Assembly: GCA_963823335.1 (NCBI GenBank)
Contig: CAWGLD010000001.1
Location: 256,001-320,000 of the forward strand
Source: an uncultured delta proteobacterium
GTDB lineage: Bacteria; Desulfobacterota; Desulfobacteria; Desulfobacterales; B30-G6
DNA length: 64,000 nt
Reading direction: 5' to 3'
The translations under genes were made by a program, and so were the position numbers. A model generated the notes under the pieces. It was given only the letters and a program-made list of their open reading frames with translations. It did not search any database and was not told where the DNA came from. Shown one piece after another: positions 1 through 64,000 of this stretch. Numbering within the stretch: the first letter of the stretch is position 1; every line of letters starts with the position of its first letter.

Positions 1-1389
1 TTCCAGAAGCGTCTCTCCATAAAGAACACGCAGGGACGGGCGTTCTTTGATGCGATCATACATGAGGGGCTGGGTAAAATAAGGTTCATCCCCTTCATTG
101 TGCCCATACCTGCGATAACAGATCACATCGATGACCACATCCTTGCCGAATCGATGACGATAATCGGCCGCCAGTTTGCCAATATGAACCGCGGCCTCGG
201 GGTTTTCACCATGCACATGGAAAATAGGCACCATGAGCATTTTGGCGACATCGGTTGAATATCGGGTCGAGCGGGCATCTTCAGGCAGGGTGGTATAACC
301 GATCTGGTTATTGATAATGATATGGATGGTACCCCCGGTCTTGTAGCCCTTGAGCTGGGACATGTTTAAAGTCTCGGCCACCACGCCCTGCCCGGCAAAA
401 GCGGCATCGCCGTGAATGAGTACCGGAACCACCGTATTCGTCCCCATATTCGGCAGATCCTGTCTGGCACGGGCAACACCCTCTACCACAGGATCCACGG
501 CTTCCAGATGGCTGGGGTTGTTCACCAGAAACAACCGCACGTTCTTACCGGTATCCGTCTGAATGTCTGCAAGATAACCATTGTGGTATTTGACATCGCC
601 GGAACCCATGAGTTGCCCCGGATCATAGCAGCTCTCGAACTCTCTGAAAATTTCCTCATAAGGCTTCCCCAGGATGTGGCTTTGAACATTCAGCCGTCCC
701 CTGTGGGCCATTCCCAGAATGACTTCCCGGCAGCCGTTTTCGGAAACCTGCCGTACCAGTGTGTCCAGCAGGGGGATCACCACATCCCCACCCTCCAGGG
801 AAAAACGGGTCACCCCCATGTATTTCTTATTTAAATAGGCTTCAAACAGGGCCGTCTGATAGAGTCGTTTCAAGATGGTCATTTTTTCGGCGCTCTCGAC
901 TTGCAGCCTGTTCTGAATCGGCTCCATCCGGTCCTGAAGCCAGCGCCGTTCCTCGGGATCCTGAATATGCATGTATTCCACGCCGATCGAACGACAGTAG
1001 GTCTCTTTCAGAAGCAGCAGGATTTCTTTCAGGTTCCCGCCACCGCCCAGGAAGCTCGTCCCAGACACCTGTCTCTCAAAATCCGCTGTTGCCAAACCAA
1101 AACGTTCCAGCGACAGCAACGGATGTTCCATGGGACAAGCCTGCAGGGGGTCCATACATGACAGCATGTGTCCGAGGCAGCGATACCCGAATATCAACTG
1201 TTCGATAGCAGCCAGAAAGGATGGGTGGTCCGCCGTGTCCGTTGTTCCGGACACGAGTCCGCTTGAAAACGCGAGGTCGAAGCCCTTGAAAAACAGCTGC
1301 CAGTCATTTGAAACAGACGCGGGATCCTGTTTCCACTGCTGGTATTGTGATTCAATATAGTCACTATGGTATGTTTCAGGAAAACTCAT
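1..1389 (-). CDS. sucA: 2-oxoglutarate dehydrogenase E1 component (5' part; runs off the window start)
   Basis: Not in the ORF track. Manual translation from ATG 1389 gives MSFPETYHSDYIESQYQQWKQDPASVSNDWQLFFKGF; near the window start it reads KDVVIDVICYRRYGHNEGDEPYFTQPLMY, a SucA signature. Confidence 0.93.
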   Translation of the reverse strand, partial: MSFPETYHSDYIESQYQQWKQDPASVSNDWQLFFKGFDLAFSSGLVSGTTDTADHPSFLAAIEQLIFGYRCLGHMLSCMDPLQACPMEHPLLSLERFGLATADFERQVSGTSFLGGGGNLKEILLLLKETYCRSIGVEYMHIQDPEERRWLQDRMEPIQNRLQVESAEKMTILKRLYQTALFEAYLNKKYMGVTRFSLEGGDVVIPLLDTLVRQVSENGCREVILGMAHRGRLNVQSHILGKPYEEIFREFESCYDPGQLMGSGDVKYHNGYLADIQTDTGKNVRLFLVNNPSHLEAVDPVVEGVARARQDLPNMGTNTVVPVLIHGDAAFAGQGVVAETLNMSQLKGYKTGGTIHIIINNQIGYTTLPEDARSTRYSTDVAKMLMVPIFHVHGENPEAAVHIGKLAADYRHRFGKDVVIDVICYRRYGHNEGDEPYFTQPLMYDRIKERPSLRVLYGETLLE

Positions 1390-1450
1390 AAATGAGAAAC
1401 TCCTCTCTGATGGCTGAAGTGTTTTACAGTATCACTCTGGCCTTCGCTAT

Positions 1451-2128
1451 TCAAGATACAACTCCTCTAATCTTTTTGATCAACTTGGGGATGAAAAAGG
1501 AAAACACAAACAAGCCAATGGAGAAAAAAAACTTGAATGAAATCAATTCCCCCCAATTTCCGGAAGCCCAGACATCCTTCAGGGTGCCGATGAAAAAAGT
1601 GAAAATAAAGGTGCCGACGATGATACCCAGACCCGTCCCGGACAGATAGTCCCAGAACCGGACCTTTGTCAGCCCCATGCCAAAATTCATGGGGGTAAAC
1701 GGGAAGTAAACCAGCCGCAGGTAAAGGACCGTCTTAAAACCATTGCGCTCGATACCATCATCGTATTTTTGAAATTTGTCACCCACCAGGGATGCCGCAA
1801 ATTCACGCCCAAGGGTCCGGCCGATGCCGAACGCCGCACCGGCACCTATCATGGCGCCGATCCATACCCACAAAAATCCCCAATATGGACCGAATATGGC
1901 CGCCCCGAGACCTGTTAACAGGGACCCTGGAACAAACAGGCAAACGCCGGCAGCATACACACCGATAAATAACAGTGGCCCCCAGAAACCTGCTTTATCA
2001 AGAAGCGCGCCCAGGGACTCCGGTGTCAGGTAGGTCATGACCGGTGTCAGTCGAACCAGCGCAACGGCCGTAAGAATGAAGACCATCAGCAAGAAGATCT
2101 TCAAGGTTACCATATATTTTTTCCCCAT
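1451..2128 (-). CDS. TVP38/TMEM64 (VTT/DedA-like) membrane protein
   Basis: Hydrophobic 225 aa with FVPGSLLT..GAAIFG and LRLVYFPF motifs. Confidence 0.85.
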   Translation of the reverse strand: MGKKYMVTLKIFLLMVFILTAVALVRLTPVMTYLTPESLGALLDKAGFWGPLLFIGVYAAGVCLFVPGSLLTGLGAAIFGPYWGFLWVWIGAMIGAGAAFGIGRTLGREFAASLVGDKFQKYDDGIERNGFKTVLYLRLVYFPFTPMNFGMGLTKVRFWDYLSGTGLGIIVGTFIFTFFIGTLKDVWASGNWGELISFKFFFSIGLFVFSFFIPKLIKKIRGVVS

Positions 2129-2162
2129 CTGTCACCACCATTTCTCTGCTAATCGCTTTAAA

Positions 2163-2195
2163 AAAGACGCTGTCGCGTTTAATAAAATCGTTACA
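2163..2195 (+). repeat. short hairpin repeat family F, copy with imperfect left arm
   Basis: AAAGAC-GCT-GTCGCGTTTAATAAAATCGTTACA. Confidence 0.6.
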
Positions 2196-2207
2196 TGCTT
2201 TTATTTT

Positions 2208-2235
2208 CCTGAACTCAGGGGGTGATAGAGCCCCC
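2208..2235 (-). promoter_or_regulatory. candidate SECIS element of arsS
   Basis: After the UGA: GGGGGCUCUAUCACCCCCUGAGUUCAGG. Hairpin CCUG-AGUU-CAGG has a loop G 22 nt from the UGA; the stem is short and alternative pairings exist. Confidence 0.5.
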
Positions 2236-3204
2236 TCAGGTAAACCCCGAACCGGCCGTACAGGCGTAGCAGTGGTCAGCCGTCGCAATGATATCACCGG
2301 CTTCGGGTCGTCCCTCCATTTCAGACACATGGGTTTTTCCAGCGCCCATGTGAATACCCCGGGCCAGATTAAAATCACAATCGTACAGATACCCATCCCA
2401 TGAGACGGATACCATGGTTCTGCACATGACATCTGACAGAGCACACGGGTTAAAGCTCGAGGCCAGTTTTTCCATATACAGGGCAAAATTACCCGACTGC
2501 AAAAGCCACTCACGGTAACGGCCCAGAGGAACGTTGGCAAAACTGAACAGGTTATTGAAACAAATCCCCCAGTTTTTCTCCAGAATCCGTCTGAATCGCT
2601 GCTCCGCCTGGTCCTGTGGAGCGGGCATAAATGCACCGGATGGGTTTGACACCAGGTTCAGCTCCAGACCGGAACCCTCTTTGCCATACCCCAGCCGGTT
2701 CAATTTCAGCAGGGCTTCGATGCTGATGTCGAAAATGCCCTTTCCCCGCTGGGATTCGGTCTGGGATGCATTCAGGGAGGGAAGTGACGCTACCACCACA
2801 ACCTGGTTGGCCTTCAGGCTCTGCATCAAACCTTCCATTTTTGAGCGGTTCAGTGCTGAAAGGTTGGATCGGAACATCACGCGCGGTACCAGTGCCGCCA
2901 TCTGCTCGATAAGCGCTTGCACATGGGGGTTCAGTTCCGGCGCCCCGCCTGTGATGTCGATCACATCAAAATGACTGCGCCGGGCATAGTCCACCACGGC
3001 CAGCATCGTCTCCCCGGTCATGCTCTCCGTTCGATCAGGTCCGGCATCCAGGTGACAGTGTCGACATTTTTGATTGCACAGTAAACCCACATTTATCTGC
3101 AAGGTGCGTGTCTGGTTACGTCTCAGCTTGAGCCCGTGGCTCGAAAGCATCAGATGAAACGGGTCAATTTGGGCTTCGGATATTATTTGCTCTTGTTCCA
3201 ACAC
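2215..3204 (-). CDS. arsS: ArsS-family radical SAM/Cys-rich domain protein, probable selenoprotein (Sec at TGA 2236-2238)
   Basis: CNQKCRHC radical SAM motif and YDCDFN; C-terminus HCYACTAGSGFT-TGA-GGSITP-stop, where Cys-type homologs read CTAGxGSSCGG. Confidence 0.85.
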
Positions 3205-3301
3205 GTCGATAATATTCCTTTCAAACGAATAGTAGCTTAAAAATACCAGACCCTACGACGCTCGTTCTGTAACCGAATTTCTCAATTCCCGTTGAACTTG
3301 T

Positions 3302-3331
3302 AGCGGCAACGCCGCGTATTAAACATTCGTT
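3302..3331 (+). repeat. short hairpin repeat family F, divergent copy
   Basis: AGCGGC-AAC-GCCGCGTATTAAACATTCGTT. Confidence 0.45.
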
Positions 3332-3341
3332 AGGCGAATGT

Positions 3342-3674
3342 TTACATGGACAGCTTTTCCGCAATATTGCGTGCCTGAATACCGTGTACAAGGGACGCCC
3401 CCCCGCGAATGGCAGTTGCCACGTGAACCGCCTCTGTCATCTCTCCCATGTTCGATCCCCTTTCCAGACATTTCTGGGTAAAGGAATCGATGCAGTAAGG
3501 GCACTGAATGGCGTGCGCCACGGCCAGTGCGATCAGAGATTTTTCTCTGAGGGTCAATTCGCCTTCCGAAAAAACCTCGTTATAATACTCAAAATATTTT
3601 TTGGCCATCTGAGGTGCTTCTTTGCCTATTTCACCGAATTTCGGCAGATCTTCGCGTTTGTAGTACTCTTCCAT
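3342..3674 (-). CDS. AhpD/carboxymuconolactone decarboxylase-like protein (ArsS-associated peroxidase-like)
   Basis: REKSLIALAVAHAIQCPYCID motif; directly upstream of arsS. Confidence 0.88.
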   Translation of the reverse strand: MEEYYKREDLPKFGEIGKEAPQMAKKYFEYYNEVFSEGELTLREKSLIALAVAHAIQCPYCIDSFTQKCLERGSNMGEMTEAVHVATAIRGGASLVHGIQARNIAEKLSM

Positions 3675-3756
3675 TCCCTTCTCCCCTTTTTTTACCAGTG
3701 AGTCCCTTCACTGACAACTGGCATAACCCTTTGATAAATAAGTCTTGAGATGATCT

Positions 3757-3901
3757 TAGACTCTATCTCAACATAAAGATTTTGGCTCAATATCAAGGCG
3801 GGGCAGAATTTCAACCCGCAGACATACTCAAGTATGTCGAGGACTTGAAACGAGGGCTCAACACCGAGATTGGGCCAAAAGATTATGTTGAGATGATTCT
3901 A
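3757..3901. mobile_element. MITE-like inverted-repeat element family A, copy 1 (145 bp)
   Basis: Ends TAGACTCTATCTCAACATAA / TTATGTTGAGATGATTCTA; interior matches the elements at 23294 (inverted) and 23591. Confidence 0.75.
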
Positions 3902-5359
3902 GTCTTCTCGCAGCGAGCACGCCCGCCCCTTCAACTGAAAAAAGAACTTCAAACCTTTCTGTACTTTTTCCGAAAATATCTTGGGTGAAAAAAAGCTGCC
4001 GGCAACCCTCTTGTTGATCTCACCCATGGTTGGATAGGGATGGACAGCTGCCGCCAGTGTAGACAATTTCACTTTTCCATTCAGAATCGCCACCCATTCA
4101 CTCAGCAGGTCACCTGCCCTGGGCCCCAGGATCTGAACACCGAGGGGCTTTTCCCTGGCATCGAGAATCATTTTTACACATCCGCTTGTTTCATCCTCGG
4201 CCAGACTCCTGTCATTGTCTTTGAACTCCTCCCTCCAGACGGTGTAGTCAAGCCCCTTGGACGCGGCTGTCTTTTCATTCATGCCGATGCTGGCAAGTTC
4301 AGGGTCGGTATAGGTGCACCAGGGCAGATAGGTATAGTCGGCTTTTCGCGGCAGTCGAAAGATTGCATTGCTCACGACAATACCCCCTTCATAACCGGCG
4401 GCATGCGTAAACTGGAACCCGCCGCTCACATCCCCCGCAGCATAGATATGCTTATGACTGGTACGCATCCGGCTATCCACAGTGATACCATACCGATTAT
4501 ATGTCACACCGATGTCATCGAGACCCAGGTTTTGTACGTTGGGTGTCCGGCCCATGGCCACGAGGATCTCTTCCGCGTTCAGAACTTTGCTCTCGCCGGT
4601 CCTGTCTTGTATCTTGATAGACTTTTGTCCCCCGGTTTCAAGGACCTGCTCAATGGACGCTTCCAGAAAAAAATTCACACCCTCATCTTGCATGACCGAT
4701 ACCAGCATGTCAGCCATGTCCTTGTCTTCCTTCCCCAGAATCTGATCAGACCGGTCCACCACGGTCACCTTGGTTCCCAGGCGGTTGAATGCCTGGGCCA
4801 TTTCGATACCGATGGGTCCCCCACCCAAAATGACCATGCTTTCCGGGAGGTGATCCAGGGAAAAAATCTCCCGGTTGGTCAAAAACGTTGTGTCGAACAA
4901 ACCGGGTATGGGTGGTACCGCGGGCGACGAGCCGGTAGCGATGACCCAGTATTTAGCGGATTGCCGCTTCCCGTCCAGGTCGATGGTATGTTCGTCCATA
5001 AAAACGGCTTGGCCGAAAACAACCTTGGCTCCCAATCCGCAAAACCGGGCTTCCGAGTCATGCTGCTGGATGGTTGCGATAACCTTCCGGATGCGTTTGG
5101 CAACCTGCCTGAAATCAACCGGCGGGATACTGGCCTTGGGCAGACCGAATCTTTGGGCGTGCTGCATCAGATGATAAACGTGAGCCGAATGGATCAGGGT
5201 TTTACTCGGAACACACCCGAAATGAAGGCAATCCCCCCCCAAGGACGGCTCTTTCTCGATCAACAGCACCTTGGCACCCAGCTGGGCAGCGCCCGAGGCA
5301 ACCGTCAAACCGGCAGCACCACCACCGATAATGCCGATATCATAATCAAAGTCAGCCAT
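3899..5359 (-). CDS. pyridine nucleotide-disulfide oxidoreductase (Lpd/MerA-like family)
   Basis: GGGAAG FAD-binding motif, GGDCLHFGCVPSK redox disulfide, GGGPIG, HPYPT. Confidence 0.9.
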   Translation of the reverse strand: MADFDYDIGIIGGGAAGLTVASGAAQLGAKVLLIEKEPSLGGDCLHFGCVPSKTLIHSAHVYHLMQHAQRFGLPKASIPPVDFRQVAKRIRKVIATIQQHDSEARFCGLGAKVVFGQAVFMDEHTIDLDGKRQSAKYWVIATGSSPAVPPIPGLFDTTFLTNREIFSLDHLPESMVILGGGPIGIEMAQAFNRLGTKVTVVDRSDQILGKEDKDMADMLVSVMQDEGVNFFLEASIEQVLETGGQKSIKIQDRTGESKVLNAEEILVAMGRTPNVQNLGLDDIGVTYNRYGITVDSRMRTSHKHIYAAGDVSGGFQFTHAAGYEGGIVVSNAIFRLPRKADYTYLPWCTYTDPELASIGMNEKTAASKGLDYTVWREEFKDNDRSLAEDETSGCVKMILDAREKPLGVQILGPRAGDLLSEWVAILNGKVKLSTLAAAVHPYPTMGEINKRVAGSFFSPKIFSEKVQKGLKFFFQLKGRACSLRED

Positions 5360-5467
5360 ATACGCCTCCCATCATTTCGTTGGATATGTTCACACTTTCG
5401 TCCACAAGAACACGGATGGTGTAATTTTTTTGTATCGCATTTACTTGAATTACTTTCTATCCTTGAA

Positions 5468-5517
5468 GCTGTCAGCCCCCTTCCAATCCTTGTATCACCC
5501 TCGGACCCTCAAACCCT
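5468..5517 (-). repeat. G-rich intergenic repeat family D
   Basis: Reverse complement resembles GGGTTYRAGGGNCCNAGGGTGATACAAGG...GCTGACAGC at 25421 and 46631. Confidence 0.65.
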
Positions 5518-5584
5518 TTTATTTTATATGTCGTAACACAGACCAAACCCTTACATGCAAATGTATTTAGAAGCTATTTATGGA

Positions 5585-5815
5585 TCAGGTATCATCATCT
5601 CTCCGGGGCCACGCCACATTCTTACGCTCTTCCACAAAATAACAAAAACGGTTCCATTCAAACGTCTTCAGGCTGATGGGACATTCAAGCGTGATTTTTC
5701 GATCCGTCATACCCACAACTTTCCAGTCACCCTTGCGCGGACCGTTTTCAATATAGATTTTCTGACCTACGGCAAAATCATAGGGTCTGAATATCGTGAC
5801 CGTCTCTTTCTCCAT
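5585..5815 (-). CDS. hypothetical protein (76 aa) coupled to iorB
   Basis: Start overlaps the iorB stop (TAATG); plausible protein composition. Confidence 0.7.
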   Translation of the reverse strand: MEKETVTIFRPYDFAVGQKIYIENGPRKGDWKVVGMTDRKITLECPISLKTFEWNRFCYFVEERKNVAWPRRDDDT

Positions 5816-6387
5816 TACACTCCCCCCTTAAAAAGTTTCAGGTTCCGTTCCAATGCACTCCCCTGAAGCAGATCTTCCATTGCATTCCTATAATGTATCT
5901 CCTGGATACCCGCTATCAACTCATTTTTATGGATCGTGGACAGAACTGCGGTGTTCTGCATCCGGATGTCTTCCAGGTCTGGATGAAAAACGACATAGTC
6001 CGTGATATCCCGTGCCCGGCATACGCGCTGAATATCCGAAACCTGTATCTCTGCCGAATGGTTCAAACGAACATCCAGGGGTTGCCAGACCGTGTCGTAG
6101 TACACCAGGGTTCCGCCATCCCTGGCTGCGGTTTTCAATCCACGTAATGCTTCATGACGCTCCAGGGCAACGACCAGGTCCGCCTGCCCTCTCTGTATAA
6201 GCGGAGAGAACACGTTGTCCCCCAGACGCAGTTGGGACACCACCACACCACCCCTCTGAGCCAGACCGTGAGTATCCACAGCCTTGACCCGAAAACCGGC
6301 ATAATCGGCCGCCCTCAGGAGAACTTCGCTTAAAAGACCGACCCCCTGCCCTCCGACTCCTATTAAGAAAATATTAAATGGTTTCAT
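5815..6387 (-). CDS. iorB: indolepyruvate:ferredoxin oxidoreductase beta subunit
   Basis: GVGGQG and HGLAQRGG motifs; downstream of iorA. Confidence 0.88.
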   Translation of the reverse strand: MKPFNIFLIGVGGQGVGLLSEVLLRAADYAGFRVKAVDTHGLAQRGGVVVSQLRLGDNVFSPLIQRGQADLVVALERHEALRGLKTAARDGGTLVYYDTVWQPLDVRLNHSAEIQVSDIQRVCRARDITDYVVFHPDLEDIRMQNTAVLSTIHKNELIAGIQEIHYRNAMEDLLQGSALERNLKLFKGGV

Positions 6388-6526
6388 GAGATATTCCCTG
6401 ATGGCTTCATTTAAACGATGTAATTGCAGGGCAAGTATTACATGACAGACGCTTTAAACTGTGAGCCAATAGCCATAAGCTGTAAGCGCTAAGCTTTTAA
6501 AAACAAACAGCATAAGGCGGTCTGCA

Positions 6527-6675
6527 CACCCTCGAATCCTTGACTCCTTGGCCCCTCGAACCCCTATTAGTCTTTTAGGGGCCTATCGCTGTCAGCCACC
6601 CCCCAACCCTTGTATCACCCTCGAACCCTTGTATCACCCTCCAACCCTTGTATCACCCTCCAACCCTTGTACCCT
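6527..6675 (-). repeat. family D repeat region with about 3.5 tandem copies of a 19-bp unit
   Basis: Plus-strand unit AACCCTTGTATCACCCTCS at 6605, 6624 and 6643, partial at 6662; no spacers. Confidence 0.85.
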
Positions 6676-6684
6676 ATTTATAAA

Positions 6685-8556
6685 TCACCTGGGCTTCTCG
6701 ATAGCCTGGGTGGGGCATGTCTGGAGACATGACCCATCACCGATACAGAGGTCCTGGTTGATGGTCACCTTCCCATCCTTGTGTCTGGTAAATGTCGGGC
6801 ACCCGAAGGATGCCACACACACGTGTGCCTGGTCACACAATTCCTGATCGATATGAACCTGTTTGGCCTGATAGCCGGGCTTTCTCCGTGCTTCCCGCGT
6901 GAATTTCAGCATACACGGATGTCTTGCGATTACCACACTGAATTCCGGATTCTCCAATGCTGTTTTTACCATTTCCGTCAACTTTGATTGCTGATATGTA
7001 TCGACTTCGTAGAGATGTTTTACACCGAGACCTTCCAACACCTGCCGCACCGGAATCTTGTCCGTGGGGCCGTTGAAATTTTGCCCCGCTGCCGCATGGT
7101 CCTGTTGACCGGTCATGGCCGTGGTACCATTTTCCATGAGAATCAAGGTGATGGGATGCTGGTTGAAAATGGAATTGAGAATACCCGGCAAGCCTGCATG
7201 AAAAAGGGTCGAGTCGCCCATGAAAACGACGACCTTTCTCGAAACGTTGAAAAGAGAGAGACCGGAACCAATACCCGGAGAGGCACCCATGCACATCATG
7301 ATCTGGCCCATCTCGTATGGAGGCAGATACCCCAGAGTGTGACAACCGATATCGGCAACCGTAATATCCTGACTGGAAAGGGCTTTTTTGATGGCATGAA
7401 ATGCGCTGCGATGACCGCACCCCGGACACATCTGGGGAGGACGCTCCAATACCACCTCCGGTAAAACAGCTTCCGGGTTTCTGGTGTCAAGCATGTCGGG
7501 CCAGGTGTCGGTCAACACGTCCTGGACTCTGTCCGAGGTGTATTCCCCGATCCATGCCTCAGGATCCATCTTGCCTATAATACGAGTTGTCAAGCCGGCA
7601 TCATAGGCCAGGGCCTTGACCTCTTTTTCCAGAAGATTGTCCAATTCCTCCAGTATTTTCACCTCATCATGGGTCTTCACAAACGCTTCAACAATTTTAC
7701 CGGGAATCGGGTGAACAAACCCAAGCTTCAGGATATCCGGTTTCTCGCTCACTTTTTCCAGGACATCCATCAGGGACAGAGATGGAAGCCCCATGGTAAT
7801 AATACCCCTGCGCTGGTTGTGGTTGTCAACCAGCTGGTTAAGATTCGATTCATTGGCGACCATTTCGATCTGCCCCAGTTTACGAAGGGCCGCCCTTTTT
7901 CTGCTCAAGGCCTCCTGGGTAATCGGAATATGGGGGCCGCCGGTCACATCAAAACGAGGTGTATCATCCGGCTGTGTCGGCCTGAATGCGGAAAATGCCA
8001 CTTTCTCTTTTGCGTGGCAGACATGGGTCGTGAGCCGTAAAATGATTGGCATGTGATACCTGCGGGACAATCTTGCCGCTTCCTTGTAAAAAATATACCC
8101 TTCCGAAGGACTCGATGGCTCCAGCACCGGTGTGTAGCTCATCTGAGCAAAATGTCGATTGTCCTGTTCGTTCTGGGAGGAATTTGCACCAGGGTCATCA
8201 CCCAGTACCACCACCATCCCGCCAAGGATGTTCATGAGGCTGAGTTGAACCAGGGTGTCGGAAGCCACATTCAAGCCTACGCTTTTGAAGAAAACAGTGG
8301 ACAAATGCCCATTGATGGCGGCACCGAACGCCACTTCCGTGGCAACTTTTTCATTGATCGAAAATTCAAAATAGAAAGGTCGATCAGGCTTGGGTATGGA
8401 TTTGATGGCTGTGGCGATTTCAGGCGTAGGCGATCCAGGATAAGACGTGACCACCCGCGTGCCCGCCTCAATCATCGCGCGAACAAGAGCTGTATTGCCC
8501 ATGACGATTTCTTCAAATGGTCCTTCTCTCATCAACATGGCGCCCATATGTTTCAT
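6685..8556 (-). CDS. iorA: indolepyruvate:ferredoxin oxidoreductase alpha subunit
   Basis: YPGSPTPEI, NEKVA, SSQNEQD, RPPQMCPGCGHR, DIGCH, GDST..H TPP motif, C-terminal ferredoxin domain. Confidence 0.92.
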   Translation of the reverse strand: MKHMGAMLMREGPFEEIVMGNTALVRAMIEAGTRVVTSYPGSPTPEIATAIKSIPKPDRPFYFEFSINEKVATEVAFGAAINGHLSTVFFKSVGLNVASDTLVQLSLMNILGGMVVVLGDDPGANSSQNEQDNRHFAQMSYTPVLEPSSPSEGYIFYKEAARLSRRYHMPIILRLTTHVCHAKEKVAFSAFRPTQPDDTPRFDVTGGPHIPITQEALSRKRAALRKLGQIEMVANESNLNQLVDNHNQRRGIITMGLPSLSLMDVLEKVSEKPDILKLGFVHPIPGKIVEAFVKTHDEVKILEELDNLLEKEVKALAYDAGLTTRIIGKMDPEAWIGEYTSDRVQDVLTDTWPDMLDTRNPEAVLPEVVLERPPQMCPGCGHRSAFHAIKKALSSQDITVADIGCHTLGYLPPYEMGQIMMCMGASPGIGSGLSLFNVSRKVVVFMGDSTLFHAGLPGILNSIFNQHPITLILMENGTTAMTGQQDHAAAGQNFNGPTDKIPVRQVLEGLGVKHLYEVDTYQQSKLTEMVKTALENPEFSVVIARHPCMLKFTREARRKPGYQAKQVHIDQELCDQAHVCVASFGCPTFTRHKDGKVTINQDLCIGDGSCLQTCPTQAIEKPR

Positions 8557-8642
8557 GATATCAGCTCCTAAAGAGTGTGATTACGCTAAGTCCCCACAAT
8601 ATTGTTGCATTATTTAAAATAATATTTAAAATTAAGTAATGA

Positions 8643-8687
8643 ATAAAATCGTTATACGATTTTATTTGAACGCGACGTTGTCGCTTT
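8643..8687 (-). repeat. short hairpin repeat family F, with an extra ATAAAATCGT inverted repeat
   Basis: Plus strand ATAAAATCGT-TAT-ACGATTTTAT-TTGAAC-GCGAC-GTT-GTCGC-TTT. Confidence 0.65.
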
Positions 8688-8741
8688 AACATTGTTTTTC
8701 CCCGAGCAACGGGAAAAAACAATGATAACGGAGGTTCTGGT

Positions 8742-9374
8742 ATGACTGTCAATAAAGAATGGACCATGGATGCTACCCTGCCCCAAACAAGCTCATCCGA
8801 CTTGCGAGGTCGGCAATCGGTTCGGGCGACCTTTAAGCTGACCGAGGTATGTATCGGTGCCATCAGTATTGTCGCAACCCATCTGGGGATCAAGCAAAAA
8901 TCTCTATTCGACCATCTTGTGGAAGACATGAGTTCCCTGAAAGCCATCGCCCGCGAATTGAAAAATACCAACGTTCACGCTCAGAACCGAATCCAAAAAA
9001 CATTTGTGATCAGCCGCAAATCCCTTCACTCCCTTGAAACCGTGTCCAAAAGCCACAATGCTCCGCGCGACGCCCTGGTTGAATTTTCCGTCCAGAGGTT
9101 GCTACCCATTATCGTCAATGAGCAACAAAGACACCAGACCCGAAAAATAATACGCAACGAAATTGTAGCGCACTTCAAGACCGGAAAAACGCTCCTGGCC
9201 AGGATCAGGAGTGCCCTGGGCACGGAAGATCCCGTTTTCAACAGGATGTCCGCTCTAATGACGAACTATGACAACACGTTTGCAGCGATTGACGCCTTTA
9301 TTGAACGAGGCAAATTAATCGAAGACTTCGATCCGGAGATGCTGAAGCAGATGATCGAAACCCTCGATGGATAG
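8742..9374 (+). CDS. hypothetical protein, possible tandem ribbon-helix-helix DNA-binding protein
   Basis: GGAGG RBS; two RHH-like segments (SVRATFKLTE..., RIQKTFVISRKS...). Confidence 0.75.
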   Translation: MTVNKEWTMDATLPQTSSSDLRGRQSVRATFKLTEVCIGAISIVATHLGIKQKSLFDHLVEDMSSLKAIARELKNTNVHAQNRIQKTFVISRKSLHSLETVSKSHNAPRDALVEFSVQRLLPIIVNEQQRHQTRKIIRNEIVAHFKTGKTLLARIRSALGTEDPVFNRMSALMTNYDNTFAAIDAFIERGKLIEDFDPEMLKQMIETLDG

Positions 9375-9405
9375 GTTCACAGCCCTGCAGATGCGCCAGG
9401 GCACC

Positions 9406-10308
9406 TTACATCAGTTCAGTACAGTCACAATCCACATCGAACTTTTTGAGAAACCCGACCGGGTTGTAAGACAACTTGGCCTTTCGCAGTCCCTCACTGC
9501 CCAGATCCTGCTCCCGATTTACCATGGCAAACCCCTGACCTGCCTTTTCGAGAAACATCTGATTGATGGCCTGATATATCCCCTTGAAATCATGATTCCC
9601 TTTTTCAAAATGGATTACCAGTGTGTCTGCAGAAAGCTTTTCGGCTACCGTATACCCCGCCATATCCGTTTCAACCATGATGGCACCGCCCATCAGACGA
9701 GGGAACTTCCCCCAGTTGTTGAGCACTTTTGAAATGGCCTGGTTTTCCGAATTAAGAGCTGCCTGGGATGCACAATCCCTCCAGGTACACCAGTTTTCCT
9801 GCATCTGGACGGTCTGATGAATATTGTCTGCACTCAGGGGTAGGTATTGACAGTCGTATCTCTTGCTGAATTGATTCAAGAGGTTCTTTTTCTTGTGAAA
9901 CTTATTGCCCTTCAGTTCAACAAGCTCCCTTACCGAATACAGGTAGTCCCAGTGCTCCCTGGATGGCTGTGCTTCGCAATGCAGGTCGGGGGTCTGCTGC
10001 CATATTTGCAGCAATGCTTCCGGCACACGGGCGAAGGACACTGCACCACTGAAATGAAGCTGTAGTGTTTTCACCCAGTCCATACCCTTCCAATCACCCA
10101 CAGGTGCCCAGTATCTTTCAACGGGACGCGACTGCCGAATCCATATCAGCTCAGGTGTCCAGGCCCACTCAAGTCCATACACATCCGCCCATCCCCACAG
10201 GTTGAGAAAACTGTAATCCGATGCTTGTTCCGAACAAAGATCCAGAAATTGGAAATATTCCGACTGTCTCTCGATCTGGATGGGTTCAAAGTGGAGTGAC
10301 ATGCTCAC
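9406..10308 (-). CDS. DUF2156 / aminoacyl-phosphatidylglycerol synthase transferase-like domain protein
   Basis: SDYSFLNL, DYLY..EL..LKG.KFHKKKN, HFEKG, NREQDLG.EGLRKAKLSYNP. Confidence 0.88.
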   Translation of the reverse strand: MSMSLHFEPIQIERQSEYFQFLDLCSEQASDYSFLNLWGWADVYGLEWAWTPELIWIRQSRPVERYWAPVGDWKGMDWVKTLQLHFSGAVSFARVPEALLQIWQQTPDLHCEAQPSREHWDYLYSVRELVELKGNKFHKKKNLLNQFSKRYDCQYLPLSADNIHQTVQMQENWCTWRDCASQAALNSENQAISKVLNNWGKFPRLMGGAIMVETDMAGYTVAEKLSADTLVIHFEKGNHDFKGIYQAINQMFLEKAGQGFAMVNREQDLGSEGLRKAKLSYNPVGFLKKFDVDCDCTELM

Positions 10309-10760
10309 CAGACCTCCGGAAAGCCGATATCGACAAAGGCGTTTTCCATCCTGCGCTTGTGGCCCTTTTCCATGGCTGCCAGGTCCAGAAAGATCTTCTT
10401 TTTGTCAGGTTCCGGACATGCCTCGGCCAAGGCCGTGTACTGAATCACGGCCGCTTCTTCCTTTTTCATGGCCAAGGCGATGGCATCGGCCGGCGTCATG
10501 TCCGTGGTAAGCTCCGGTAAATCCACATCCTCGGCAACATGATAATCCTGCCCCTCAGAAAAATAATCCCCCATACGATTGCTGATGTAAACCTGCTTCA
10601 AGATCTCCCGGTGCCGCTTTTCCTCTTCCGCAAAGTCGGCAAACATTTCCTTTAATTGTGTGTTTTCGACCTTTTGGGCGGCTTCTTCATAAAATTTCTG
10701 GGCCTCAACCTCATTTTCCATTGCAAATTTGATGATATTTTTGTACTCACTTAAAATCAT
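10305..10760 (-). CDS. ferritin-like / rubrerythrin-family di-iron protein
   Basis: AMENEVEAQKFY, EEKRH, KEEAA, MEKGH di-iron ligand pattern. Confidence 0.88.
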   Translation of the reverse strand: MILSEYKNIIKFAMENEVEAQKFYEEAAQKVENTQLKEMFADFAEEEKRHREILKQVYISNRMGDYFSEGQDYHVAEDVDLPELTTDMTPADAIALAMKKEEAAVIQYTALAEACPEPDKKKIFLDLAAMEKGHKRRMENAFVDIGFPEVW

Positions 10761-10846
10761 ATCAGACCCCTTTCACGGTTACGGTTTTGACATCAAAAAA
10801 AGATACCCATGACAGATTCTAAAGGATAGTATATTAGTGTGGTTAT

Positions 10847-10862
10847 TGCAAATATTATGCCG
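10847..10862 (-). promoter_or_regulatory. sigma54 (-24/-12) promoter for the ferritin-like/DUF2156 operon
   Basis: Minus strand CGGCAT-AATAT-TTGCA, canonical GG-N10-GC, about 90 bp upstream of the start at 10760. Confidence 0.65.
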
Positions 10863-10886
10863 CCAATTAAATAATAGGAGGATATC

Positions 10887-11717
10887 ATGCGTTGGAGACA
10901 GTTTTTTACACCGGTAACATCCATTTCTGCATCCAAAGCCAAAAACATCATGGCCGAGGGGAATCCAGAGACCTTCAACCTCGTGGATGTCCGTCAGCCA
11001 AGTGAATATGAAGCCCATCATATTCCAGGTGCCAAACTCATCCCCATTGCCGAACTTGACAAAAGGCTGCATGAACTGGACCCTGCCAAACCGACACTGG
11101 TCTATTGAGCGGTGGGCGGACGAAGCCGTGTGGCTTCGCAGATGCTTTCAGGAAAAGGATTCGAAAACGTCATGAACATGGCAGGGGGTATCAGGGCATG
11201 GGACGACCCGATGGCAATGGGTTCCGAAGAGCAGGGCCTGGCACTCTTCGACGGTACGGAATCACCCGAAGATACCCTCCGGATCGCCTATTCCCTTGAA
11301 GCGGGATTACGCGATTTTTACCTCTCCATGACCCAAAAGGTGCCGACCATGACGGTTCGGAATCTCTTCCGGAAACTGTCTGATATAGAAATAAAGCACC
11401 AGGACCGGTTATTTGATGAATATCTGCGGATGTCCGGAAAAACCATCGACAGGGAGTCCTTTGACAAACAAACGACAGCTTCCGCCGTCGAGGGGGGACT
11501 CACCACGGAAGAATACATCGCCATGTTCAAACCGGACCTGGAATCTCCGGGGGATGTGGTATCGCTGGCCATGTCCATCGAGGCCCAGGCCCTGGACCTG
11601 TATACACGCGCATCCCAAAGGGGAGGAGACCAGGGCAGCAAAGCGGTTTTGCAAAAAATCGCCCAGGAGGAGAGAACCCATCTCGAGCAGCTGGGGCAGC
11701 TGTTCAATGATCTTTAG
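10887..11717 (+). CDS. selenocysteine-containing rhodanese fused to a ferritin/rubrerythrin-like domain (Sec at TGA 11106-11108)
   Basis: ORFs 10887..11108 and 11112..11717 are in frame. Read-through gives PTLVY-U-AVGGRS at the rhodanese active-site Cys. DVRQPSEYEAHHIPGA motif; C-terminal EIKH/ERTH ligands; AGGAGG RBS. Confidence 0.88.
11121..11138 (+). promoter_or_regulatory. bacterial SECIS hairpin
   Basis: CGAAGCC-GTGT-GGCTTCG, a perfect 7-bp stem whose loop starts with G 20 nt after the UGA. Confidence 0.75.
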
Positions 11718-11846
11718 CGCGAACCTGGCATAAGAGAAGTTTTCATCAGCTGAACAGGCACACTGCAGGGGGATTGGGGAAGATACCTCGAAGAAGCCGA
11801 ATATCGATTATCCAACAAGAAACCGCACAAGCATGGAGACCTTGAA

Positions 11847-12962
11847 ATGACCAAACATCTCGTTCTCGTTGGTGGCGGACATGCCCATATGATGACCCTG
11901 GCAAATCTTCACACTTTTGTAGAGAAAGGGTATCGGGTAACCGTGGTGGGCCCCTCGGCTTACCACTACTATTCCGGTATGGGACCCGGCATGCTGGGAA
12001 AAACCTACACTGCGGACGATATCCGGTTCGCTACCCGTCAGGTGGTGGAAAAACAGGGAGGTACTTTTCTGCTTGGGAAAGCCACCAGCGTGGACCCCCT
12101 CGCAAAGACCCTCTTGCTCGAATCCGGTGATCACATCCCTTATGATGTCATCTCGTTCAATGCCGGCAGCTATGTTCCCCTGTTGAACCTTTCTGAAGTG
12201 CCGGACCATATCTACTCGGCCAAACCCATCGAACGACTGCTGGAGGCGCAGACACGGATCCTTGGGTTGTGTTCTCAAAAAGAAATCACCATCGGTATCG
12301 TCGGCGGCGGTCCCTCCTCGGCCGAAATCGCAGGCAATCTCTGGCAGTTGACCCAGAACAACAGAAGCTATGCGCCCGAAATCAAGATTTTTGCAGGCCG
12401 GCGATTCATGTCAAGGTTTCCCCAAAGGGTACGAACCAAGATCGAGAGATCTCTCACGCGACGTGGCATCCGCATCCTGTCCGGCAGTTATGTCGAAACA
12501 ATCGAATCCAAAACAGTTGTTCTGGCATCGGGTGAACACCACGACCTCGATGTTATTTTTCTGGCCCTGGGGGTCAGACCAAACCGTCTGTTCAAAAGAT
12601 CCGGATTGCCCACCGGTCCCGACGGAGGGCTCCTGGTAAATGCGCATCTTCAGTGTAGCGCCCATCCAGACATTTTCGGTGGAGGCGATTGTATCTATTT
12701 TGAACCCCGACCCCTGGATAAGGTCGGTGTCTATGCAGTCCGTGAAAATCCAGTTCTCTATGCCAATCTCATGGCGGCGCTGGAGGGTGAACCGCTACAA
12801 TCCTTTGATCCGGGTGGCGATTATCTCCTGATCTTCAACCTGGGGGGTGGTAAGGGGGTCCTGCAGAAAAGATGGCTTGTGCTGGACGGAAAACTGGCTT
12901 TTTTCATCAAGGATGCCATCGACCGGAAGTTCATGAAAAAATTTCAGGTCATCGAAAGATAA
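11847..12962 (+). CDS. FAD/NAD-dependent oxidoreductase resembling the domain found N-terminal to SelD (NDH-2/SQR-like fold)
   Basis: LVLVGGGHAH, YSGMGPG, IFGGGDC, KVGVYAVR, KDAIDRKFM. Confidence 0.8.
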   Translation: MTKHLVLVGGGHAHMMTLANLHTFVEKGYRVTVVGPSAYHYYSGMGPGMLGKTYTADDIRFATRQVVEKQGGTFLLGKATSVDPLAKTLLLESGDHIPYDVISFNAGSYVPLLNLSEVPDHIYSAKPIERLLEAQTRILGLCSQKEITIGIVGGGPSSAEIAGNLWQLTQNNRSYAPEIKIFAGRRFMSRFPQRVRTKIERSLTRRGIRILSGSYVETIESKTVVLASGEHHDLDVIFLALGVRPNRLFKRSGLPTGPDGGLLVNAHLQCSAHPDIFGGGDCIYFEPRPLDKVGVYAVRENPVLYANLMAALEGEPLQSFDPGGDYLLIFNLGGGKGVLQKRWLVLDGKLAFFIKDAIDRKFMKKFQVIER

Positions 12963-12977
12963 ATTTGCGATGCAACT

Positions 12978-14513
12978 TTATCTTTTAATATTTCCCACTG
13001 CCACCAGATATAACAGATAACTATCGCTATTGAGGGACAACAGTTCTCTGGCTTCATTGTCATAAAAGGCCCCGATGCCGCAGCAACCCAAACCCAGGGC
13101 CGTACTCCCCAGATACAACCGCTGACCGAGTTTGCCGGCCTCCATCATGGCGTAGCGGTAGCCCCTGGCCCCACAACTCTCATCCAGCGCCTTCAGGTTT
13201 GCCACAAACAGAAACAGGGCGCCTGCGTTGGCAATCCATCGTTGATCCAGGCAGATACCGGTCATTTTTTCGATAAAAAGCCCCGGTTTCAGCAGTCCAT
13301 AGGCCCTTTCAAGATCTGCAAGCTGATAATAGCCCGCATCGAACCCTTCCACTTGACCCAATAAAAACCCTGTCGTAACGGGCCTTGCACAGGTTTCCGC
13401 CTTTCCACCGGGACCTGCCGCCATACTCAGCAGAGATAGCAGCCGCATAACAGACATAGCCGGTATGGGTTGCCTTACAAAGTTTCTTCTGGAGCGCCGC
13501 CCCTGGACAACATCGACATAGCCAGTCCCATGGTTTTTCACCTCCGGCTGCCGGACAGGAAACCACTCGGTAGGTTCAGGCAGGGTGATCGCCGACATTT
13601 CGCTGCCTAAGTTCCGGTGTTTGCCTGGTTCGGAGCTTGCAATATACATCTGTTGCATGGCTTCAAATGAGACTTCACGGGAAGATACGCGACTGGCACC
13701 GATCATCTCTGCATCCAGTGCCATGGGTCGGAGGGGAGAAGATCCTCGCTCAATACCATGCCGTCTCTCCTCCAGATGGACATCCACAATGGCAAAACAA
13801 GCCTCTTTGTGTCTGTCCAACCCCACCAGCGAACACAGACGCTCATCCTCAAAATCATAGCGTACCGAACAGGATAACCCTGCAAATGTCAGCGTTGACA
13901 TCAGATTTTCAACCAGATGCCCGGTATCGAGCAGCACATATCGAAATGCCCTTTTGCGGTATTTCCATGAACTTCGAAAAAAAATGCCACTCAGAATAAA
14001 TGAGACCCATTTTTTTTCAGATTTCGGGATGGTGAGCGCTTCGGCGATATGCGCCGATGCATCTTCTCCACGCAGCTGCTGGAGGAAAAACCCCTGGATA
14101 TCATAGTGGAACAAACCCTTGGGCAAACCTGGAATACCTTGCCCTGACACATAGATTTCAACGGGGTACAGGGCGCCGGCCGATGGGACGCTGCGGTACA
14201 GATATTCCTGACCGCCCGCCCGTTGACGGGCCGTGTAGCCGTATGACAGACCCAGAACTGCTGCCACGGACTGAACATCCATGGTCCCACTGCCGCAAGT
14301 GTTTTCCGTGTCTTGCATGACCTGCCAGAAGGGTTTTGCCGTCCAGCCGATCTTTGGTTCAAGCACAATCTTTGGAAGCAGCGGATACGATTTGGTCTGA
14401 CGCGGGACATTTGGCCAGTCCATGGTATGGCGGGGCATGTGTAAGCGGTCATAGCCGGTAGCATCGTGATATTCCCGACCGCCAAGAATGAGCGTGTTAT
14501 CTTTATCGTTCAT
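12978..14513 (-). CDS. SagB/ThcOx-type nitroreductase-family protein with duplicated domain
   Basis: RSVPSAGALYP, WKYRKRAFRY..LDTGH, RRSRRNF, RGYRY..MEAG..GQ.LYL, GIGAFYD. Confidence 0.85.
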   Translation of the reverse strand: MNDKDNTLILGGREYHDATGYDRLHMPRHTMDWPNVPRQTKSYPLLPKIVLEPKIGWTAKPFWQVMQDTENTCGSGTMDVQSVAAVLGLSYGYTARQRAGGQEYLYRSVPSAGALYPVEIYVSGQGIPGLPKGLFHYDIQGFFLQQLRGEDASAHIAEALTIPKSEKKWVSFILSGIFFRSSWKYRKRAFRYVLLDTGHLVENLMSTLTFAGLSCSVRYDFEDERLCSLVGLDRHKEACFAIVDVHLEERRHGIERGSSPLRPMALDAEMIGASRVSSREVSFEAMQQMYIASSEPGKHRNLGSEMSAITLPEPTEWFPVRQPEVKNHGTGYVDVVQGRRSRRNFVRQPIPAMSVMRLLSLLSMAAGPGGKAETCARPVTTGFLLGQVEGFDAGYYQLADLERAYGLLKPGLFIEKMTGICLDQRWIANAGALFLFVANLKALDESCGARGYRYAMMEAGKLGQRLYLGSTALGLGCCGIGAFYDNEARELLSLNSDSYLLYLVAVGNIKR

Positions 14514-15418
14514 GATTCTTCATGCAGAAGATTCTCCAGAGCATTTTCAAGAACCGGGTATCGAAATTCAAATCCGTGATACTGGAGCTTTTGCGGAACA
14601 CATCGCTGGCTGCTCAGCATGACGTCTCCCAGTTCACCCATGATCAATTTCAGGACAAAGGCAGGTATTCTCAAGACTGCCGGTCGGCCCAGGGCTTTTC
14701 CCAAGGCCTTGGCAAAGGCCTGGTTTCTCTGCGGGTGGGGAGAACAGAAATTAAAGGGCCCCTGCATGTCCTCATTTTCAAGGATCATCTCCACGGCAGC
14801 TGCCAGATCTTGTATATGCATCCAGGAAAACCACTGTCTGCCCGATCCCATAGGTCCTCCGGCAAGAAATTTAAAGGCGGGCAGCATCCTGGCCAGGGCG
14901 CCCCCGTTTTCACCAAGAATGACGCCGAAACGAAGCAGGGCCACACGGGAACCCTTGGCCTGCGCCTGAAGGGCCTCTTTTTCCCAGTCAACGCTCAAAC
15001 CGGCCAGAAAATCATCCCCAGAGAAGGACGATTCTTGCAGGAGCTCATCGCCCCGATCACCGTAATAGCCGATAGCGGAGGTGTTGAGAAGGATTGGGTG
15101 GTGTTTTTCTCCCATGGCCATAACCAGGTTTCGTGTGGTCAGGACACGGCTCTCGTAGATCTGGCGCTTGGCTAAATCCGTCCAGTAACGAAAAATATTT
15201 CGTCCGGCAAGATTGATAACGGCATCGACTTCGCCGACACGATCCTGCCAGGACCCCGGGACGGTGGTGTCGGCTGAAACATACTCAAACCCGTCACTCC
15301 TCCCCATATCAGGTCGGGGCCGCGAACCCGTGGCAATCACATGGTGGTCCCTGTGCACGAGATATCGCGACAGATAGCTTCCCACAAAACCCGCTCCACC
15401 GGTTATCAATATTTTCAT
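14510..15418 (-). CDS. TIGR01777-type NAD-dependent epimerase/oxidoreductase
   Basis: Start reassigned to MKILITGGAGFVG; INLAG, SAIGYYG, GSGRQWFSWMH. Confidence 0.9.
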   Translation of the reverse strand: MKILITGGAGFVGSYLSRYLVHRDHHVIATGSRPRPDMGRSDGFEYVSADTTVPGSWQDRVGEVDAVINLAGRNIFRYWTDLAKRQIYESRVLTTRNLVMAMGEKHHPILLNTSAIGYYGDRGDELLQESSFSGDDFLAGLSVDWEKEALQAQAKGSRVALLRFGVILGENGGALARMLPAFKFLAGGPMGSGRQWFSWMHIQDLAAAVEMILENEDMQGPFNFCSPHPQRNQAFAKALGKALGRPAVLRIPAFVLKLIMGELGDVMLSSQRCVPQKLQYHGFEFRYPVLENALENLLHEES

Positions 15419-15428
15419 GGTTATTGCC

Positions 15429-15887
15429 TTACAACATGCTCCGTAATTGCCGTTCGATCTCGGGTTTGGCGTAGGTCCCGGCCAGGGTATGCAGAACCCG
15501 GCCGTTTTTAAAAAAGAGCAGCGTCGGCACACTCAGCACATGGTACCGGGCCGCCGTCATGGGGTTTTGATCGATATTGAGTTTGGCCACCTTGACATGC
15601 CCGGAAAATTCCCTGGCGAGTTGATCAATTATCGGCGCAATCATTCGACAGGGCCCGCACCATGCCGCCCAGCAGTCCAGAAGCACCACCCCCGGATATG
15701 CCAGAACGTCTTCCTGAAACGACCGGTCCGTCACCATCACCGGGTGTTGAATCGCTGAAGGCGGCGGCAGTTTACTGCGGCACTTCCCGCACACAGGCCC
15801 ATCTTTCACACGACTTTTGGGTATGCGATTCCTGGTTTTACAATTGGTACACTGAATGATGTAACTGTCGGTATCCATTGGCCTCAC
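15429..15887 (-). CDS. trxC: thioredoxin 2 (N-terminal zinc finger)
   Basis: CTNC...CGKC zinc finger plus WCGPC; the start may instead be 15878. Confidence 0.9.
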   Translation of the reverse strand: MRPMDTDSYIIQCTNCKTRNRIPKSRVKDGPVCGKCRSKLPPPSAIQHPVMVTDRSFQEDVLAYPGVVLLDCWAAWCGPCRMIAPIIDQLAREFSGHVKVAKLNIDQNPMTAARYHVLSVPTLLFFKNGRVLHTLAGTYAKPEIERQLRSML

Positions 15888-17248
15888 CTGATAAGTTTGT
15901 CCAGTTCCTCTTGGGTCAGAAGACCCTCTTCCAGTACCACGTCCGCGATACGCTTCCCCGAGGCGTGGGCCTTTTTTGAAATAGCTGCAGATGCGTCATA
16001 CCCCAGCTGCGGGACCAGATAGGTTGCCAGGGCCAGGCTCTTGTCGACATAAAACGTGCACTTTTCCATATCGGCTCTGACCCCCTGGATGCACTTTTCC
16101 GCAAAAGAACGGGCGCCGATGGAAAGCAGCGCTATGGATTGCAGCAGATTGTAAGCAATGACGGGCATCATGACGTTCAATTCGAAACTGCCGCTCTGAC
16201 CCGCCAGGGTGATGGTGAGATCGTTTCCCATCACCTGGGCTGCAATCTGCAGAACCGATTCCGGGATGACGGGATTCACTTTGCCCGGCATGATCGAGGA
16301 CCCTGGCTGTAGCGACGGGATTTTTATTTCAGCGAGACCACAGCGCGGACCAGATGCAAGCCACCTGATATCATTCGCAATTTTTGTCAGACTAACTGCC
16401 GTGGTCTTTAATGCGCCGCTCATCTCCACGGCTGCATCCTTGGCACTCTGGGCCTCGAAATGATGCACAGCCTCCGAAAAATCAGTTTTCAAGTGGGCCG
16501 ACAGCATCTGAATCACACGATCTGCAAACTGCGGGTGTGTATTCAATCCGTTACCGACGGCTGTCCCGCCCAGAGGAAGTTCCCTGAGATTTTCAGAGGC
16601 ATTTTCAATCCGTTTGATGGAAAGGGTAACCTGCCGGGCGTACCCGCCGAATTCATCCCCCAGATAAATGGGCACGGCATCCTGAAGATGCGTCCTGCCG
16701 ATCTTCCGGATGGAAGCAAATTCAGTTGCTTTTTTCATCAAAGCTGTCTGGAGTGTTTCCAGGGCCGGAATCAATTCCCTCTGTATGGCCGTCAACCCGG
16801 CCACATGGATGACACTGGGTATGATATCGTTGCTGGACTGCCCGAGATTCACATGGTCGTTTGGATGCACCGGGGATTTGCCGTCTTTTTTGCCCGTAAG
16901 CAGTTCATTGGCCCTGCATGCGATCACTTCGTTCATATTCATGTTCGTGGATGTGCCCGATCCTGTCTGAAAAAGGTCCACCACAAAGGCATGGTCGAAT
17001 TTGCCGTCAATCACTTCGAGAGCGGCGGTCATGATGGCTTTTGCCGGCGCTGGATCCAAGAGTTGCAGCTCGGCATTGACGGCTGCCGCCATCTGTTTGA
17101 TGATGGCAAGAGACCGGATAAAAGCGCCCGGCAACTTGAGCCCGCTGTCCATGAAATTTTGTCGGGCCCGTTCTGTTTGAGCACCATAGTAGGCATTTTC
17201 GGGGAGCTCTACGCTGCCCAGGGAATCTTTTTCCAGTCTTGTTTTCAT
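15884..17248 (-). CDS. fumC: class II fumarate hydratase
   Basis: QTGSGTSTNMN, GRTHLQDA, GSSIMPGKVNP. Confidence 0.9.
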   Translation of the reverse strand: MKTRLEKDSLGSVELPENAYYGAQTERARQNFMDSGLKLPGAFIRSLAIIKQMAAAVNAELQLLDPAPAKAIMTAALEVIDGKFDHAFVVDLFQTGSGTSTNMNMNEVIACRANELLTGKKDGKSPVHPNDHVNLGQSSNDIIPSVIHVAGLTAIQRELIPALETLQTALMKKATEFASIRKIGRTHLQDAVPIYLGDEFGGYARQVTLSIKRIENASENLRELPLGGTAVGNGLNTHPQFADRVIQMLSAHLKTDFSEAVHHFEAQSAKDAAVEMSGALKTTAVSLTKIANDIRWLASGPRCGLAEIKIPSLQPGSSIMPGKVNPVIPESVLQIAAQVMGNDLTITLAGQSGSFELNVMMPVIAYNLLQSIALLSIGARSFAEKCIQGVRADMEKCTFYVDKSLALATYLVPQLGYDASAAISKKAHASGKRIADVVLEEGLLTQEELDKLIR

Positions 17249-17341
17249 GTATTTCAATCCGTTTCATCCGAGGTACCCATGGCCGGAGGATGAATGCCCC
17301 TATAGTAAATTTATTTGTCCATTACTTTCCAAGATGTCCAG

Positions 17342-17938
17342 CTATCCAGATCTGCCATCGTCACAGGCATCGTCTTCCCCTTCCCCCCTGGCATGCTCGG
17401 CCGTAAAACTGGAGGTGCACGCATCGATGCTGGCTGCATTTTTCAGTGCCTTCAGTGCTTTTTCGTAATTTGGCTCTGTTGCCACCTCACTGACAAGCTC
17501 CGAATAAATGATCTTGCCGGATTCGTCCAGCACCACGACGGCCCTGGCCAGCAAGCCGGCCAAGGGTCCATCCATGATGACGACACCATATTTTTCTCCG
17601 AAATCCCGGTGACGCATCTCTGACAAAGCAATGGCGTTTTCGATACCTTCCGCTTCACAAAACCGGTTATGTGCAAAGGGCAAATCTCTTGAAATACACA
17701 AAACAACCGCATTTTCATGCTGGCTGATTTCTGTGTTGAACCGACGAACAGAAGCCGAGCAAGTGGGCGTATCGATACTGGGGAAAATGTTCAGTACAAC
17801 CCGCTTTCCAGCCACATCCCTCAGGGACATGTCGGACAAGTCTCTTTTGGTCAGTGAAAAATCGGGTGCGGCATACCCTGGAGACGGTAAGTTTCCTGAT
17901 GTATGGATTGAATTTCCTTTGAGTGTAATCTGGGCCAT
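17342..17938 (-). CDS. tpx: thiol peroxidase with a C-terminal extension
   Basis: FPSIDTPTC, ISRDLPFA..RFC, LLARAVVVLD, EPNY. Confidence 0.92.
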   Translation of the reverse strand: MAQITLKGNSIHTSGNLPSPGYAAPDFSLTKRDLSDMSLRDVAGKRVVLNIFPSIDTPTCSASVRRFNTEISQHENAVVLCISRDLPFAHNRFCEAEGIENAIALSEMRHRDFGEKYGVVIMDGPLAGLLARAVVVLDESGKIIYSELVSEVATEPNYEKALKALKNAASIDACTSSFTAEHARGEGEDDACDDGRSG

Positions 17939-18007
17939 GGTTTCCTCCTTATGTCAAAATCCGGTTTGTGTGACGATGTAATTTGTCAATCTTCTCTAAT
18001 AAATGGA

Positions 18008-18023
18008 TACAATAAACATGCCA
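18008..18023 (-). promoter_or_regulatory. possible sigma54 promoter for tpx
   Basis: Minus strand TGGCAT-GTTTA-TTGTA; the -12 element has GT instead of GC. Confidence 0.4.
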
Positions 18024-18096
18024 GAACCCCGTGAGTTTCACAAGTCCAATACCCGTTCCTCAGATTTATTAAAAGAGAATGACGTTTGCATACAGG

Positions 18097-18112
18097 TGGT
18101 ATGATTGTTGCT
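18097..18112 (+). promoter_or_regulatory. sigma54 promoter upstream of the 18164 ORF
   Basis: TGGTAT-GATTG-TTGCT, GG-N10-GC. Confidence 0.6.
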
Positions 18113-18163
18113 TTCCGGATTATGAGGTATTATGTTTATATCATCAAATACAAAGGAGGGTTA

Positions 18164-18379
18164 ATGATGACCGATCACAACAAACGCTATCACATCAACT
18201 CCGCCTGTCCCCAGTGCGGATGCAGTTTCGCCCAGGTATTGAACGGCGAAGAACTGAAAAAAAAATATGGGGATATGCCGAATGTGGAACTTGAATGTGG
18301 CGAGTGCATGATTAAATTCCAGGAGGAAACGAAAAAGGCCTGCCCGGAATGGGATAAGGACTGTAGGTTAGAGGAATAG
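18164..18379 (+). CDS. small Cys-rich (zinc-ribbon-like) hypothetical protein
   Basis: AAGGAGG RBS before ATG 18164; CPQCGC, CGEC, CPEWDKDC. Confidence 0.75.
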   Translation: MMTDHNKRYHINSACPQCGCSFAQVLNGEELKKKYGDMPNVELECGECMIKFQEETKKACPEWDKDCRLEE

Positions 18380-18414
18380 ACAAACAACTTCATCCATTAA
18401 AGAAAGGTTAGCCC

Positions 18415-18894
18415 ATGGTGTATGACTTCAATGCAGATGAAATTCTTCAAATGGCAGAACAGCTCGAAAGAAATGGAGCTGAATTTTATAGAAAATCAAC
18501 CGAGAGAGTCCAGGACCCGGCCGGCAAGAAACTGTTGATGAACCTGGCCGAAATGGAGGATCAACACGAAAAAACCTTTGCTGCGTTGAGATCAAAACTG
18601 ACGGCGGATGAAAAAGCCCAGACAGTTTTTGATCCTCAAGGCGAGACCGTGGGTTATCTAAAGGCCCTGGCGGATTCAAAAGTTTTTTTTGATAAAACCA
18701 TCGATACAGACAGCATGGAAGGCATTTTGAAAGAAGCCATCACCACTGAAAAGGATTCCATCCTGTTCTATCTGGGCATCAAGGATGTGGTGCCGGAAGC
18801 CCTCGGCAAGAGCAGAATCGATCAGGTTATCAAGGAAGAAATGTCCCATATCAATCTGCTGACCAGAGAGCTGGTGGCCCTCAAGAAAGGGTAA
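18415..18894 (+). CDS. ferritin-like / rubrerythrin-family protein
   Basis: AEQLERNGAEFY, MEDQH, EKDSILFY, EEMSH. Confidence 0.88.
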   Translation: MVYDFNADEILQMAEQLERNGAEFYRKSTERVQDPAGKKLLMNLAEMEDQHEKTFAALRSKLTADEKAQTVFDPQGETVGYLKALADSKVFFDKTIDTDSMEGILKEAITTEKDSILFYLGIKDVVPEALGKSRIDQVIKEEMSHINLLTRELVALKKG

Positions 18895-19033
18895 CATTCG
18901 GATAGAACCGGCTTTCGTGAACGGATACGGTCAAAAATGAGACCACCGTCAGGTTCAGAACAACATACCAGAAAGGCAGATCCTCCTCGAGACCCAACCA
19001 GGACGGGATGTGTCTCTTGATGGGCAAGTGATA

Positions 19034-19068
19034 CACTATTGTCTCGCTTTATAAATGAGACAATAGTG
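19034..19068. promoter_or_regulatory. perfect 12-bp inverted repeat upstream of nifU (operator or hairpin)
   Basis: CACTATTGTCTC-N11-GAGACAATAGTG. Confidence 0.45.
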
Positions 19069-19296
19069 CCGTTATCGGATATAGCGTCCACAATAGCACA
19101 GAAACCTGATGGCACAGACGTCGTATCGACAACTTGCGGTTTTTTAAGCCGTGCTTATGGTGTGAGCAATTGGATATATTGATGATAGCCTGACACCCGA
19201 CAAAGACCAAGTCTGTTGTACGTTCGACCTAACAGACTTTTCCGTAAGGTTCAGGGTGCAAAACCAGATTAAATATTAGAGGTACAGGAGGCGGAC

Positions 19297-20127
19297 ATGT
19301 GGGAATACACGGACAAGGTAAAAGAACATTTCATCAACCCTCGAAATGTCGGTTTCATCGATAACCCTGATGGCCTTGGTGAAGTCGGTTCACTTGCCTG
19401 CGGAGATGCCCTGAAACTGACCTTCAAACTAGGGCACGATAAAAAAATCAGTGACGCAAAATTTCAAACATTTGGCTGTGCCAGCGCCATCGCCTCATCT
19501 TCCGCTCTTACGGAAATGATTAAAGGGTTGACCCTGGAGGAAGCTGCAGACATCACCAATGACGACATCGCCCATTATCTGGGGGGACTTCCCAAGGAAA
19601 AAATGCATTGTTCCGTTATGGGCCGTGATGCCCTGGAAAAAGCCATCGCCTATTACGAGGGTGCGTCGATTGAAAAAAAAGAAGGTGAAATCGTTTGTGA
19701 ATGCTTTGGAATCACCGACATCGAAATCAGAAGGGCTGTCCAGGAAAACGGTCTCAAAACGGTTGAAGACGTAACAGACTACGTAAAAGCCGGTGGTGGG
19801 TGCGGCAACTGCCACGACCGGATCGGAGAAATCATATCCGAGGTTCGGGGAAAACCTGTTCTGGTTAAGCCCGTACCCAGAGCTTTGACCAATGTTCAGA
19901 AAATCAAAATGATTGAAGAAACCCTGGACAGGGAAATCAAACCAGCCTTGAAAAAAGATGGTGGTGATATCGAACTTGTCGATTTTGATCACAATACTGT
20001 TTTTGTGAGATTACGCGGCACCTGTTCCACATGTGCTGCATCACAGGTCACCCTGAAAAGCTATGTTGAAACCAAGCTCAAAGAGCTGGTATCTCCTGAT
20101 TTGGTGGTAAGTGAGGTGCTGCAATGA
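19297..20127 (+). CDS. nifU: Fe-S cluster assembly scaffold NifU
   Basis: MWEYTDKV, CGD, GCASA, KMHCS, BFD-like CECF...GCGNC, C-terminal NfuA-type CSTC. Confidence 0.95.
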   Translation: MWEYTDKVKEHFINPRNVGFIDNPDGLGEVGSLACGDALKLTFKLGHDKKISDAKFQTFGCASAIASSSALTEMIKGLTLEEAADITNDDIAHYLGGLPKEKMHCSVMGRDALEKAIAYYEGASIEKKEGEIVCECFGITDIEIRRAVQENGLKTVEDVTDYVKAGGGCGNCHDRIGEIISEVRGKPVLVKPVPRALTNVQKIKMIEETLDREIKPALKKDGGDIELVDFDHNTVFVRLRGTCSTCAASQVTLKSYVETKLKELVSPDLVVSEVLQ

Positions 20128-21326
20128 ATATCATTTACGTAGACAACAATGCCACCACCAAGGTTGATCCAGCGGTTGTGGAAGCCATGATGCCTTTTTA
20201 CACCGAATATTATGGGAACCCTTCCAGTATGCATGCCTTTGGCGGAAACGTGGCCAGATCGGTCAGCAAAGCCCGGGAACAGGTGGCCTCCCTCATCAAT
20301 GCCACCCCCGAGGAAATAATTTTCACCAGTTGTGGCACCGAAAGTGATTCCACGGCCATCTGGGCCACGATTTCATCCATCCCGGACAAAAAGCACATCA
20401 TCACGTCACGGGTCGAACACCCTGCTGTTAAAAATCTGTATGAACACCTGGCCAAAAAAGGCTATAAAGTCACATTTGTACCGGTTGATCGCCAGGGCAT
20501 TCTGGATCTTGATTTTCTGTACGATCACCTCACGGAAGACACAGCGCTGGTCAGTATCATGTGGGCCAACAATGAAACCGGTGTGATATTTCCCATCGAT
20601 GAGATAGCACGGGCAGCCAAGGACAGGGGTATCGTTCTGCACACCGACGCAGTCCAGGCCGTGGGCAAGGTTCCCGTGGATGTTCAAAAAACCAGTGTCG
20701 ACCTGCTGTCGCTTTCCGGGCACAAAATCCACGCACCCAAAGGAGTGGGCGCACTCTATGTGAGAAAAGGAACCAGGTTTACCCCCTTCCTCATCGGCGG
20801 TCATCAGGAAAAAGGACGCCGCGGCGGCACTGAAAATGTCGCCACCATCGTCGGCCTCGGGAAAGCCAGTATGCTGGCCAAAGATCTTCCGAAAAATACA
20901 ATGATGGAAGTCGGACGTCTGAGGGACAGGCTCGAACAGGGTCTGGTCAGCCGCGTTCAAAATGCCATGGTCAACGGTGACACAACATCACGACTTCCGA
21001 ATACCACCAATATCAGTTTCGAATATATCGAAGGGGAGTCCATCCTCCTGATGATGAACGAACTGAACATCTGTGCATCCTCTGGATCCGCGTGTACGTC
21101 GGGATCTCTGGAGCCGTCTCATGTTCTGAGGGCCATGGGTATCCCTTTTACGGCCGCTCACGGTTCCATACGTTTCAGTCTGAGCCATTACAACACCGAG
21201 GAAGAGATGGATTTTATCATCGAAAAAATGCCGCCCATCATCGACCGGCTGCGGCAGATGTCTCCTTTCTGGAACCAGGGGAAACCTGCCGAAACCATGC
21301 TGACCGGAGCGGAATGCCCATTGTAA
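20124..21326 (+). CDS. nifS: cysteine desulfurase NifS
   Basis: DNNATT, SGHKIHAPKG, SSGSACTSGSLEPSHVL. Confidence 0.95.
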   Translation: MNIIYVDNNATTKVDPAVVEAMMPFYTEYYGNPSSMHAFGGNVARSVSKAREQVASLINATPEEIIFTSCGTESDSTAIWATISSIPDKKHIITSRVEHPAVKNLYEHLAKKGYKVTFVPVDRQGILDLDFLYDHLTEDTALVSIMWANNETGVIFPIDEIARAAKDRGIVLHTDAVQAVGKVPVDVQKTSVDLLSLSGHKIHAPKGVGALYVRKGTRFTPFLIGGHQEKGRRGGTENVATIVGLGKASMLAKDLPKNTMMEVGRLRDRLEQGLVSRVQNAMVNGDTTSRLPNTTNISFEYIEGESILLMMNELNICASSGSACTSGSLEPSHVLRAMGIPFTAAHGSIRFSLSHYNTEEEMDFIIEKMPPIIDRLRQMSPFWNQGKPAETMLTGAECPL

Positions 21327-21338
21327 GGAAGCATCCCC

Positions 21339-22310
21339 ATGTCGACGGAAAAACATGCCACAAGTCATGCCGGTTGTAAGATCGATGCCCAGTCATTATC
21401 GTATTACCGTGGCAGACTGCCGGAGGTTGCTGAGAAAATCATCGCCAAATGCGGGGACGATGAATGCTACAACCATATCAACTATGAGCCCATTCCGTCA
21501 AAAACGTCCGTTGTCGATATCATTCACCGATTGCGGGAAATCCTGTTTCCGGGTTACTTTACCAGAGAAAAATTAGACCCGGTAAACCTGACCTACAGCA
21601 TGGGCCAGACCGTTTCTATTCTTTTCGATCAGCTTTCAGAACAGATCTGCCACAGCATCCGGCATGACTGCTTCCGTTATGACCAGGAATGCAGCGAATG
21701 TGCTGAAAAAGGTAATGAAGTCTCCCTGGCGTTTCTGGAATCAATCCCGGAATTGCGGGAAATTCTCTCTACAGATGTTGCCGCAGCTTATGCGGGCGAT
21801 CCTGCGGCCAAAAGTTTCGATGAAATAATCTTCAGTTATCCGGGTGTATTTGCCCTGATGGTTTACAGAGTCGCGCACAAACTCCATACAATGGCTGTAC
21901 CGCTGCTGCCCCGTATTATGACCGAATATGCGCACAGTATTACCGGAATCGACATCCATCCGGGTGCCGAAATCGGCCGGGGTTTTGTCATCGACCATGG
22001 GACAGGTGTGGTCATCGGTGAAACCAGTATCATCGGCAACAATGTCCGGATCTACCAGGGGGTCACTCTGGGGGCCTTGTCCCTGCCCATGGATGCCGGG
22101 GATCGGCTGCGCGGAATCAAGCGTCACCCCACCATTGAAAACGATGTTATCATTTATTCCGGGGCGACCATTCTTGGTGGAGAAACCGTTATCGGAGCAA
22201 GATCGGTAATCGGCGGAAATGTATGGCTGACCGATTCTGTTCCCCCAGACACCAAGGTGATCATGAAAAAGCCTGAGTTGATCTACATGCCCTCCAATAA
22301 CGTGGAATAG
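21339..22310 (+). CDS. cysE: serine O-acetyltransferase
   Basis: [31 protein letters not shown]. Confidence 0.92.
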
Positions 22311-22375
22311 TCACCCGCCGCTGCCAACATATAATACCAACTGCCGCCAAGCACCCATCACCAAAGGAGGCCAGC

Positions 22376-23296
22376 ATGAACATATTTCCTGGAATTCAAA
22401 ACACCATCGGCGCAACCCCCATGGTTCGGATAAGAAACATGACCGGCAAGTTTGACTGTGATATTCTTGCCAAACTCGAGTTTTTCAACCCGCTGGGGAG
22501 CGTCAAAGACAGGATTGCCGCAGCCATGATCGACACGGCTGAACGTGAAGGGCTCATTGGGTCCGAAACCCTTATCGTTGAACCCACCAGTGGGAATACC
22601 GGCATCGCTCTGGCATTTATCTGTGCGGCAAAAGGCTATCGGATCTGCCTTACCATGCCGGAAACCATGAGTCTTGAACGCAGGAAACTCTTGAAGCACC
22701 TGGGGGCTGAACTCGTTCTGACGCCAGGCCCCGCTGGGATGAAAGGGGCCATTCAAAAAGCCACCGAGATACTGTCCCAGACCAAAAATGCCTTCATGCC
22801 GAACCAGTTCAAGAATCCAGCCAATCCGGCAATACACAAAGAAACCACCGCCAAGGAAATATGGGACGATACAGCAGGAAGTGTGGATATTTTCGTTTCC
22901 GGCGTTGGAACCGGTGGCACCATCACCGGTGTTGCCGAAATGATCAAGCAGAAGAAACCCTCGTTCAAGGCCGTTGCGGTTGAGCCTGCTGATTCACCGA
23001 TTCTTTCCGGTGGGAAACCCGGGCCCCACAAGATACAAGGCATCGGGGCCGGATTCATCCCCGATGTTCTAAACACCTCTATTATCGACGAAATCATCAC
23101 CGTCACCAATGACGAAGCCTTTGAAACAGCCCGGAAACTTGCCAGGAAGGAAGGCATCCTGTGTGGGATATCGTCCGGAGCCGCCATGGCGGCAGCACTG
23201 AAACTGGCGCAAAGAAAAGAAACCAAAGGCAAACGGATCGTCGTGCTGCTGCCTAGTACGGGGGAGCGTTATATCAGTACCGCTCTTTTTCAGTAG
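22376..23296 (+). CDS. cysK: cysteine synthase A
   Basis: [31 protein letters not shown]. Confidence 0.95.
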
Positions 23297-23439
23297 AAGC
23301 TATCTCAAAAAAGTTTTTTGACCCAATTTCTGTGTTGGGCCCTTGCTTCAACTCCTCGGAATACTTCAGCATGCCTGCGGGTTGAAGTTCGGACCCGCCT
23401 TGAACTTGAGCCAAAACCCTTTTTTTGAGATGGCTTCTA
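23294..23439. mobile_element. MITE-like element family A, copy 2 (146 bp)
   Basis: TAGAAGCTATCTCAAAAAA ... TTTTTTGAGATGGCTTCTA; starts on the cysK TAG. Confidence 0.8.
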
Positions 23440-23590
23440 AATATAATCGTGTAACATTTTTATTGAGACAGGAGTGTATCATAAAGCCTGAGGATACACA
23501 TGATACGGGCAGGGAAATGCAATCATATTTCTTGGCCCTTTAGAATTCGCGCAAAACTCTCTTTGGTATGCGTAAACATCGCCACAATAC

Positions 23591-23761
23591 TAGAAGCCAT
23601 CTCAAAAATAGGAGTTTGGTTTCCCGCAAAAAGAGCGGGATCTTCATCAAAGTCAAGGCGGAATCAAGATTTAACCCACAGGAATACTGATGTATTTTGT
23701 GGAGTTGAAACGGGAGCCCAACGCAGGATTTGGGCAAAAGATATTTATGGGATAGCTTCTA
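23591..23761. mobile_element. MITE-like element family A, copy 3 (171 bp)
   Basis: TAGAAGCCATCTC ... GGGATAGCTTCTA; shared core TCAAGGCGG...AACCC.CAG...TTGAAACG. Confidence 0.75.
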
Positions 23762-23860
23762 CAAGGTTCGTTGTTCCCCGAACTCCTTGGGCGATGTTAT
23801 CACCCAGTCCACCGATTCAGTTGATGGTTTTACCAAAAAAAACGCCTGAAAGTCATTCTC

Positions 23861-23876
23861 TGGCACGTATCTTGAT
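23861..23876 (+). promoter_or_regulatory. possible sigma54 promoter for the desulfoferrodoxin/ferritin cluster
   Basis: TGGCAC-GTATC-TTGAT; perfect -24, -12 has GA instead of GC. Confidence 0.45.
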
Positions 23877-24032
23877 AGATTAACCCAATGACACCCGTTC
23901 AGACAGGCGTGGTTGGTCGGCAATTATTATTTTTCCAGAAATGCTGGTATGAGAACGTAAATAGACAGACGCTGTGAAACCTCACAGCTCATTTGGAATA
24001 ACACCCAACTTTCAGCCGGAGTCATAGGATTC

Positions 24033-24248
24033 GTGAAACCTTGTGACAACAACTTAAAAAAGACCATTCATCTCACCGATGAAATGATTAAACTGGCAAA
24101 CACAGGTGATGCCGAAAGAGAAGACACCGGCTGCGGAATTCTCTATGGTATCATGCGTGACGCGGCCTACAAGATTCAAAAACTGGCCGAAACCGAGCGT
24201 GAAAAACATATTAAAAAAGGATGGTGGCACCAGGATCGTGAACCATAA
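24033..24248 (+). CDS. hypothetical protein (71 aa)
   Basis: Helical ORF with [15 protein letters not shown]; first gene of the cluster. Confidence 0.7.
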
Positions 24249-24277
24249 CACCAAGACAACTAAAAGGAGAAATTAAA

Positions 24278-24652
24278 ATGGCAGAAAGAGCTGAAGTCTA
24301 CAAGTGTGATCTTTGTGGTAACATTGTACAGGTAATGCATGGTGGTGCAGGTGAATTGGTCTGCTGCGGACAAGCCATGGTCTGTCTCAAAGCAAACACG
24401 GTTGATGCAGCAAAGGAAAAGCATGTACCGGTGGTCGAAAAAGTTGATGGGGGTGTAAAGGTGAAAGTCGGTGACGTTCCCCATCCCATGGAAGCGAAAC
24501 ATTATATTGAATGGATCGAAGTAATTGCAAACGGCAAATCCTATGTTCAGTTTCTGAACGATGGTGACAAGCCCGAAGCTGTTTTCAACCTGGACGCAAC
24601 TGCAGTGGCAGCACGTGCTTACTGCAACCTGCACGGACTTTGGAAAGGATAA
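24278..24652 (+). CDS. dfx: desulfoferrodoxin (superoxide reductase)
   Basis: [33 protein letters not shown]. Confidence 0.95.
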
Positions 24653-24658
24653 TGAAAC

Positions 24659-25174
24659 ATGTTGACAGAGAAAGTTCAAGATGCTCTTAATAATCAATTT
24701 AATGCTGAGCTATATTCTTCCTACCTCTATCTTTCCATGCATGCCTATTTCAAATCCCTCAACCTGGACGGATTTGCAAACTGGATGTATCAGCAGGCAA
24801 AAGAAGAACTCATACATGCAATGAAATTTTATAATTTCGTCAACCAGAGAGGTGGCAGGGCAAAAACAGCCTCCATTGCCGAGCCCCCTTCTGGGTGGGA
24901 TTCGCCGCTGAACGTATTCGAGGAAACCCTTTCGCATGAGCAAAAGGTTACCGCCCTGATTAACGATCTGGTTGAAATTGCAAACGAAGCACATGACCAC
25001 GCGACCCAGATTTTTTTGCAGTGGTTCGTGACGGAACAGGTGGAAGAAGAAGAAAATGCCGGTGGCGTTCTTGAACAGTTGAAGCTCATGCAGGGTCATG
25101 CCGGCGGGATTTTTTTGATTGACCGCGAACTGGCAAAACGAATCAGCCCCACAGGATTGACTGAACTGGAGTGA
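24659..25174 (+). CDS. ftnA: ferritin
   Basis: ELYSSYLYLSM, EELIHAMK, FLQWFVTEQVEEE. Confidence 0.93.
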   Translation: MLTEKVQDALNNQFNAELYSSYLYLSMHAYFKSLNLDGFANWMYQQAKEELIHAMKFYNFVNQRGGRAKTASIAEPPSGWDSPLNVFEETLSHEQKVTALINDLVEIANEAHDHATQIFLQWFVTEQVEEEENAGGVLEQLKLMQGHAGGIFLIDRELAKRISPTGLTELE

Positions 25175-25187
25175 CACTTGCAGTAAT

Positions 25188-25232
25188 AAGCTGTTAGCTG
25201 TAAGCGCCAAGATCGCTTATAGCTAATAGCTG
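25188..25232. repeat. heptamer-based palindromic repeat family E
   Basis: AGCTGTTAGCTGTAAGCG-CCAAGAT-CGCTTATAGCTAATAGCT. Confidence 0.6.
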
Positions 25233-25260
25233 AGGACTGATAAAAAAGGAGGAGATCCAT

Positions 25261-25416
25261 ATGACTAGTTGGAAATGTTCAAAATGTGGATACACGTTCG
25301 AATCCGACACTCACCCGAATGAATGCCCGTCATGCAGAGAAAAATGTGAGTTTCTGGACAACACGTGTTATACGCCCGATTGCCAGTACGATGGAACAGA
25401 CAAACGGATCGGATAA
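25261..25416 (+). CDS. small rubredoxin-like protein (51 aa)
   Basis: Not in the ORF track. AGGAGG RBS; MTSWKCSKCGY...ECPSCREKCEFLDNTCYTPDC. Confidence 0.85.
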   Translation: MTSWKCSKCGYTFESDTHPNECPSCREKCEFLDNTCYTPDCQYDGTDKRIG

Positions 25417-25420
25417 CCGG

Positions 25421-25470
25421 AGGGTTCAAGGGGCCTAGGGTGATACAAGGGTTCGAGGGTGGCTGACAGC
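25421..25470 (+). repeat. G-rich intergenic repeat family D
   Basis: AGGGTTCAAGGGGCCTAGGGTGATACAAGGGTTCGAGGGTGGCTGACAGC, near-identical to 46631-46680. Confidence 0.8.
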
Positions 25471-25535
25471 CGTGAGCGGATAGCGGAATTCCAGCTTCCG
25501 AGCATCCTAGCGTTCCAGCATAACATTACTAAATA

Positions 25536-25569
25536 AGCGGCTTTGCCGCGTTTGATAAAATTGTGAAAC
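25536..25569 (+). repeat. short hairpin repeat family F
   Basis: AGCGGC-TTT-GCCGCGTTTGATAAAATTGTGAAAC. Confidence 0.65.
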
Positions 25570-25590
25570 AATTTTCTTTGGAGAACTGAA

Positions 25591-26022
25591 ATGGGAAAAG
25601 TACTCGTGGTTTTTGCCACACGAACCGGAGAAACTGGACAGATCGCAAACCTCATTGCCGAGGGAATCCGTATGGAGGGCAGTGAGGCCATTGTAAAAGA
25701 CGTCAAAGAAGTTAAAACCGAAGTGGATCTCCAGGGGTATGACGGATATGTTTTCGGGTCCGCAACCTACCACGGTGACATGATGCAGGGGATGAAAACC
25801 ATGCTCTTCCTTGCAGAAAAGGCAGGACTTGATAACAAGGTCGGTGGCTCCTTCGGTGCATTCGGCTGGAGCGGTGAAGCACCGGAAAGGATTTTTGGAA
25901 CCATGGAAAACGTCTTTCATATGGATATGGTTTCAGGACCCATGCGCTTGAAAAACAGCACCCTGGGGGGTGGCGTTCAGATGGCACAGGATTATGGAAA
26001 GCAGATAGCTTCCAAATTATAA
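25591..26022 (+). CDS. flavodoxin-domain protein
   Basis: TRTGET FMN loop, GSATY, FGAFGWSGEA. Confidence 0.88.
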   Translation: MGKVLVVFATRTGETGQIANLIAEGIRMEGSEAIVKDVKEVKTEVDLQGYDGYVFGSATYHGDMMQGMKTMLFLAEKAGLDNKVGGSFGAFGWSGEAPERIFGTMENVFHMDMVSGPMRLKNSTLGGGVQMAQDYGKQIASKL

Positions 26023-26097
26023 AATACAACCCATAAGCAACTTCAACCGACGGGTACAGCGGAAGAAGAAGCGACAAACCAGAACCAGGAGGTGACC

Positions 26098-26283
26098 ATG
26101 TCCACACCACAGCATTGTCCGGGCTATGAACAGTTCAAGAGCCTGAAATCGTTTGAGTGCAAATGCCCGTCCTGCGGAAAAACCAAAGAAATTTTTTCGG
26201 ATGAATTCGATAAAACCCATCGCTGTCAGGGCTGCGGCAAGGAGATTGATTTCAACCAATGTACCCTGTCAGGCGGCAATTAG
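26098..26283 (+). CDS. small Cys-rich hypothetical protein (61 aa)
   Basis: AGGAGG RBS; HCPG, CPSCG, EIFSDE, CQGCG. Confidence 0.8.
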   Translation: MSTPQHCPGYEQFKSLKSFECKCPSCGKTKEIFSDEFDKTHRCQGCGKEIDFNQCTLSGGN

Positions 26284-26410
26284 ATCTGTCGCTGAAATTC
26301 ATCGAAAGGGACAGGCGTCTCTTTTTTGCCCTGAACCTGCAAACCGGAATCTCAACCCCGCTCTGCAATGGTGTCTTCGACAGGCAGCGGGGATCATACA
26401 GGAGTGGCTG

Positions 26411-26752
26411 ATGCTCAAAATAAAGTGGGTAATCGCTATTGTTCTCAGTGTGTTCTTTTCAACCATGGGCCTGGCTGTAGAAAACAAAGGGGCTGAAAAG
26501 TTACAGATCGATGGTGGTTCCAGGGGCGCGGTTCCTTTCACGCACCGCACCCATCAAGACAGGCTTGGAGACTGCAATGTCTGTCACGCCATGTTTCCAC
26601 AAGAATCACAATCTCTGGCCAAACTTAAGGAGAGCGGGCAACTGAAGCCCAAGGATGTCATGAACAAGCTGTGCGTCAAGTGCCACAAGGCGGAAAAAAA
26701 TGCAGGCAACAAAGCCGGCCCAACGACATGCTCTCAATGTCATATAAAATAA
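26411..26752 (+). CDS. periplasmic triheme cytochrome c (c3/c7 family)
   Basis: Signal peptide from ATG 26411; VPFTHRTH; CNVCH, CVKCH, CSQCH. Confidence 0.88.
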   Translation: MLKIKWVIAIVLSVFFSTMGLAVENKGAEKLQIDGGSRGAVPFTHRTHQDRLGDCNVCHAMFPQESQSLAKLKESGQLKPKDVMNKLCVKCHKAEKNAGNKAGPTTCSQCHIK

Positions 26753-26781
26753 TGCTTTAATTAAAACGGTGGATAGTTTCC

Positions 26782-27753
26782 ATGCTGGTGTTAGGTCTAC
26801 AGGGAAGCCCAAAAAAGAACGGCAGTTCCGACTATCTTTTAACACACTTCCTGAGGGAAGTCGAAAAGATGGGTGTCGAAGTTCAAATGCTTGATGTTAC
26901 CCGCATGAACATCCGACCCTGCATCGGTTGCGGTCATTGTGAAAAAAAGGGTTTTTGTGTCATCGATGACGACGACATGCTTGCGTCCATCTACCCACTC
27001 CTGCGAAAAGCCCAGGTGGTGGTTGCTGCGTCACCTGTATTCTTTTACAGCGTGACATCCCAGTTGAAGGCACTCATCGACAGAACACAAACTCTCTGGT
27101 CACGCAAATACCGTTTGCGGTTGTCCGACCCTCTGTCAACGACCCGTAAGGGAATTTTTCTCTCCATGGGCGGCAGTCGTGGCAAAAAGCTCTTTGACGG
27201 TATCCATCTGGTAGCGTCCTATTTTTTTGATGCCATTGACGCACATGTCAGCGGTAACCTGGCCTACCCAGGTATCGAAACCGTCGACGATTTTCAAAAA
27301 ATGCCGGATCTGAACATGGAAATTTCCGAGACCGCCCATGCATTGATGTCATCCCTGCTCGAACGCAAACGATTATTGTTCCTCGGCAAACACGACGACA
27401 TCAGGATCCAGATGGCCGGTGCCCTGACTCAGTATCACGCCGGAAACAGGTTTCATGTGCTGACATCCGGAAATGAACCTGCCCAGGCATTTCATCCAGG
27501 TGTCGTGGAGGCCATGGCAGAGACAGGAATAGACCTGGCATTTCTTCGGCCCCAACCTCCAACCAGCGCTATCCAGGAATATCGTCCGGATATCATTGTT
27601 GCCATGGACAGCGATATTGAAATTCCCGTAATTCCCAATGTCATGACATCGGTTTGGAACCTGCCTGATCCCAGGCACGCGTCTTCTGAATTAATTGTGA
27701 AACTTCGTGAGCAGATACGTGAAAACGTCACCAGAATGACAACAGACAGATAG
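26782..27753 (+). CDS. iron-sulfur flavoprotein / NADPH-FMN reductase-family domain fused to a degenerate ArsC/LMW-PTP-like domain
   Basis: GSPKKNGSS, CIGCGHC....FC, SPVFF, LKALIDR; C-terminal LLFL.....R.QMA, EAMAETGID, W.LPDP. Confidence 0.85.
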   Translation: MLVLGLQGSPKKNGSSDYLLTHFLREVEKMGVEVQMLDVTRMNIRPCIGCGHCEKKGFCVIDDDDMLASIYPLLRKAQVVVAASPVFFYSVTSQLKALIDRTQTLWSRKYRLRLSDPLSTTRKGIFLSMGGSRGKKLFDGIHLVASYFFDAIDAHVSGNLAYPGIETVDDFQKMPDLNMEISETAHALMSSLLERKRLLFLGKHDDIRIQMAGALTQYHAGNRFHVLTSGNEPAQAFHPGVVEAMAETGIDLAFLRPQPPTSAIQEYRPDIIVAMDSDIEIPVIPNVMTSVWNLPDPRHASSELIVKLREQIRENVTRMTTDR

Positions 27754-27765
27754 AAGGAGGTTAGC

Positions 27766-27972
27766 ATGGCAAACCCGGAAGAGATGTACCAGTGCCAAAC
27801 CGTCAACTGCGGGTATATCTACAATCCCGACAAGGGAGATCGAAAAGGCAAGATTCCTAAGGGAACTCAGTTTAAGGACCTTCCGGAGGACTGGAAATGT
27901 CCGGTCTGTGGCGCAGGCAAGAAAATGTTCAAACCTCTTGTGGGACCGGGGTCCGCGCTTGAAAATGCTTAG
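27766..27972 (+). CDS. rubredoxin-like protein
   Basis: CQTVNCGYIY and LPEDWKCPVCGA. Confidence 0.9.
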   Translation: MANPEEMYQCQTVNCGYIYNPDKGDRKGKIPKGTQFKDLPEDWKCPVCGAGKKMFKPLVGPGSALENA

Positions 27973-28124
27973 CACCAATATTTAGTAGGTACCCAGGTCC
28001 AAAGGACCAGGTTTTAAATGACGTAATAAAACTTAACGACCCCAACTTGATAAAAAATGACGTTTGGTCTATAAATTGGACCTGTGAGATGATGTTTTGA
28101 ACCCCAACGATAAAGGAGAAAAAA

Positions 28125-28286
28125 ATGGATAAGTATGTATGTACGCTTTGTGGTTATGTCTATGATCCTGCCGAAGGAGATCCAGACAACGGTGTCGCAG
28201 CCGGAACAAAATGGGAAGATGTGCCGGGTGATTGGGAATGTCCGGTTTGTGGTGCAAGCAAAGATGATTTTGAGAAGGAATCATAA
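28125..28286 (+). CDS. rub: rubredoxin (53 aa)
   Basis: Not in the ORF track. [54 protein letters not shown]. Confidence 0.95.
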
Positions 28287-28382
28287 ATTCGCTTCAGGCG
28301 AATTTATGAAACGCGGCTCCGCCGCTCCATAACCTTTACTACCTTGTAAAACTTAGCTCATCCTTAAATAGGAAACAATACC

Positions 28383-29567
28383 ATGATACCGGTTGAAATA
28401 TCAAAAAATGTCTATGATGTCGGCGTCACGGATTGGAATATTCGTGACTTTCATGGTTATTCCACCCATGCCGGAACCTCGTACAACGCTTTTCTCGTCC
28501 TGGATGAAAAGGTTGCGCTCATCGATACGGTGAAAGCGCCGTTTTGTGATCAGTTGCTGGATAACATTTCAAAAGTTATCGACCCCAGAAAAATTGATAT
28601 GGTCATCAGCAATCATACTGAAATGGATCACTCGGGAAGTCTGCCGCGCGTTATGCATCGCATTGGTGAAGACAAGCCCCTATACTGCTCCATAATGGGT
28701 GCCAAGAACCTGGCCCTGCACTATCCGCAGGCATGGAACCTTCAGCCTGTAAAAAGCGGTCAGGAGGTCAGCATCGGCGCCAAAACATTCATGTTTCTCG
28801 AAACACGCATGGTACACTGGCCGGACAGTATGTTCACCTATCTGAAAGAGGATAAAATCCTCTTTTCCAGTGACGGGTTTGGTCAACACTATGCCAGTTA
28901 TGATAAATTTGATGATTTTGCAGGTGAAGATGTCATGTATCAGGCAAAAAAATATTTTGCCAACATCTTGCTGCTCTATGCACCGAAAATTCTCAAATTG
29001 ATCGAGCAGGTCCAGTCCCTGGGGCTTGAAATCGGTATGATTTGCCCGGATCATGGGATTATCTGGCGCAAAAACCCCGCAAGAATCATCGATGCTTACA
29101 TCAAATGGAGCCAGCCTACAGCGGAAAAAAAAGCGGTGGTGGTTTACGACACCATGTGGAACAGCACCAAGATGATGGCCGAAGCCATCTCAGAAGGTAT
29201 CTCGAGCAAGGGCGTAACCGTCGTTCCCATGCATATTCGAAGTTCTCATCGCAGTGACATCATGACCGAAGTTCTGGATGCAAAGGCGGTCGTCGTAGGC
29301 TCACCCACATTGAACAACCAGATGTTTCCAACCGTGGCCGATTTTTTGACCTATATGAAGGGGCTCAAGCCCACCGATAAAATCGGCGGTGTATTTGGAT
29401 CTTATGGCTGGAGTGGTGAGTCCGTCAAAATGGTTCAAGCCCAACTGGAAGCTATGAACTTTGATGTCATTGAACCGGGTGTCAAAATTCAGTACATCCC
29501 GGACTCGAATGGTTTGTCGGCCTGTTATGACTATGGTCAGAGAATTGCCCAGGCCGTGGTGGGATAA
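28383..29567 (+). CDS. fprA: flavodiiron protein (FprA / rubredoxin:oxygen oxidoreductase)
   Basis: NHTEMDHSG, HWPDSM, SSDGFGQH, PDHG, C-terminal flavodoxin domain. Confidence 0.93.
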   Translation: MIPVEISKNVYDVGVTDWNIRDFHGYSTHAGTSYNAFLVLDEKVALIDTVKAPFCDQLLDNISKVIDPRKIDMVISNHTEMDHSGSLPRVMHRIGEDKPLYCSIMGAKNLALHYPQAWNLQPVKSGQEVSIGAKTFMFLETRMVHWPDSMFTYLKEDKILFSSDGFGQHYASYDKFDDFAGEDVMYQAKKYFANILLLYAPKILKLIEQVQSLGLEIGMICPDHGIIWRKNPARIIDAYIKWSQPTAEKKAVVVYDTMWNSTKMMAEAISEGISSKGVTVVPMHIRSSHRSDIMTEVLDAKAVVVGSPTLNNQMFPTVADFLTYMKGLKPTDKIGGVFGSYGWSGESVKMVQAQLEAMNFDVIEPGVKIQYIPDSNGLSACYDYGQRIAQAVVG

Positions 29568-29572
29568 CCCAT

Positions 29573-29770
29573 ATGAAAAAACCAACCGTGGATATCGGTG
29601 CGTGCAGCCTCTGCGAAGGATGTATCGAGGTCTGTCCGTCTGTTTTTTTTATCAATCACATGGGTTATATAGACGTTGCCGAGTTGGCCGTATATCCTGA
29701 ATCAATGGTGGATGAAGCCATCAAATACTGCCCTGAAGACTGCATTTCATGGGAGGAAGTGCTGGAATGA
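29573..29770 (+). CDS. ferredoxin (single cluster)
   Basis: CSLCEGCIEVCP and CPEDCI. Confidence 0.88.
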   Translation: MKKPTVDIGACSLCEGCIEVCPSVFFINHMGYIDVAELAVYPESMVDEAIKYCPEDCISWEEVLE

Positions 29771-29895
29771 AGAAAATCGCCCTGTTTGCCTTTAATGGCG
29801 ATCCGCTGTGCTTTATTCATGTACTGGATGAGATGAGTGGTCATCCGAGTATGGCCCGATACATGGCCGAGGGGTTTGAGGTGATAACGTTTTGA
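29767..29895 (+). pseudogene. internally deleted DsrE-like cytoplasmic protein (42 aa remnant)
   Basis: MKKIALFAFNGDPLCFIHVL joined directly to DEMSGHPSMARYMAEGFEVITF, i.e. both termini of a DsrE/DsrF-like family; ATGA overlap with the ferredoxin. Confidence 0.65.
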
Positions 29896-29958
29896 ACCTC
29901 TTCCTTTTTTTTAAAACCGAAAATTTCCATGAGATCTAATTGAGCCGAAGTAATCACA

Positions 29959-30056
29959 AAGGGTTGGAGGGTAGGAGGTTTGGGGGGTAAAGGGTACGAC
30001 CTCTCCAACCCTGTTTTTTCCCTCCAACCCTTAAAACCTCAAACCCTCCAACCCTT
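29959..30056. repeat. G-rich/C-rich low-complexity inverted repeat (family D-like)
   Basis: GGGTTGGAGGG tracts followed by CCTCCAACCCT tracts. Confidence 0.65.
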
Positions 30057-30061
30057 AATAT

Positions 30062-30772
30062 ATGCCCTTCCGCCAACTCAAAAAGGAGGTTTTCAAACTC
30101 CTCATTCGCGATGATTTTTCCGACAGCCTTGTCCAGCTCTCCCGTCTGCCCGGGAGACAGGTCGTCAATCCGCTCTTTTCCTTTCTTTACCACGCCGACG
30201 ATATGGTCCGCTGGCACGCTGTTTCCGCCATGGGCGTGGTCACTGCAGGACTTGCAGAGAAAAACATGGAATCGGCACGCGTCATCATGAGACGCCTGAT
30301 ATGGAATCTGAACGATGAATCCGGCGGAATCGGGTGGGGCTCTCCGGAATCCATGGGAGATATCATGGCCCGCAGTGATCTCATTGCCCGGGAATTTTCT
30401 AAAATTCTCATTTCCTATGTCCTGCCGCACGGAAATTTCCTGGAACACGAAATCCTCCAAAGGGGGCTGCTCTGGGGGCTTTATCGCCTGAGCCAAGAAA
30501 AACCCGAGCTCACTTACGACGCAGCACCTTTTGTCCGACCTTTTTTAACATCAAGCGACCCTTTTCATAGAGGTCTGGCGATCTGTTTTGCCGAGACTGC
30601 GCGTGATGCCAAATCCATCCCCTATTTAAAAAACCTTATCCGGGATGACACGTCGATCTCACTTTACACCGATTTCCGGATGACCTCCCATAAAATGGCG
30701 AACCTGGCGGCCTCTGCAATGGCAACCATCGAACACAACACCTCATTCCCGGACAGCTCTCCTGCTAATTGA
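30062..30772 (+). CDS. HEAT-repeat protein (DVU0298-like)
   Basis: ESARVIMRRLIWNLNDESGGIGWGSPE motif. Confidence 0.82.
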   Translation: MPFRQLKKEVFKLLIRDDFSDSLVQLSRLPGRQVVNPLFSFLYHADDMVRWHAVSAMGVVTAGLAEKNMESARVIMRRLIWNLNDESGGIGWGSPESMGDIMARSDLIAREFSKILISYVLPHGNFLEHEILQRGLLWGLYRLSQEKPELTYDAAPFVRPFLTSSDPFHRGLAICFAETARDAKSIPYLKNLIRDDTSISLYTDFRMTSHKMANLAASAMATIEHNTSFPDSSPAN

Positions 30773-30842
30773 CCTGTAACTGAGTATGCAGTAACAGATA
30801 TTTCCACGATGCAGGCAGTGCCTATGGGATAGACGACAACTG

Positions 30843-31964
30843 TTAACCCGAATATATCTTCTCCACAAACCGCTGCCATTGATCGAGACATTCGGGCATA
30901 TTTCGACGACCGAAACCAATGCGGAAGCAGTCATGCCCTGTGCTGTAAAGCGTTCCGGGCGCCAGCAGGACGCCGGCCTGATCCACCAAGTCATGACAAA
31001 ACTGACCCACAGATCCTCCCCCAAGATACCTGGGAAACGCGATGGGACCTGCCAGGGGTTCCCGCCACCCGAACAGGTCTTGATGGACACTGAAAAAATC
31101 ATTCAGCACTTGAAGGTTGGTTTTAATTATCTCCAGATTACGCTGGACGATGGCATCGCCATGGGCCAACGCCAGGGTTGCCAGAAACTCGCTCGGGGCA
31201 CTGTTGCAAATCGTCGTGTAGTCCTTGAAGGCAGCCAGTTTACCATAGAGAGATGCATTCCGGGTGGCAATCCAGCCGATTCGCAGACCGGGCAGGCCAT
31301 AGGTTTTGGACATCACGCCCAGGGAAACCGCATGCTCGTTCAGATCCGAGAAAGCCGGGAGCCGATGTTCAGGCAGATACTCCAATCCACGATAAACCTC
31401 ATCCGAAAAAATGAGAAAACCATATTCATCTGAAAGTTTTGACAATTCGGACACAAAGGAAATATCGGGAAGGTACCCGGTGGGGTTATGGGGAAAATTG
31501 ACCACAACGACGCGGGTGTTATTTTCCAGCCGGTCCTTTAAAAAATTGAGGTCCAGAGACCAGCCCTGGTCGGCATTACCTACCCACTCGGTAACCTTAG
31601 CACCGATGCTGCGGGCAATTTCCCCCAGGGACTGGTAGTGAGGGGTGTGAACAATGACATGATCCCCCGGCTGCAGGGCAACCTGCATGAAATTGAATAT
31701 TGCCTCCTCAGCGCCGGCATGAACAAGAATATGCTCCAAAGAATTGTGGGTGTACAAGGAGGCAATGGCTTGCCGAAGCTCCGGGCTTCCAATGGATTCG
31801 GTGTATCCGAGCCAGAGAGATAGAAACCGCTTCTGTGCATCCGGGTCGAATCTCAACAACGCATCGATGGTCAAGCTTTCGCAATCAGAGCAACACAGCA
31901 GGTAGGGAGCCTTAAATTCATGGGCTGCAAAATAACGTTCAAGTCGAAAGGGCTCAGGCTTCAT
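30843..31964 (-). CDS. PLP-dependent class I/II aminotransferase
   Basis: NFPHNPTG, SDEVY, MSKTYGLPGLRIGW. Confidence 0.9.
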   Translation of the reverse strand: MKPEPFRLERYFAAHEFKAPYLLCCSDCESLTIDALLRFDPDAQKRFLSLWLGYTESIGSPELRQAIASLYTHNSLEHILVHAGAEEAIFNFMQVALQPGDHVIVHTPHYQSLGEIARSIGAKVTEWVGNADQGWSLDLNFLKDRLENNTRVVVVNFPHNPTGYLPDISFVSELSKLSDEYGFLIFSDEVYRGLEYLPEHRLPAFSDLNEHAVSLGVMSKTYGLPGLRIGWIATRNASLYGKLAAFKDYTTICNSAPSEFLATLALAHGDAIVQRNLEIIKTNLQVLNDFFSVHQDLFGWREPLAGPIAFPRYLGGGSVGQFCHDLVDQAGVLLAPGTLYSTGHDCFRIGFGRRNMPECLDQWQRFVEKIYSG

Positions 31965-32757
31965 GGTGGGCCTCCGCCAAGTCCTTCAGGTGGTAAAAAG
32001 AAAAAGCATCCATGGCCATCATCCTTTCCAACAGCCCCTCGATAAATGCCAGTGCGTTGTCGTTCAGGCGCTGGTGATGAATCATGATCCCACAGAATCC
32101 ATTCGCAATGCCTGTGGCCAATTCAGTATAAAGATTTTTCCATCCCATAACAACCGAACGCTCCTTGCGGGTGTGCAGATCCACATTTATCTGAAAATCG
32201 GGCATGTCCGCCGGGGCAAGGGGAGATGCACCCCGGCTCCTGGAAATCGCCAGGTATCCTGAGGAGATAAGAACGCCCAGGGTTTCTTCTGAACAACGGT
32301 TCCAGGGCGGTGTAAATGCTGGAAAGAAAGCGTCCTGCATCAATGACCTCAGTCGCTCTCCCCCGCGCATAAGATCCTGTTCGATCTCCGCCATGGACCG
32401 CGCCGGGCCAAACTCCTGTTTTTTCCCGCTGGGCTCATGGTTCGTGTGCCGCCAGCCATGCTGGTAAAAGCACCAGAGATTGGAATGCTTGTTGCACAGA
32501 CGTTCAATGCTCTTCCAGCGGGTCTCCGTAAGCCATGTGGGCACCACAGACATGGAAAGCGGCACCTGATAACGGGAAAAAACATCCACAAGTTCACGAA
32601 ATCGCTTCCCGGGAACGGCAACATCGTCCGCCCGAAAAAAAACCGGTATCGGGTCCTGACCATCGGCTGCAGCCAGCGCCTCTGTCAAACAACGATCGAG
32701 ATCCATTTTTAGATCACGACAGTCATGGTTCCATATCACTGAAATGGGATAGGGCAT
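31954..32757 (-). CDS. polysaccharide deacetylase family protein
   Basis: FFRADD, QHGWRH.NH, FTPPWNR, MIHH; start uncertain. Confidence 0.82.
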   Translation of the reverse strand: MPYPISVIWNHDCRDLKMDLDRCLTEALAAADGQDPIPVFFRADDVAVPGKRFRELVDVFSRYQVPLSMSVVPTWLTETRWKSIERLCNKHSNLWCFYQHGWRHTNHEPSGKKQEFGPARSMAEIEQDLMRGGERLRSLMQDAFFPAFTPPWNRCSEETLGVLISSGYLAISRSRGASPLAPADMPDFQINVDLHTRKERSVVMGWKNLYTELATGIANGFCGIMIHHQRLNDNALAFIEGLLERMMAMDAFSFYHLKDLAEAHHEA

Positions 32758-32781
32758 GGTAATTGCTCCAGATAAGAACAA

Positions 32782-32914
32782 AGGGTTCAGGGGTGAAGGT
32801 TTGGAGGGTTTGAGGGGGTAATGTTCGAGCTATTGGTAATATGCATGATGCTGTCTATCGCTAACGCCATAGATCTTACCCACCAACCCTCCATCTCTCA
32901 AACCCTCCAACCCT
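32782..32914. repeat. G-rich/C-rich low-complexity inverted repeat (family D-like)
   Basis: AGGGTTCAGGGGTGAAGGTTTGGAGGGTTTGAGGGGG ... CTCAAACCCTCCAACCCT; overlaps the GT28-like gene stop. Confidence 0.6.
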
Positions 32915-34055
32915 GTATCTCTGCTACCCAGGCAGCAGTTTTTTTCGCACCATCCAAATCTATGTCACCTGCAGGCCGTTCCTTTTCCTTCAGCATCCGT
33001 GTCATCAAACCGGCCAGCCGCGCCGGGTCCATATCTTTGTCCGAAAGTATCTGCAGGCCTCCCCGTCTCGCCAAGCTTTCCACCCGGAGGCGCTGTTCCC
33101 GGTTCTGTGAAAACGGCCAGACAAGTGCGGGAACTCCGGCTGCCATGATATTCATGCTGGTGTTATAGCCTGCCATGCTCACGGACAGATCTGCAGCGTC
33201 GAGAAAGGAAAGAAAGTCAGGTGTGAAACGATTCACGTGAATAACCGGACTCTCGAAAGATTTCAAATCGGAAAAGGATCCCTCGTCCAGAAAAGGACCC
33301 GTAAAAACCTGCAACCGGCAGTTTCTGGGCAACTGCGCAAAGGCCTTTACAACGGCTGCCAACAATTCGCCCCCCACCTTTCCACCGCCGGCACTGGCGA
33401 CAACAAAACAGTCGTTATGGCCGATACCCAGCTTTGTTCGGAGATCTTTCCCGGATCCCGGCACGGGTTTCGGTGTAACGAAACCCGTGTAGATGATGGG
33501 AATCGAGATGTCAACCAGCCGTGAAAACGTGGCATCCAGTTTTAAAAACCCGGGATCCGAATGAATCAGCAACGTATCGAAATAGCGATTCAACCGCTTG
33601 ATCACACCTTCTTCATAGGATGCCGCGTTCTCTTTTTCCACCAGGACATCTCTGAGGCTGCAGACAACCCGACAGGGCCGCAGGGAGCCGTCGCGGATAC
33701 TCTCGAGAATCGGATCGAGTTCAAACCGGAATGCCTTGCGCCCAAAAGGATAGAGCTCTGTCATGAAGACATCCGGCGCCGTCTCTTCAAAAAGACGGAA
33801 GAGCATTCTCTGCCGCTCCTTTTTTACCGCATCGACGTGTTTTCCCTTTTCCGTCGAGAACATATTTTTAAAGTCTTCGTTCATCATCAACCCTGGAAGA
33901 CGCAGTTCCCGAACATGTCCCGGCAGAGGGATATCGGGTCTCTCGCCACCCGAAACCAGCGTGACACCGTGATCTTTCAGCTTATCACAGATCTCGCGAG
34001 TTCGGAAAAAATGGCCGATTCCGAGAACATGCTGACAGTAGAATACAATTTTCAC
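32898..34055 (-). CDS. glycosyltransferase (GT28 C-terminal domain type)
   Basis: YCQHVLGIGH, ELYPFGR, SAGGGKVG, SMAGYNT, REQRLR. Confidence 0.85.
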   Translation of the reverse strand: MKIVFYCQHVLGIGHFFRTREICDKLKDHGVTLVSGGERPDIPLPGHVRELRLPGLMMNEDFKNMFSTEKGKHVDAVKKERQRMLFRLFEETAPDVFMTELYPFGRKAFRFELDPILESIRDGSLRPCRVVCSLRDVLVEKENAASYEEGVIKRLNRYFDTLLIHSDPGFLKLDATFSRLVDISIPIIYTGFVTPKPVPGSGKDLRTKLGIGHNDCFVVASAGGGKVGGELLAAVVKAFAQLPRNCRLQVFTGPFLDEGSFSDLKSFESPVIHVNRFTPDFLSFLDAADLSVSMAGYNTSMNIMAAGVPALVWPFSQNREQRLRVESLARRGGLQILSDKDMDPARLAGLMTRMLKEKERPAGDIDLDGAKKTAAWVAEIQGWRV

Positions 34056-34141
34056 GGCATCATCTCCAGATAGGTGTTATCCTGAAACGCTCAGACGTTA
34101 AGCCATAAACGGTAAGCTACAAGCTGTAAGCCGCTTAGAGC

Positions 34142-34759
34142 TTACAGCTCAATCGCGTTCACTCGCTCGATCTCCAATCCCGTCTCCCCGACTTCGAGCC
34201 AGTGCAAATGACGTGGTTTGATCATGGCCGGCTCCTGGGGTAGAAATTTTCTTTGGGCCAGACCATAGAGAAGACACTTGATAACGCCTTGGTGGGTGAC
34301 CGTCAAAATCGTTTCCCCCGGCCACCTCCTGGATGCGTCTTCCAGGGCATTCCGGCTCCTCAGCCAGAGAGCCCTGCGGCTTTCACCGCCAGGCGGACAA
34401 AATTGCCAACCGGCCTGTTCCATGATTCTCAGTTCTCCCGGAATCTGGTCCCGAATATCTCGAATCCGCCTGCCAGTCCAGACGCCCCAGTCCAGTTCAC
34501 GCAGCTGGGACATTTTTTCCATGGGCACCTTCAAGACCCGGTTGATCCATTCGGCCGTGGCAACCGTTCGACCCAGGTCACTGGTGATCATACGATCAAA
34601 GGGCACGGCCGCCAGTTGCTCTCCCCAGGTCCGGGACTGCGTCCTTCCTTTCGTGGTGAGAGGCGAATCCTCTTGCCCCTGGATCATTTTGTCCAGATTC
34701 CACACCGTCTGTGCGTGTCTTATCAAACCGAAGCGCGTGGGGGATTCTCTATCCAACAT
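34142..34759 (-). CDS. histidine phosphatase (phosphoglycerate mutase-like)
   Basis: LIRHAQT, SDLGRT, LRELDWG, GGES, VTHQGVI. Confidence 0.88.
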   Translation of the reverse strand: MLDRESPTRFGLIRHAQTVWNLDKMIQGQEDSPLTTKGRTQSRTWGEQLAAVPFDRMITSDLGRTVATAEWINRVLKVPMEKMSQLRELDWGVWTGRRIRDIRDQIPGELRIMEQAGWQFCPPGGESRRALWLRSRNALEDASRRWPGETILTVTHQGVIKCLLYGLAQRKFLPQEPAMIKPRHLHWLEVGETGLEIERVNAIEL

Positions 34760-34798
34760 GGCAGTTTTAAGTTTTAAGGTTTAGGTTTCGTTAAGAGT

Positions 34799-36082
34799 CT
34801 ACCGATTCCTGATTTCTCTTGGCATTAGTCTCAATTCCGGCACCTCTTTGCGATAAATAGAAAACAGATCCTCGATGAGAGCCCGGTTGTTGAAAGCCCG
34901 GTGGACCTTTTCTTTTCCGGAATGAATAATCTCTTCCCGCAGGTGTCTATCCGTAAGAATGCGCAGCATGGCGTCCGCCATTTCCTCGTCATTTCCCGGC
35001 TGAACCAGGAGACCGGTCTTGCCGTCCTCGATCAACTCCGGAATAGCTGAAAGTCGCGTCCCCACAACCGGCAGCCCCATTGCCAGGCACTCCACAAAGA
35101 CATTCGGTATGCCGTCCTGATCACCGTTGGCGGCCTGCTCGCAGCCCAGAACAAAAAGGTCCGAGCGGCGATAATAATCCAGAACACGCTCGTGGGTGAG
35201 GGTGCCCACCCATTGGCATGACCCGCAAAGACCGAGATCGCGAATCAAGGTCAAGAGCTTGTTCCTATCATCACCGTCTCCAATGAGTGTGTGTTGAAAA
35301 TCGACACCCTTACGCTGCAGCCGTTGTAGCGCCCGGTATACTGTGGGAAGACCTTTTTTGGGAACCAGACGCGCCACCGTTACAAAATAATAGGGCGCCA
35401 TTGGATTCCTGCGGGCCTCCCCGCCGGAAAAAAGGCCCAGATCAATGCCATGATACATCCGGTACAGGGAAACATCGCCATGGCCGTTCAGACGTGAAAG
35501 GTGGCGTCGGTTGTACTCCGTACAGGTGACCACAAAACGAGCTTTGGTCATTTTCTCCTTCAACTGCAGCGAGTTCGAGGTATAGATATCCTTGGCATGT
35601 CCCGTAAAACTGAAGTCGATTCCGCTCAACTGGCTCGCGAACATGGCCACTGAAGACGGCGAGTGTGCAAAATGTGCGTGAAAGTGAACCACACGGCTGC
35701 CCGGCAGCAATTTCTGGACCAGATAACCGGCCTGAAGCAAATGTTTGATGGTGGCTGATTTGTGGGTTCGCAGAAATCTCCGGAACGCCACCAGGCATGC
35801 ACGCAGATAAGCACCGGGTTTCTTTATGGCCAGAACGATATTGTAAAACAGGAGTTGCGGCAATGCTTCCAGGATTGACTGAGGCAGGTAATCTACCCTG
35901 GCCTTGATCTGTTGGACGCTTTTATGAGAAAAGGATTCCCGGGGATGACGCATGGAAAAAATATGAATAAAAATTCCCTGTTGTTCCAGCAGCAGAATCT
36001 CGTTCGATATAAAACTTTCTGAAATCCTTGGATAACCCTTTAGAATCATTCCGAGAAAAGGCTTTGTGCTCTGCAGTGTCAT
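34799..36082 (-). CDS. GT4 glycosyltransferase (WcaL-like)
   Basis: KGYPRISESFI, HAHFAH, HAKDIY, ARLVPKKG, DGIPNV..E. Confidence 0.88.
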   Translation of the reverse strand: MTLQSTKPFLGMILKGYPRISESFISNEILLLEQQGIFIHIFSMRHPRESFSHKSVQQIKARVDYLPQSILEALPQLLFYNIVLAIKKPGAYLRACLVAFRRFLRTHKSATIKHLLQAGYLVQKLLPGSRVVHFHAHFAHSPSSVAMFASQLSGIDFSFTGHAKDIYTSNSLQLKEKMTKARFVVTCTEYNRRHLSRLNGHGDVSLYRMYHGIDLGLFSGGEARRNPMAPYYFVTVARLVPKKGLPTVYRALQRLQRKGVDFQHTLIGDGDDRNKLLTLIRDLGLCGSCQWVGTLTHERVLDYYRRSDLFVLGCEQAANGDQDGIPNVFVECLAMGLPVVGTRLSAIPELIEDGKTGLLVQPGNDEEMADAMLRILTDRHLREEIIHSGKEKVHRAFNNRALIEDLFSIYRKEVPELRLMPREIRNR

Positions 36083-36654
36083 AGCGTGGTTCCGGTGTCC
36101 TCAGGCAATCGGAATCTGGATCGATGAAGGAAGGTTTCAATGGCTTCCCGGGTCATCTCCTCTCTTTCACCGACCTTTCTGGCAGGATTCCCTGCCCAGA
36201 TTTCGAAAGGACCTGGGTTTTTTGTCAGCACAGAACCGGCGCCCAGTACAAATCCATCCGGCAGATGCGTGGCCTGATACAACACCATCGACCCGTCATG
36301 AATCCACACATCGGCCCCGATCTCCTTGTCCTGCCACAACACCCCCAGCGCATTCTCCAGCAGGGCCAGCGGCTGTTTTCCTAAATGAAGGGTGTCGTGG
36401 GTGTAGATCCGGACACGCGGGCCGATGTTACACCACGGGCCTACCCGGATAGATCCGGTACAATCCAATAGGGAAAACGGACTGATAGCCAGATTTGTTT
36501 CCAGACCGGGTGTCTCATAAGCCTTTGGTGAGACAATCAACCGTCCCTTGTGAACATGTTTGTGCGGATACCTCACCGCCCTTTCCAGAGCTGCCTGCAG
36601 CTGGTCTTTCGTCATGGTAGCGGCATCCGGTTTCATTTTCCGTTCAGGTCTCAT
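36079..36654 (-). CDS. left-handed beta-helix acyltransferase
   Basis: Hexapeptide repeats, IYTHD, VLGAGSVLTK, WAGNPARK. Confidence 0.82.
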   Translation of the reverse strand: MRPERKMKPDAATMTKDQLQAALERAVRYPHKHVHKGRLIVSPKAYETPGLETNLAISPFSLLDCTGSIRVGPWCNIGPRVRIYTHDTLHLGKQPLALLENALGVLWQDKEIGADVWIHDGSMVLYQATHLPDGFVLGAGSVLTKNPGPFEIWAGNPARKVGEREEMTREAIETFLHRSRFRLPEDTGTTL

Positions 36655-36669
36655 AAAGTTCTTTTTTTT

Positions 36670-36726
36670 AGCTGTTAGCCATAAGCCATAAGCTGCTGAC
36701 TGCTTATGGCTTATGGCTTATGGCTT
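36670..36726. repeat. heptamer palindromic repeat family E
   Basis: AGCCATAAGCCATAAGC ... GCTTATGGCTTATGGCTTATGGCT; overlaps the GSCFA gene stop. Confidence 0.7.
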
Positions 36727-37678
36727 GCGAAGCCGAATAAAAACGATAAAACTGCTTCATGATAAACGCCACAGTTTCCCGGTTGACATGGAAATTCTCC
36801 TTGCCCTCCGCAAAATAGGTTTTTCCCATCAGCATGCGGTAGATGGTTGCCATTTCAAACGCCGGGAAATAGTACACATTCTCGTGTCGGGAAACAAATT
36901 CATCCGCTGCAGCACGTAATGTGGATTTGGAGTTACAACTGGCACTGATCACATCCAGATCCTGGCGAAACGTTGCCCAGAGGTGCACCGGCGAAACCGT
37001 GACAAGAAGCTGGCATTCAGGGTTGTGCTGCAACATCAACGCATGGATTCTTTCCAGGTTGTCCATGTTCTCCGTATACCGGCTGACGCGGAACCGATAC
37101 CTGTCCATGCTGCCGCCTTCCTTGACATAGGGGCCCGAGGGCAGGCAGATGACGGAGCCATCCATTGTGTCCTCCCATATCTCCGTGAGCCCGAGGGTCA
37201 GAATAAGAACCCGGGCGCGTTTCAGCGCACGTCGGCTGCAGACAATGTGGTGGCTAAAATCCTTTTCCGCCGCCGGAATGGATTCATATAGAATAATCCT
37301 GCGGTATGGATCTTGAATTTTACCTGACAACGGTGCCGTCCACCAGCGGATGTCCGGTATGAAAGAAGCGAACGTATATTCGAATATCTGCCGCATGGCG
37401 AATGTATTGTACGTTCTTTCCCAGGCCGCGCTGGCATGAACGGATGCCGGATGTTCCACCTCTTCCGCAATATAGGCATATCCCTCCTTGATCAGCGATT
37501 TGCGGATCTCGCGTGCAAAACAAGAGCCCATGGAAGCAATGGGTGTTTCCGGTGAAATTGCCAAGCCTGTCTGGTCGGGAAAGGAATACAGACCGTCAGC
37601 CGGCGGGTTGTCATAACTGCCGGGCCAAACCTGCCATTGCTCAAATTTGTGACCCGGATGGACCTCTGATTTTGCCAT
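36704..37678 (-). CDS. GSCFA-domain protein (SGNH-like)
   Basis: Literal MGSCFA, LTLGLTE.W, TVSPV.L.AT, SKSTLRA, YFPAFE, HV. Confidence 0.88.
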   Translation of the reverse strand: MAKSEVHPGHKFEQWQVWPGSYDNPPADGLYSFPDQTGLAISPETPIASMGSCFAREIRKSLIKEGYAYIAEEVEHPASVHASAAWERTYNTFAMRQIFEYTFASFIPDIRWWTAPLSGKIQDPYRRIILYESIPAAEKDFSHHIVCSRRALKRARVLILTLGLTEIWEDTMDGSVICLPSGPYVKEGGSMDRYRFRVSRYTENMDNLERIHALMLQHNPECQLLVTVSPVHLWATFRQDLDVISASCNSKSTLRAAADEFVSRHENVYYFPAFEMATIYRMLMGKTYFAEGKENFHVNRETVAFIMKQFYRFYSASQAISHKP

Positions 37679-37919
37679 GCATATAACCCTGAATTATTCC
37701 CCTGATACCATTTGTGAATAAAAATGTACTTTACCATACTCGTATCTGATCTAAAAGCCACTTTTATTCTGTTCTCAAAAATGGAGAAATATGTTAACAA
37801 TAGCCTTGTAAACGCAATTTTAAGAGACCGTGACCTTGTCACTGAATGCAGAAAGGTCTATTGCACCCCTGGAACGGGTTGCCGTCAGGGAGCATAGGGT
37901 CGTATATAAGGATTAAAAT

Positions 37920-38609
37920 ATGCCGGCGGGTCTAGAGAAAAAATCGTCTTTCGGGCAAATAGAACGACAGGTGGTGCTACCGTTCGGGAAATCGATCGAA
38001 ATCGCCTTCAAAAGCATCCGAGTTCGCTTTGTCCGATCCATGATAACCACCCTAAGCCTGGTCCTGGCCGTGGCTTTCTTAAGCTATACCAATGTAAATA
38101 TCGATGTTGTCAACGGCCTGCTCGCCACTGGAAATGACGATATTCGGCAGCGGGTTACCCGCTCGGGATATGATGTACAACCCACAGGTGACCAGGTAGA
38201 AAACACCCCCAAACAGAGATGGATCGTTATTCTATCACTGCTGGTGTGCGTTGTGGGGATCGTCAATGCCCAGCTCATGTCGGTAACCGAACGGTTCAGA
38301 GAAATAGGTACCATGAAATGCCTCGGTGCCCTGGATCGTTTCATCCTGAGGTTGTTTCTTCTGGAAGCAGGTATGCAGGGTCTGGTGGGCGCAGGGCTCG
38401 GCGCACTCCTGGGCGCCCTCTTTGCCATCACCTCCGGTGTCATACAGTTTGGCACCCCAGTCATTACAAATCTTCTCTGGGGGGACATGCTTGGGTCCAT
38501 GGGCCTGGCAACCGGTGTCGGCTGTCTCTTAAGTCTTGCAGGCGTTCTATACCCTGCCATGATGGCGGCAAGGATGCAGCCGGTTGAAGCCATGCGGGTG
38601 GAAGAATAA
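37920..38609 (+). CDS. ABC transporter permease (FtsX/MacB-like)
   Basis: GIVNAQLMSVTERFREIGTMKCLGA; PA..AARMQPVEAMR. Confidence 0.88.
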   Translation: MPAGLEKKSSFGQIERQVVLPFGKSIEIAFKSIRVRFVRSMITTLSLVLAVAFLSYTNVNIDVVNGLLATGNDDIRQRVTRSGYDVQPTGDQVENTPKQRWIVILSLLVCVVGIVNAQLMSVTERFREIGTMKCLGALDRFILRLFLLEAGMQGLVGAGLGALLGALFAITSGVIQFGTPVITNLLWGDMLGSMGLATGVGCLLSLAGVLYPAMMAARMQPVEAMRVEE

Positions 38610-38613
38610 AACC

Positions 38614-38647
38614 GTTACACGATTTTATAAAACGCGACGTTGTCGCT
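38614..38647 (-). repeat. short hairpin repeat family F
   Basis: Minus strand AGCGAC-AAC-GTCGCGTTTTATAAAATCGTGTAAC. Confidence 0.7.
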
Positions 38648-38680
38648 CTTATTTCGAACCGTTGTCAAGGATAAAACGCT

Positions 38681-39415
38681 ATGGCAGTCAACAGCAGTAT
38701 TGTTCGCGTTTCCAAAGTCACAAAAACCTTTCGACTCGGCAAAATCGAGGTTCAGGCGCTGAAAGGCGTGGACCTGGAAATTGCCTCTGGAAAATACATA
38801 TCCATCATGGGACCTTCCGGATCAGGAAAGAGTACTTTGTTCAATATGATCGGCGGCCTGGATAAACCCACCTCTGGAAAGGTCTTTATCGACGAAGTCG
38901 ATATTGCCCAACTGGATGCATATGAACTGGCATGGCTTCGCTGCCGGAAGATCGGCTACATATTTCAGACTTTCAATATCATACAGGTCATGACCGCCCT
39001 CGAAAACGTCACCCTGCCGATGATTTTTGCCGGCGTTCCCAATGAGACCGCCGTTGAAAAGGGTATGGGGCTGATGAATCTGGTAGGTCTGGGGGATCGC
39101 TTTAACCACAAACCCTTTGAGTTGTCGGGAGGACAGCAGCAGCGTGTTGCCATCGCCCGGGCACTGGCCAATGACCCGGCCATCATTCTGGCGGATGAAC
39201 CCACCGGCAACCTTGACCTGACCACCGGTGAGGAGATCATCACTTTGTTGAAACGCTTGAGCGCTGAACGTGGTGTCACGATTATCTCCGCCACCCATGA
39301 TTTCAAAATGCTGAACGTCTCGGATCAGGTTATCTGGATCCGGGATGGTCGTGTGGACAAAATCGAAGAGCGGGAGGAACTATCCATATCCATCGGTACA
39401 ATCGACACACGCTAG
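38681..39415 (+). CDS. ABC transporter ATP-binding protein (LolD/MacB type)
   Basis: GPSGSGKS, LSGGQQQRV, ILADEPTGNLD, ATHD. Confidence 0.93.
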   Translation: MAVNSSIVRVSKVTKTFRLGKIEVQALKGVDLEIASGKYISIMGPSGSGKSTLFNMIGGLDKPTSGKVFIDEVDIAQLDAYELAWLRCRKIGYIFQTFNIIQVMTALENVTLPMIFAGVPNETAVEKGMGLMNLVGLGDRFNHKPFELSGGQQQRVAIARALANDPAIILADEPTGNLDLTTGEEIITLLKRLSAERGVTIISATHDFKMLNVSDQVIWIRDGRVDKIEEREELSISIGTIDTR

Positions 39416-39497
39416 CGTCATGTAGCGATGGTATCTGTCGTTGCCATAAGCATATTTTTTTCACTTATAACCACAAACTCTGTATCGGTGTCATTTT

Positions 39498-42400
39498 ATG
39501 GACCGAAAAAAATACCAGCGAACCAGGTCTAACGTTGCCGACAGCCTGTCTGTCAAAAGGGGTGCTTGCATTCTTCAAGGAAACCTGTTTGGCCTCGTAA
39601 TCACGCTGGCATTGTGCCTTTTGGGTTTGTCGGCCGTTGGCGATGGTATTGCTGCAACCGACTCCATGGATGGGGATCAGTTTTTTAAAGATATTCAGGC
39701 ATTATCCGCTGTTCAGGACAGAAGTACCGGGACCCCCGGCAATGTAACGGCTGCCGAGTACATCAAGAATCGTCTGTCCGGAATGGGATTCGAGATCATC
39801 GGGTCCCAGCGATTTTCCGTACCGGTAATGCATCATCGTGACAGCAGACTCCGGATATCTGACACCGGCCCATCAATTTCAATCCTGCCATACTTTGGAA
39901 ACGCCGTATCACCCCAGGCAATCCCTGCCCCTGGGATAAAGTCCCCCCTGATCTACGCCGGTACCGGTGAACCTCAGGAATATAATGGAAAAAAAGTCGA
40001 AGGTGCGATTGTCCTGATGGAGCTCGATTCGGGCAAAAATTGGGAATATGCCGCCACCATGGGCGCCCGGGCGGCAATCTATGTGGACCGTGGAAATTCA
40101 CCCAACATCCTTTTTAAGGATAAGTTTGAACTTTCACCGGTTCAGTTTCCCCGATTCTGGATACCCCTTGACCAGGCAAGAGACCTGTTTGGGCTCTTTG
40201 AAAATCCAGCCTTGACCCGGGTGGCGGAACAGATCACCCTGACATCGGATATCCGCTGGCAGACGGAATTAGCTGAAAATATTTACTGCCTGATTCCCGG
40301 CTTAGACCCGGAGCAAAAAAATGAGATGGTCATGCTCGAGGCCTTCTACGACAGCTCCATCAACGTGGCCGGGCTATCTCCAGGCGCCGATGAAGCCTGC
40401 GGCGTGGCGACACTACTAGAATTTGCCAAGAGAATGAAAGAAAACCCGCCCAAAAAGACGGTACTGCTTGTAGCCAGCGCAGGCCATGCGCAAACGCTTT
40501 CAGGCATGCGTGAGTTTATATGGGGCTTCTCCGAAAGATCCAAGACCGTCAAACAGATGAAAATGGACCTCAGGTCACGGATTGAAGAAACACGCCAAAC
40601 CATCGATGGTTTGACAACCCTTTCTTTCGAAAAGAAGAGATTCCCGGAGGCCGACGTCATGTCCCTTCTTGATGTGGCCATAAAAGAAAGACTCAAAACC
40701 GAGGCAGACAGCGTCTCCCGCCAGCTCATGCAGTTGCGGCTAGAGACAGATAATTCTGTCAAGCCGGAGGCCATCAAGAAACTGGCGGATCAGCGCCAGT
40801 TGTTGCGACGCCTGACCTGGCGCACCTCTTACGAGAGTGAGAATCTATCCACACAAGAAATGCATCTGCTGGATCAGATTGTTGTCAGAGCAACCGATGA
40901 CAGCAAAGCCGTATTACTGGATATCCAACAGCAATTTGTGTTTATCGAAGATGTGGACAACCTTCGCAGGCATACCCGAGAATATGACCTGGCCGCATCG
41001 GTATCCCTGCATCTCTCGAGCCACGGCACCGGCTTTGGCGCATTCAACTATGGGTGGTTGTACCCCTTCAGACCACGAATCAACCGTGTGTCCAGCTTTA
41101 GCAAACTGGATGAAGCCCTGCGACTGGCAGCCGAAGCAACCGAACAAGAACTTGGTACTAAGGATTTTTTCAAGGATACCCTGCGCCCCAGCAGACAAGG
41201 GTCATGGAAAAATTTCTTTGTGGATCAACCCCCCCTGGGAGGGGAGGTATCGGCCCTGGCCGGGTATCACGGTTTAAGCCTGGTAACGACACACGATGCC
41301 AGATCTTTTTGGGGAACCGCTTCCGACACCCTGGAAAATATGGATCGCCCATATGCTTTGCAGCAGGCCGGTGTCGTCTGCGGGATCATGCAGCGACTGG
41401 TACAATACGGCAAGCTGCACGAGGACATCTACCCCAGAAAAGGCTTTGCCACTTTGGCCGGTAGTGCAAAATTTCTAAGGCATGGAGAACTTTTCGCAGA
41501 CCAGCCTGCACCGGGTACTGTATTGCTTGCCTACCAGGGGCCTGCCAAATTTTATACGATGGTGGATCAGAGCGGTGCCTTCCTTCTCAAAGGTGTCGCC
41601 GACAGCAAGCACAGTTTCCACAAGGTCATTTTAGAAGGATACAAGTTCGATACCCACACCGGTTCCATCGACTGGACCATCGATAAAAATCAGACTGACA
41701 AGGCTGCCTACCGTGTCAAAATGATTCGTCTTGCCATGGAGACGGATTTGAAGATGTTCGCCTGTAAGGGAAGCACGCTGTTCAATCTGCTGGAACCTAG
41801 AACCTTCCGGTATCTGACCAAGAGCCAGGTGCTGGACGGGCGTCGTGAAGCCGAACCGGTTCGATTCTTCTACAGCCGCCTCGACACCTGGTCATCCAAT
41901 ATTTCAACCATTTTTCTCGAACCCGGAACACCGCTCAAGCTGACCCTTTCCGATTCCGCCCTGAATAAGAAACTGATTCTGCTGAATAACACGCCCAAAA
42001 ACCCGCAGGGAACCGGTTACAGGGTCGAAAACTGGCCCACGCTGCATCGTACCGGATATCGCATAGCCAGTGATATGTGGACATTGCTGGTGCCGCGCAT
42101 AAACAATCTGGAAGAAAGCGGCATCATCAACGAGCGTATACAGCAATTGCAAAAAGACGGCCTCACAGCCTTGAAACTTGCGGAAAGCGCATGGAAAGAC
42201 AAGCGCTACGATCGGTTCTTTGAAGCCTCATCCAGATCCTGGGCACTGGCAAGCCGCGTATACGACGACATCGAAAAAACACAGAAAGATGTGCTCTATG
42301 GCGTGTTGTTCTATATCGCCCTGTTTGTCCCCTTCTCGTTCTGTCTTGAAAGACTTCTCTTTTCCTACACCAACATCTATAAACGAATCGCCGCTTTCAG

Positions 42401-44417
42401 CGTAATCCTCATCCTCCTGATCACGGTCATCTACAATGTTCATCCGGCTTTTCAACTGGCATACAGTCCCATGGTCGTCATCCTGGCATTTCTGATCATG
42501 GGTCTTTCACTCGTGGTGACATTGATTATCTTTTTCAGGTTTGAAGAAGAAATGACCCGTATCCAAAGCCGTTCCCAGCGCAGCCAGTCTGAAGAAATCG
42601 GCCGCTGGAAGGCCTTTGTTGCGGCATTTCTTCTGGGGGTCAGCAACCTCCGCCGCCGCAGGTTGAGAACAGCCTTGACCTGTATCACCCTGATCATCCT
42701 CACCTTCACCATCATGAGTTTTACCTCAGTCAAGTCCATACGGAAACATACGCGTATCCTTTATAACAACCGGTCTCCCTACCAGGGTTTCCTCTTGAAA
42801 AACATTAACTGGCGGGATCTGCCACCCCAGGCTTACACCATCGTTTCAAATACATTTTCCGAAACGGGAATTGCGGCACCCAGGGTATGGCTGGAAGAAG
42901 AAGACCGAACCCGTTCGACGCGAATCCCCATTCATTATGACGGGAAAACGTTTGAAGCACAGGGCATGATCGGATTGTCACACAATGAAGTCCATGTGTC
43001 CGGTATCGAAAGCATTCTCGTCGGCGGACGCTGGTTGAGAGCCGAAGATCGGCAGGCAGTCCTTCTTCCAGACCGGATGGCTGAACACCTCGGTATTGAT
43101 ATCAAATCGCCGATCAACCAGGTGGTGACCATCTTGGGGACCCCTTTTCACGTTGTCGGGATTTTTTCGGGTGAGGGTTTACAGGAGCTGAAAGACCTGG
43201 ATGGGGAGCCTCTGACGCCCGCTATCTTTCCCAGAGAAGTTTCGGATGGCATGACCGAAGCCGTTGTCGAGGCACTGGAGTCGGGTGATGACATGCGTGA
43301 ATTTCAGAGCCGCTATCAGCATCTCGACACTGAAGTTACGGTCATTGTCCCTTTTCAGAAACTTATGGCGGTAGGCGGCCATGTCAAAGGTATCGCCATT
43401 CGACCGAATGCACAGGGCTCGAACCAGGAGATGGCCCAGATGCTGGTGGACCGTTTCGGTCTGTCGCTGTTCAGTGGGGAGGAATCGGGAACCTACTTGT
43501 ATCATGCCAGTGACAGCATGAGTTACAGCGGTGTTCCCAATATAATCGTGCCCATCTTGATTTCGATATTCATTGTATTGAATACCATGATCAGCAGTGT
43601 CTATGAACGCAAACGTGAAATCGGTATTTACACATCCGTCGGGCTGGCACCCTCGCACGTTTCCTTTCTGTTTATAGCGGAAGCCATGGCGTTTGCCGTA
43701 CTCAGCGTTGTTTTCGGTTACATTCTGGCACAGACATCGGCAAAATTTTTTGCAGGTACCGCCCTTTGGTCCGGTATTACGGTCAATTACTCCTCCGCCG
43801 CAGGTGTTGGTGCAATGGTTCTGGTCATTCTGGTTGTCATGATATCGGTCATTTATCCATCCAAGATTGCCGGTGAAATCGCCATTCCAGACATTAACCG
43901 TTCCTGGACCCTGCCCGCTCCCCGGGAAAACAGGATTGATATTGTTCTGCCGTTCCTCATGACCTACTTGGAGCACCGCAGTGTCGGCGGCTTTATTTAT
44001 GAATACTTTGCCAGTCACCAGGAAATCACCCATGGCAAATTTTCTACCGGGGATGTAGCCTTCTCCTTTGTCTGCGAAATACCCCCGAAAGAGGAAGACA
44101 ACCAGGAGGACTGCCCTGAAGACCAATACACCTATGATGAATGCCTCCATTTGACATCAAAGGTCTGGCTGGCACCGTTTGACTTCGGCATACTCCAGCG
44201 GGTTGCGTTGAAATTCAAACCTGCTGAAGAAGAAAAAGGGTTTCTTGAAGTGCACGTTTCACTGCACCGCGAATCCGGAGAATCCAACGCCTGGCAACGG
44301 ATCAACAAAACGTTTCTGCATGAAATCCGAAAACAACTGCTCCTGTGGCGTTCCTTTGATGACGAGACCAAGGAGCATTACGAACGTCTTTTAGCTGAGG
44401 CAGTTCAAGCAGATTAG
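39498..44417 (+). CDS. large membrane protein: PA plus degenerate M28 peptidase-like domain fused to an FtsX/MacB-like permease
   Basis: DRSTGTPG..AAEYI, PA-like GAIVL, AFYDS..SPGADEACG; C-terminal NTMISSVYERKREIGIYTSVGL. Confidence 0.85.
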   Translation: MDRKKYQRTRSNVADSLSVKRGACILQGNLFGLVITLALCLLGLSAVGDGIAATDSMDGDQFFKDIQALSAVQDRSTGTPGNVTAAEYIKNRLSGMGFEIIGSQRFSVPVMHHRDSRLRISDTGPSISILPYFGNAVSPQAIPAPGIKSPLIYAGTGEPQEYNGKKVEGAIVLMELDSGKNWEYAATMGARAAIYVDRGNSPNILFKDKFELSPVQFPRFWIPLDQARDLFGLFENPALTRVAEQITLTSDIRWQTELAENIYCLIPGLDPEQKNEMVMLEAFYDSSINVAGLSPGADEACGVATLLEFAKRMKENPPKKTVLLVASAGHAQTLSGMREFIWGFSERSKTVKQMKMDLRSRIEETRQTIDGLTTLSFEKKRFPEADVMSLLDVAIKERLKTEADSVSRQLMQLRLETDNSVKPEAIKKLADQRQLLRRLTWRTSYESENLSTQEMHLLDQIVVRATDDSKAVLLDIQQQFVFIEDVDNLRRHTREYDLAASVSLHLSSHGTGFGAFNYGWLYPFRPRINRVSSFSKLDEALRLAAEATEQELGTKDFFKDTLRPSRQGSWKNFFVDQPPLGGEVSALAGYHGLSLVTTHDARSFWGTASDTLENMDRPYALQQAGVVCGIMQRLVQYGKLHEDIYPRKGFATLAGSAKFLRHGELFADQPAPGTVLLAYQGPAKFYTMVDQSGAFLLKGVADSKHSFHKVILEGYKFDTHTGSIDWTIDKNQTDKAAYRVKMIRLAMETDLKMFACKGSTLFNLLEPRTFRYLTKSQVLDGRREAEPVRFFYSRLDTWSSNISTIFLEPGTPLKLTLSDSALNKKLILLNNTPKNPQGTGYRVENWPTLHRTGYRIASDMWTLLVPRINNLEESGIINERIQQLQKDGLTALKLAESAWKDKRYDRFFEASSRSWALASRVYDDIEKTQKDVLYGVLFYIALFVPFSFCLERLLFSYTNIYKRIAAFSVILILLITVIYNVHPAFQLAYSPMVVILAFLIMGLSLVVTLIIFFRFEEEMTRIQSRSQRSQSEEIGRWKAFVAAFLLGVSNLRRRRLRTALTCITLIILTFTIMSFTSVKSIRKHTRILYNNRSPYQGFLLKNINWRDLPPQAYTIVSNTFSETGIAAPRVWLEEEDRTRSTRIPIHYDGKTFEAQGMIGLSHNEVHVSGIESILVGGRWLRAEDRQAVLLPDRMAEHLGIDIKSPINQVVTILGTPFHVVGIFSGEGLQELKDLDGEPLTPAIFPREVSDGMTEAVVEALESGDDMREFQSRYQHLDTEVTVIVPFQKLMAVGGHVKGIAIRPNAQGSNQEMAQMLVDRFGLSLFSGEESGTYLYHASDSMSYSGVPNIIVPILISIFIVLNTMISSVYERKREIGIYTSVGLAPSHVSFLFIAEAMAFAVLSVVFGYILAQTSAKFFAGTALWSGITVNYSSAAGVGAMVLVILVVMISVIYPSKIAGEIAIPDINRSWTLPAPRENRIDIVLPFLMTYLEHRSVGGFIYEYFASHQEITHGKFSTGDVAFSFVCEIPPKEEDNQEDCPEDQYTYDECLHLTSKVWLAPFDFGILQRVALKFKPAEEEKGFLEVHVSLHRESGESNAWQRINKTFLHEIRKQLLLWRSFDDETKEHYERLLAEAVQAD

Positions 44418-44587
44418 GTTGTTTAGGCTGTAGAAAAAAATGGGTGGCCATATGAAACTCAAAACGCTTGAAACGACCAGTGAAATAACGAAGGCTGAAA
44501 AGACTATGGGGGCACGATTACTGTCCGTATGCAACCGATAGCGACCTAACAGCCTACAGTCTAAGCAACCTGATCTATAAGGATGAC

Positions 44588-46627
44588 ATGACCGACACAC
44601 CCGACATAACAGCAACACAACAGGCTCCGGTTTCGGGAAAGCGTGAAACGCTCTCAAACAGGATTCGCTGGCGGGCTATTTTCATAGGATCCTTTCTGGC
44701 CTTGCTCATCTGCCTGATAACGCCCTTCAACAACGCCTACAGATTAGGGACACCCCTTGGGGGCGGACACTTTCCCCTGGCTCCGTTTTATTTTCTCATC
44801 TGGATGGTTGTCATCACCGCTTTCATCCGCTGGTTGTTCAAGGGCCGCAATCTTCTCACCGGAAAAGAGCTTCTGGTGGCCTGGGCATTCATGGTTCTTC
44901 TTTCAGGCATTGCCTGGACGGGCCTGGCAAGGACCTTCTTTCTCAACTTAACGGCGCCTTACCATTTCGCCACCGTCGAAAACCAATGGGAAGAAGTTCT
45001 TCATCCCATGCTGCCGTCGGGATGGTACCCCCAGAACCAGGCGGCCATCACCGATCTATACAACGGCCTGTCCGGAGGACGCCAGATGAGCTGGATAGAT
45101 GTCCTGGGCAACATTCCGTGGGAGGCCTGGGTGCGGCCTCTGCTGGGCTGGGCCGGCTTTGTCCTGCTCTGTTATTTTGTCATGGCCTGCATGGTCAGTC
45201 TCTTGAGTAAACAGGGGATCTATCACGAGCGGATCAATTTTCCTCTCCTGCGGGTACCATTGCTGATTCAGGAAGCATTCGACAACCAGGAGCTGGGTCG
45301 ATTCTTCAGCAACCGCTTTCTCCTGGTGGGTCTGTCCATACCGGTTTTGCTCCACCTGTTGAACGGTCTGAGTTTTTACAATCCTTCCATACCCTCGATT
45401 CCCACGCTGGTCATAGCAGGTAAATATTTTCCGAAACTGGGCCTCTTTTCCGGATTCTACAAACTGAAAATCTATTTTTACCCGGCATTCATCGGATTCG
45501 CTTTCCTGACCTCGAAACAGATATCGTTTTCCTTCTGGTTTTTTTACATTGCCGGCGCCCTGTTGTTCGGTGTCCTGTCATTTATGGGAATCAACATCCC
45601 GGCCGGTGCTCTCGGTGTGACCTTCGGACCGACCATCTCCAGACCCGAAGAGATGCAGATGATCGGCGCATATGTTGTATTTTTTATTTTTATCGCCTGG
45701 CTGGCCAGGTTCCATTTAATGGATATCCTTCGTATGGGATTCGGACTCAAAAAAGAAACCGACCCGGAAAGTGAATGGCTCTCCACGCGCATGGCTTTCT
45801 GGGGGACCGTTCTGGGTGGTCTCGGCATTGTGCTGTGGTGCCATTTTGCCGGTGTCCCTTTCCTCTTTTCCTTTATGGTCGTAGGTGCCCTTTTCCTGTT
45901 TATGCTGGTGGCCACACGGGTGATCTGCCAGGGGGGCATCGCCTATTTCACCTTGACAGCTGCACCCATGGATGGACTCATGGCATTGTTCGGACCCAAG
46001 GCGTTTACCCATGTGGGTCTTGTTGTTTCGGCGGTTATCCAGAAAATGCTCTTTGTCGACCTGCGCGAATCGCTCATGCCGTCTCTTCTCCACGCACGAA
46101 AAATATCGGACGGCACCAACAGCAACCGGCGTATATTCATTGCCATTATCATCACCCTCGCCCTGGGTATTCTAGTTTCCTTTCTGGCCATGCTCGCTCT
46201 GTGCTATAAATTCGGCATCCGGGAACTCCAGTTCGAATGGGCCAGCCGCACGACACTGGCTGTTTATGACAATCTTTTCAACCTGATGGAAGTCCCTATG
46301 GAATCCAGCCAGTGGGTCATGACCTTTATGCTGGTGGGTGCGGCCTTGATGCTGGTTCTGGTGATCTGCTATCACCGTTTTTACTGGTGGCCGATACATC
46401 CCATCGGCTACTTGACGGCCTACAGTTCCGCCATGTGGTATCTGTGGTTCTGTTTCTTTATCGGCTGGCTTTGCAATGCACTTTGCATGCGCTACGGTGG
46501 CGTCATGCTTTACAAAAAAGTGCGCTATTTTTTCATTGGGCTCATTATCGGGGATTTCCTGATGGCAGGAACCTGGGCCATCTATGGCCTCTTCAGCGAC
46601 GCAAGCTATAACGTGATGCCGATATAA
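44588..46627 (+). CDS. polytopic membrane protein (DUF6785/DUF6784-like, OPT-related)
   Basis: Very hydrophobic 679 aa; ERINFPL, WWPIHPIGY, RYGG...Y....FFIGLIIG. Confidence 0.75.
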   Translation: MTDTPDITATQQAPVSGKRETLSNRIRWRAIFIGSFLALLICLITPFNNAYRLGTPLGGGHFPLAPFYFLIWMVVITAFIRWLFKGRNLLTGKELLVAWAFMVLLSGIAWTGLARTFFLNLTAPYHFATVENQWEEVLHPMLPSGWYPQNQAAITDLYNGLSGGRQMSWIDVLGNIPWEAWVRPLLGWAGFVLLCYFVMACMVSLLSKQGIYHERINFPLLRVPLLIQEAFDNQELGRFFSNRFLLVGLSIPVLLHLLNGLSFYNPSIPSIPTLVIAGKYFPKLGLFSGFYKLKIYFYPAFIGFAFLTSKQISFSFWFFYIAGALLFGVLSFMGINIPAGALGVTFGPTISRPEEMQMIGAYVVFFIFIAWLARFHLMDILRMGFGLKKETDPESEWLSTRMAFWGTVLGGLGIVLWCHFAGVPFLFSFMVVGALFLFMLVATRVICQGGIAYFTLTAAPMDGLMALFGPKAFTHVGLVVSAVIQKMLFVDLRESLMPSLLHARKISDGTNSNRRIFIAIIITLALGILVSFLAMLALCYKFGIRELQFEWASRTTLAVYDNLFNLMEVPMESSQWVMTFMLVGAALMLVLVICYHRFYWWPIHPIGYLTAYSSAMWYLWFCFFIGWLCNALCMRYGGVMLYKKVRYFFIGLIIGDFLMAGTWAIYGLFSDASYNVMPI

Positions 46628-46630
46628 AGA

Positions 46631-46730
46631 AGGGTTCAAGGGTCCGAGGGTGATACAAGGGTGCGAGGGTAGCTAACAGCTACAAGCGGACAGCAGCGTC
46701 CCAACATTCAAGGATTCCAGGGTCCAAGGA
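46631..46730 (+). repeat. G-rich intergenic repeat family D
   Basis: AGGGTTCAAGGGTCCGAGGGTGATACAAGGGTGCGAGGGTAGCTAACAGC plus a degenerate tail. Confidence 0.78.
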
Positions 46731-46832
46731 AAATACTTTCAGTTACAAAGAAAGAAAGGTTGTAAACAATCTTACGAATTGAGAAAAAGGGGCTACTAAC
46801 GAGCATAAGCCGGCAAACTTTTCACCCTCAAT

Positions 46833-46865
46833 AGCGACCTAGTCGCGTTTGATAAAATCGCGAAG
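46833..46865 (+). repeat. short hairpin repeat family F
   Basis: AGCGAC-CTA-GTCGCGTTTGATAAAATCGCGAAG. Confidence 0.7.
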
Positions 46866-46872
46866 TGATTTT

Positions 46873-48834
46873 ATGTACGAAGACAAAGAACTCCAGGAAT
46901 ACAGAGATCTTCTCAAGACACCGGATCATTTTGAAGAAGGATTCAGCTGGAAAACGGTAGTGGGCTCCATCTTCATCGGCTTCCTCATGATGCCCGGCAG
47001 CATGTACCTGCAGCTGGTGATCGGTCAAGGCATCGGTCCGGCAGCACGATGGGTAACAATCATCCTGTTTGCTGAACTGGCCAAGCGTTCCTACAGCGAA
47101 TTGAAACAGCAGGAGATTTTTCTGCTTTACTATATGGCCGGCGCCGCGCTGGCGACACCCTTCCAGGGACTCCTGTGGAGCCAGTACCTGGTTCAATCGG
47201 ATGCCGCCCGTATGTTGGGTCTCACCGAATTCATCCCCACCTGGATCGCGCCCAGCCTCGACTCCGAGTCCCTGATGCAGCGTACCTTTTTCCATCGGGA
47301 CTGGATGATTCCGATCCTGTTGCTCGTGGGCACACAGATCATTCAACGTATCGACCAGTTCGGTCTGGGATACGCCCTTTACCGCATCACGAGTGATGTG
47401 GAAAAACTTCCCTTCCCCATGGCCCCGGTAGCTGCCCTGGGAACCATGGCCCTGGCCGAGTCTACGGAAGAAAGAAAGAAAAGCTGGAAATGGCGGGTCT
47501 TTTCCATCGGTGGTGTCATTGGTCTGGCTTTTGGGGCCATCTATGTGGTTCTCCCTACCCTCAGCGGCCTGATTCTGATGGAGCCAATCCGTCTGATCCC
47601 CATCCCCTGGATTGAGCTGACCGGACATACAGAGGACTTTCTCCCTGCGGTAGCCACCGGTATTCAACTCGATCTGGGTCTCGTTTTTATCGGCATGGTG
47701 CTGCCGTTCTGGGCGGTTATCGGCGGTCTGGTGGGTCTGCTCATCACCATAGCAGCAAACCCGGCCCTGCACCATTTCGGTATTCTTACGCGTTGGCATC
47801 CGGGAATGGAAACCGTCGATACCGTATTTGCCAACAACTTCGACTTTTACTTGAGCTTCAGTATCGGTCTGGGCCTTTCTATCGCTCTTATCGGCATCTG
47901 GCACGTGATACGCTCCTTTAAAAAAAGCTCAACACAACAGCGCGGGACACTCAAGGACCTGTTTCATCCACCTCCTGGCCGGGGTGATTTTAACTTCTGG
48001 ATCTCCATCGGAATCTATGTGTTTTCAACTTCTTGCTATGTTTTATTGTGCGTCTGGCTGGTACCCAATTTCCCCTGGATCTTTTTTCTCTTGTATGGAT
48101 TTATCTACACACCCATCGTGTCCTACATCACCGCCCGGATGGAAGGAATCGCCGGGCAGTTTGTAAGTCTTCCTCTGGTTCGGGAAGCCAGTTTTATCAT
48201 GGGTGCCAAATACTTCGGCTACCAGGGAATTGAAATATGGTATGCCCCTATTCCGATTCATAACTACGGCGAAGCCACCGTCAACTTCCGCCAGATCGAA
48301 CTTACCGGAACCAGTATCCGCGGTATCATCAAATCGGAAATCGTCGTCTTTCCGGTGGTCATGACGGCCAGTCTGCTATTTTCACAATTTATCTGGCGGC
48401 TGGCCCCCATACCGTCCAATGCCTACCCCTATGCCCAGGAGCTGTGGCATCTGCAGGCCCTCAACACACTTCTGATGCAGACATCCACCCTGGAAGGCAA
48501 CTCCCTGTTCTATCAAGCGCTAAACTGGATCTATGTGGTGGCCGGCATGGGTCTGGGTGTCGTCACCTATTCCATCCTGATCATGATGGGACTCCCCATA
48601 CTGCTGGTGTATGGTATGGTTCGCGGACTGGGGCAAAGCACCCCCCACGGTCTGATCCTTGAAGTTATCGGCGCACTATTGGGGCGCTTCTATTTCTATA
48701 AGCGTTACGGCAGCATGTGGCGACAATACGCACCAGTTCTACTGGCGGGTTTTTCCTGTGGTATGGGACTGACCGGTATGTTCGCCATGGGAATTACCCT
48801 TATTCTCAAATCACTGGGGCGGCTGGCTTACTAG
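46873..48834 (+). CDS. OPT/YSL-like oligopeptide-transporter-family membrane protein
   Basis: Start at MYEDKEL; hydrophobic; DVEKLPFP motif (compare the OPT ExLxFP motif), APIPS.AYP. Confidence 0.75.
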   Translation: MYEDKELQEYRDLLKTPDHFEEGFSWKTVVGSIFIGFLMMPGSMYLQLVIGQGIGPAARWVTIILFAELAKRSYSELKQQEIFLLYYMAGAALATPFQGLLWSQYLVQSDAARMLGLTEFIPTWIAPSLDSESLMQRTFFHRDWMIPILLLVGTQIIQRIDQFGLGYALYRITSDVEKLPFPMAPVAALGTMALAESTEERKKSWKWRVFSIGGVIGLAFGAIYVVLPTLSGLILMEPIRLIPIPWIELTGHTEDFLPAVATGIQLDLGLVFIGMVLPFWAVIGGLVGLLITIAANPALHHFGILTRWHPGMETVDTVFANNFDFYLSFSIGLGLSIALIGIWHVIRSFKKSSTQQRGTLKDLFHPPPGRGDFNFWISIGIYVFSTSCYVLLCVWLVPNFPWIFFLLYGFIYTPIVSYITARMEGIAGQFVSLPLVREASFIMGAKYFGYQGIEIWYAPIPIHNYGEATVNFRQIELTGTSIRGIIKSEIVVFPVVMTASLLFSQFIWRLAPIPSNAYPYAQELWHLQALNTLLMQTSTLEGNSLFYQALNWIYVVAGMGLGVVTYSILIMMGLPILLVYGMVRGLGQSTPHGLILEVIGALLGRFYFYKRYGSMWRQYAPVLLAGFSCGMGLTGMFAMGITLILKSLGRLAY

Positions 48835-48883
48835 AAGCCAATCATTCCTGGTTTAAAATGAGAGCTATCAAAAGGATCAGCAC

Positions 48884-49300
48884 ATGTCACTTTCACGATA
48901 TGAAATCGAAAAGGCCTTAAAAAAATGGAATCTCGCCTGGGATAATCATGACCTCGAAGGAGTTATGGACCTCTTTCATGAAGAGGTCGTTTTTGACAGT
49001 TGGACAGGTGGATGCGTTAGAGGAAAGGAGGCTCTCAAAAAAGCATGGAAACCCTGGTTTGCCAACCACGGAAATTTCCGCTTTATAGAAGAAGAAACAT
49101 TCATCGATGAAAAAGAGCAAAAAGTTCTTTACCGCTGGTTACTTGAATGGCCTTCTTTTGAAAAAGGAAATGAGGGAAAACCTGAAAAACGAAGAGGCGT
49201 CGATATAATTCATTTTAAAGACCGCAAGATAATTAATAAATTTACCTATTCAAAGACCTCTATTGAGATCGATGGGAAAAGGCACTCGCTTCACATATAG
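48884..49300 (+). CDS. SnoaL/NTF2-like protein
   Basis: AWDNHDLEGVM.LF.E.V, RGKEAL, GVDIIHF.D.KI. Confidence 0.8.
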   Translation: MSLSRYEIEKALKKWNLAWDNHDLEGVMDLFHEEVVFDSWTGGCVRGKEALKKAWKPWFANHGNFRFIEEETFIDEKEQKVLYRWLLEWPSFEKGNEGKPEKRRGVDIIHFKDRKIINKFTYSKTSIEIDGKRHSLHI

Positions 49301-49398
49301 GATAGACAGCAATCGAGAAGTTGGGAGGGTTTTCCAGCAACACCTTAGTCAGCTTTGCAAAAACATTTTTTTTCACTTCATTAATTTAGGAGGTCGAT

Positions 49399-49695
49399 AT
49401 GAATGTCAAAGTTTTAATCAAAAGGACGGTTCCAAAAGAAAAATCCAGGGAAATGTTAAAGTTGTTTAAGGAGATGAGATCGTTGGCGACAGGTCTGGAT
49501 GGGTACATTTCTGGTGAAACCTTGAAAAGTAGTGACCGACTCGATGTTTTTCTGGTCATAAGCACATGGGCATCGTCAAACGATTGGGAAAATTGGCTTA
49601 AGAACAAGGAAAGACAGAAGATTCAAGGCAAAATTGATGCTCTGCTGGGGGGCAAAACATCCTACGAAATATTTCAATATGGCTTAAGAGAATGA
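49399..49695 (+). CDS. antibiotic biosynthesis monooxygenase (ABM) domain protein
   Basis: GYISGETL, LVISTW.S..DW..W; AGGAGG RBS. Confidence 0.85.
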   Translation: MNVKVLIKRTVPKEKSREMLKLFKEMRSLATGLDGYISGETLKSSDRLDVFLVISTWASSNDWENWLKNKERQKIQGKIDALLGGKTSYEIFQYGLRE

Positions 49696-49869
49696 TGTTC
49701 ACAGAAACATTGTAAATCGTAATTAAGTTCTCAGAAAAAACACATCAGGCACCGGAAGCGTGACTGCCTATGTACCCGATGGCGTCGATGAATGCAATCT
49801 GGGATTTTATATTGCGCTCACTCGGCAAACCGGAAGTGGTGGTGGTTTATTTTTTCTACAAGTCCCTAA

Positions 49870-50412
49870 ATGATGAAACTTGTTCGCGGCCTTATACTTT
49901 CTATGTTGGTTATTTACGCCTTGCAAGGCCTAAGCTACGGCAGTTCTGATTTTTATAAGCTGATAGATATAGATGACCCAGTTTCGTTTCAAGATGATGC
50001 CATCTACTTTCAACATGTAACACCCCTTTCCAATATACAAACATCCTCATTTTCAGAGGATAAAAGCGCATTGGATATGGGCTTTCTGCATAAATATTTG
50101 GGGTACGGTACACTTCTTTTGGCCGGCGTGGCTGCGGCGACGGGATCCGACAGCTCAATTCACCATTATTCAGCGATGGGATCAGCTACTTTTGGTATAA
50201 TGACCCTGGCAACCGGTTACCATGAATATGGGGATATGTTTGAGATTGATGAAGGTTTTTCAAAATATAACCTTCATATCGCATTGGGAACACTTGGTGC
50301 CCTTGGATTTGCCACGGAAGCCATTATCGCCAACACCGATTCGGATCATGGCGGTCTGGGCATAGGATCTGCCATTGTAATGGGAGCCGCCTTGATTGTC
50401 ATTGTCTGGTAA
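49870..50412 (+). CDS. hypothetical membrane protein with His-containing helices
   Basis: Signal-like N-terminus; four hydrophobic segments each starting near a His (LHKY, IHHY, LHIA, DHGG). Confidence 0.65.
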   Translation: MMKLVRGLILSMLVIYALQGLSYGSSDFYKLIDIDDPVSFQDDAIYFQHVTPLSNIQTSSFSEDKSALDMGFLHKYLGYGTLLLAGVAAATGSDSSIHHYSAMGSATFGIMTLATGYHEYGDMFEIDEGFSKYNLHIALGTLGALGFATEAIIANTDSDHGGLGIGSAIVMGAALIVIVW

Positions 50413-50507
50413 TAATTCATCAAAACCATAATAGACACGTTTGCGTCACCAGATCCAAAAAGGATGCCTAACGACACAATTTTATTTTCAGCCCGCCGGA
50501 GGAAGAT

Positions 50508-51068
50508 ATGCAAGGCTTTAAATCGTATACGATGCTGTTCTTGTTGATACTTGTCCAAGGTTGCTCGAATGTAATTGTCAGCCAGGATTATCCGCTCAGT
50601 ACCGATTACTCGGCTTTGAAAACATATGCCTGGCAGTCTGAACATCAAGAGAAAACGGGCGATCTCAGACTGGACAACCCGCTTCTGGATGTGCGCATCC
50701 GTCGCGCGATTGATACATCATTGCTGGAAAAAGGTTATCGGCAGGTTTCTGACATGCAGCCTGATTTTTACATTGCCTACCACCAGGAAATTTACAACCG
50801 CATCACTGTAGATCAAAACAGGTCCGGATTTGCATTTGGTATGGGAAGTACTGGTTACCATGGCGGGATCGGTCTCAGTACAGGAAGCAACACCGGCAGT
50901 TATGACGACAACATGCTGGTGATCAATGTGATCGATTCAGGAAATGGCGGCATTCTTTGGCGGGGGACCGCTACCCGTTCCTTTTTGCAGCACACTGACC
51001 CGGAAAAATTAACCAAACGGGTCAACGAAACCGTTAATAAAATATTAAAACAGTTCCCGCCCCAGTAA
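50508..51068 (+). CDS. DUF4136 lipoprotein
   Basis: Lipobox-like VQGC, KTYAW, L.EKGY, LWRG, IL.QFPP. Confidence 0.82.
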   Translation: MQGFKSYTMLFLLILVQGCSNVIVSQDYPLSTDYSALKTYAWQSEHQEKTGDLRLDNPLLDVRIRRAIDTSLLEKGYRQVSDMQPDFYIAYHQEIYNRITVDQNRSGFAFGMGSTGYHGGIGLSTGSNTGSYDDNMLVINVIDSGNGGILWRGTATRSFLQHTDPEKLTKRVNETVNKILKQFPPQ

Positions 51069-51121
51069 AAATAAATCGTTCTGGAGCAGTACTATGAAGC
51101 CTCGCTATAAAAGGAATTCAG

Positions 51122-52075
51122 GTGGATATCCGTCTTTGCAACAAGATCATTGAAAATATATCCCGTGTGATTGTCGGCAGGGATCAAGCCATCGAATTGC
51201 TACTGATCACCCTCATGGCAGAAGGCCACGTGCTGCTGGAGGATGTACCGGGTGTGGCCAAGACGCTGCTGGCGAAATCCCTGGCAAAAAGTATCGGCGG
51301 CACCTTCAACCGGGTGCAGTTTACACCGGATCTCATGCCCACCGATATCACCGGCTTCAATGTCTATGATCAGCAGTCGGCCTGCTTCTCTTTTCGCCCG
51401 GGGCCGGTCATAACCCACATTCTGCTGGCCGACGAAATCAACCGCACCATACCACGGACCCAGTCAAGCCTTCTGGAATGCATGGAAGAACGCCAGGTGA
51501 CAGTGGATGGGAAAACCCATCTGCTTCCCAGCCCTTTTTTTGTCATGGCCACCCAGAATCCCATTGAACTGGAAGGCACTTTCCCCCTGCCCGAAGCTCA
51601 GTTGGACAGATTTCTGTTGAAAACCCGGCTGGGATATCCTGACAAGCAAGAAGAAATTCAGATTCTCCAACGTTTCCAGCAGACAGACCCTCTCCAGGAA
51701 CTTATGCCTGTGACAACCCCTGAAGAAGTCAGCCGATTACAGCGGGACCGCAGAAACATCATCGTTTCAGGACCTGTCCGGGAATATATCACCGATATTG
51801 TTCGGGCCACACGCAATCACAAGGCAATTCAATTCGGCGCCAGCCCCCGGGGCTCTCTGGGCTTGATGCGGGCTGGACAAGCCCTGGCAGCCCTGCGCGG
51901 CAGGGAATATATTCTGCCTGACGATATCAAATCGCTGGCGCTCCCGGTTCTCACCCACCGGCTGATCCTTAAGGAGCAAGACCGGCTGCGGGGCGAAAAC
52001 GCCGGGCATATCCTGGAAAGTATCATCCAGCATACCCAAGTTCCGGCTGCGGCAGGATCGAAAAATGGCAACTGA
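51122..52075 (+). CDS. moxR: MoxR-family AAA+ ATPase
   Basis: EDVPGVAKT, QFTPDL, ADEINR, TQNPIE.EGT.PLPEAQLDRF. Confidence 0.92.
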   Translation: MDIRLCNKIIENISRVIVGRDQAIELLLITLMAEGHVLLEDVPGVAKTLLAKSLAKSIGGTFNRVQFTPDLMPTDITGFNVYDQQSACFSFRPGPVITHILLADEINRTIPRTQSSLLECMEERQVTVDGKTHLLPSPFFVMATQNPIELEGTFPLPEAQLDRFLLKTRLGYPDKQEEIQILQRFQQTDPLQELMPVTTPEEVSRLQRDRRNIIVSGPVREYITDIVRATRNHKAIQFGASPRGSLGLMRAGQALAALRGREYILPDDIKSLALPVLTHRLILKEQDRLRGENAGHILESIIQHTQVPAAAGSKNGN

Positions 52076-53276
52076 GCTGGATCAAACCAAGGAGCCGACC
52101 ATCTTCAATTCCCTGCTGGTCTGCTTTTTTGTAGGCATTCTCCTTTTCATCGCCCTCCTGTTCCGCCAGCAAGACCTCTCGTTGCTGGCAATGCTGATCC
52201 TGCTGGTCATGGGTGGATCAAAAGCCTGGAGCACCCTCAATTTTTACCACGTCACATGCCATTATCGCGTGGATAAGAAACGGGTCTTTCCCGGAGAAAC
52301 CGTCTCCATGGCAGCCACCATGGAGAACAGGAAATTTCTTCCGGTCTGGATCCGCTTACGCTGGCCAGAACATGGTGCTTTTGAAACTGACCACGACACT
52401 GAATCTTTTTCCCGGCACGGAGCAGGTCTTCTGTGGCATCAGCAGATGCGGATTCAACAGGATTTTACTGCCATACGCCGGGGAGTCTTCCATTTGGGAC
52501 CCCCTCACCTTGGTTCCAGTGATTTATTCGGTTTTTTTCACAAGGAAAAAGAGCGGGGAAAACCGGTCCAGGTTCTTGTCTACCCACGTCTTGTTCCCAT
52601 CAAGACAATTTTTCTTCCCAAGCAGGACTGGTTTGACACACCCGGCCAGAACAGTCCCATCAAAGATCCCGTCTACATCCTGGGCACACAGGATTACCAG
52701 CCCTCCAGCCCTTCCCGGCATATTCACTGGAAAGCAAGTGCGCGGCATTTTCGACTCCAGGAGAAAGTCTTTGAACCGTCTGAATTTGGTACGATCCTCC
52801 TAGCCCTGGACGTGGGATCTTTCGAAAAGATATCGGCCGGGGATAGCTTTGAACATACCCTGGAAGTCATTGCATCCCTGTCCATCAAACTGGATGAATC
52901 CGGCCATGCCGTGGGATTGATGACCAACGGCATCATGGAAGGCAGTGGTGTTTCTATGGTATCCCCGGCCCGAAGCACCCGCCAGCTTCCCGCGATACTG
53001 GAAGCCCTTGCCCGTTTACAGATGAAGCAACACAGACCCATGACGCACACCATACGACAGGCCTCATTCAGGCAGCGAGGCGTCAGCTGCGTCCTTTTTT
53101 CATACGCGTACGGGCAGGACACCGCTGAATCGAAACATATCCTGCAAGAACGGCGTATTCCCGTAATTACATTTGTCAGCCATTGCCATGTCGCAGCAGA
53201 TTCCGTCGAGCAGCAGACCATGACAGGGGTCCATCCAATAGATGACATCCGACTTCAGAGGGAAAATCTGTCATGA
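52065..53276 (+). CDS. DUF58 domain protein
   Basis: RRG...LGP, DLFG, VLVYP, DYQP....RHIHWKASAR; follows moxR. Confidence 0.85.
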   Translation: MATELDQTKEPTIFNSLLVCFFVGILLFIALLFRQQDLSLLAMLILLVMGGSKAWSTLNFYHVTCHYRVDKKRVFPGETVSMAATMENRKFLPVWIRLRWPEHGAFETDHDTESFSRHGAGLLWHQQMRIQQDFTAIRRGVFHLGPPHLGSSDLFGFFHKEKERGKPVQVLVYPRLVPIKTIFLPKQDWFDTPGQNSPIKDPVYILGTQDYQPSSPSRHIHWKASARHFRLQEKVFEPSEFGTILLALDVGSFEKISAGDSFEHTLEVIASLSIKLDESGHAVGLMTNGIMEGSGVSMVSPARSTRQLPAILEALARLQMKQHRPMTHTIRQASFRQRGVSCVLFSYAYGQDTAESKHILQERRIPVITFVSHCHVAADSVEQQTMTGVHPIDDIRLQRENLS

Positions 53277-54667
53277 CGTCCGGCAAAAAAACACTCTTGT
53301 TTCTGGCCCGTGCCGGTATGGAAATATCCTGGCGGTATGCCTGGGTCGGATTCCTGATGCTGCTCATCTGCCATCAGATTTTCCCCCTTGGCGAAGCTGC
53401 CGGCGCATTCGTCATGGCCATTATCCTGAACCGCCTGTCCGTAAATCACAACTGGCGCTTATATCAAAGCCTTCTCATGGAAGGGGCCGGTCTAGTTCTT
53501 TTTTCACTGCTGATCCTTTACCGGTTGTGGTATGAAGGCTTTGCCTTTTTCAGTTTCTCATGGTTAAGGGTCTTTTTTCAGGACCCCATGGCCCGGCCTC
53601 ACAATTACATGTCGCTGCTGATTATTTTCTGTCTGCTGCTGATATGGCGTGGTGGGCGTGCATTGGTCAAAAATGCCATGGAGTATCATCACGTGTGTAT
53701 TCAGTTCGACAAGGGTATCGGTCTGTTTATTCTCCTGCTGCTTGTCAAGTTTCTGATTCATGAAAAAGCCGGTATTCTCGTAGATGGTCTGGCCATGGGC
53801 TTCCTGGTGTGCGCCTATTTCATTTTCAGTCTGCTTTCCATCTTCCTGGTCCGTAAACAGCCTGATATTGAAAAATCCTTTATGACCGGCTACCACGGTA
53901 TCGGTATCACCTTGAGCCTGACATCACTCATTATCCTTTTCGGTTCTGGGATCACATTCTTTTTCTATCCCACATTAACCCAGGTAGCAGATTCGCTGCA
54001 GGTCCTTCTCAAAGATGCTGCCGGGCCAATGGTTCCCGTATTTGTCGCCATCATCCTGTTCTTCTTTGCACCAGGGAAACTGCGTAATGAAATCGGGGAG
54101 GTTACCGGTTCCTTATCGGATATGAGTGGTTTTTCAGCGCCCACAGTCGGCAAATGGGAAGCGTTCTTGCTAAAAGGCATCAGTTTGGGCCTGATGGTAA
54201 TTGTCGGTATAATTGCTGCGGGTCTTTTTGGCCTTTTTATACGGTATCTGCTGCACCTGCTGCTGAAGCAAGATACCCAAAACGGTCCCCCAATATCCCT
54301 GTCCTGGATTCGAGACGTGGCACGATGGTTCATTTTGCTGCCCCTTCGTGTCTGGCGGGCCTTGATATCCTTGTTGGAAAGCGCCGAAAGTGCGGCATCG
54401 GTATATACCGGATTGCTTGGCTGGGGACGCCGCAGCGGAGTGCGCCTGCTGTCCGGTGAAACCCCCGCCGAATATGGCAGCCGGCTGGTGCGGCACTTTC
54501 CCGATCTCAGTGATGAAATCGCCTGGATCATTGATGCGTTCAACAGGGAGATATACGGTCAGCTCGCCACCGATCACGATATCCTGTTCCGCCTGCGTTC
54601 GGCACAGCGACGAATGAAGCGCCTCAGACATTGGCCATCACGCATAATAACCTGTTTTTCTGTATAA
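53273..54667 (+). CDS. membrane protein with C-terminal DUF4129-like domain
   Basis: Many TM segments; ETPAEY..RL and F..EIYG. Confidence 0.75.
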   Translation: MTSGKKTLLFLARAGMEISWRYAWVGFLMLLICHQIFPLGEAAGAFVMAIILNRLSVNHNWRLYQSLLMEGAGLVLFSLLILYRLWYEGFAFFSFSWLRVFFQDPMARPHNYMSLLIIFCLLLIWRGGRALVKNAMEYHHVCIQFDKGIGLFILLLLVKFLIHEKAGILVDGLAMGFLVCAYFIFSLLSIFLVRKQPDIEKSFMTGYHGIGITLSLTSLIILFGSGITFFFYPTLTQVADSLQVLLKDAAGPMVPVFVAIILFFFAPGKLRNEIGEVTGSLSDMSGFSAPTVGKWEAFLLKGISLGLMVIVGIIAAGLFGLFIRYLLHLLLKQDTQNGPPISLSWIRDVARWFILLPLRVWRALISLLESAESAASVYTGLLGWGRRSGVRLLSGETPAEYGSRLVRHFPDLSDEIAWIIDAFNREIYGQLATDHDILFRLRSAQRRMKRLRHWPSRIITCFSV

Positions 54668-54673
54668 TTCGAT

Positions 54674-54882
54674 TAGGGGACGTCCTTTACTAATTAGACT
54701 TATAGACCTAAGATGCGCCTTTCAAATATTATAAAATATGGGATTTAGAAATGAAATATTGAAGAACCTCGCAGCATGCGAAGCACTGCCGCAAGGCAGA
54801 ACCTACGAGGAATGCGCTCGCTGTTGCGGTTCAGGGAATCGGCCAGCCAAGTGTAAGTCAAGTTAGTAAAGGACGTCCCCTA
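54674..54882. mobile_element. inverted-repeat element family B, copy 1 (209 bp), containing a family C element
   Basis: TAGGGGACGTCCTTTACTAA at both ends in inverted orientation. Confidence 0.8.
54765..54833 (+). repeat. structured repeat family C, copy 1 (69 bp)
   Basis: Near-identical to 61523-61591. Confidence 0.85.
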
Positions 54883-54947
54883 TAATGTTTACTTGACGAT
54901 TCTTGTGATCTATATTATTACTGCTTCACAAAAAAAGGAAGTTACCC

Positions 54948-55364
54948 ATGCGAAGATTCGGTTCAAGTTCTGAAGACATGCGAGACATGAATCATGATGA
55001 CACCTTTCTTGGGAGAGTAAAACTTCTCGTTGTCATGGTTAAAGCTTTTTTAGGTGATTATCCTCTCGAAGGATACCGGCAAAAAGCTATTTTGAAAAAC
55101 GCTGAAGCTGTTCACAACGTCTGTGAGGACTGGAATCGATATATCATCCAGATAAGATCCAGTGCTGAACGAAAAGAGGGGCTCGAGTTCGATCATATTT
55201 TTCATCAGAGAACCAGCTTGCTTGCTACAATGGCACAGTCGTTTGTAGCCGGGAACCCCATGGGTTATCATCGGAAAATGGTCATCCGGGCCAACATGGA
55301 ATACATATGTGACGCACTTCAGTTCAATCCGCAGGAATATAACAGCCTTTTAAAGGTCGCCTAA
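54948..55364 (+). CDS. hypothetical protein with an internal duplication
   Basis: R..LL..M...F....P...YR...I..N...(V/I) pattern occurs twice. Confidence 0.7.
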   Translation: MRRFGSSSEDMRDMNHDDTFLGRVKLLVVMVKAFLGDYPLEGYRQKAILKNAEAVHNVCEDWNRYIIQIRSSAERKEGLEFDHIFHQRTSLLATMAQSFVAGNPMGYHRKMVIRANMEYICDALQFNPQEYNSLLKVA

Positions 55365-55522
55365 TCTTCAAATATTATTTCCAACGTTGACAAAAGACAA
55401 CCTATCTGAAAATAAATTCTTTATCGAACAAGCTGTAACCAACATGACATCCGAATCAGAGTCAATCTGGTAATATTCACCCTGCATCTTTGATGCGAGA
55501 GACCCTGGACAAAAAAGGACGA

Positions 55523-55702
55523 ATGGAAATGGTAGAAAGGATCATTATTCGAGAAAAGCTCTTAGAGTTAGAGAAACTCCGGCCAGAATTGTTGGAAGAA
55601 GCAATGAGGTTTATCGAATATCTTATTCATCGTGAAAAAGAGAAACAGGCCACGCCAGGAGTTAAAGATACTAACGAAATTGAATTTTTGCCCAATGATT
55701 AG
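55523..55702 (+). CDS. small DUF2281-like (antitoxin-like) protein
   Basis: LEKLRPELLEEAMRFIEYL pattern; ATG 55523 with AAGGA RBS. Confidence 0.5.
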   Translation: MEMVERIIIREKLLELEKLRPELLEEAMRFIEYLIHREKEKQATPGVKDTNEIEFLPND

Positions 55703-55720
55703 GGCTATGAACTATCATAA

Positions 55721-55858
55721 TAGGGGACGTCCTTTACTAATTGGACATATGGCAAGTCACCTTTCATCTTGCCAGGATAGGAATGGTGCCAACCACACTA
55801 TCCCGGAAAATTTATGAACCAGACAAACATAAGTTTAATTAGTCAAGGACGTCCCCTA
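55721..55858. mobile_element. inverted-repeat element family B, copy 2 (138 bp)
   Basis: TAGGGGACGTCCTTTACTAATT ... AATTAGTCAAGGACGTCCCCTA. Confidence 0.8.
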
Positions 55859-55904
55859 ACGGTTACTTTTCGCTATCAACCTAAAACGTGAACAGGAGAA
55901 TTCG

Positions 55905-56696
55905 ATGAAGAAAGCCGTTGTTGTATTTTTGATATTGTCACTGATGGTCGCCGTAAACGCCTCGGCGGGCCCGAGCTTTGAGCGCATCCTGAAAAAGGGA
56001 GAGCTGGTGATTGGCACAAGCGGTAATCAGCCACCGATGACGGCTATCACCAAAAAAGGCGATATCATCGGATTGGATGCTGATATTTCTAGAGCCATGG
56101 CTTCTGCAATGGGTGTTAAAGTAAAATTTGTCGTAAAACCATTTGTCGAGCTGCTTCCAGCCCTTGAAGCGGGCCAGGTTGACATGGTCTTGTCAGGCAT
56201 GACCATAAAACCAAAACGCAATCAAAAGGTGGCATTTGTGGGACCGTATTATGTGACGGGTAAGGGATTTCTGTCCGTGGCGACCAAGTATGCTGCTCTA
56301 CAGGATGCCAAGGGGATGGACTCCCCCGATGTTACCGTTGCTGCTTTGAAGAATTCAACCAGCCAGGAATTTGTCGAATCGTTAATATCCAAGGCAAAAC
56401 CGGTTTTTGTCGATTCCTACGATGAGGCCATTGATCTTCTTTTCAAGGGTAACGTCGATGTGATTATAGCCGATTTCCCTTTTTGTGCACTGACAGCTTA
56501 TAAACACCAGGATAAGGGACTGATCGCAGGAAAGTCGCCTCTTACTTTTGAACCACTGGGCATCGCCATGGCCGAAGACACACTGTTGATAAATTGGGTG
56601 GGGAATTTTATGAATTATCTTCAAGGCACCGGAGAGTTAAAAAAAATGCATATGCATTGGCTAAATGGAGGTCCCTGGATTGATGATTTGCCTTAG
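55905..56696 (+). CDS. amino-acid ABC transporter substrate-binding protein (family 3)
   Basis: Signal peptide; IIGLDADI, L.AGQVD..LSGMTI...R. Confidence 0.88.
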   Translation: MKKAVVVFLILSLMVAVNASAGPSFERILKKGELVIGTSGNQPPMTAITKKGDIIGLDADISRAMASAMGVKVKFVVKPFVELLPALEAGQVDMVLSGMTIKPKRNQKVAFVGPYYVTGKGFLSVATKYAALQDAKGMDSPDVTVAALKNSTSQEFVESLISKAKPVFVDSYDEAIDLLFKGNVDVIIADFPFCALTAYKHQDKGLIAGKSPLTFEPLGIAMAEDTLLINWVGNFMNYLQGTGELKKMHMHWLNGGPWIDDLP

Positions 56697-56835
56697 GATG
56701 AATCCGCTATATTCCTGACAGGTTAGATTAAAGGTGGTTTGATATGGCAGGCAAAACATTTCTACCGTTGACTGAATATAGCACGCTTTCAGAAATGGAG
56801 AAAACCTGACAGCAAAGCACCTTCATCATCTCCCT

Positions 56836-58611
56836 ATGTCCAACAATATCATCGATAGCGTGTCTTACCCGCCAACGCCACCCAAACCGCTGGAATGGCT
56901 GATTGGAAACGTGCGCCACGCACGAGGATGGATTCTTCTTTCCGTGTCAACAGGCTTTGCCAGCGGACTCCTGTTGATCCTCCAGGCTGCGTTATTGTCC
57001 AGAATAATTCACCGTGCGTTTATCGACAATCTGTCACAGACCGCCCTGAATCCGCTTTTTCTGATATTATGCGGTCTGGTTCTCCTGCGCGCCGGACTGG
57101 CATGGACAAGAGAGGTGTCAGGATTTTATGCCGGAGCCGGTGTTCGCCAGGAGGTCCGTATGGCTCTGATACACCATATCAATACCCTGGGTCCTGTTCA
57201 GGCCGACCGCCCCCACAGCGGTGCCCTGTCTACCGCCATTGTCGAACAGGTGGAAGCACTACAGGCGTTCTACGCCCATTATTTGCCCCAACTGGCCCTG
57301 GCTGTCTCGATTCCGGCGGCCATCGCAGCCTTTGTGTTTCCCATCAGCTGGGCTGCAGGGGGACTGCTGCTGCTGACAGCGCCACTGATACCGCTGTTTA
57401 TGATTCTTATCGGAATGGGCGCCGAAAATATCAGCCAAAAAAATTTTCAGGCTTTATCCCGTATGAGTGCCCACTTTCTCGATATTCTTCAGGGGCTCCC
57501 CACCCTCAAGCTCCTGGGCCGCAGCCGGGCCGAGCAAACCTCTATTGAAAAGGTCTCCGACGAATACAGGCTGCAAACCATGAAAGTTCTCCGGGTGGCG
57601 TTTATATCCACGGCCGTGTTGGAACTGTTCAGCTCTTTATCCATCGCCCTGGTGGCCGTCTACCTGGGGACCACATATCTGGGATATACCCATTTCGGGT
57701 TATATGGACAGATTCTTACCCTGAAACAGGGTTTGTTCATCCTGCTGCTGGCACCCGATTTTTACCTGCCTCTGAGAGAACTGGGGATTCATTACCACGC
57801 CCGTGCAGAAGCCATGGGCGCAAGCCAAGAAATTTTAGACATCCTCTCCCGACGGCCGGCCACAACTTTCACCGGCACTAGATCGCTAGCGGTTTCCACA
57901 CCCCTTACCATAAACTGCCGAAATATCCATTTTGCCTATAAAACCCGTCAGGGTCCAGTGTTATCAGATATCAGTTTGGAACTGGTACCCGGAGAACACG
58001 TGGCATTGGTGGGAGAGAGCGGAGCCGGGAAAACCACGCTCCTGAACCTTTTGCTGGGATTTATACAGCCCGACCAGGGTGAAATCAACGTCAATGGGAA
58101 CCCCCTCTCGACCTTGACATTGAATAACTGGCACCAGGCGCTGGCCTGGGTCGGGCAGCATCCCATGCTGTTCCACGATACCATTGCCGGCAACATCGGT
58201 ATGGCCTTGCCGGGTTCAACACGCGCCGATGTCGAACAGGCAGCCCGTTCAGCCCAGGTACTCGATTTTGCGCGCAATCTTCCCAGAGGCCTGGATACGA
58301 AGGTAGGCGAGCAGGGCTGGGGGCTGTCACGGGGTCAGGCCCAGCGCGTGGCACTGGCGCGGGTGTTTTTGAAAGATGCACCGATTCTTTTGCTGGATGA
58401 ACCGACCGCCGGTCTGGATGTCGATACCGCCCAATCGGTGATGCAGACCATCGCATCCTTTTCAAAAGACCGGACGGTTCTGTTGATCACCCATCGGCTG
58501 GATCAACTTCAAACCGCTCGCCGGATCATCGTCATGTCCGAAGGTAGACTGGTGGATCAAGGCAGTTATGCAGCACTTATGAAACGGGAAGCCATAAGCA
58601 GTAAGCGATAA
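56836..58611 (+). CDS. cydD: CydD ABC exporter subunit
   Basis: YLPQ, TAPLIPLFMILIG, LSAVLE-like STAVLE, YHAR, GESGAGKT. Confidence 0.9.
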   Translation: MSNNIIDSVSYPPTPPKPLEWLIGNVRHARGWILLSVSTGFASGLLLILQAALLSRIIHRAFIDNLSQTALNPLFLILCGLVLLRAGLAWTREVSGFYAGAGVRQEVRMALIHHINTLGPVQADRPHSGALSTAIVEQVEALQAFYAHYLPQLALAVSIPAAIAAFVFPISWAAGGLLLLTAPLIPLFMILIGMGAENISQKNFQALSRMSAHFLDILQGLPTLKLLGRSRAEQTSIEKVSDEYRLQTMKVLRVAFISTAVLELFSSLSIALVAVYLGTTYLGYTHFGLYGQILTLKQGLFILLLAPDFYLPLRELGIHYHARAEAMGASQEILDILSRRPATTFTGTRSLAVSTPLTINCRNIHFAYKTRQGPVLSDISLELVPGEHVALVGESGAGKTTLLNLLLGFIQPDQGEINVNGNPLSTLTLNNWHQALAWVGQHPMLFHDTIAGNIGMALPGSTRADVEQAARSAQVLDFARNLPRGLDTKVGEQGWGLSRGQAQRVALARVFLKDAPILLLDEPTAGLDVDTAQSVMQTIASFSKDRTVLLITHRLDQLQTARRIIVMSEGRLVDQGSYAALMKREAISSKR

Positions 58612-58640
58612 GCTGCTCACAGCTTACTGCTTATGGCTTC
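58588..58640. repeat. palindromic repeat family E (19-bp arms)
   Basis: GAAGCCATAAGCAGTAAGC ... GCTTACTGCTTATGGCTTC, spanning the cydD stop. Confidence 0.8.
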
Positions 58641-58655
58641 ATAAACGCATTTATT

Positions 58656-60404
58656 ATGAAAAAAAGGCTAAAAAACCTGATGCCGTTCATGCGCCTCTTC
58701 CGGCCTCACTATCGCCGTATGGGGCTGGGTACTTTCTTGGGATGGCTGTCGATCATGGCCTCGGTGGGACTACTGGGCTTGTCGGGCTGGTTCATATCTG
58801 CGGCAGCATTTGCCGGGTTATCCCTGGGCGGCGCCTATCTGTTCAATTTCTTTTACCCCAGTATCGGCGTACGGCTGTTTGCCTTTACCCGTACCCTTTC
58901 CAGATATGCCGAACGCATCGTGATCCACGACGCCACCTTTCGTATGCTGGCCACGCTCAGGCTCTGGTTTTACCGCAAGATCGAGCCCCTGGCCCCCGCC
59001 CGCCTGATGCAATACCGCAGCACGGACATCCTGAACCGTATTGTGACCGACATCGATACCCTGGACAACCTTTATGTCAGGGTGCTTTCCCCCAGCATGA
59101 CAGCAGCAATAGCCATCATTGCCGTAGTACTGTTTCTGGCATTTTTCGATGTCTATATTGCAGGAGCCGCCCTCCTGTTTCTGCTGATAGCCGGAATCGT
59201 CCTCCCCCTGGCTACATCCAGATCCGGAGCAGACATGGGCCGGCGGCTGACCCTTGGTACAGCCAGAATGAGAATCCGGGCCGTCGAAGCTCTCCAGGGT
59301 CTTTCCGAGTTGATGGTTTACGGAAACTGGGACAGAAAAATCAATGCACTGGAAACAGAGAGCAGCGCATTGATCCTAATCCAGGGCCGAATGAGTCGTC
59401 TGCGGGGTCTTTCTCTGGCAGGGACCACCCTGTTGACGGGCCTGGCAACACTGACCTGTTTATACATCGGGGTTCATCAGGTGACTCGTGGAATACTGGA
59501 TGGCGCCAACCTGGCCCTGGTCGGTTTTGCCGTACTGGCATCTTTCGAAGCGCTTTTACCGCTGCCCACCGCCTACCAGTACCTCGGGCAGACAAAAAAG
59601 GCAGCTGAAAGACTGCTGGAAATCGTCAATGCGCCACCTGCTGTCATCTTCCCCGATGTTTCAAGCACCCCTGGTGAACACCACCATATTCACTTCAACA
59701 ACGTTGGTTTCCGCTATCGGGACTCCGACCCATGGGTTCTCGAGGAATTTGATCTGCGTATCGAACAGGGCCGACATGTGGCCATTATAGGCGAGACAGG
59801 CGCCGGCAAATCGACCCTTTTCAATCTTCTTGTACGATTCTGGAACCCGGTAAAGGGACGTATTCAGATCGGCGGTCAGGATCTCAAAACTTATGCCGAG
59901 TCAGATCTGCGACAGACCATCGGGGTTGTAGCCCAGCAGACCCATCTGTTTCACACCACCTTGCGTGAAAACCTTTTGATGGCCAGGCCCGCAGCTGACG
60001 AAACAGCCTTAAACGCAGCACTGAAAAAGGCACAACTGCTGGATTGGGTCAAAGCCCTTCCCCAGGGATTGGACAGCTTTATAGGGGAAGCCGGCAAGGG
60101 TCTTTCCGGCGGCCAGGCCCGTCGATTGAGCCTGGCCCGGATATTTTTACAGAATGCGCCCATCTGGGTATTGGATGAACCCACCGAAGGGCTGGACCGG
60201 GTCACGGAACAGAAATTGATGCAGACCTTGTTCCATGCGTCTCAGGCTCGCACCCTCCTGGTCATCACCCACCGAACGACAGATCTGGAACACTTCGACG
60301 ATGTCATCCTCATGGATCAGGGTCGTATTATTGCCCGGGGGAAGCATGATGCATTACTTAGGACAAATGAAAGATATGCTGCTTTGGTAAAGAAAGGGTC
60401 GTAG
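58656..60404 (+). CDS. cydC: CydC ABC exporter subunit
   Basis: GLLGLSGWFI, RYAER...HDATFR, LSGGQARR, LDEPTEGLD. Confidence 0.9.
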   Translation: MKKRLKNLMPFMRLFRPHYRRMGLGTFLGWLSIMASVGLLGLSGWFISAAAFAGLSLGGAYLFNFFYPSIGVRLFAFTRTLSRYAERIVIHDATFRMLATLRLWFYRKIEPLAPARLMQYRSTDILNRIVTDIDTLDNLYVRVLSPSMTAAIAIIAVVLFLAFFDVYIAGAALLFLLIAGIVLPLATSRSGADMGRRLTLGTARMRIRAVEALQGLSELMVYGNWDRKINALETESSALILIQGRMSRLRGLSLAGTTLLTGLATLTCLYIGVHQVTRGILDGANLALVGFAVLASFEALLPLPTAYQYLGQTKKAAERLLEIVNAPPAVIFPDVSSTPGEHHHIHFNNVGFRYRDSDPWVLEEFDLRIEQGRHVAIIGETGAGKSTLFNLLVRFWNPVKGRIQIGGQDLKTYAESDLRQTIGVVAQQTHLFHTTLRENLLMARPAADETALNAALKKAQLLDWVKALPQGLDSFIGEAGKGLSGGQARRLSLARIFLQNAPIWVLDEPTEGLDRVTEQKLMQTLFHASQARTLLVITHRTTDLEHFDDVILMDQGRIIARGKHDALLRTNERYAALVKKGS

Positions 60405-60421
60405 AAACTAAGGGCTGGCTG

Positions 60422-61174
60422 ATGCAAGATATTCTTTTTCTCCTTTTGCTGATCGTTGTTGGAATAGTTTCCGGTTTCCTGAACGTTATGGCCGGCGGTG
60501 GATCGGCCATCTCCTTGCCTCTTTTGATTTTCCTCGGCCTGGACAGCCCCCTGGCTAACGGCACCAACCGTCTGGCCATTTTTATTCAGACCATTGCCAG
60601 CATCCTATCCTTCAAACAAGAAAAGCTTTTTGAATTTAAAACCAGCCTGAAGATAGCCGCGTTCGCGCTTCCCGGTGCCATCGCAGGCGCTATTCTCGCG
60701 GTAAAAATTGACAGTGTTCTTTTCCAGCGGGTCTTGGCGTTCTTTATTCTGGGTATTTTATTGACCGTCATTATCCCAAGATCAAAAAAAACTACCACCA
60801 CTCAAACTATCAAGCCGGCTCATGGTTGGTTGATTTACCCAACCATGATGGTTATCGGATTCATCGGAGGGTTTCACCAGGTCGGTATCGGTTTTTTAAT
60901 GATCGGTGCTTTGAGTTATATACTGAAAATGGATCTGGTGCGCATCAACATGCACAAGGCGTCCGTTTTTTTCATCTACACGATCCCTGCTCTGATGGTA
61001 TTTATTTGGACCGATAATATCAACTGGAAATACGGCATCGCACTTGCCGTTGGAAATGCCATTGGCGGTTGGTGGTCCGCCAAGGTTGCTGTCCGAAAGG
61101 GAGAAAAGACAATTCGGATCTTCCTCGCAGTTGCCATGTTGATCATGGCCGCCAAGTTACTGAACAGTTTTTAG
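60422..61174 (+). CDS. TauE/SafE family sulfite-exporter-type membrane protein
   Basis: GFLNVMAGGGS.I.LP.L and ANGTN. Confidence 0.85.
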   Translation: MQDILFLLLLIVVGIVSGFLNVMAGGGSAISLPLLIFLGLDSPLANGTNRLAIFIQTIASILSFKQEKLFEFKTSLKIAAFALPGAIAGAILAVKIDSVLFQRVLAFFILGILLTVIIPRSKKTTTTQTIKPAHGWLIYPTMMVIGFIGGFHQVGIGFLMIGALSYILKMDLVRINMHKASVFFIYTIPALMVFIWTDNINWKYGIALAVGNAIGGWWSAKVAVRKGEKTIRIFLAVAMLIMAAKLLNSF

Positions 61175-61204
61175 AAGGATAATATACGTTGTCAAAGTAG
61201 AGTG

Positions 61205-61237
61205 AAAAAATAGAAAGGGCAGCCATAAAAGCTGCCC
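61205..61237 (-). terminator. intrinsic terminator (minus strand)
   Basis: Minus strand GGGCAGC-TTTTATG-GCTGCCC followed by TTTCTATTTTTT. Confidence 0.7.
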
Positions 61238-61301
61238 AGTTAGGAGGAGTTCAAAAGATGAGAGGTGGTTACCTTTTGAACATGTTTCTGGTACTATTGA
61301 C
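61205..61301 (-). ncRNA. putative sigma54-dependent small RNA (~95 nt)
   Basis: Promoter at 61312-61327, internal 9-bp hairpin, CUCCUCCU, terminator. Confidence 0.6.
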
Positions 61302-61311
61302 TACTTCTAAT

Positions 61312-61327
61312 AGCAATAATCATGCCG
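61312..61327 (-). promoter_or_regulatory. sigma54 promoter
   Basis: Minus strand CGGCAT-GATTA-TTGCT, canonical spacing. Confidence 0.7.
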
Positions 61328-61522
61328 ATTGTCGCTGATTCCGCAAACTCTTAAAAAACGGGGTCTCAGAGGATATTTGGGTATAGCCAATAGTATAAAT
61401 ATAACCAATATTACCTATAAAGCGTGTAACATATACCACGATAAAGGCTACCTAGGTTGACAGAACTGCCGTTTTGAGCACTCTTATAAAATCTATTTCT
61501 GTCTAATTTAGTTTCGCTCGCT

Positions 61523-61591
61523 AACCCCGCAGCATGCGAAGCGCTGCCGAACAGCAGAACCTGCGGGGAATGCGCTCGCTGTTGCGGTTCA
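61523..61591 (+). repeat. structured repeat family C, copy 2
   Basis: AACCCCGCAGCATGCGAAGCGCTGCCGAACAGCAGAACCTGCGGGGAATGCGCTCGCTGTTGCGGTTCA. Confidence 0.85.
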
Positions 61592-61729
61592 GGTGGGCTC
61601 GGCGCTATAGCGACGTCCTGGCTTGGCGATGGAAACAACGAAGCCATCTCGTCTGACCAAATTTCCAACATGCTTGGCGCCGATAAGATTTCTGAGTTTG
61701 CATCCAAGCTTGGACTTAGCGACTTTTGA
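61592..61729 (+). pseudogene. YidB/DUF937-like gene fragment
   Basis: GGLGAIATSWLGDGNNEAISSDQISNMLGADKISEFASKLGLS with no start codon; abuts the family C repeat. Confidence 0.6.
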
Positions 61730-61769
61730 TCTACCCCTCCAACTCTTGGATTCTCGGACCCTGCTTTTT

Positions 61770-62786
61770 CTAGTACATGAAATCTTCTGGCTTAACCTTG
61801 TCCTTAAACAAATTATAGGTCCAGATCTGATAAGCAAGCACCAGCGGAACAAAGAGGATCACCACAACCAGCATAATCTTCAGCGTCAGAGGACTGGATG
61901 AGGCATTGTGGGCGGAAAGGCTGTACGCCGGATCGATACTGGATGGAAACAGATTTGGATAGAGCCCGATCACACCAAAAAAGGTAGCCCCGATAATGGT
62001 CAGGGCAGAAGCAAACCAGGCTTTAAAGCCGTTTCCCTGTTGCAGAAACAGGCGCACACCCAATAAGGCGACAACGGTGACGATAATCACCACGAACAGT
62101 ATGGGACGGGCCAGGTAATTCTGATAAAGGGGTGTGGCAAACCAGGAGGCTACCAGAAATATAACGGCAACTGCCGTCAGAACCGGCCAGATACCCTTTG
62201 CCATTTTAAGCGCCCGATCATGCAGATCTCCTTCACTCCTGATGATAATCCAGTTGGCACCATGCTGCACAAAAAGCAGCAGGAACAGCACGCCGCCCAG
62301 CAGGCCATAAGGATTCAACAGGGTAAACAGCGTTCCCAGGTAAAGCCCATCACCGTCAATGGGAATCCCCTGAAATATATTGGCAAACGCCACCCCGAAA
62401 AGAATAGCCGGAGCAATACTGCCGATAAAAATGCAGGTATCCCAGACTTTTTTCCACACGGGATGGTCGATTTTATTGCGGAATTCAAACGAAACACCCC
62501 GAATGATCAGCGCAAAGAGGATCAACATCAAGGCTGTGTAAAGGGATGAAAACATAACGGCATAAACCAATGGAAATGCGGCAAACGTCACACCACCTGC
62601 AGTGAGCAACCAGACCTCGTTGCCGTCCCACAAAGGGCCCATGGCATTGATCATCGTTTTCTTGTCCTGATCGGTCTTTCCCAGGACCGGATACAACGCG
62701 CCGATACCCAGGTCAAAACCATCCGTCATAAAATACAGCGCCCAAAGAAGACCCCAAAGAAAAAACCATATCGATTGTAAAGCCAT
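61770..62786 (-). CDS. cydB: cytochrome bd ubiquinol oxidase subunit II
   Basis: DGFDLG, GPLWDGNEVWL, FAAFP, RGVSFEFR. Confidence 0.95.
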   Translation of the reverse strand: MALQSIWFFLWGLLWALYFMTDGFDLGIGALYPVLGKTDQDKKTMINAMGPLWDGNEVWLLTAGGVTFAAFPLVYAVMFSSLYTALMLILFALIIRGVSFEFRNKIDHPVWKKVWDTCIFIGSIAPAILFGVAFANIFQGIPIDGDGLYLGTLFTLLNPYGLLGGVLFLLLFVQHGANWIIIRSEGDLHDRALKMAKGIWPVLTAVAVIFLVASWFATPLYQNYLARPILFVVIIVTVVALLGVRLFLQQGNGFKAWFASALTIIGATFFGVIGLYPNLFPSSIDPAYSLSAHNASSSPLTLKIMLVVVILFVPLVLAYQIWTYNLFKDKVKPEDFMY

Positions 62787-62854
62787 TTTATCCTCCTATG
62801 TAATCTAAAAAAACCACGCGCTTGAGCTTGGCCGGTACTGTCATTCGAAATAGA

Positions 62855-64000
62855 TTATTCCGATGCCAGATCCGGACCTTTTTTGGCCTTCTGGAACATC
62901 AGGTAAAACCCGGCTGCCCCCAAGACACTGTATACCAGGATAAAAGCCACCAGCGAGGCAGCCACCTGTGAAACCGCAACAGGTGAAGCACCATCGGCGG
63001 TTCTGACCACACCGTACACCAGCCACGGCTGACGGCCGATTTCCGTCACGATCCAGCCGAGTTGGATAGCCAGATAGGGCAGTGGAATGGCAAACAGCAT
63101 GATTTTCAAATACAGCGTATTCTCAAGCAGGTTCTTGCGTTTGAACCAGCCGAAAACCGTCAGAAGAATAAAAATTACACCCAGACCGACCATACCCCTG
63201 AACGCATACGAGGTAATCAGCACCGGCGGTCGCTCGTCCCTGGGAAAGTCTTTGAGTCCCTGGACCACTGCATTGAAATCATGCTTGACCAGAAAGCTGA
63301 GCATGCCGGGTATCGCACCGATTTCAATGGCATTTCTCTCGTTTTCCGGATCAGGCCAGGTAAACAAATAGGAAGGTGCCATATCGGTTGTTTCCCACAG
63401 GGACTCCATGGCAGCCAGTTTGGCGGGCTGCTTTTCAGCCACCATGACACCATTCATATCCCCTAAAATAAAAACCACCAGAGAAAAGATGAGGCCAAAA
63501 CCCAGACCGGTTCTGAACGACTTTGTAAAGAATTCCTTGTGGCGGTTTTTCAGCAAATGATAGGCACTGATGCCCATGATGAAGAAGCTTGCCAGCACGA
63601 GGGCAGCACTGAGGGTATGAAGAATTTTATAGATAGCGAAGGGTTGCGAAACCACCGCGCCGAAATCCACCATTTCCGCCCTGCCGTTGCGAATCGTAAA
63701 CCCCACCGGACTCTGCATCCAGGCATTGGCAATCAGGATCCATACAGCGGAAAGGTTGGACCCGATGGCCACCAGCCACATGACCCCTGCATGGGCTTTT
63801 TTGGACAGTTTTTTCCAGCCGAAGATCCACACACCGATGAAGGTGGACTCCAGAAAAAAAGTGGCAGTGGCTTCGATGGCCAGGAGGGAGCCGAAGACAT
63901 CCCCCACATAGGCTGAATAGCGTGACCAGTTGGTCCCGAACTGAAACTCCAGGGTAATACCGGTAACCACACCCACGGCAAAATTGACCAGAAACAGTTT
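62855..64000 (-). CDS. cydA: cytochrome bd ubiquinol oxidase subunit I (5' end beyond the window)
   Basis: Frame open to the window edge (KLFLVNFAVGVVTG); EFQFG.NW, QPAKLAAME, TEIGRQPW. Confidence 0.95.
   Translation of the reverse strand, partial: KLFLVNFAVGVVTGITLEFQFGTNWSRYSAYVGDVFGSLLAIEATATFFLESTFIGVWIFGWKKLSKKAHAGVMWLVAIGSNLSAVWILIANAWMQSPVGFTIRNGRAEMVDFGAVVSQPFAIYKILHTLSAALVLASFFIMGISAYHLLKNRHKEFFTKSFRTGLGFGLIFSLVVFILGDMNGVMVAEKQPAKLAAMESLWETTDMAPSYLFTWPDPENERNAIEIGAIPGMLSFLVKHDFNAVVQGLKDFPRDERPPVLITSYAFRGMVGLGVIFILLTVFGWFKRKNLLENTLYLKIMLFAIPLPYLAIQLGWIVTEIGRQPWLVYGVVRTADGASPVAVSQVAASLVAFILVYSVLGAAGFYLMFQKAKKGPDLASE

Follow-up and report, generated by a model that had tools for sequence, protein, structure and literature searches.

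Five co-directional genes on the plus strand, here called g1 to g5, lie at positions 37920-48834 of the window, the 64,000-nucleotide stretch of DNA that was analysed. They encode an FtsX-type half-permease of 229 aa (g1, 37920-38609), a LolD/MacB/FtsE-type ABC ATPase of 244 aa (g2, 38681-39415), a giant permease of 1639 aa (g3, 39498-44417), a polytopic protein of 679 aa carrying DUF6785 and DUF6784 (g4, 44588-46627) and a permease of 653 aa with a predicted OPT fold (g5, 46873-48834). As called, the g5 ORF spans 46849-48834 (661 aa) from a TTG start. Since 118 of the 120 listed homologues measure 653 aa and the other two 652 aa, and an ATG is present at 46873, the latter is most likely the start. 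The ORFs and Pfam agree and the same gene order is found in dozens of genomes, so the five co-directional genes described in an earlier note on this DNA are real, and an order recurring this widely means an association far beyond chance.

Divergent from these genes, a seven-gene glyco operon occupies 30843-37678 on the minus strand. Based on Pfam, it encodes an aminotransferase (30843-31964), a DUF2334 protein (31954-32781), a GT28-like transferase (32898-34055), a histidine phosphatase (34142-34759), a GT1/GT4-type transferase (34799-36082), a hexapeptide transferase (36079-36654, a weak match) and a GSCFA protein (36704-37678). The GSCFA gene ends at 37678, leaving before g1 a spacer of 241 bp (37679-37919) whose coordinates agree with the earlier description; a consensus promoter scan of this spacer reported no promoter-like site. 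As also stated before, the set comes without a substrate-binding protein, a membrane-fusion protein or TolC, none of these families being found by Pfam among the five genes and six upstream genes. Elsewhere in the window, an SBP_bac_3 gene is located at 55905-56696, beside other ABC genes.

The first two genes and part of the third form the motor. Pfam assigns FtsX to g1 (E 5.6e-17) and ABC_tran to g2 (E 5.8e-33). With NCBIfam, g2 scores 220.7 bits for LolD (cut-off 307.75) and 213.9 bits for MacB, reaching no equivalog cut-off; its identity among relatives is 76-92%. An assignment of g1 as LolC/E was rejected (lolCE 41.7 bits versus a cut-off of 362). A hydropathy scan places four helices in g1, with only about 46 residues from helix 1 to helix 2, and g1 therefore has no periplasmic core domain. 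Together, g1 and g3 prove to be two unlike FtsX-type permease halves, with g2 as their LolD/MacB-type ATPase.

Eight hydrophobic segments were found in g3 by the same type of scan, the first being an anchor at residues 30-48 and the next helix starting at residue 932. The approximately 880 aa between them match the extracytoplasmic region of about 900 aa that had been proposed. This region (39642-42290, plus strand, residues 49-931) has an M28-like core (Pfam Peptidase_M28 at residues 269-368, E 1.4e-7) that bears a PA-type insert; it also includes a long insert made of helices and another part rich in beta structure. It is followed by three extra transmembrane helices (42291-42530, plus strand, residues 932-1011, with hydropathy peaks at 932-950, 964-982 and 993-1011), which are absent from the canonical FtsX fold and which, as a guess, might serve docking. 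The FtsX-type module (42675-43853, plus strand, residues 1060-1452) contains helix 1, a periplasmic core domain and helices 2-4, with Pfam matches to MacB_PCD (residues 1103-1227, 25.9 bits, slightly below the 27-bit cut-off) and FtsX (residues 1351-1458, E 5e-12). After the last helix comes a C-terminal domain (43854-44414, plus strand, residues 1453-1639), cytoplasmic by topology and without a family match in Pfam. An alignment of 22 homologues shows it to be conserved, W537, P540, D542, G544, R571 and W579 (A8 numbering) being among the invariant residues.

The g3 ectodomain aligns to the B. subtilis aminopeptidase YwaD (6hc6) over chain residues 57-318, a span which presumably contains the PA domain of YwaD. 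In this alignment, AHYDS is changed to AFYDS and GAEE to AGHA. Among 55 Desulfobacterota orthologues of g3, the position of the first His ligand is F283 in all 55 and D298 is retained in 53, while the Glu-Glu position of M28 is occupied by H330 in 49 and A331 in 39. H505 (55/55) and G606 (53/55) would, in our own reading of the motifs, take the positions of an Asp and a His ligand, respectively. All 45 distant homologues covering the site have a His at the position of the catalytic Glu. Four of the six canonical M28 ligand positions are lost. As judged from these alignments, the outer domain is shown to derive from an M28/PA aminopeptidase whose metal and catalytic residues are replaced, the replacements themselves being conserved, and the earlier description of g3 as a pseudopeptidase is upheld.

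Both g4 and g5 had been called OPT-like. No Pfam family matches g5 even at E 10, the OPT profile included, while 16 of 42 aligned relatives do match Pfam OPT. A predicted model of g5 (pLDDT 85.5, pTM 0.86) was compared to the PDB using Foldseek, and the sole clear match was barley Yellow Stripe 1 (HvYS1, 7wsr/7wst; E 4e-11, TM 0.66-0.71), at 13% identity in the structural alignment. No later match does better than E 0.016 or TM 0.14. The predicted model thus shows the OPT transporter fold, and the GT-C or flippase fold considered in the earlier note is not among the matches. For g4, Pfam gives DUF6785 (E 7e-165) and DUF6784 (E 2e-36). When the g4 and g5 families were compared by HMM-to-sequence search, nothing significant emerged; a profile-profile alignment (hhalign) gave E 0.003 and a probability of 10% over 566 colinear columns. 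In it the motifs ERINFP of g4 and EKLPFP of g5 fall in the same columns, in line with the shared E(R/K)(I/L)xFP motif seen before. Furthermore, one DUF6785 cluster of the Atlas has OPT on 11% of its members and one OPT cluster has DUF6785 on 19%. The OPT-like character therefore stands for g5, and g4, going by the weak profile match and the shared Atlas labels, is probably a distant member of the superfamily. The g4 gene is variable in distant lineages; the highest conservation within the set is that of g5, at 79-97% identity in 80 genome loci. Of 12 long g5 relatives scanned for inserts in one loop, four carry a Reg_prop propeller and one each a WD40, a PDZ and an FGE-sulfatase-like domain.

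The set is larger than the five genes to which the earlier note had limited it. Loci of relatives add a secreted protein (Y) and two cytoplasmic binding proteins (X and Q), all three located about 52 kb downstream of g1-g5 in this genome. The predicted model of X (pLDDT 91) is a tandem PsbP/Mog1-fold protein, of which domain 1 matches PsbP (Z 12.2) and the Eag chaperone SciW (Z 9.9-10) and domain 2 matches BT_1490 (Z 13.3) and Tsi3 (Z 11). By its fold, X would be a binder rather than an enzyme; it has a conserved CxxC...H motif and no family in Pfam or NCBIfam. Q is a peptide-binding protein of the PqqD type (Pfam E 2e-10); in NCBIfam, chaperones of lasso, SCM and GeoRSP peptides match it weakly. 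Recurrent small ORFs downstream of Q overlie conserved minus-strand genes (STAS, HATPase_c_2, cNMP-binding), and one such candidate, 'Z', was rejected as an artefact of this overlap.

In Desulfobacterota genomes, g2-g3-g4-g5 occur in this order in all 44 well-flanked loci, and the full order g1-g2-g3-g4-g5-X-Q in 39 of them. In the metagenomes of distant lineages, g3 stands directly before g5 in 19 of 20 well-flanked loci, ten of which have the order g3-g5-X-Q-g1-g2, and linkage of the set is preserved through at least four different gene orders. Three of these 20 loci have g4-g3-g5 without the ATPase, X or Q within 10 kb, so the motor may at times be dispensable or encoded elsewhere. Among 31 relatives, g5 and the g3 ectodomain are present in an identical set of 14; X is found in these 14 plus one, and DUF6785 in these 14 plus one other. 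The genes thus co-occur, in near-identical sets of 14-15 of the 31 relatives and in an order that survives rearrangements. They belong together, the five forming the larger part, probably the membrane core, of a bigger machine in sulfate-reducer-type bacteria. That an ordinary MacB-type exporter simply lies beside two independent peptide transporters is highly unlikely. The gaps of 170 bp (g3-g4) and 245 bp (g4-g5) could fit separate promoters, and in one relative (G022) g3 and g4 are situated about 95 kb away from g5 and X. However, the matching phyletic patterns, the linkage through rearranged orders and the fact that g3, g4, g5, X and Q are each present only once in the genome all speak against such a chance arrangement.

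The proposed link of this machine to the glyco operon is real within Desulfobacterota. In 27 of 44 loci, the position immediately upstream of g1 is taken by homologues of the GT28-like, DUF2334 or GSCFA genes, co-directional in 24 and divergent in 3. Of the 31 relatives, the 14 with g5 are precisely those with GT1 orthologues, and GSCFA is present in 13 of these 14; two control genes have other phyletic patterns (29/31 and 17/31). At the distant loci outside Desulfobacterota, no glycosyltransferase neighbours were seen. The nearest solved relatives of the GT1 gene are BshA, PimA/PimB, MshA and a further GT4 chain, Tll1590 (6kih), and their glycosylation targets are small molecules or lipids.

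Linked glyco genes and a hydrolase-derived ectodomain might also point to an envelope device like FtsEX or YbbAP-TesA, in which ATP would switch the g3 ectodomain, this domain working on or holding a glycoconjugate of the cell wall or surface, while the OPT-fold proteins would only recycle freed fragments. According to PMC12646458, type VII motors are indeed paired with a periplasmic hydrolase or activator in YbbAP-TesA and FtsEX-EnvC. Moreover, the remodelled site of g3 retains an invariant His and acidic residues, so that some chemistry or metal binding might be possible there. We nevertheless consider such a device improbable, given the break in the M28 ligand set, the lack of an obvious role for X and Q, and the conservation of g5 and its place next to g3 in distant loci, which suggest a core part and not an accessory recycler.

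Still less probable is a RiPP-like system, where Q would act as an RRE that binds a ribosomal precursor, the transferases would glycosylate it, the peptidase-like domain would cut the leader, and the ABC and OPT proteins would export the product. The PqqD-type domain of Q with its chaperone matches, the peptidase ancestry of the ectodomain and the linked glycosyltransferases are compatible with this. However, no radical-SAM, YcaO, lasso or other modifying enzyme or precursor gene was found beside X/Q, and no conserved small ORF survives as a precursor candidate. The fold of X is that of a non-enzymatic binder and the M28 site is non-canonical. In addition, an identity of 79-97% between families sets g5 apart from exporters of variable peptides, and X and Q are kept in distant lineages that have no glycosyltransferase neighbours.

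In the reading we prefer, with a probability of about 35%, g1-g5 are the membrane core of one larger coupled machine that leans outward. The g1-g2-g3 unit would conduct no cargo; ATP hydrolysis would instead move the outer domains, as in other type VII ABC systems. The altered peptidase pocket of g3 may hold a small peptide-like or glycoside-type ligand, and the path across the inner membrane would be formed by g5 and probably also g4, with X and Q retaining the cargo, or a tail of the machine, at the cytoplasmic face. The linked GT4/GT28/phosphatase/deacetylase-like genes would help to make a product that leaves via g5/g4 and is then taken up and released by the ATP-driven g3 ectodomain. This direction is favoured because characterised type VII ABC systems, as far as is known, act on periplasmic or outer-leaflet substrates (in part PMC12646458).

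The same coupled machine might also run inward, which we regard as possible though doubtful. The peptidase-like domain would then be a tethered binding protein catching a periplasmic peptide-like, metal-chelate or oligosaccharide ligand; ATP-driven motion would free this ligand into g5 for import with the proton gradient, and X and Q would receive it in the cytoplasm. The fold of g5 points this way, its sole clear PDB match being an importer of iron chelates and all characterised OPT members being, to our knowledge, importers. TRAP transporters are a precedent for binding-protein-dependent secondary transport, and the loop inserts of long g5 relatives comprise binding domains. An SBP_bac_1 gene recurs upstream in 7 of 80 metagenome loci, which fits uptake better, and the missing glycosyltransferase neighbours outside Desulfobacterota weigh against the outward reading. 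On the other hand, we know of no type VII ABC system that imports; an importer would not usually be accompanied by peptide chaperones in the cytoplasm or by a glycosyltransferase operon of biosynthetic function, and no conserved regulator or catabolic genes adjoin the set in Desulfobacterota loci. For this organism, an outward direction is given a little under even odds and an inward one lower odds.

A literature search found no paper on the g1-g5 machine, and the searches revealed no characterised counterpart, consistent with the earlier statement that it matches no known transporter architecture. Its four-helix FtsX-type modules, the periplasmic core domain of g3 and the LolD/MacB/FtsE-type ATPase resemble type VII ABC systems (MacAB-TolC, LolCDE, FtsEX-EnvC, YbbAP-TesA), and its two permease halves differ from each other, as do LolC and LolE. 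YbbAP-TesA and FtsEX-EnvC likewise have a periplasmic partner of the hydrolase type (PMC12646458). Unlike in those systems, g3 combines the hydrolase-like domain, with its catalytic set replaced, and the permease in one chain, the g1 half has no periplasmic domain, and g3 carries three extra helices as well as a cytoplasmic tail domain of 187 aa. The machine also comes without a membrane-fusion protein, TolC or LolA-like gene, g1 and g2 stay below every NCBIfam equivalog cut-off, and the genes linked to the motor encode OPT-fold permeases as well as cytoplasmic proteins of the PqqD and PsbP types.

With OPT/Yellow Stripe-like transporters (PF03169; HvYS1), g5 shares its predicted fold and, in 16 of 42 relatives, the OPT profile; it differs in its own lack of a Pfam match, its 13% identity to HvYS1 and the propeller, PDZ or FGE-like inserts of its relatives. 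Unlike any characterised OPT member we know of, it is encoded together with an ABC motor. The inward model resembles TRAP transporters in that a high-affinity extracytoplasmic binder would feed a permease of secondary-transporter fold, but there is no sequence or fold relation, and the binder would be a domain of peptidase origin, attached to a motor driven by ATP. Q shares the PqqD domain of RiPP recognition elements, yet RiPP-type modifying enzymes and precursor genes are missing beside X/Q. X resembles the Eag/DUF1795, PsbP and Mog1 binders, its domain 1 in particular SciW/EagT6, chaperones holding transmembrane segments, and is set apart by its CxxC...H motif and its lack of a Pfam or NCBIfam family. 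The machine, unstudied so far, brings relatives of oligopeptide transporters together with an ATP-driven MacB/FtsX-type motor that bears a large outer domain of altered-peptidase type.

The core of the system consists of five plus-strand genes: g1, an FtsX-type half-permease (37920-38609, 229 aa); g2, an ABC ATPase (38681-39415, 244 aa); g3, a giant permease (39498-44417, 1639 aa); g4, a DUF6785/DUF6784 protein (44588-46627, 679 aa); and g5, a permease of predicted OPT fold (46849-48834, 661 aa if counted from a TTG). The start of g5 was placed at the ATG at 46873, since the homologues listed are 653 aa (118 of 120) or 652 aa (2 of 120) long. The genes are separated by gaps of 71, 82, 170 and 245 bp, and g1 is divergent from a GSCFA-family gene on the minus strand (36704-37678) across 241 bp. 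Long minus-strand ORFs within g3 (43179-44150) and g5 (46828-47904) were taken for artefacts because they lie wholly inside conserved plus-strand genes. A promoter and terminator scan was uninformative, with 7 promoter-like sites against 12.7 expected.

Based on Pfam, the FtsX-type four-helix domain (PF02687) is present in both g1 (E 5.6e-17) and g3 (E 5e-12), each exceeding the 25.5-bit cut-off. The g1 protein is a bare FtsX-type module with about 46 residues between helices 1 and 2, so the large periplasmic core is absent. For g2, the best NCBIfam matches are LolD (220.7 bits) and MacB (213.9 bits), followed by DarD and FtsE, all below their equivalog cut-offs. The hydropathy profile of g3 indicates an N-terminal anchor (residues 30-48) followed by about 880 residues outside the membrane. 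Residues 932-1011 then form three helices, and a positively charged loop leads into the FtsX module, with its first helix at 1060 and its last three at 1349-1452. Between helices 1060 and 1349, a MacB_PCD match (residues 1103-1227) reaches 25.9 bits against a cut-off of 27. By topology, the C-terminal tail of 187 residues is cytoplasmic. The motor genes stay below every LolCDE, MacB and FtsX equivalog cut-off of NCBIfam; for LolCDE, g1 scores 41.7 against 362 for lolCE, g3 scores 18.1, and the LolD score of g2 stays below 307.75. Families of membrane-fusion proteins and outer-membrane channels were absent from the five genes, six upstream and eleven downstream genes, and also from the recurrent neighbours in 80 metagenome loci.

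The extracytoplasmic part of g3 matches the Peptidase_M28 profile with 31.8 bits (cut-off 21.3) over profile positions 6-104 of 193, and aligns with residues 57-318 of the Bacillus subtilis aminopeptidase YwaD (6hc6, E 0.019), a stretch which we take to include the protease-associated insert of YwaD. The M28 two-zinc ligand set (His, Asp, Glu, Asp, His) and the catalytic Glu are incomplete in g3. Compared with YwaD, AHYDS becomes AFYDS, replacing the first zinc-binding His by Phe; GAnDNGSG becomes GADEACG, retaining the bridging Asp; and GAEE becomes AGHA, turning the catalytic Glu into His and the ligand Glu into Ala. For the remaining two ligands, the assignment comes from motif reading rather than from a structural alignment: SLHLSSHG stands at the next Asp ligand position, and FWGTASD at the YHT..D motif with the last His. 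Among the Desulfobacterota orthologues, these residues are largely fixed, with F283 in 55 of 55, D298 in 53 of 55, H330 in 49 of 55, A331 in 39 of 55 and, at the two motif-placed positions, H505 in 55 of 55 and G606 in 53 of 55. In distant metagenome homologues the replacements differ yet stay consistent: Tyr at the first His (41/45), Glu at the bridging Asp (43/45), His at the catalytic Glu (45/45), Phe at the ligand Glu (36/45), and Asp at the motif-placed Asp (31/39) and last His (36/46). Judging from these residues, the pocket is rebuilt and conserved rather than decayed. Canonical two-zinc catalysis is unlikely, and the pocket may serve in binding or in a different chemistry.

The earlier note, made from the sequence alone, had described the two proteins following g3 as OPT-like and had proposed a fold search deciding between OPT and GT-C or flippase folds. 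No Pfam or NCBIfam model matched g5, even at E 10, and neither g5 nor g4 matched the OPT profile (PF03169). Of 42 full-length relatives of g5, aligned down to 25% identity (alignment A1), 16 do match Pfam OPT, with a best E of 1.3e-17. An AlphaFold model of g5 on this alignment (pLDDT 85.5, pTM 0.86) gave clear PDB matches only to barley Yellow Stripe 1 (7wsr and 7wst, E 4e-11 and 5e-11, TM 0.66-0.71); all remaining matches had E of at least 0.016 and TM of at most 0.14, and neither GT-C nor flippase folds appeared. As modelled, g5 carries the OPT/Yellow Stripe fold, though it lies beyond the reach of the Pfam OPT family, and for this protein the description in the note was confirmed. In the Atlas, g5 is nearest to 'peptide transporter' clusters with OPT on 15-33% of their members. 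Its family is large, comprising 1019 clusters (counted at 50% identity) at E of 0.001 or less in a search of 1.84 billion representative proteins. Sequence and profile searches of the PDB with g4 (as a profile of 18 orthologues), g5 and X, a protein associated with the module, found no match.

In g4, DUF6785 (PF20581) and DUF6784 (PF20580) are identified by Pfam with 549.7 and 124.6 bits (E 7e-165 and 2e-36), and all 18 aligned orthologues match both. Comparison of g4 and g5 by BLASTP was non-significant (best E 0.28), as was HMM-to-sequence comparison of the two families in both directions. Profile-profile alignment with hhalign is colinear over 566 columns, but with an E of 0.003 and a probability of 10%; it places the ER(M/I)NFP of g4 on the EKLPFP of g5. 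The two labels overlap in Atlas clusters: OPT occurs on 11% of the members of one large DUF6785 cluster, and DUF6785 on 19% of those of one OPT cluster. Taken at the level of sequence, g4 is probably a distant relative of g5. Among 12 long g5 relatives scanned, 7 (P0123, P0127, P0128, P0130, P0144, P0145 and P0146) have an insert of 200-400 residues after about residue 542 of g5, consisting of Reg_prop or WD40 propellers, PDZ or FGE-sulfatase-like domains. A search for 'longer' lengths found no g5 fused to the giant protein, which is weak evidence.

Synteny of the five genes was analysed by tblastn in 80 genome loci from Desulfobacterales, Desulfobulbales and allies, in which the order g1-g5 is constant wherever the contig permits. 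An HMM scan covered the 44 loci that have flanks of 8 kb or more before g5 and 5 kb or more after it, and found g1-g2-g3-g4-g5-X-Q in 39, where X is a tandem PsbP/Mog1-fold protein by its model and Q a PqqD-type protein. The others show g2-g3-g4-g5-X-Q (1), g1-g5 only (2) or g2-g5 (2), and the operon position of g2 is identical in all 44. In one locus with a short downstream flank, outside these 44 (L061), g5 stands without g1-g4 in the 10 kb upstream, with X and Q present after it. Identity to the window across the 80 loci is 79-97% for g5, 76-92% for g2, 53-78% for g1, 51-95% for g4 and 44-70% for g3. Measured by conservation, the constraint on g5 is unusually strong for a polytopic membrane protein, with 81-88% identity between families of the order, against 45-57% for g3 in the same genomes.

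Metagenome contigs were scanned with A4 (mid-distance g5 relatives), and 80 loci were kept, 20 of them with enough flank. Half of these 20 carry g3-g5-X-Q-g1-g2, followed by g4-g3-g5 (3), g3-g5 (2), g5 alone (1) and one each of g4-g3-g5-X-Q-g1-g2, X-Q-g1-g2-g4-g3-g5, g1-g2-g3-g5-X and g1-g2-g3-g5. Directly before g5 stands g3 in 19 of the 20. That the genes stay linked while their order changes argues most strongly for a shared function. Synteny, which the earlier note had offered as a check, holds for the five genes both as a fixed order in genomes and as g3-g5 adjacency in distant loci. The set as drawn in the note was too narrow, since X, Q and the secreted protein Y, which lie beyond the window, also belong to it.

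Within 31 relatives, g5 is present in 14 and the g3 ectodomain in the same 14, while X is found in these 14 plus G005 and DUF6785 in these 14 plus G021; as the 31 are kin, the match overstates independence. The G005 exception could be explained by one assembly gap, because this genome is 94% complete in 50 contigs and the adjacent glyco genes are also lacking. DUF6785 is absent from all 14 named well-known control genomes, which would explain why the system is unstudied. More widely, the g5 family occurs in at least 584 stretches of species genomes and, according to Atlas labels, reaches Armatimonadota, Lentisphaerota and archaeal clusters.

In four estuary metatranscriptome runs, contigs of at least 95% identity cover 25-30 of the 30 bins of 37400-49600, and pieces bridge the g1/g2 and g5/SnoaL borders. 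This is not proof of transcription or of one transcript, because the divergent spacer is covered too and DNA carry-over is possible. At the g4-g5 spacer (46626-46662), contigs of three runs break off or diverge, with the flanking coding parts matching at 95-99%. By these alignments, the spacer appears to differ among closely related strains.

The X protein (about 290-320 aa, 42 ORF hits in the 80 metagenome loci) has no Pfam or NCBIfam family. Q (about 125-140 aa, 34 hits) has a PqqD-type domain (Pfam E 6e-13 to 2e-10) and weakly matches the lasso, SynChlorMet and GeoRSP peptide chaperones of NCBIfam. In the 80 Desulfobacterota loci, X follows g5 in 57 and Q in 54. Y, a protein of 204 aa with a signal peptide, precedes X/Q in 51 of these 80 and in 0 of the 80 metagenome loci. 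The window holds none of the three. In its genome (G000), X and Q are single-copy at C1:357152-358520 with Y directly before (locus L169, 8538-10524); they share the strand of g5 and lie about 52 kb downstream of it. Between g5 and X, same-genus genomes have 47 kb (G001), 59 kb (G004), 77 kb (G007) and 108 kb (G009), against less than 1 kb in G010, G017, G022 and G024; in other genera, Y-X-Q lie within about 1 kb after g5. These distances indicate that the cluster was pulled apart between g5 and Y in this genus. The intervening DNA, from 48835-64000 of the window to G000:C1:356536 (L169:8537), carries ordinary chromosomal genes, in the window part SnoaL, DUF4136, MoxR-DUF58-DUF4129, an SBP, two ABC exporter genes, TauE and cytochrome bd. 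GC falls to 0.40 at 49000-49999, and genes for a UbiA-type prenyltransferase and a UbiB-type kinase stand just before Y (L169:4717-8128, G000:C1:352716-356127). G022, 60% complete by marker genes, shows a different split: about 95 kb separate g5 and X from g3 and g4, the two stretches being C1:1514430-1517978 and C1:1609231-1614241.

An alignment of 23 X proteins contains an invariant CxxC and an invariant His. X is modelled (pLDDT 91.2) as a tandem of PsbP/Mog1-like domains. Structures similar to the first domain (residues 1-144) include cyanobacterial PsbP (Z 12.2, rmsd 3.0 over 135 aligned residues), human Mog1 (Z 11.5) and, in complex with a transmembrane segment, the Eag-type chaperone SciW (Z 9.9-10.0); those similar to the second (residues 145-293) include BT_1490 (Z 13.3), Tsi3 and Tli4 (Z 11). 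In this model, X is a binder fold rather than an enzyme fold. X and Q are presumably cytoplasmic, since neither has a hydrophobic N-terminus. A complex prediction of X, Q and the C-terminal domain of g3, run without controls, scored 0.00 against a mark of 0.32, which counts neither for nor against docking of the X-Q pair on the giant protein. When examined as a RiPP cluster, the locus offers Q, no credible conserved small ORF and a partner, X, of binder fold. No precursor peptide was accepted from the recurrent small ORFs, the commonest of which sit just downstream of Q and overlie conserved minus-strand genes; on the same ground a plus-strand ORF of 131 aa after Q ('Z') was dropped, at 32% identity against medians of 49-67% for the minus-strand STAS, HATPase_c_2 and cNMP-binding genes. 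A short precursor peptide is possible. Immediately after Q, and convergent with it, stands a minus-strand trio of STAS, RsbW-like HATPase_c_2 kinase and cNMP-binding genes (L169:10628-12149, G000:C1:358627-360148), kept in 37-42 of 160 loci scanned, with the top hits all in Desulfobacterota genome loci. The trio may regulate the system by partner switching or may be simply a set of conserved neighbours.

The divergent glyco operon (30843-37678, minus strand) was regarded in an early reading as unrelated, as GSCFA is upstream in 4 of the 80 loci, a reading overturned by the distribution of GT1 and GSCFA and by the upstream neighbours. Orthologues of the GT1 gene (34799-36082) with 59-88% identity occur in exactly the 14 of 31 relatives that hold the system, with paralogues of 32-35% identity in two others. 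GSCFA is found in 13 of these 14, plus one 29% match elsewhere; two window control genes occur in 29 and in a different 17 of the 31. Of the 44 loci in which 700 bp or more can be seen ahead of g1, 27 have a homologue of the GT28-like gene, DUF2334 or GSCFA directly upstream of it (24 co-directional, 3 divergent). Among five further genomes, three have the GT1 orthologue on the same strand about 3-6 kb upstream, one of them on the assumption of a shared contig, and two have it far away. Beside the module in metagenome loci of other lineages, glyco genes were not seen; the recurrent neighbours there are X, Q and genes particular to single lineages, namely SPOR, GrpE, FtsZ, rhomboid-TPR, SBP_bac_1 and DUF1559. 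The link of the five genes to this operon, as raised in the earlier note, is thus real in this phylum without being universal. The nearest solved relatives of GT1 are BshA, PimA/PimB, MshA and the GT4 chain Tll1590 (6kih), the first three being GT4 enzymes whose acceptors are small molecules or lipids. The GT28-like protein bears a weak resemblance to CalG1, MurG and YjiC. Further products of the operon are a histidine phosphatase, a DUF2334 protein, a class I/II aminotransferase and a protein with a weak hexapeptide-transferase match. This content looks like a small-glycoside pathway rather than a polymer pathway, and the link could be a clue to the cargo.

Members of the OPT family carry peptides, glutathione and metal chelates in a proton-coupled manner. 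Type VII ABC proteins relay motion powered by ATP to domains in the periplasm, and their substrates are periplasmic or lie in the outer leaflet (PMC12646458). In the proposed mechanism, the permease would be an asymmetric pair of g1 and g3, joined by a g2 dimer, a small ligand would sit in the rebuilt pocket of g3, and g5, probably also g4, would carry that ligand across the membrane, while X and Q would hold the cargo, or the tail of the machine, in the cytoplasm. Biosynthetic neighbours, cytoplasmic peptide-type chaperones and type VII precedents make us lean towards outward movement of the product of the linked transferase genes in this organism. The main rival is inward movement by the same machine, favoured by OPT precedents, by the propeller, PDZ or FGE-like inserts in 7 of 12 long g5 relatives, and by an SBP gene nearby in 7 of the 80 metagenome loci. 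On the boldest reading, this would be the first ATP-assisted OPT system, in which a type VII mechanotransducer with a ligand-rebuilt peptidase pocket and OPT-fold permeases move a small glycoside or pseudo-peptide made by the linked GT4, GT28, phosphatase and deacetylase-like genes, with X/Q as a cytoplasmic hand-over station. It remains tentative, with a probability of roughly one in five. As its cargo, either a thiol of low molecular weight or a chelator from sulfate-reducing bacteria would be a candidate.

The five genes form a real, conserved and undescribed variant of type VII ABC systems. No paper was found naming DUF6785, DUF6784, PF20581 or PF20580, in a search with subscription journals and bioRxiv supplements outside its scope. 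Likewise, none was found for the combination of type VII ABC, OPT and peptidase, and nothing relevant for PqqD, FtsX and M28. For OPT family, FtsX and gene cluster, none among the matches listed concerns this system, as far as the available parts of these records go. The earlier note's remark that the set resembles no transporter architecture known to be characterised agrees with this search, both for DUF6785/DUF6784 and for the type VII ABC-OPT combination.

Type VII ABC systems are known for expelling, extracting or activating material in the periplasm, OPT proteins for import driven by protons. No counterpart has been described for a conserved genetic link between such a motor and an OPT protein, which would amount either to a novel means of driving or gating OPT-fold permeases or to a new type VII outlet. 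In sulfate reducers, the link to a glycosyltransferase operon offers an entry point to the cargo, and the system can be tested in three cultured holders, recorded as Desulfatibacillum alkenivorans DSM 16219 (L086), Desulfopila sp. IMCC35008 (L066) and Desulfogranum marinum DSM 2058 (L078). By domain content, the motor belongs to the type VII ABC systems, with the partners known from LolCDE, MacB and FtsX missing here. The nearest analogues in logic are YbbAP-TesA and FtsEX-EnvC, which combine a motor with a periplasmic hydrolase-type partner; in contrast to these, the hydrolase-type partner of the present system is fused to the permease and its catalytic set is replaced.
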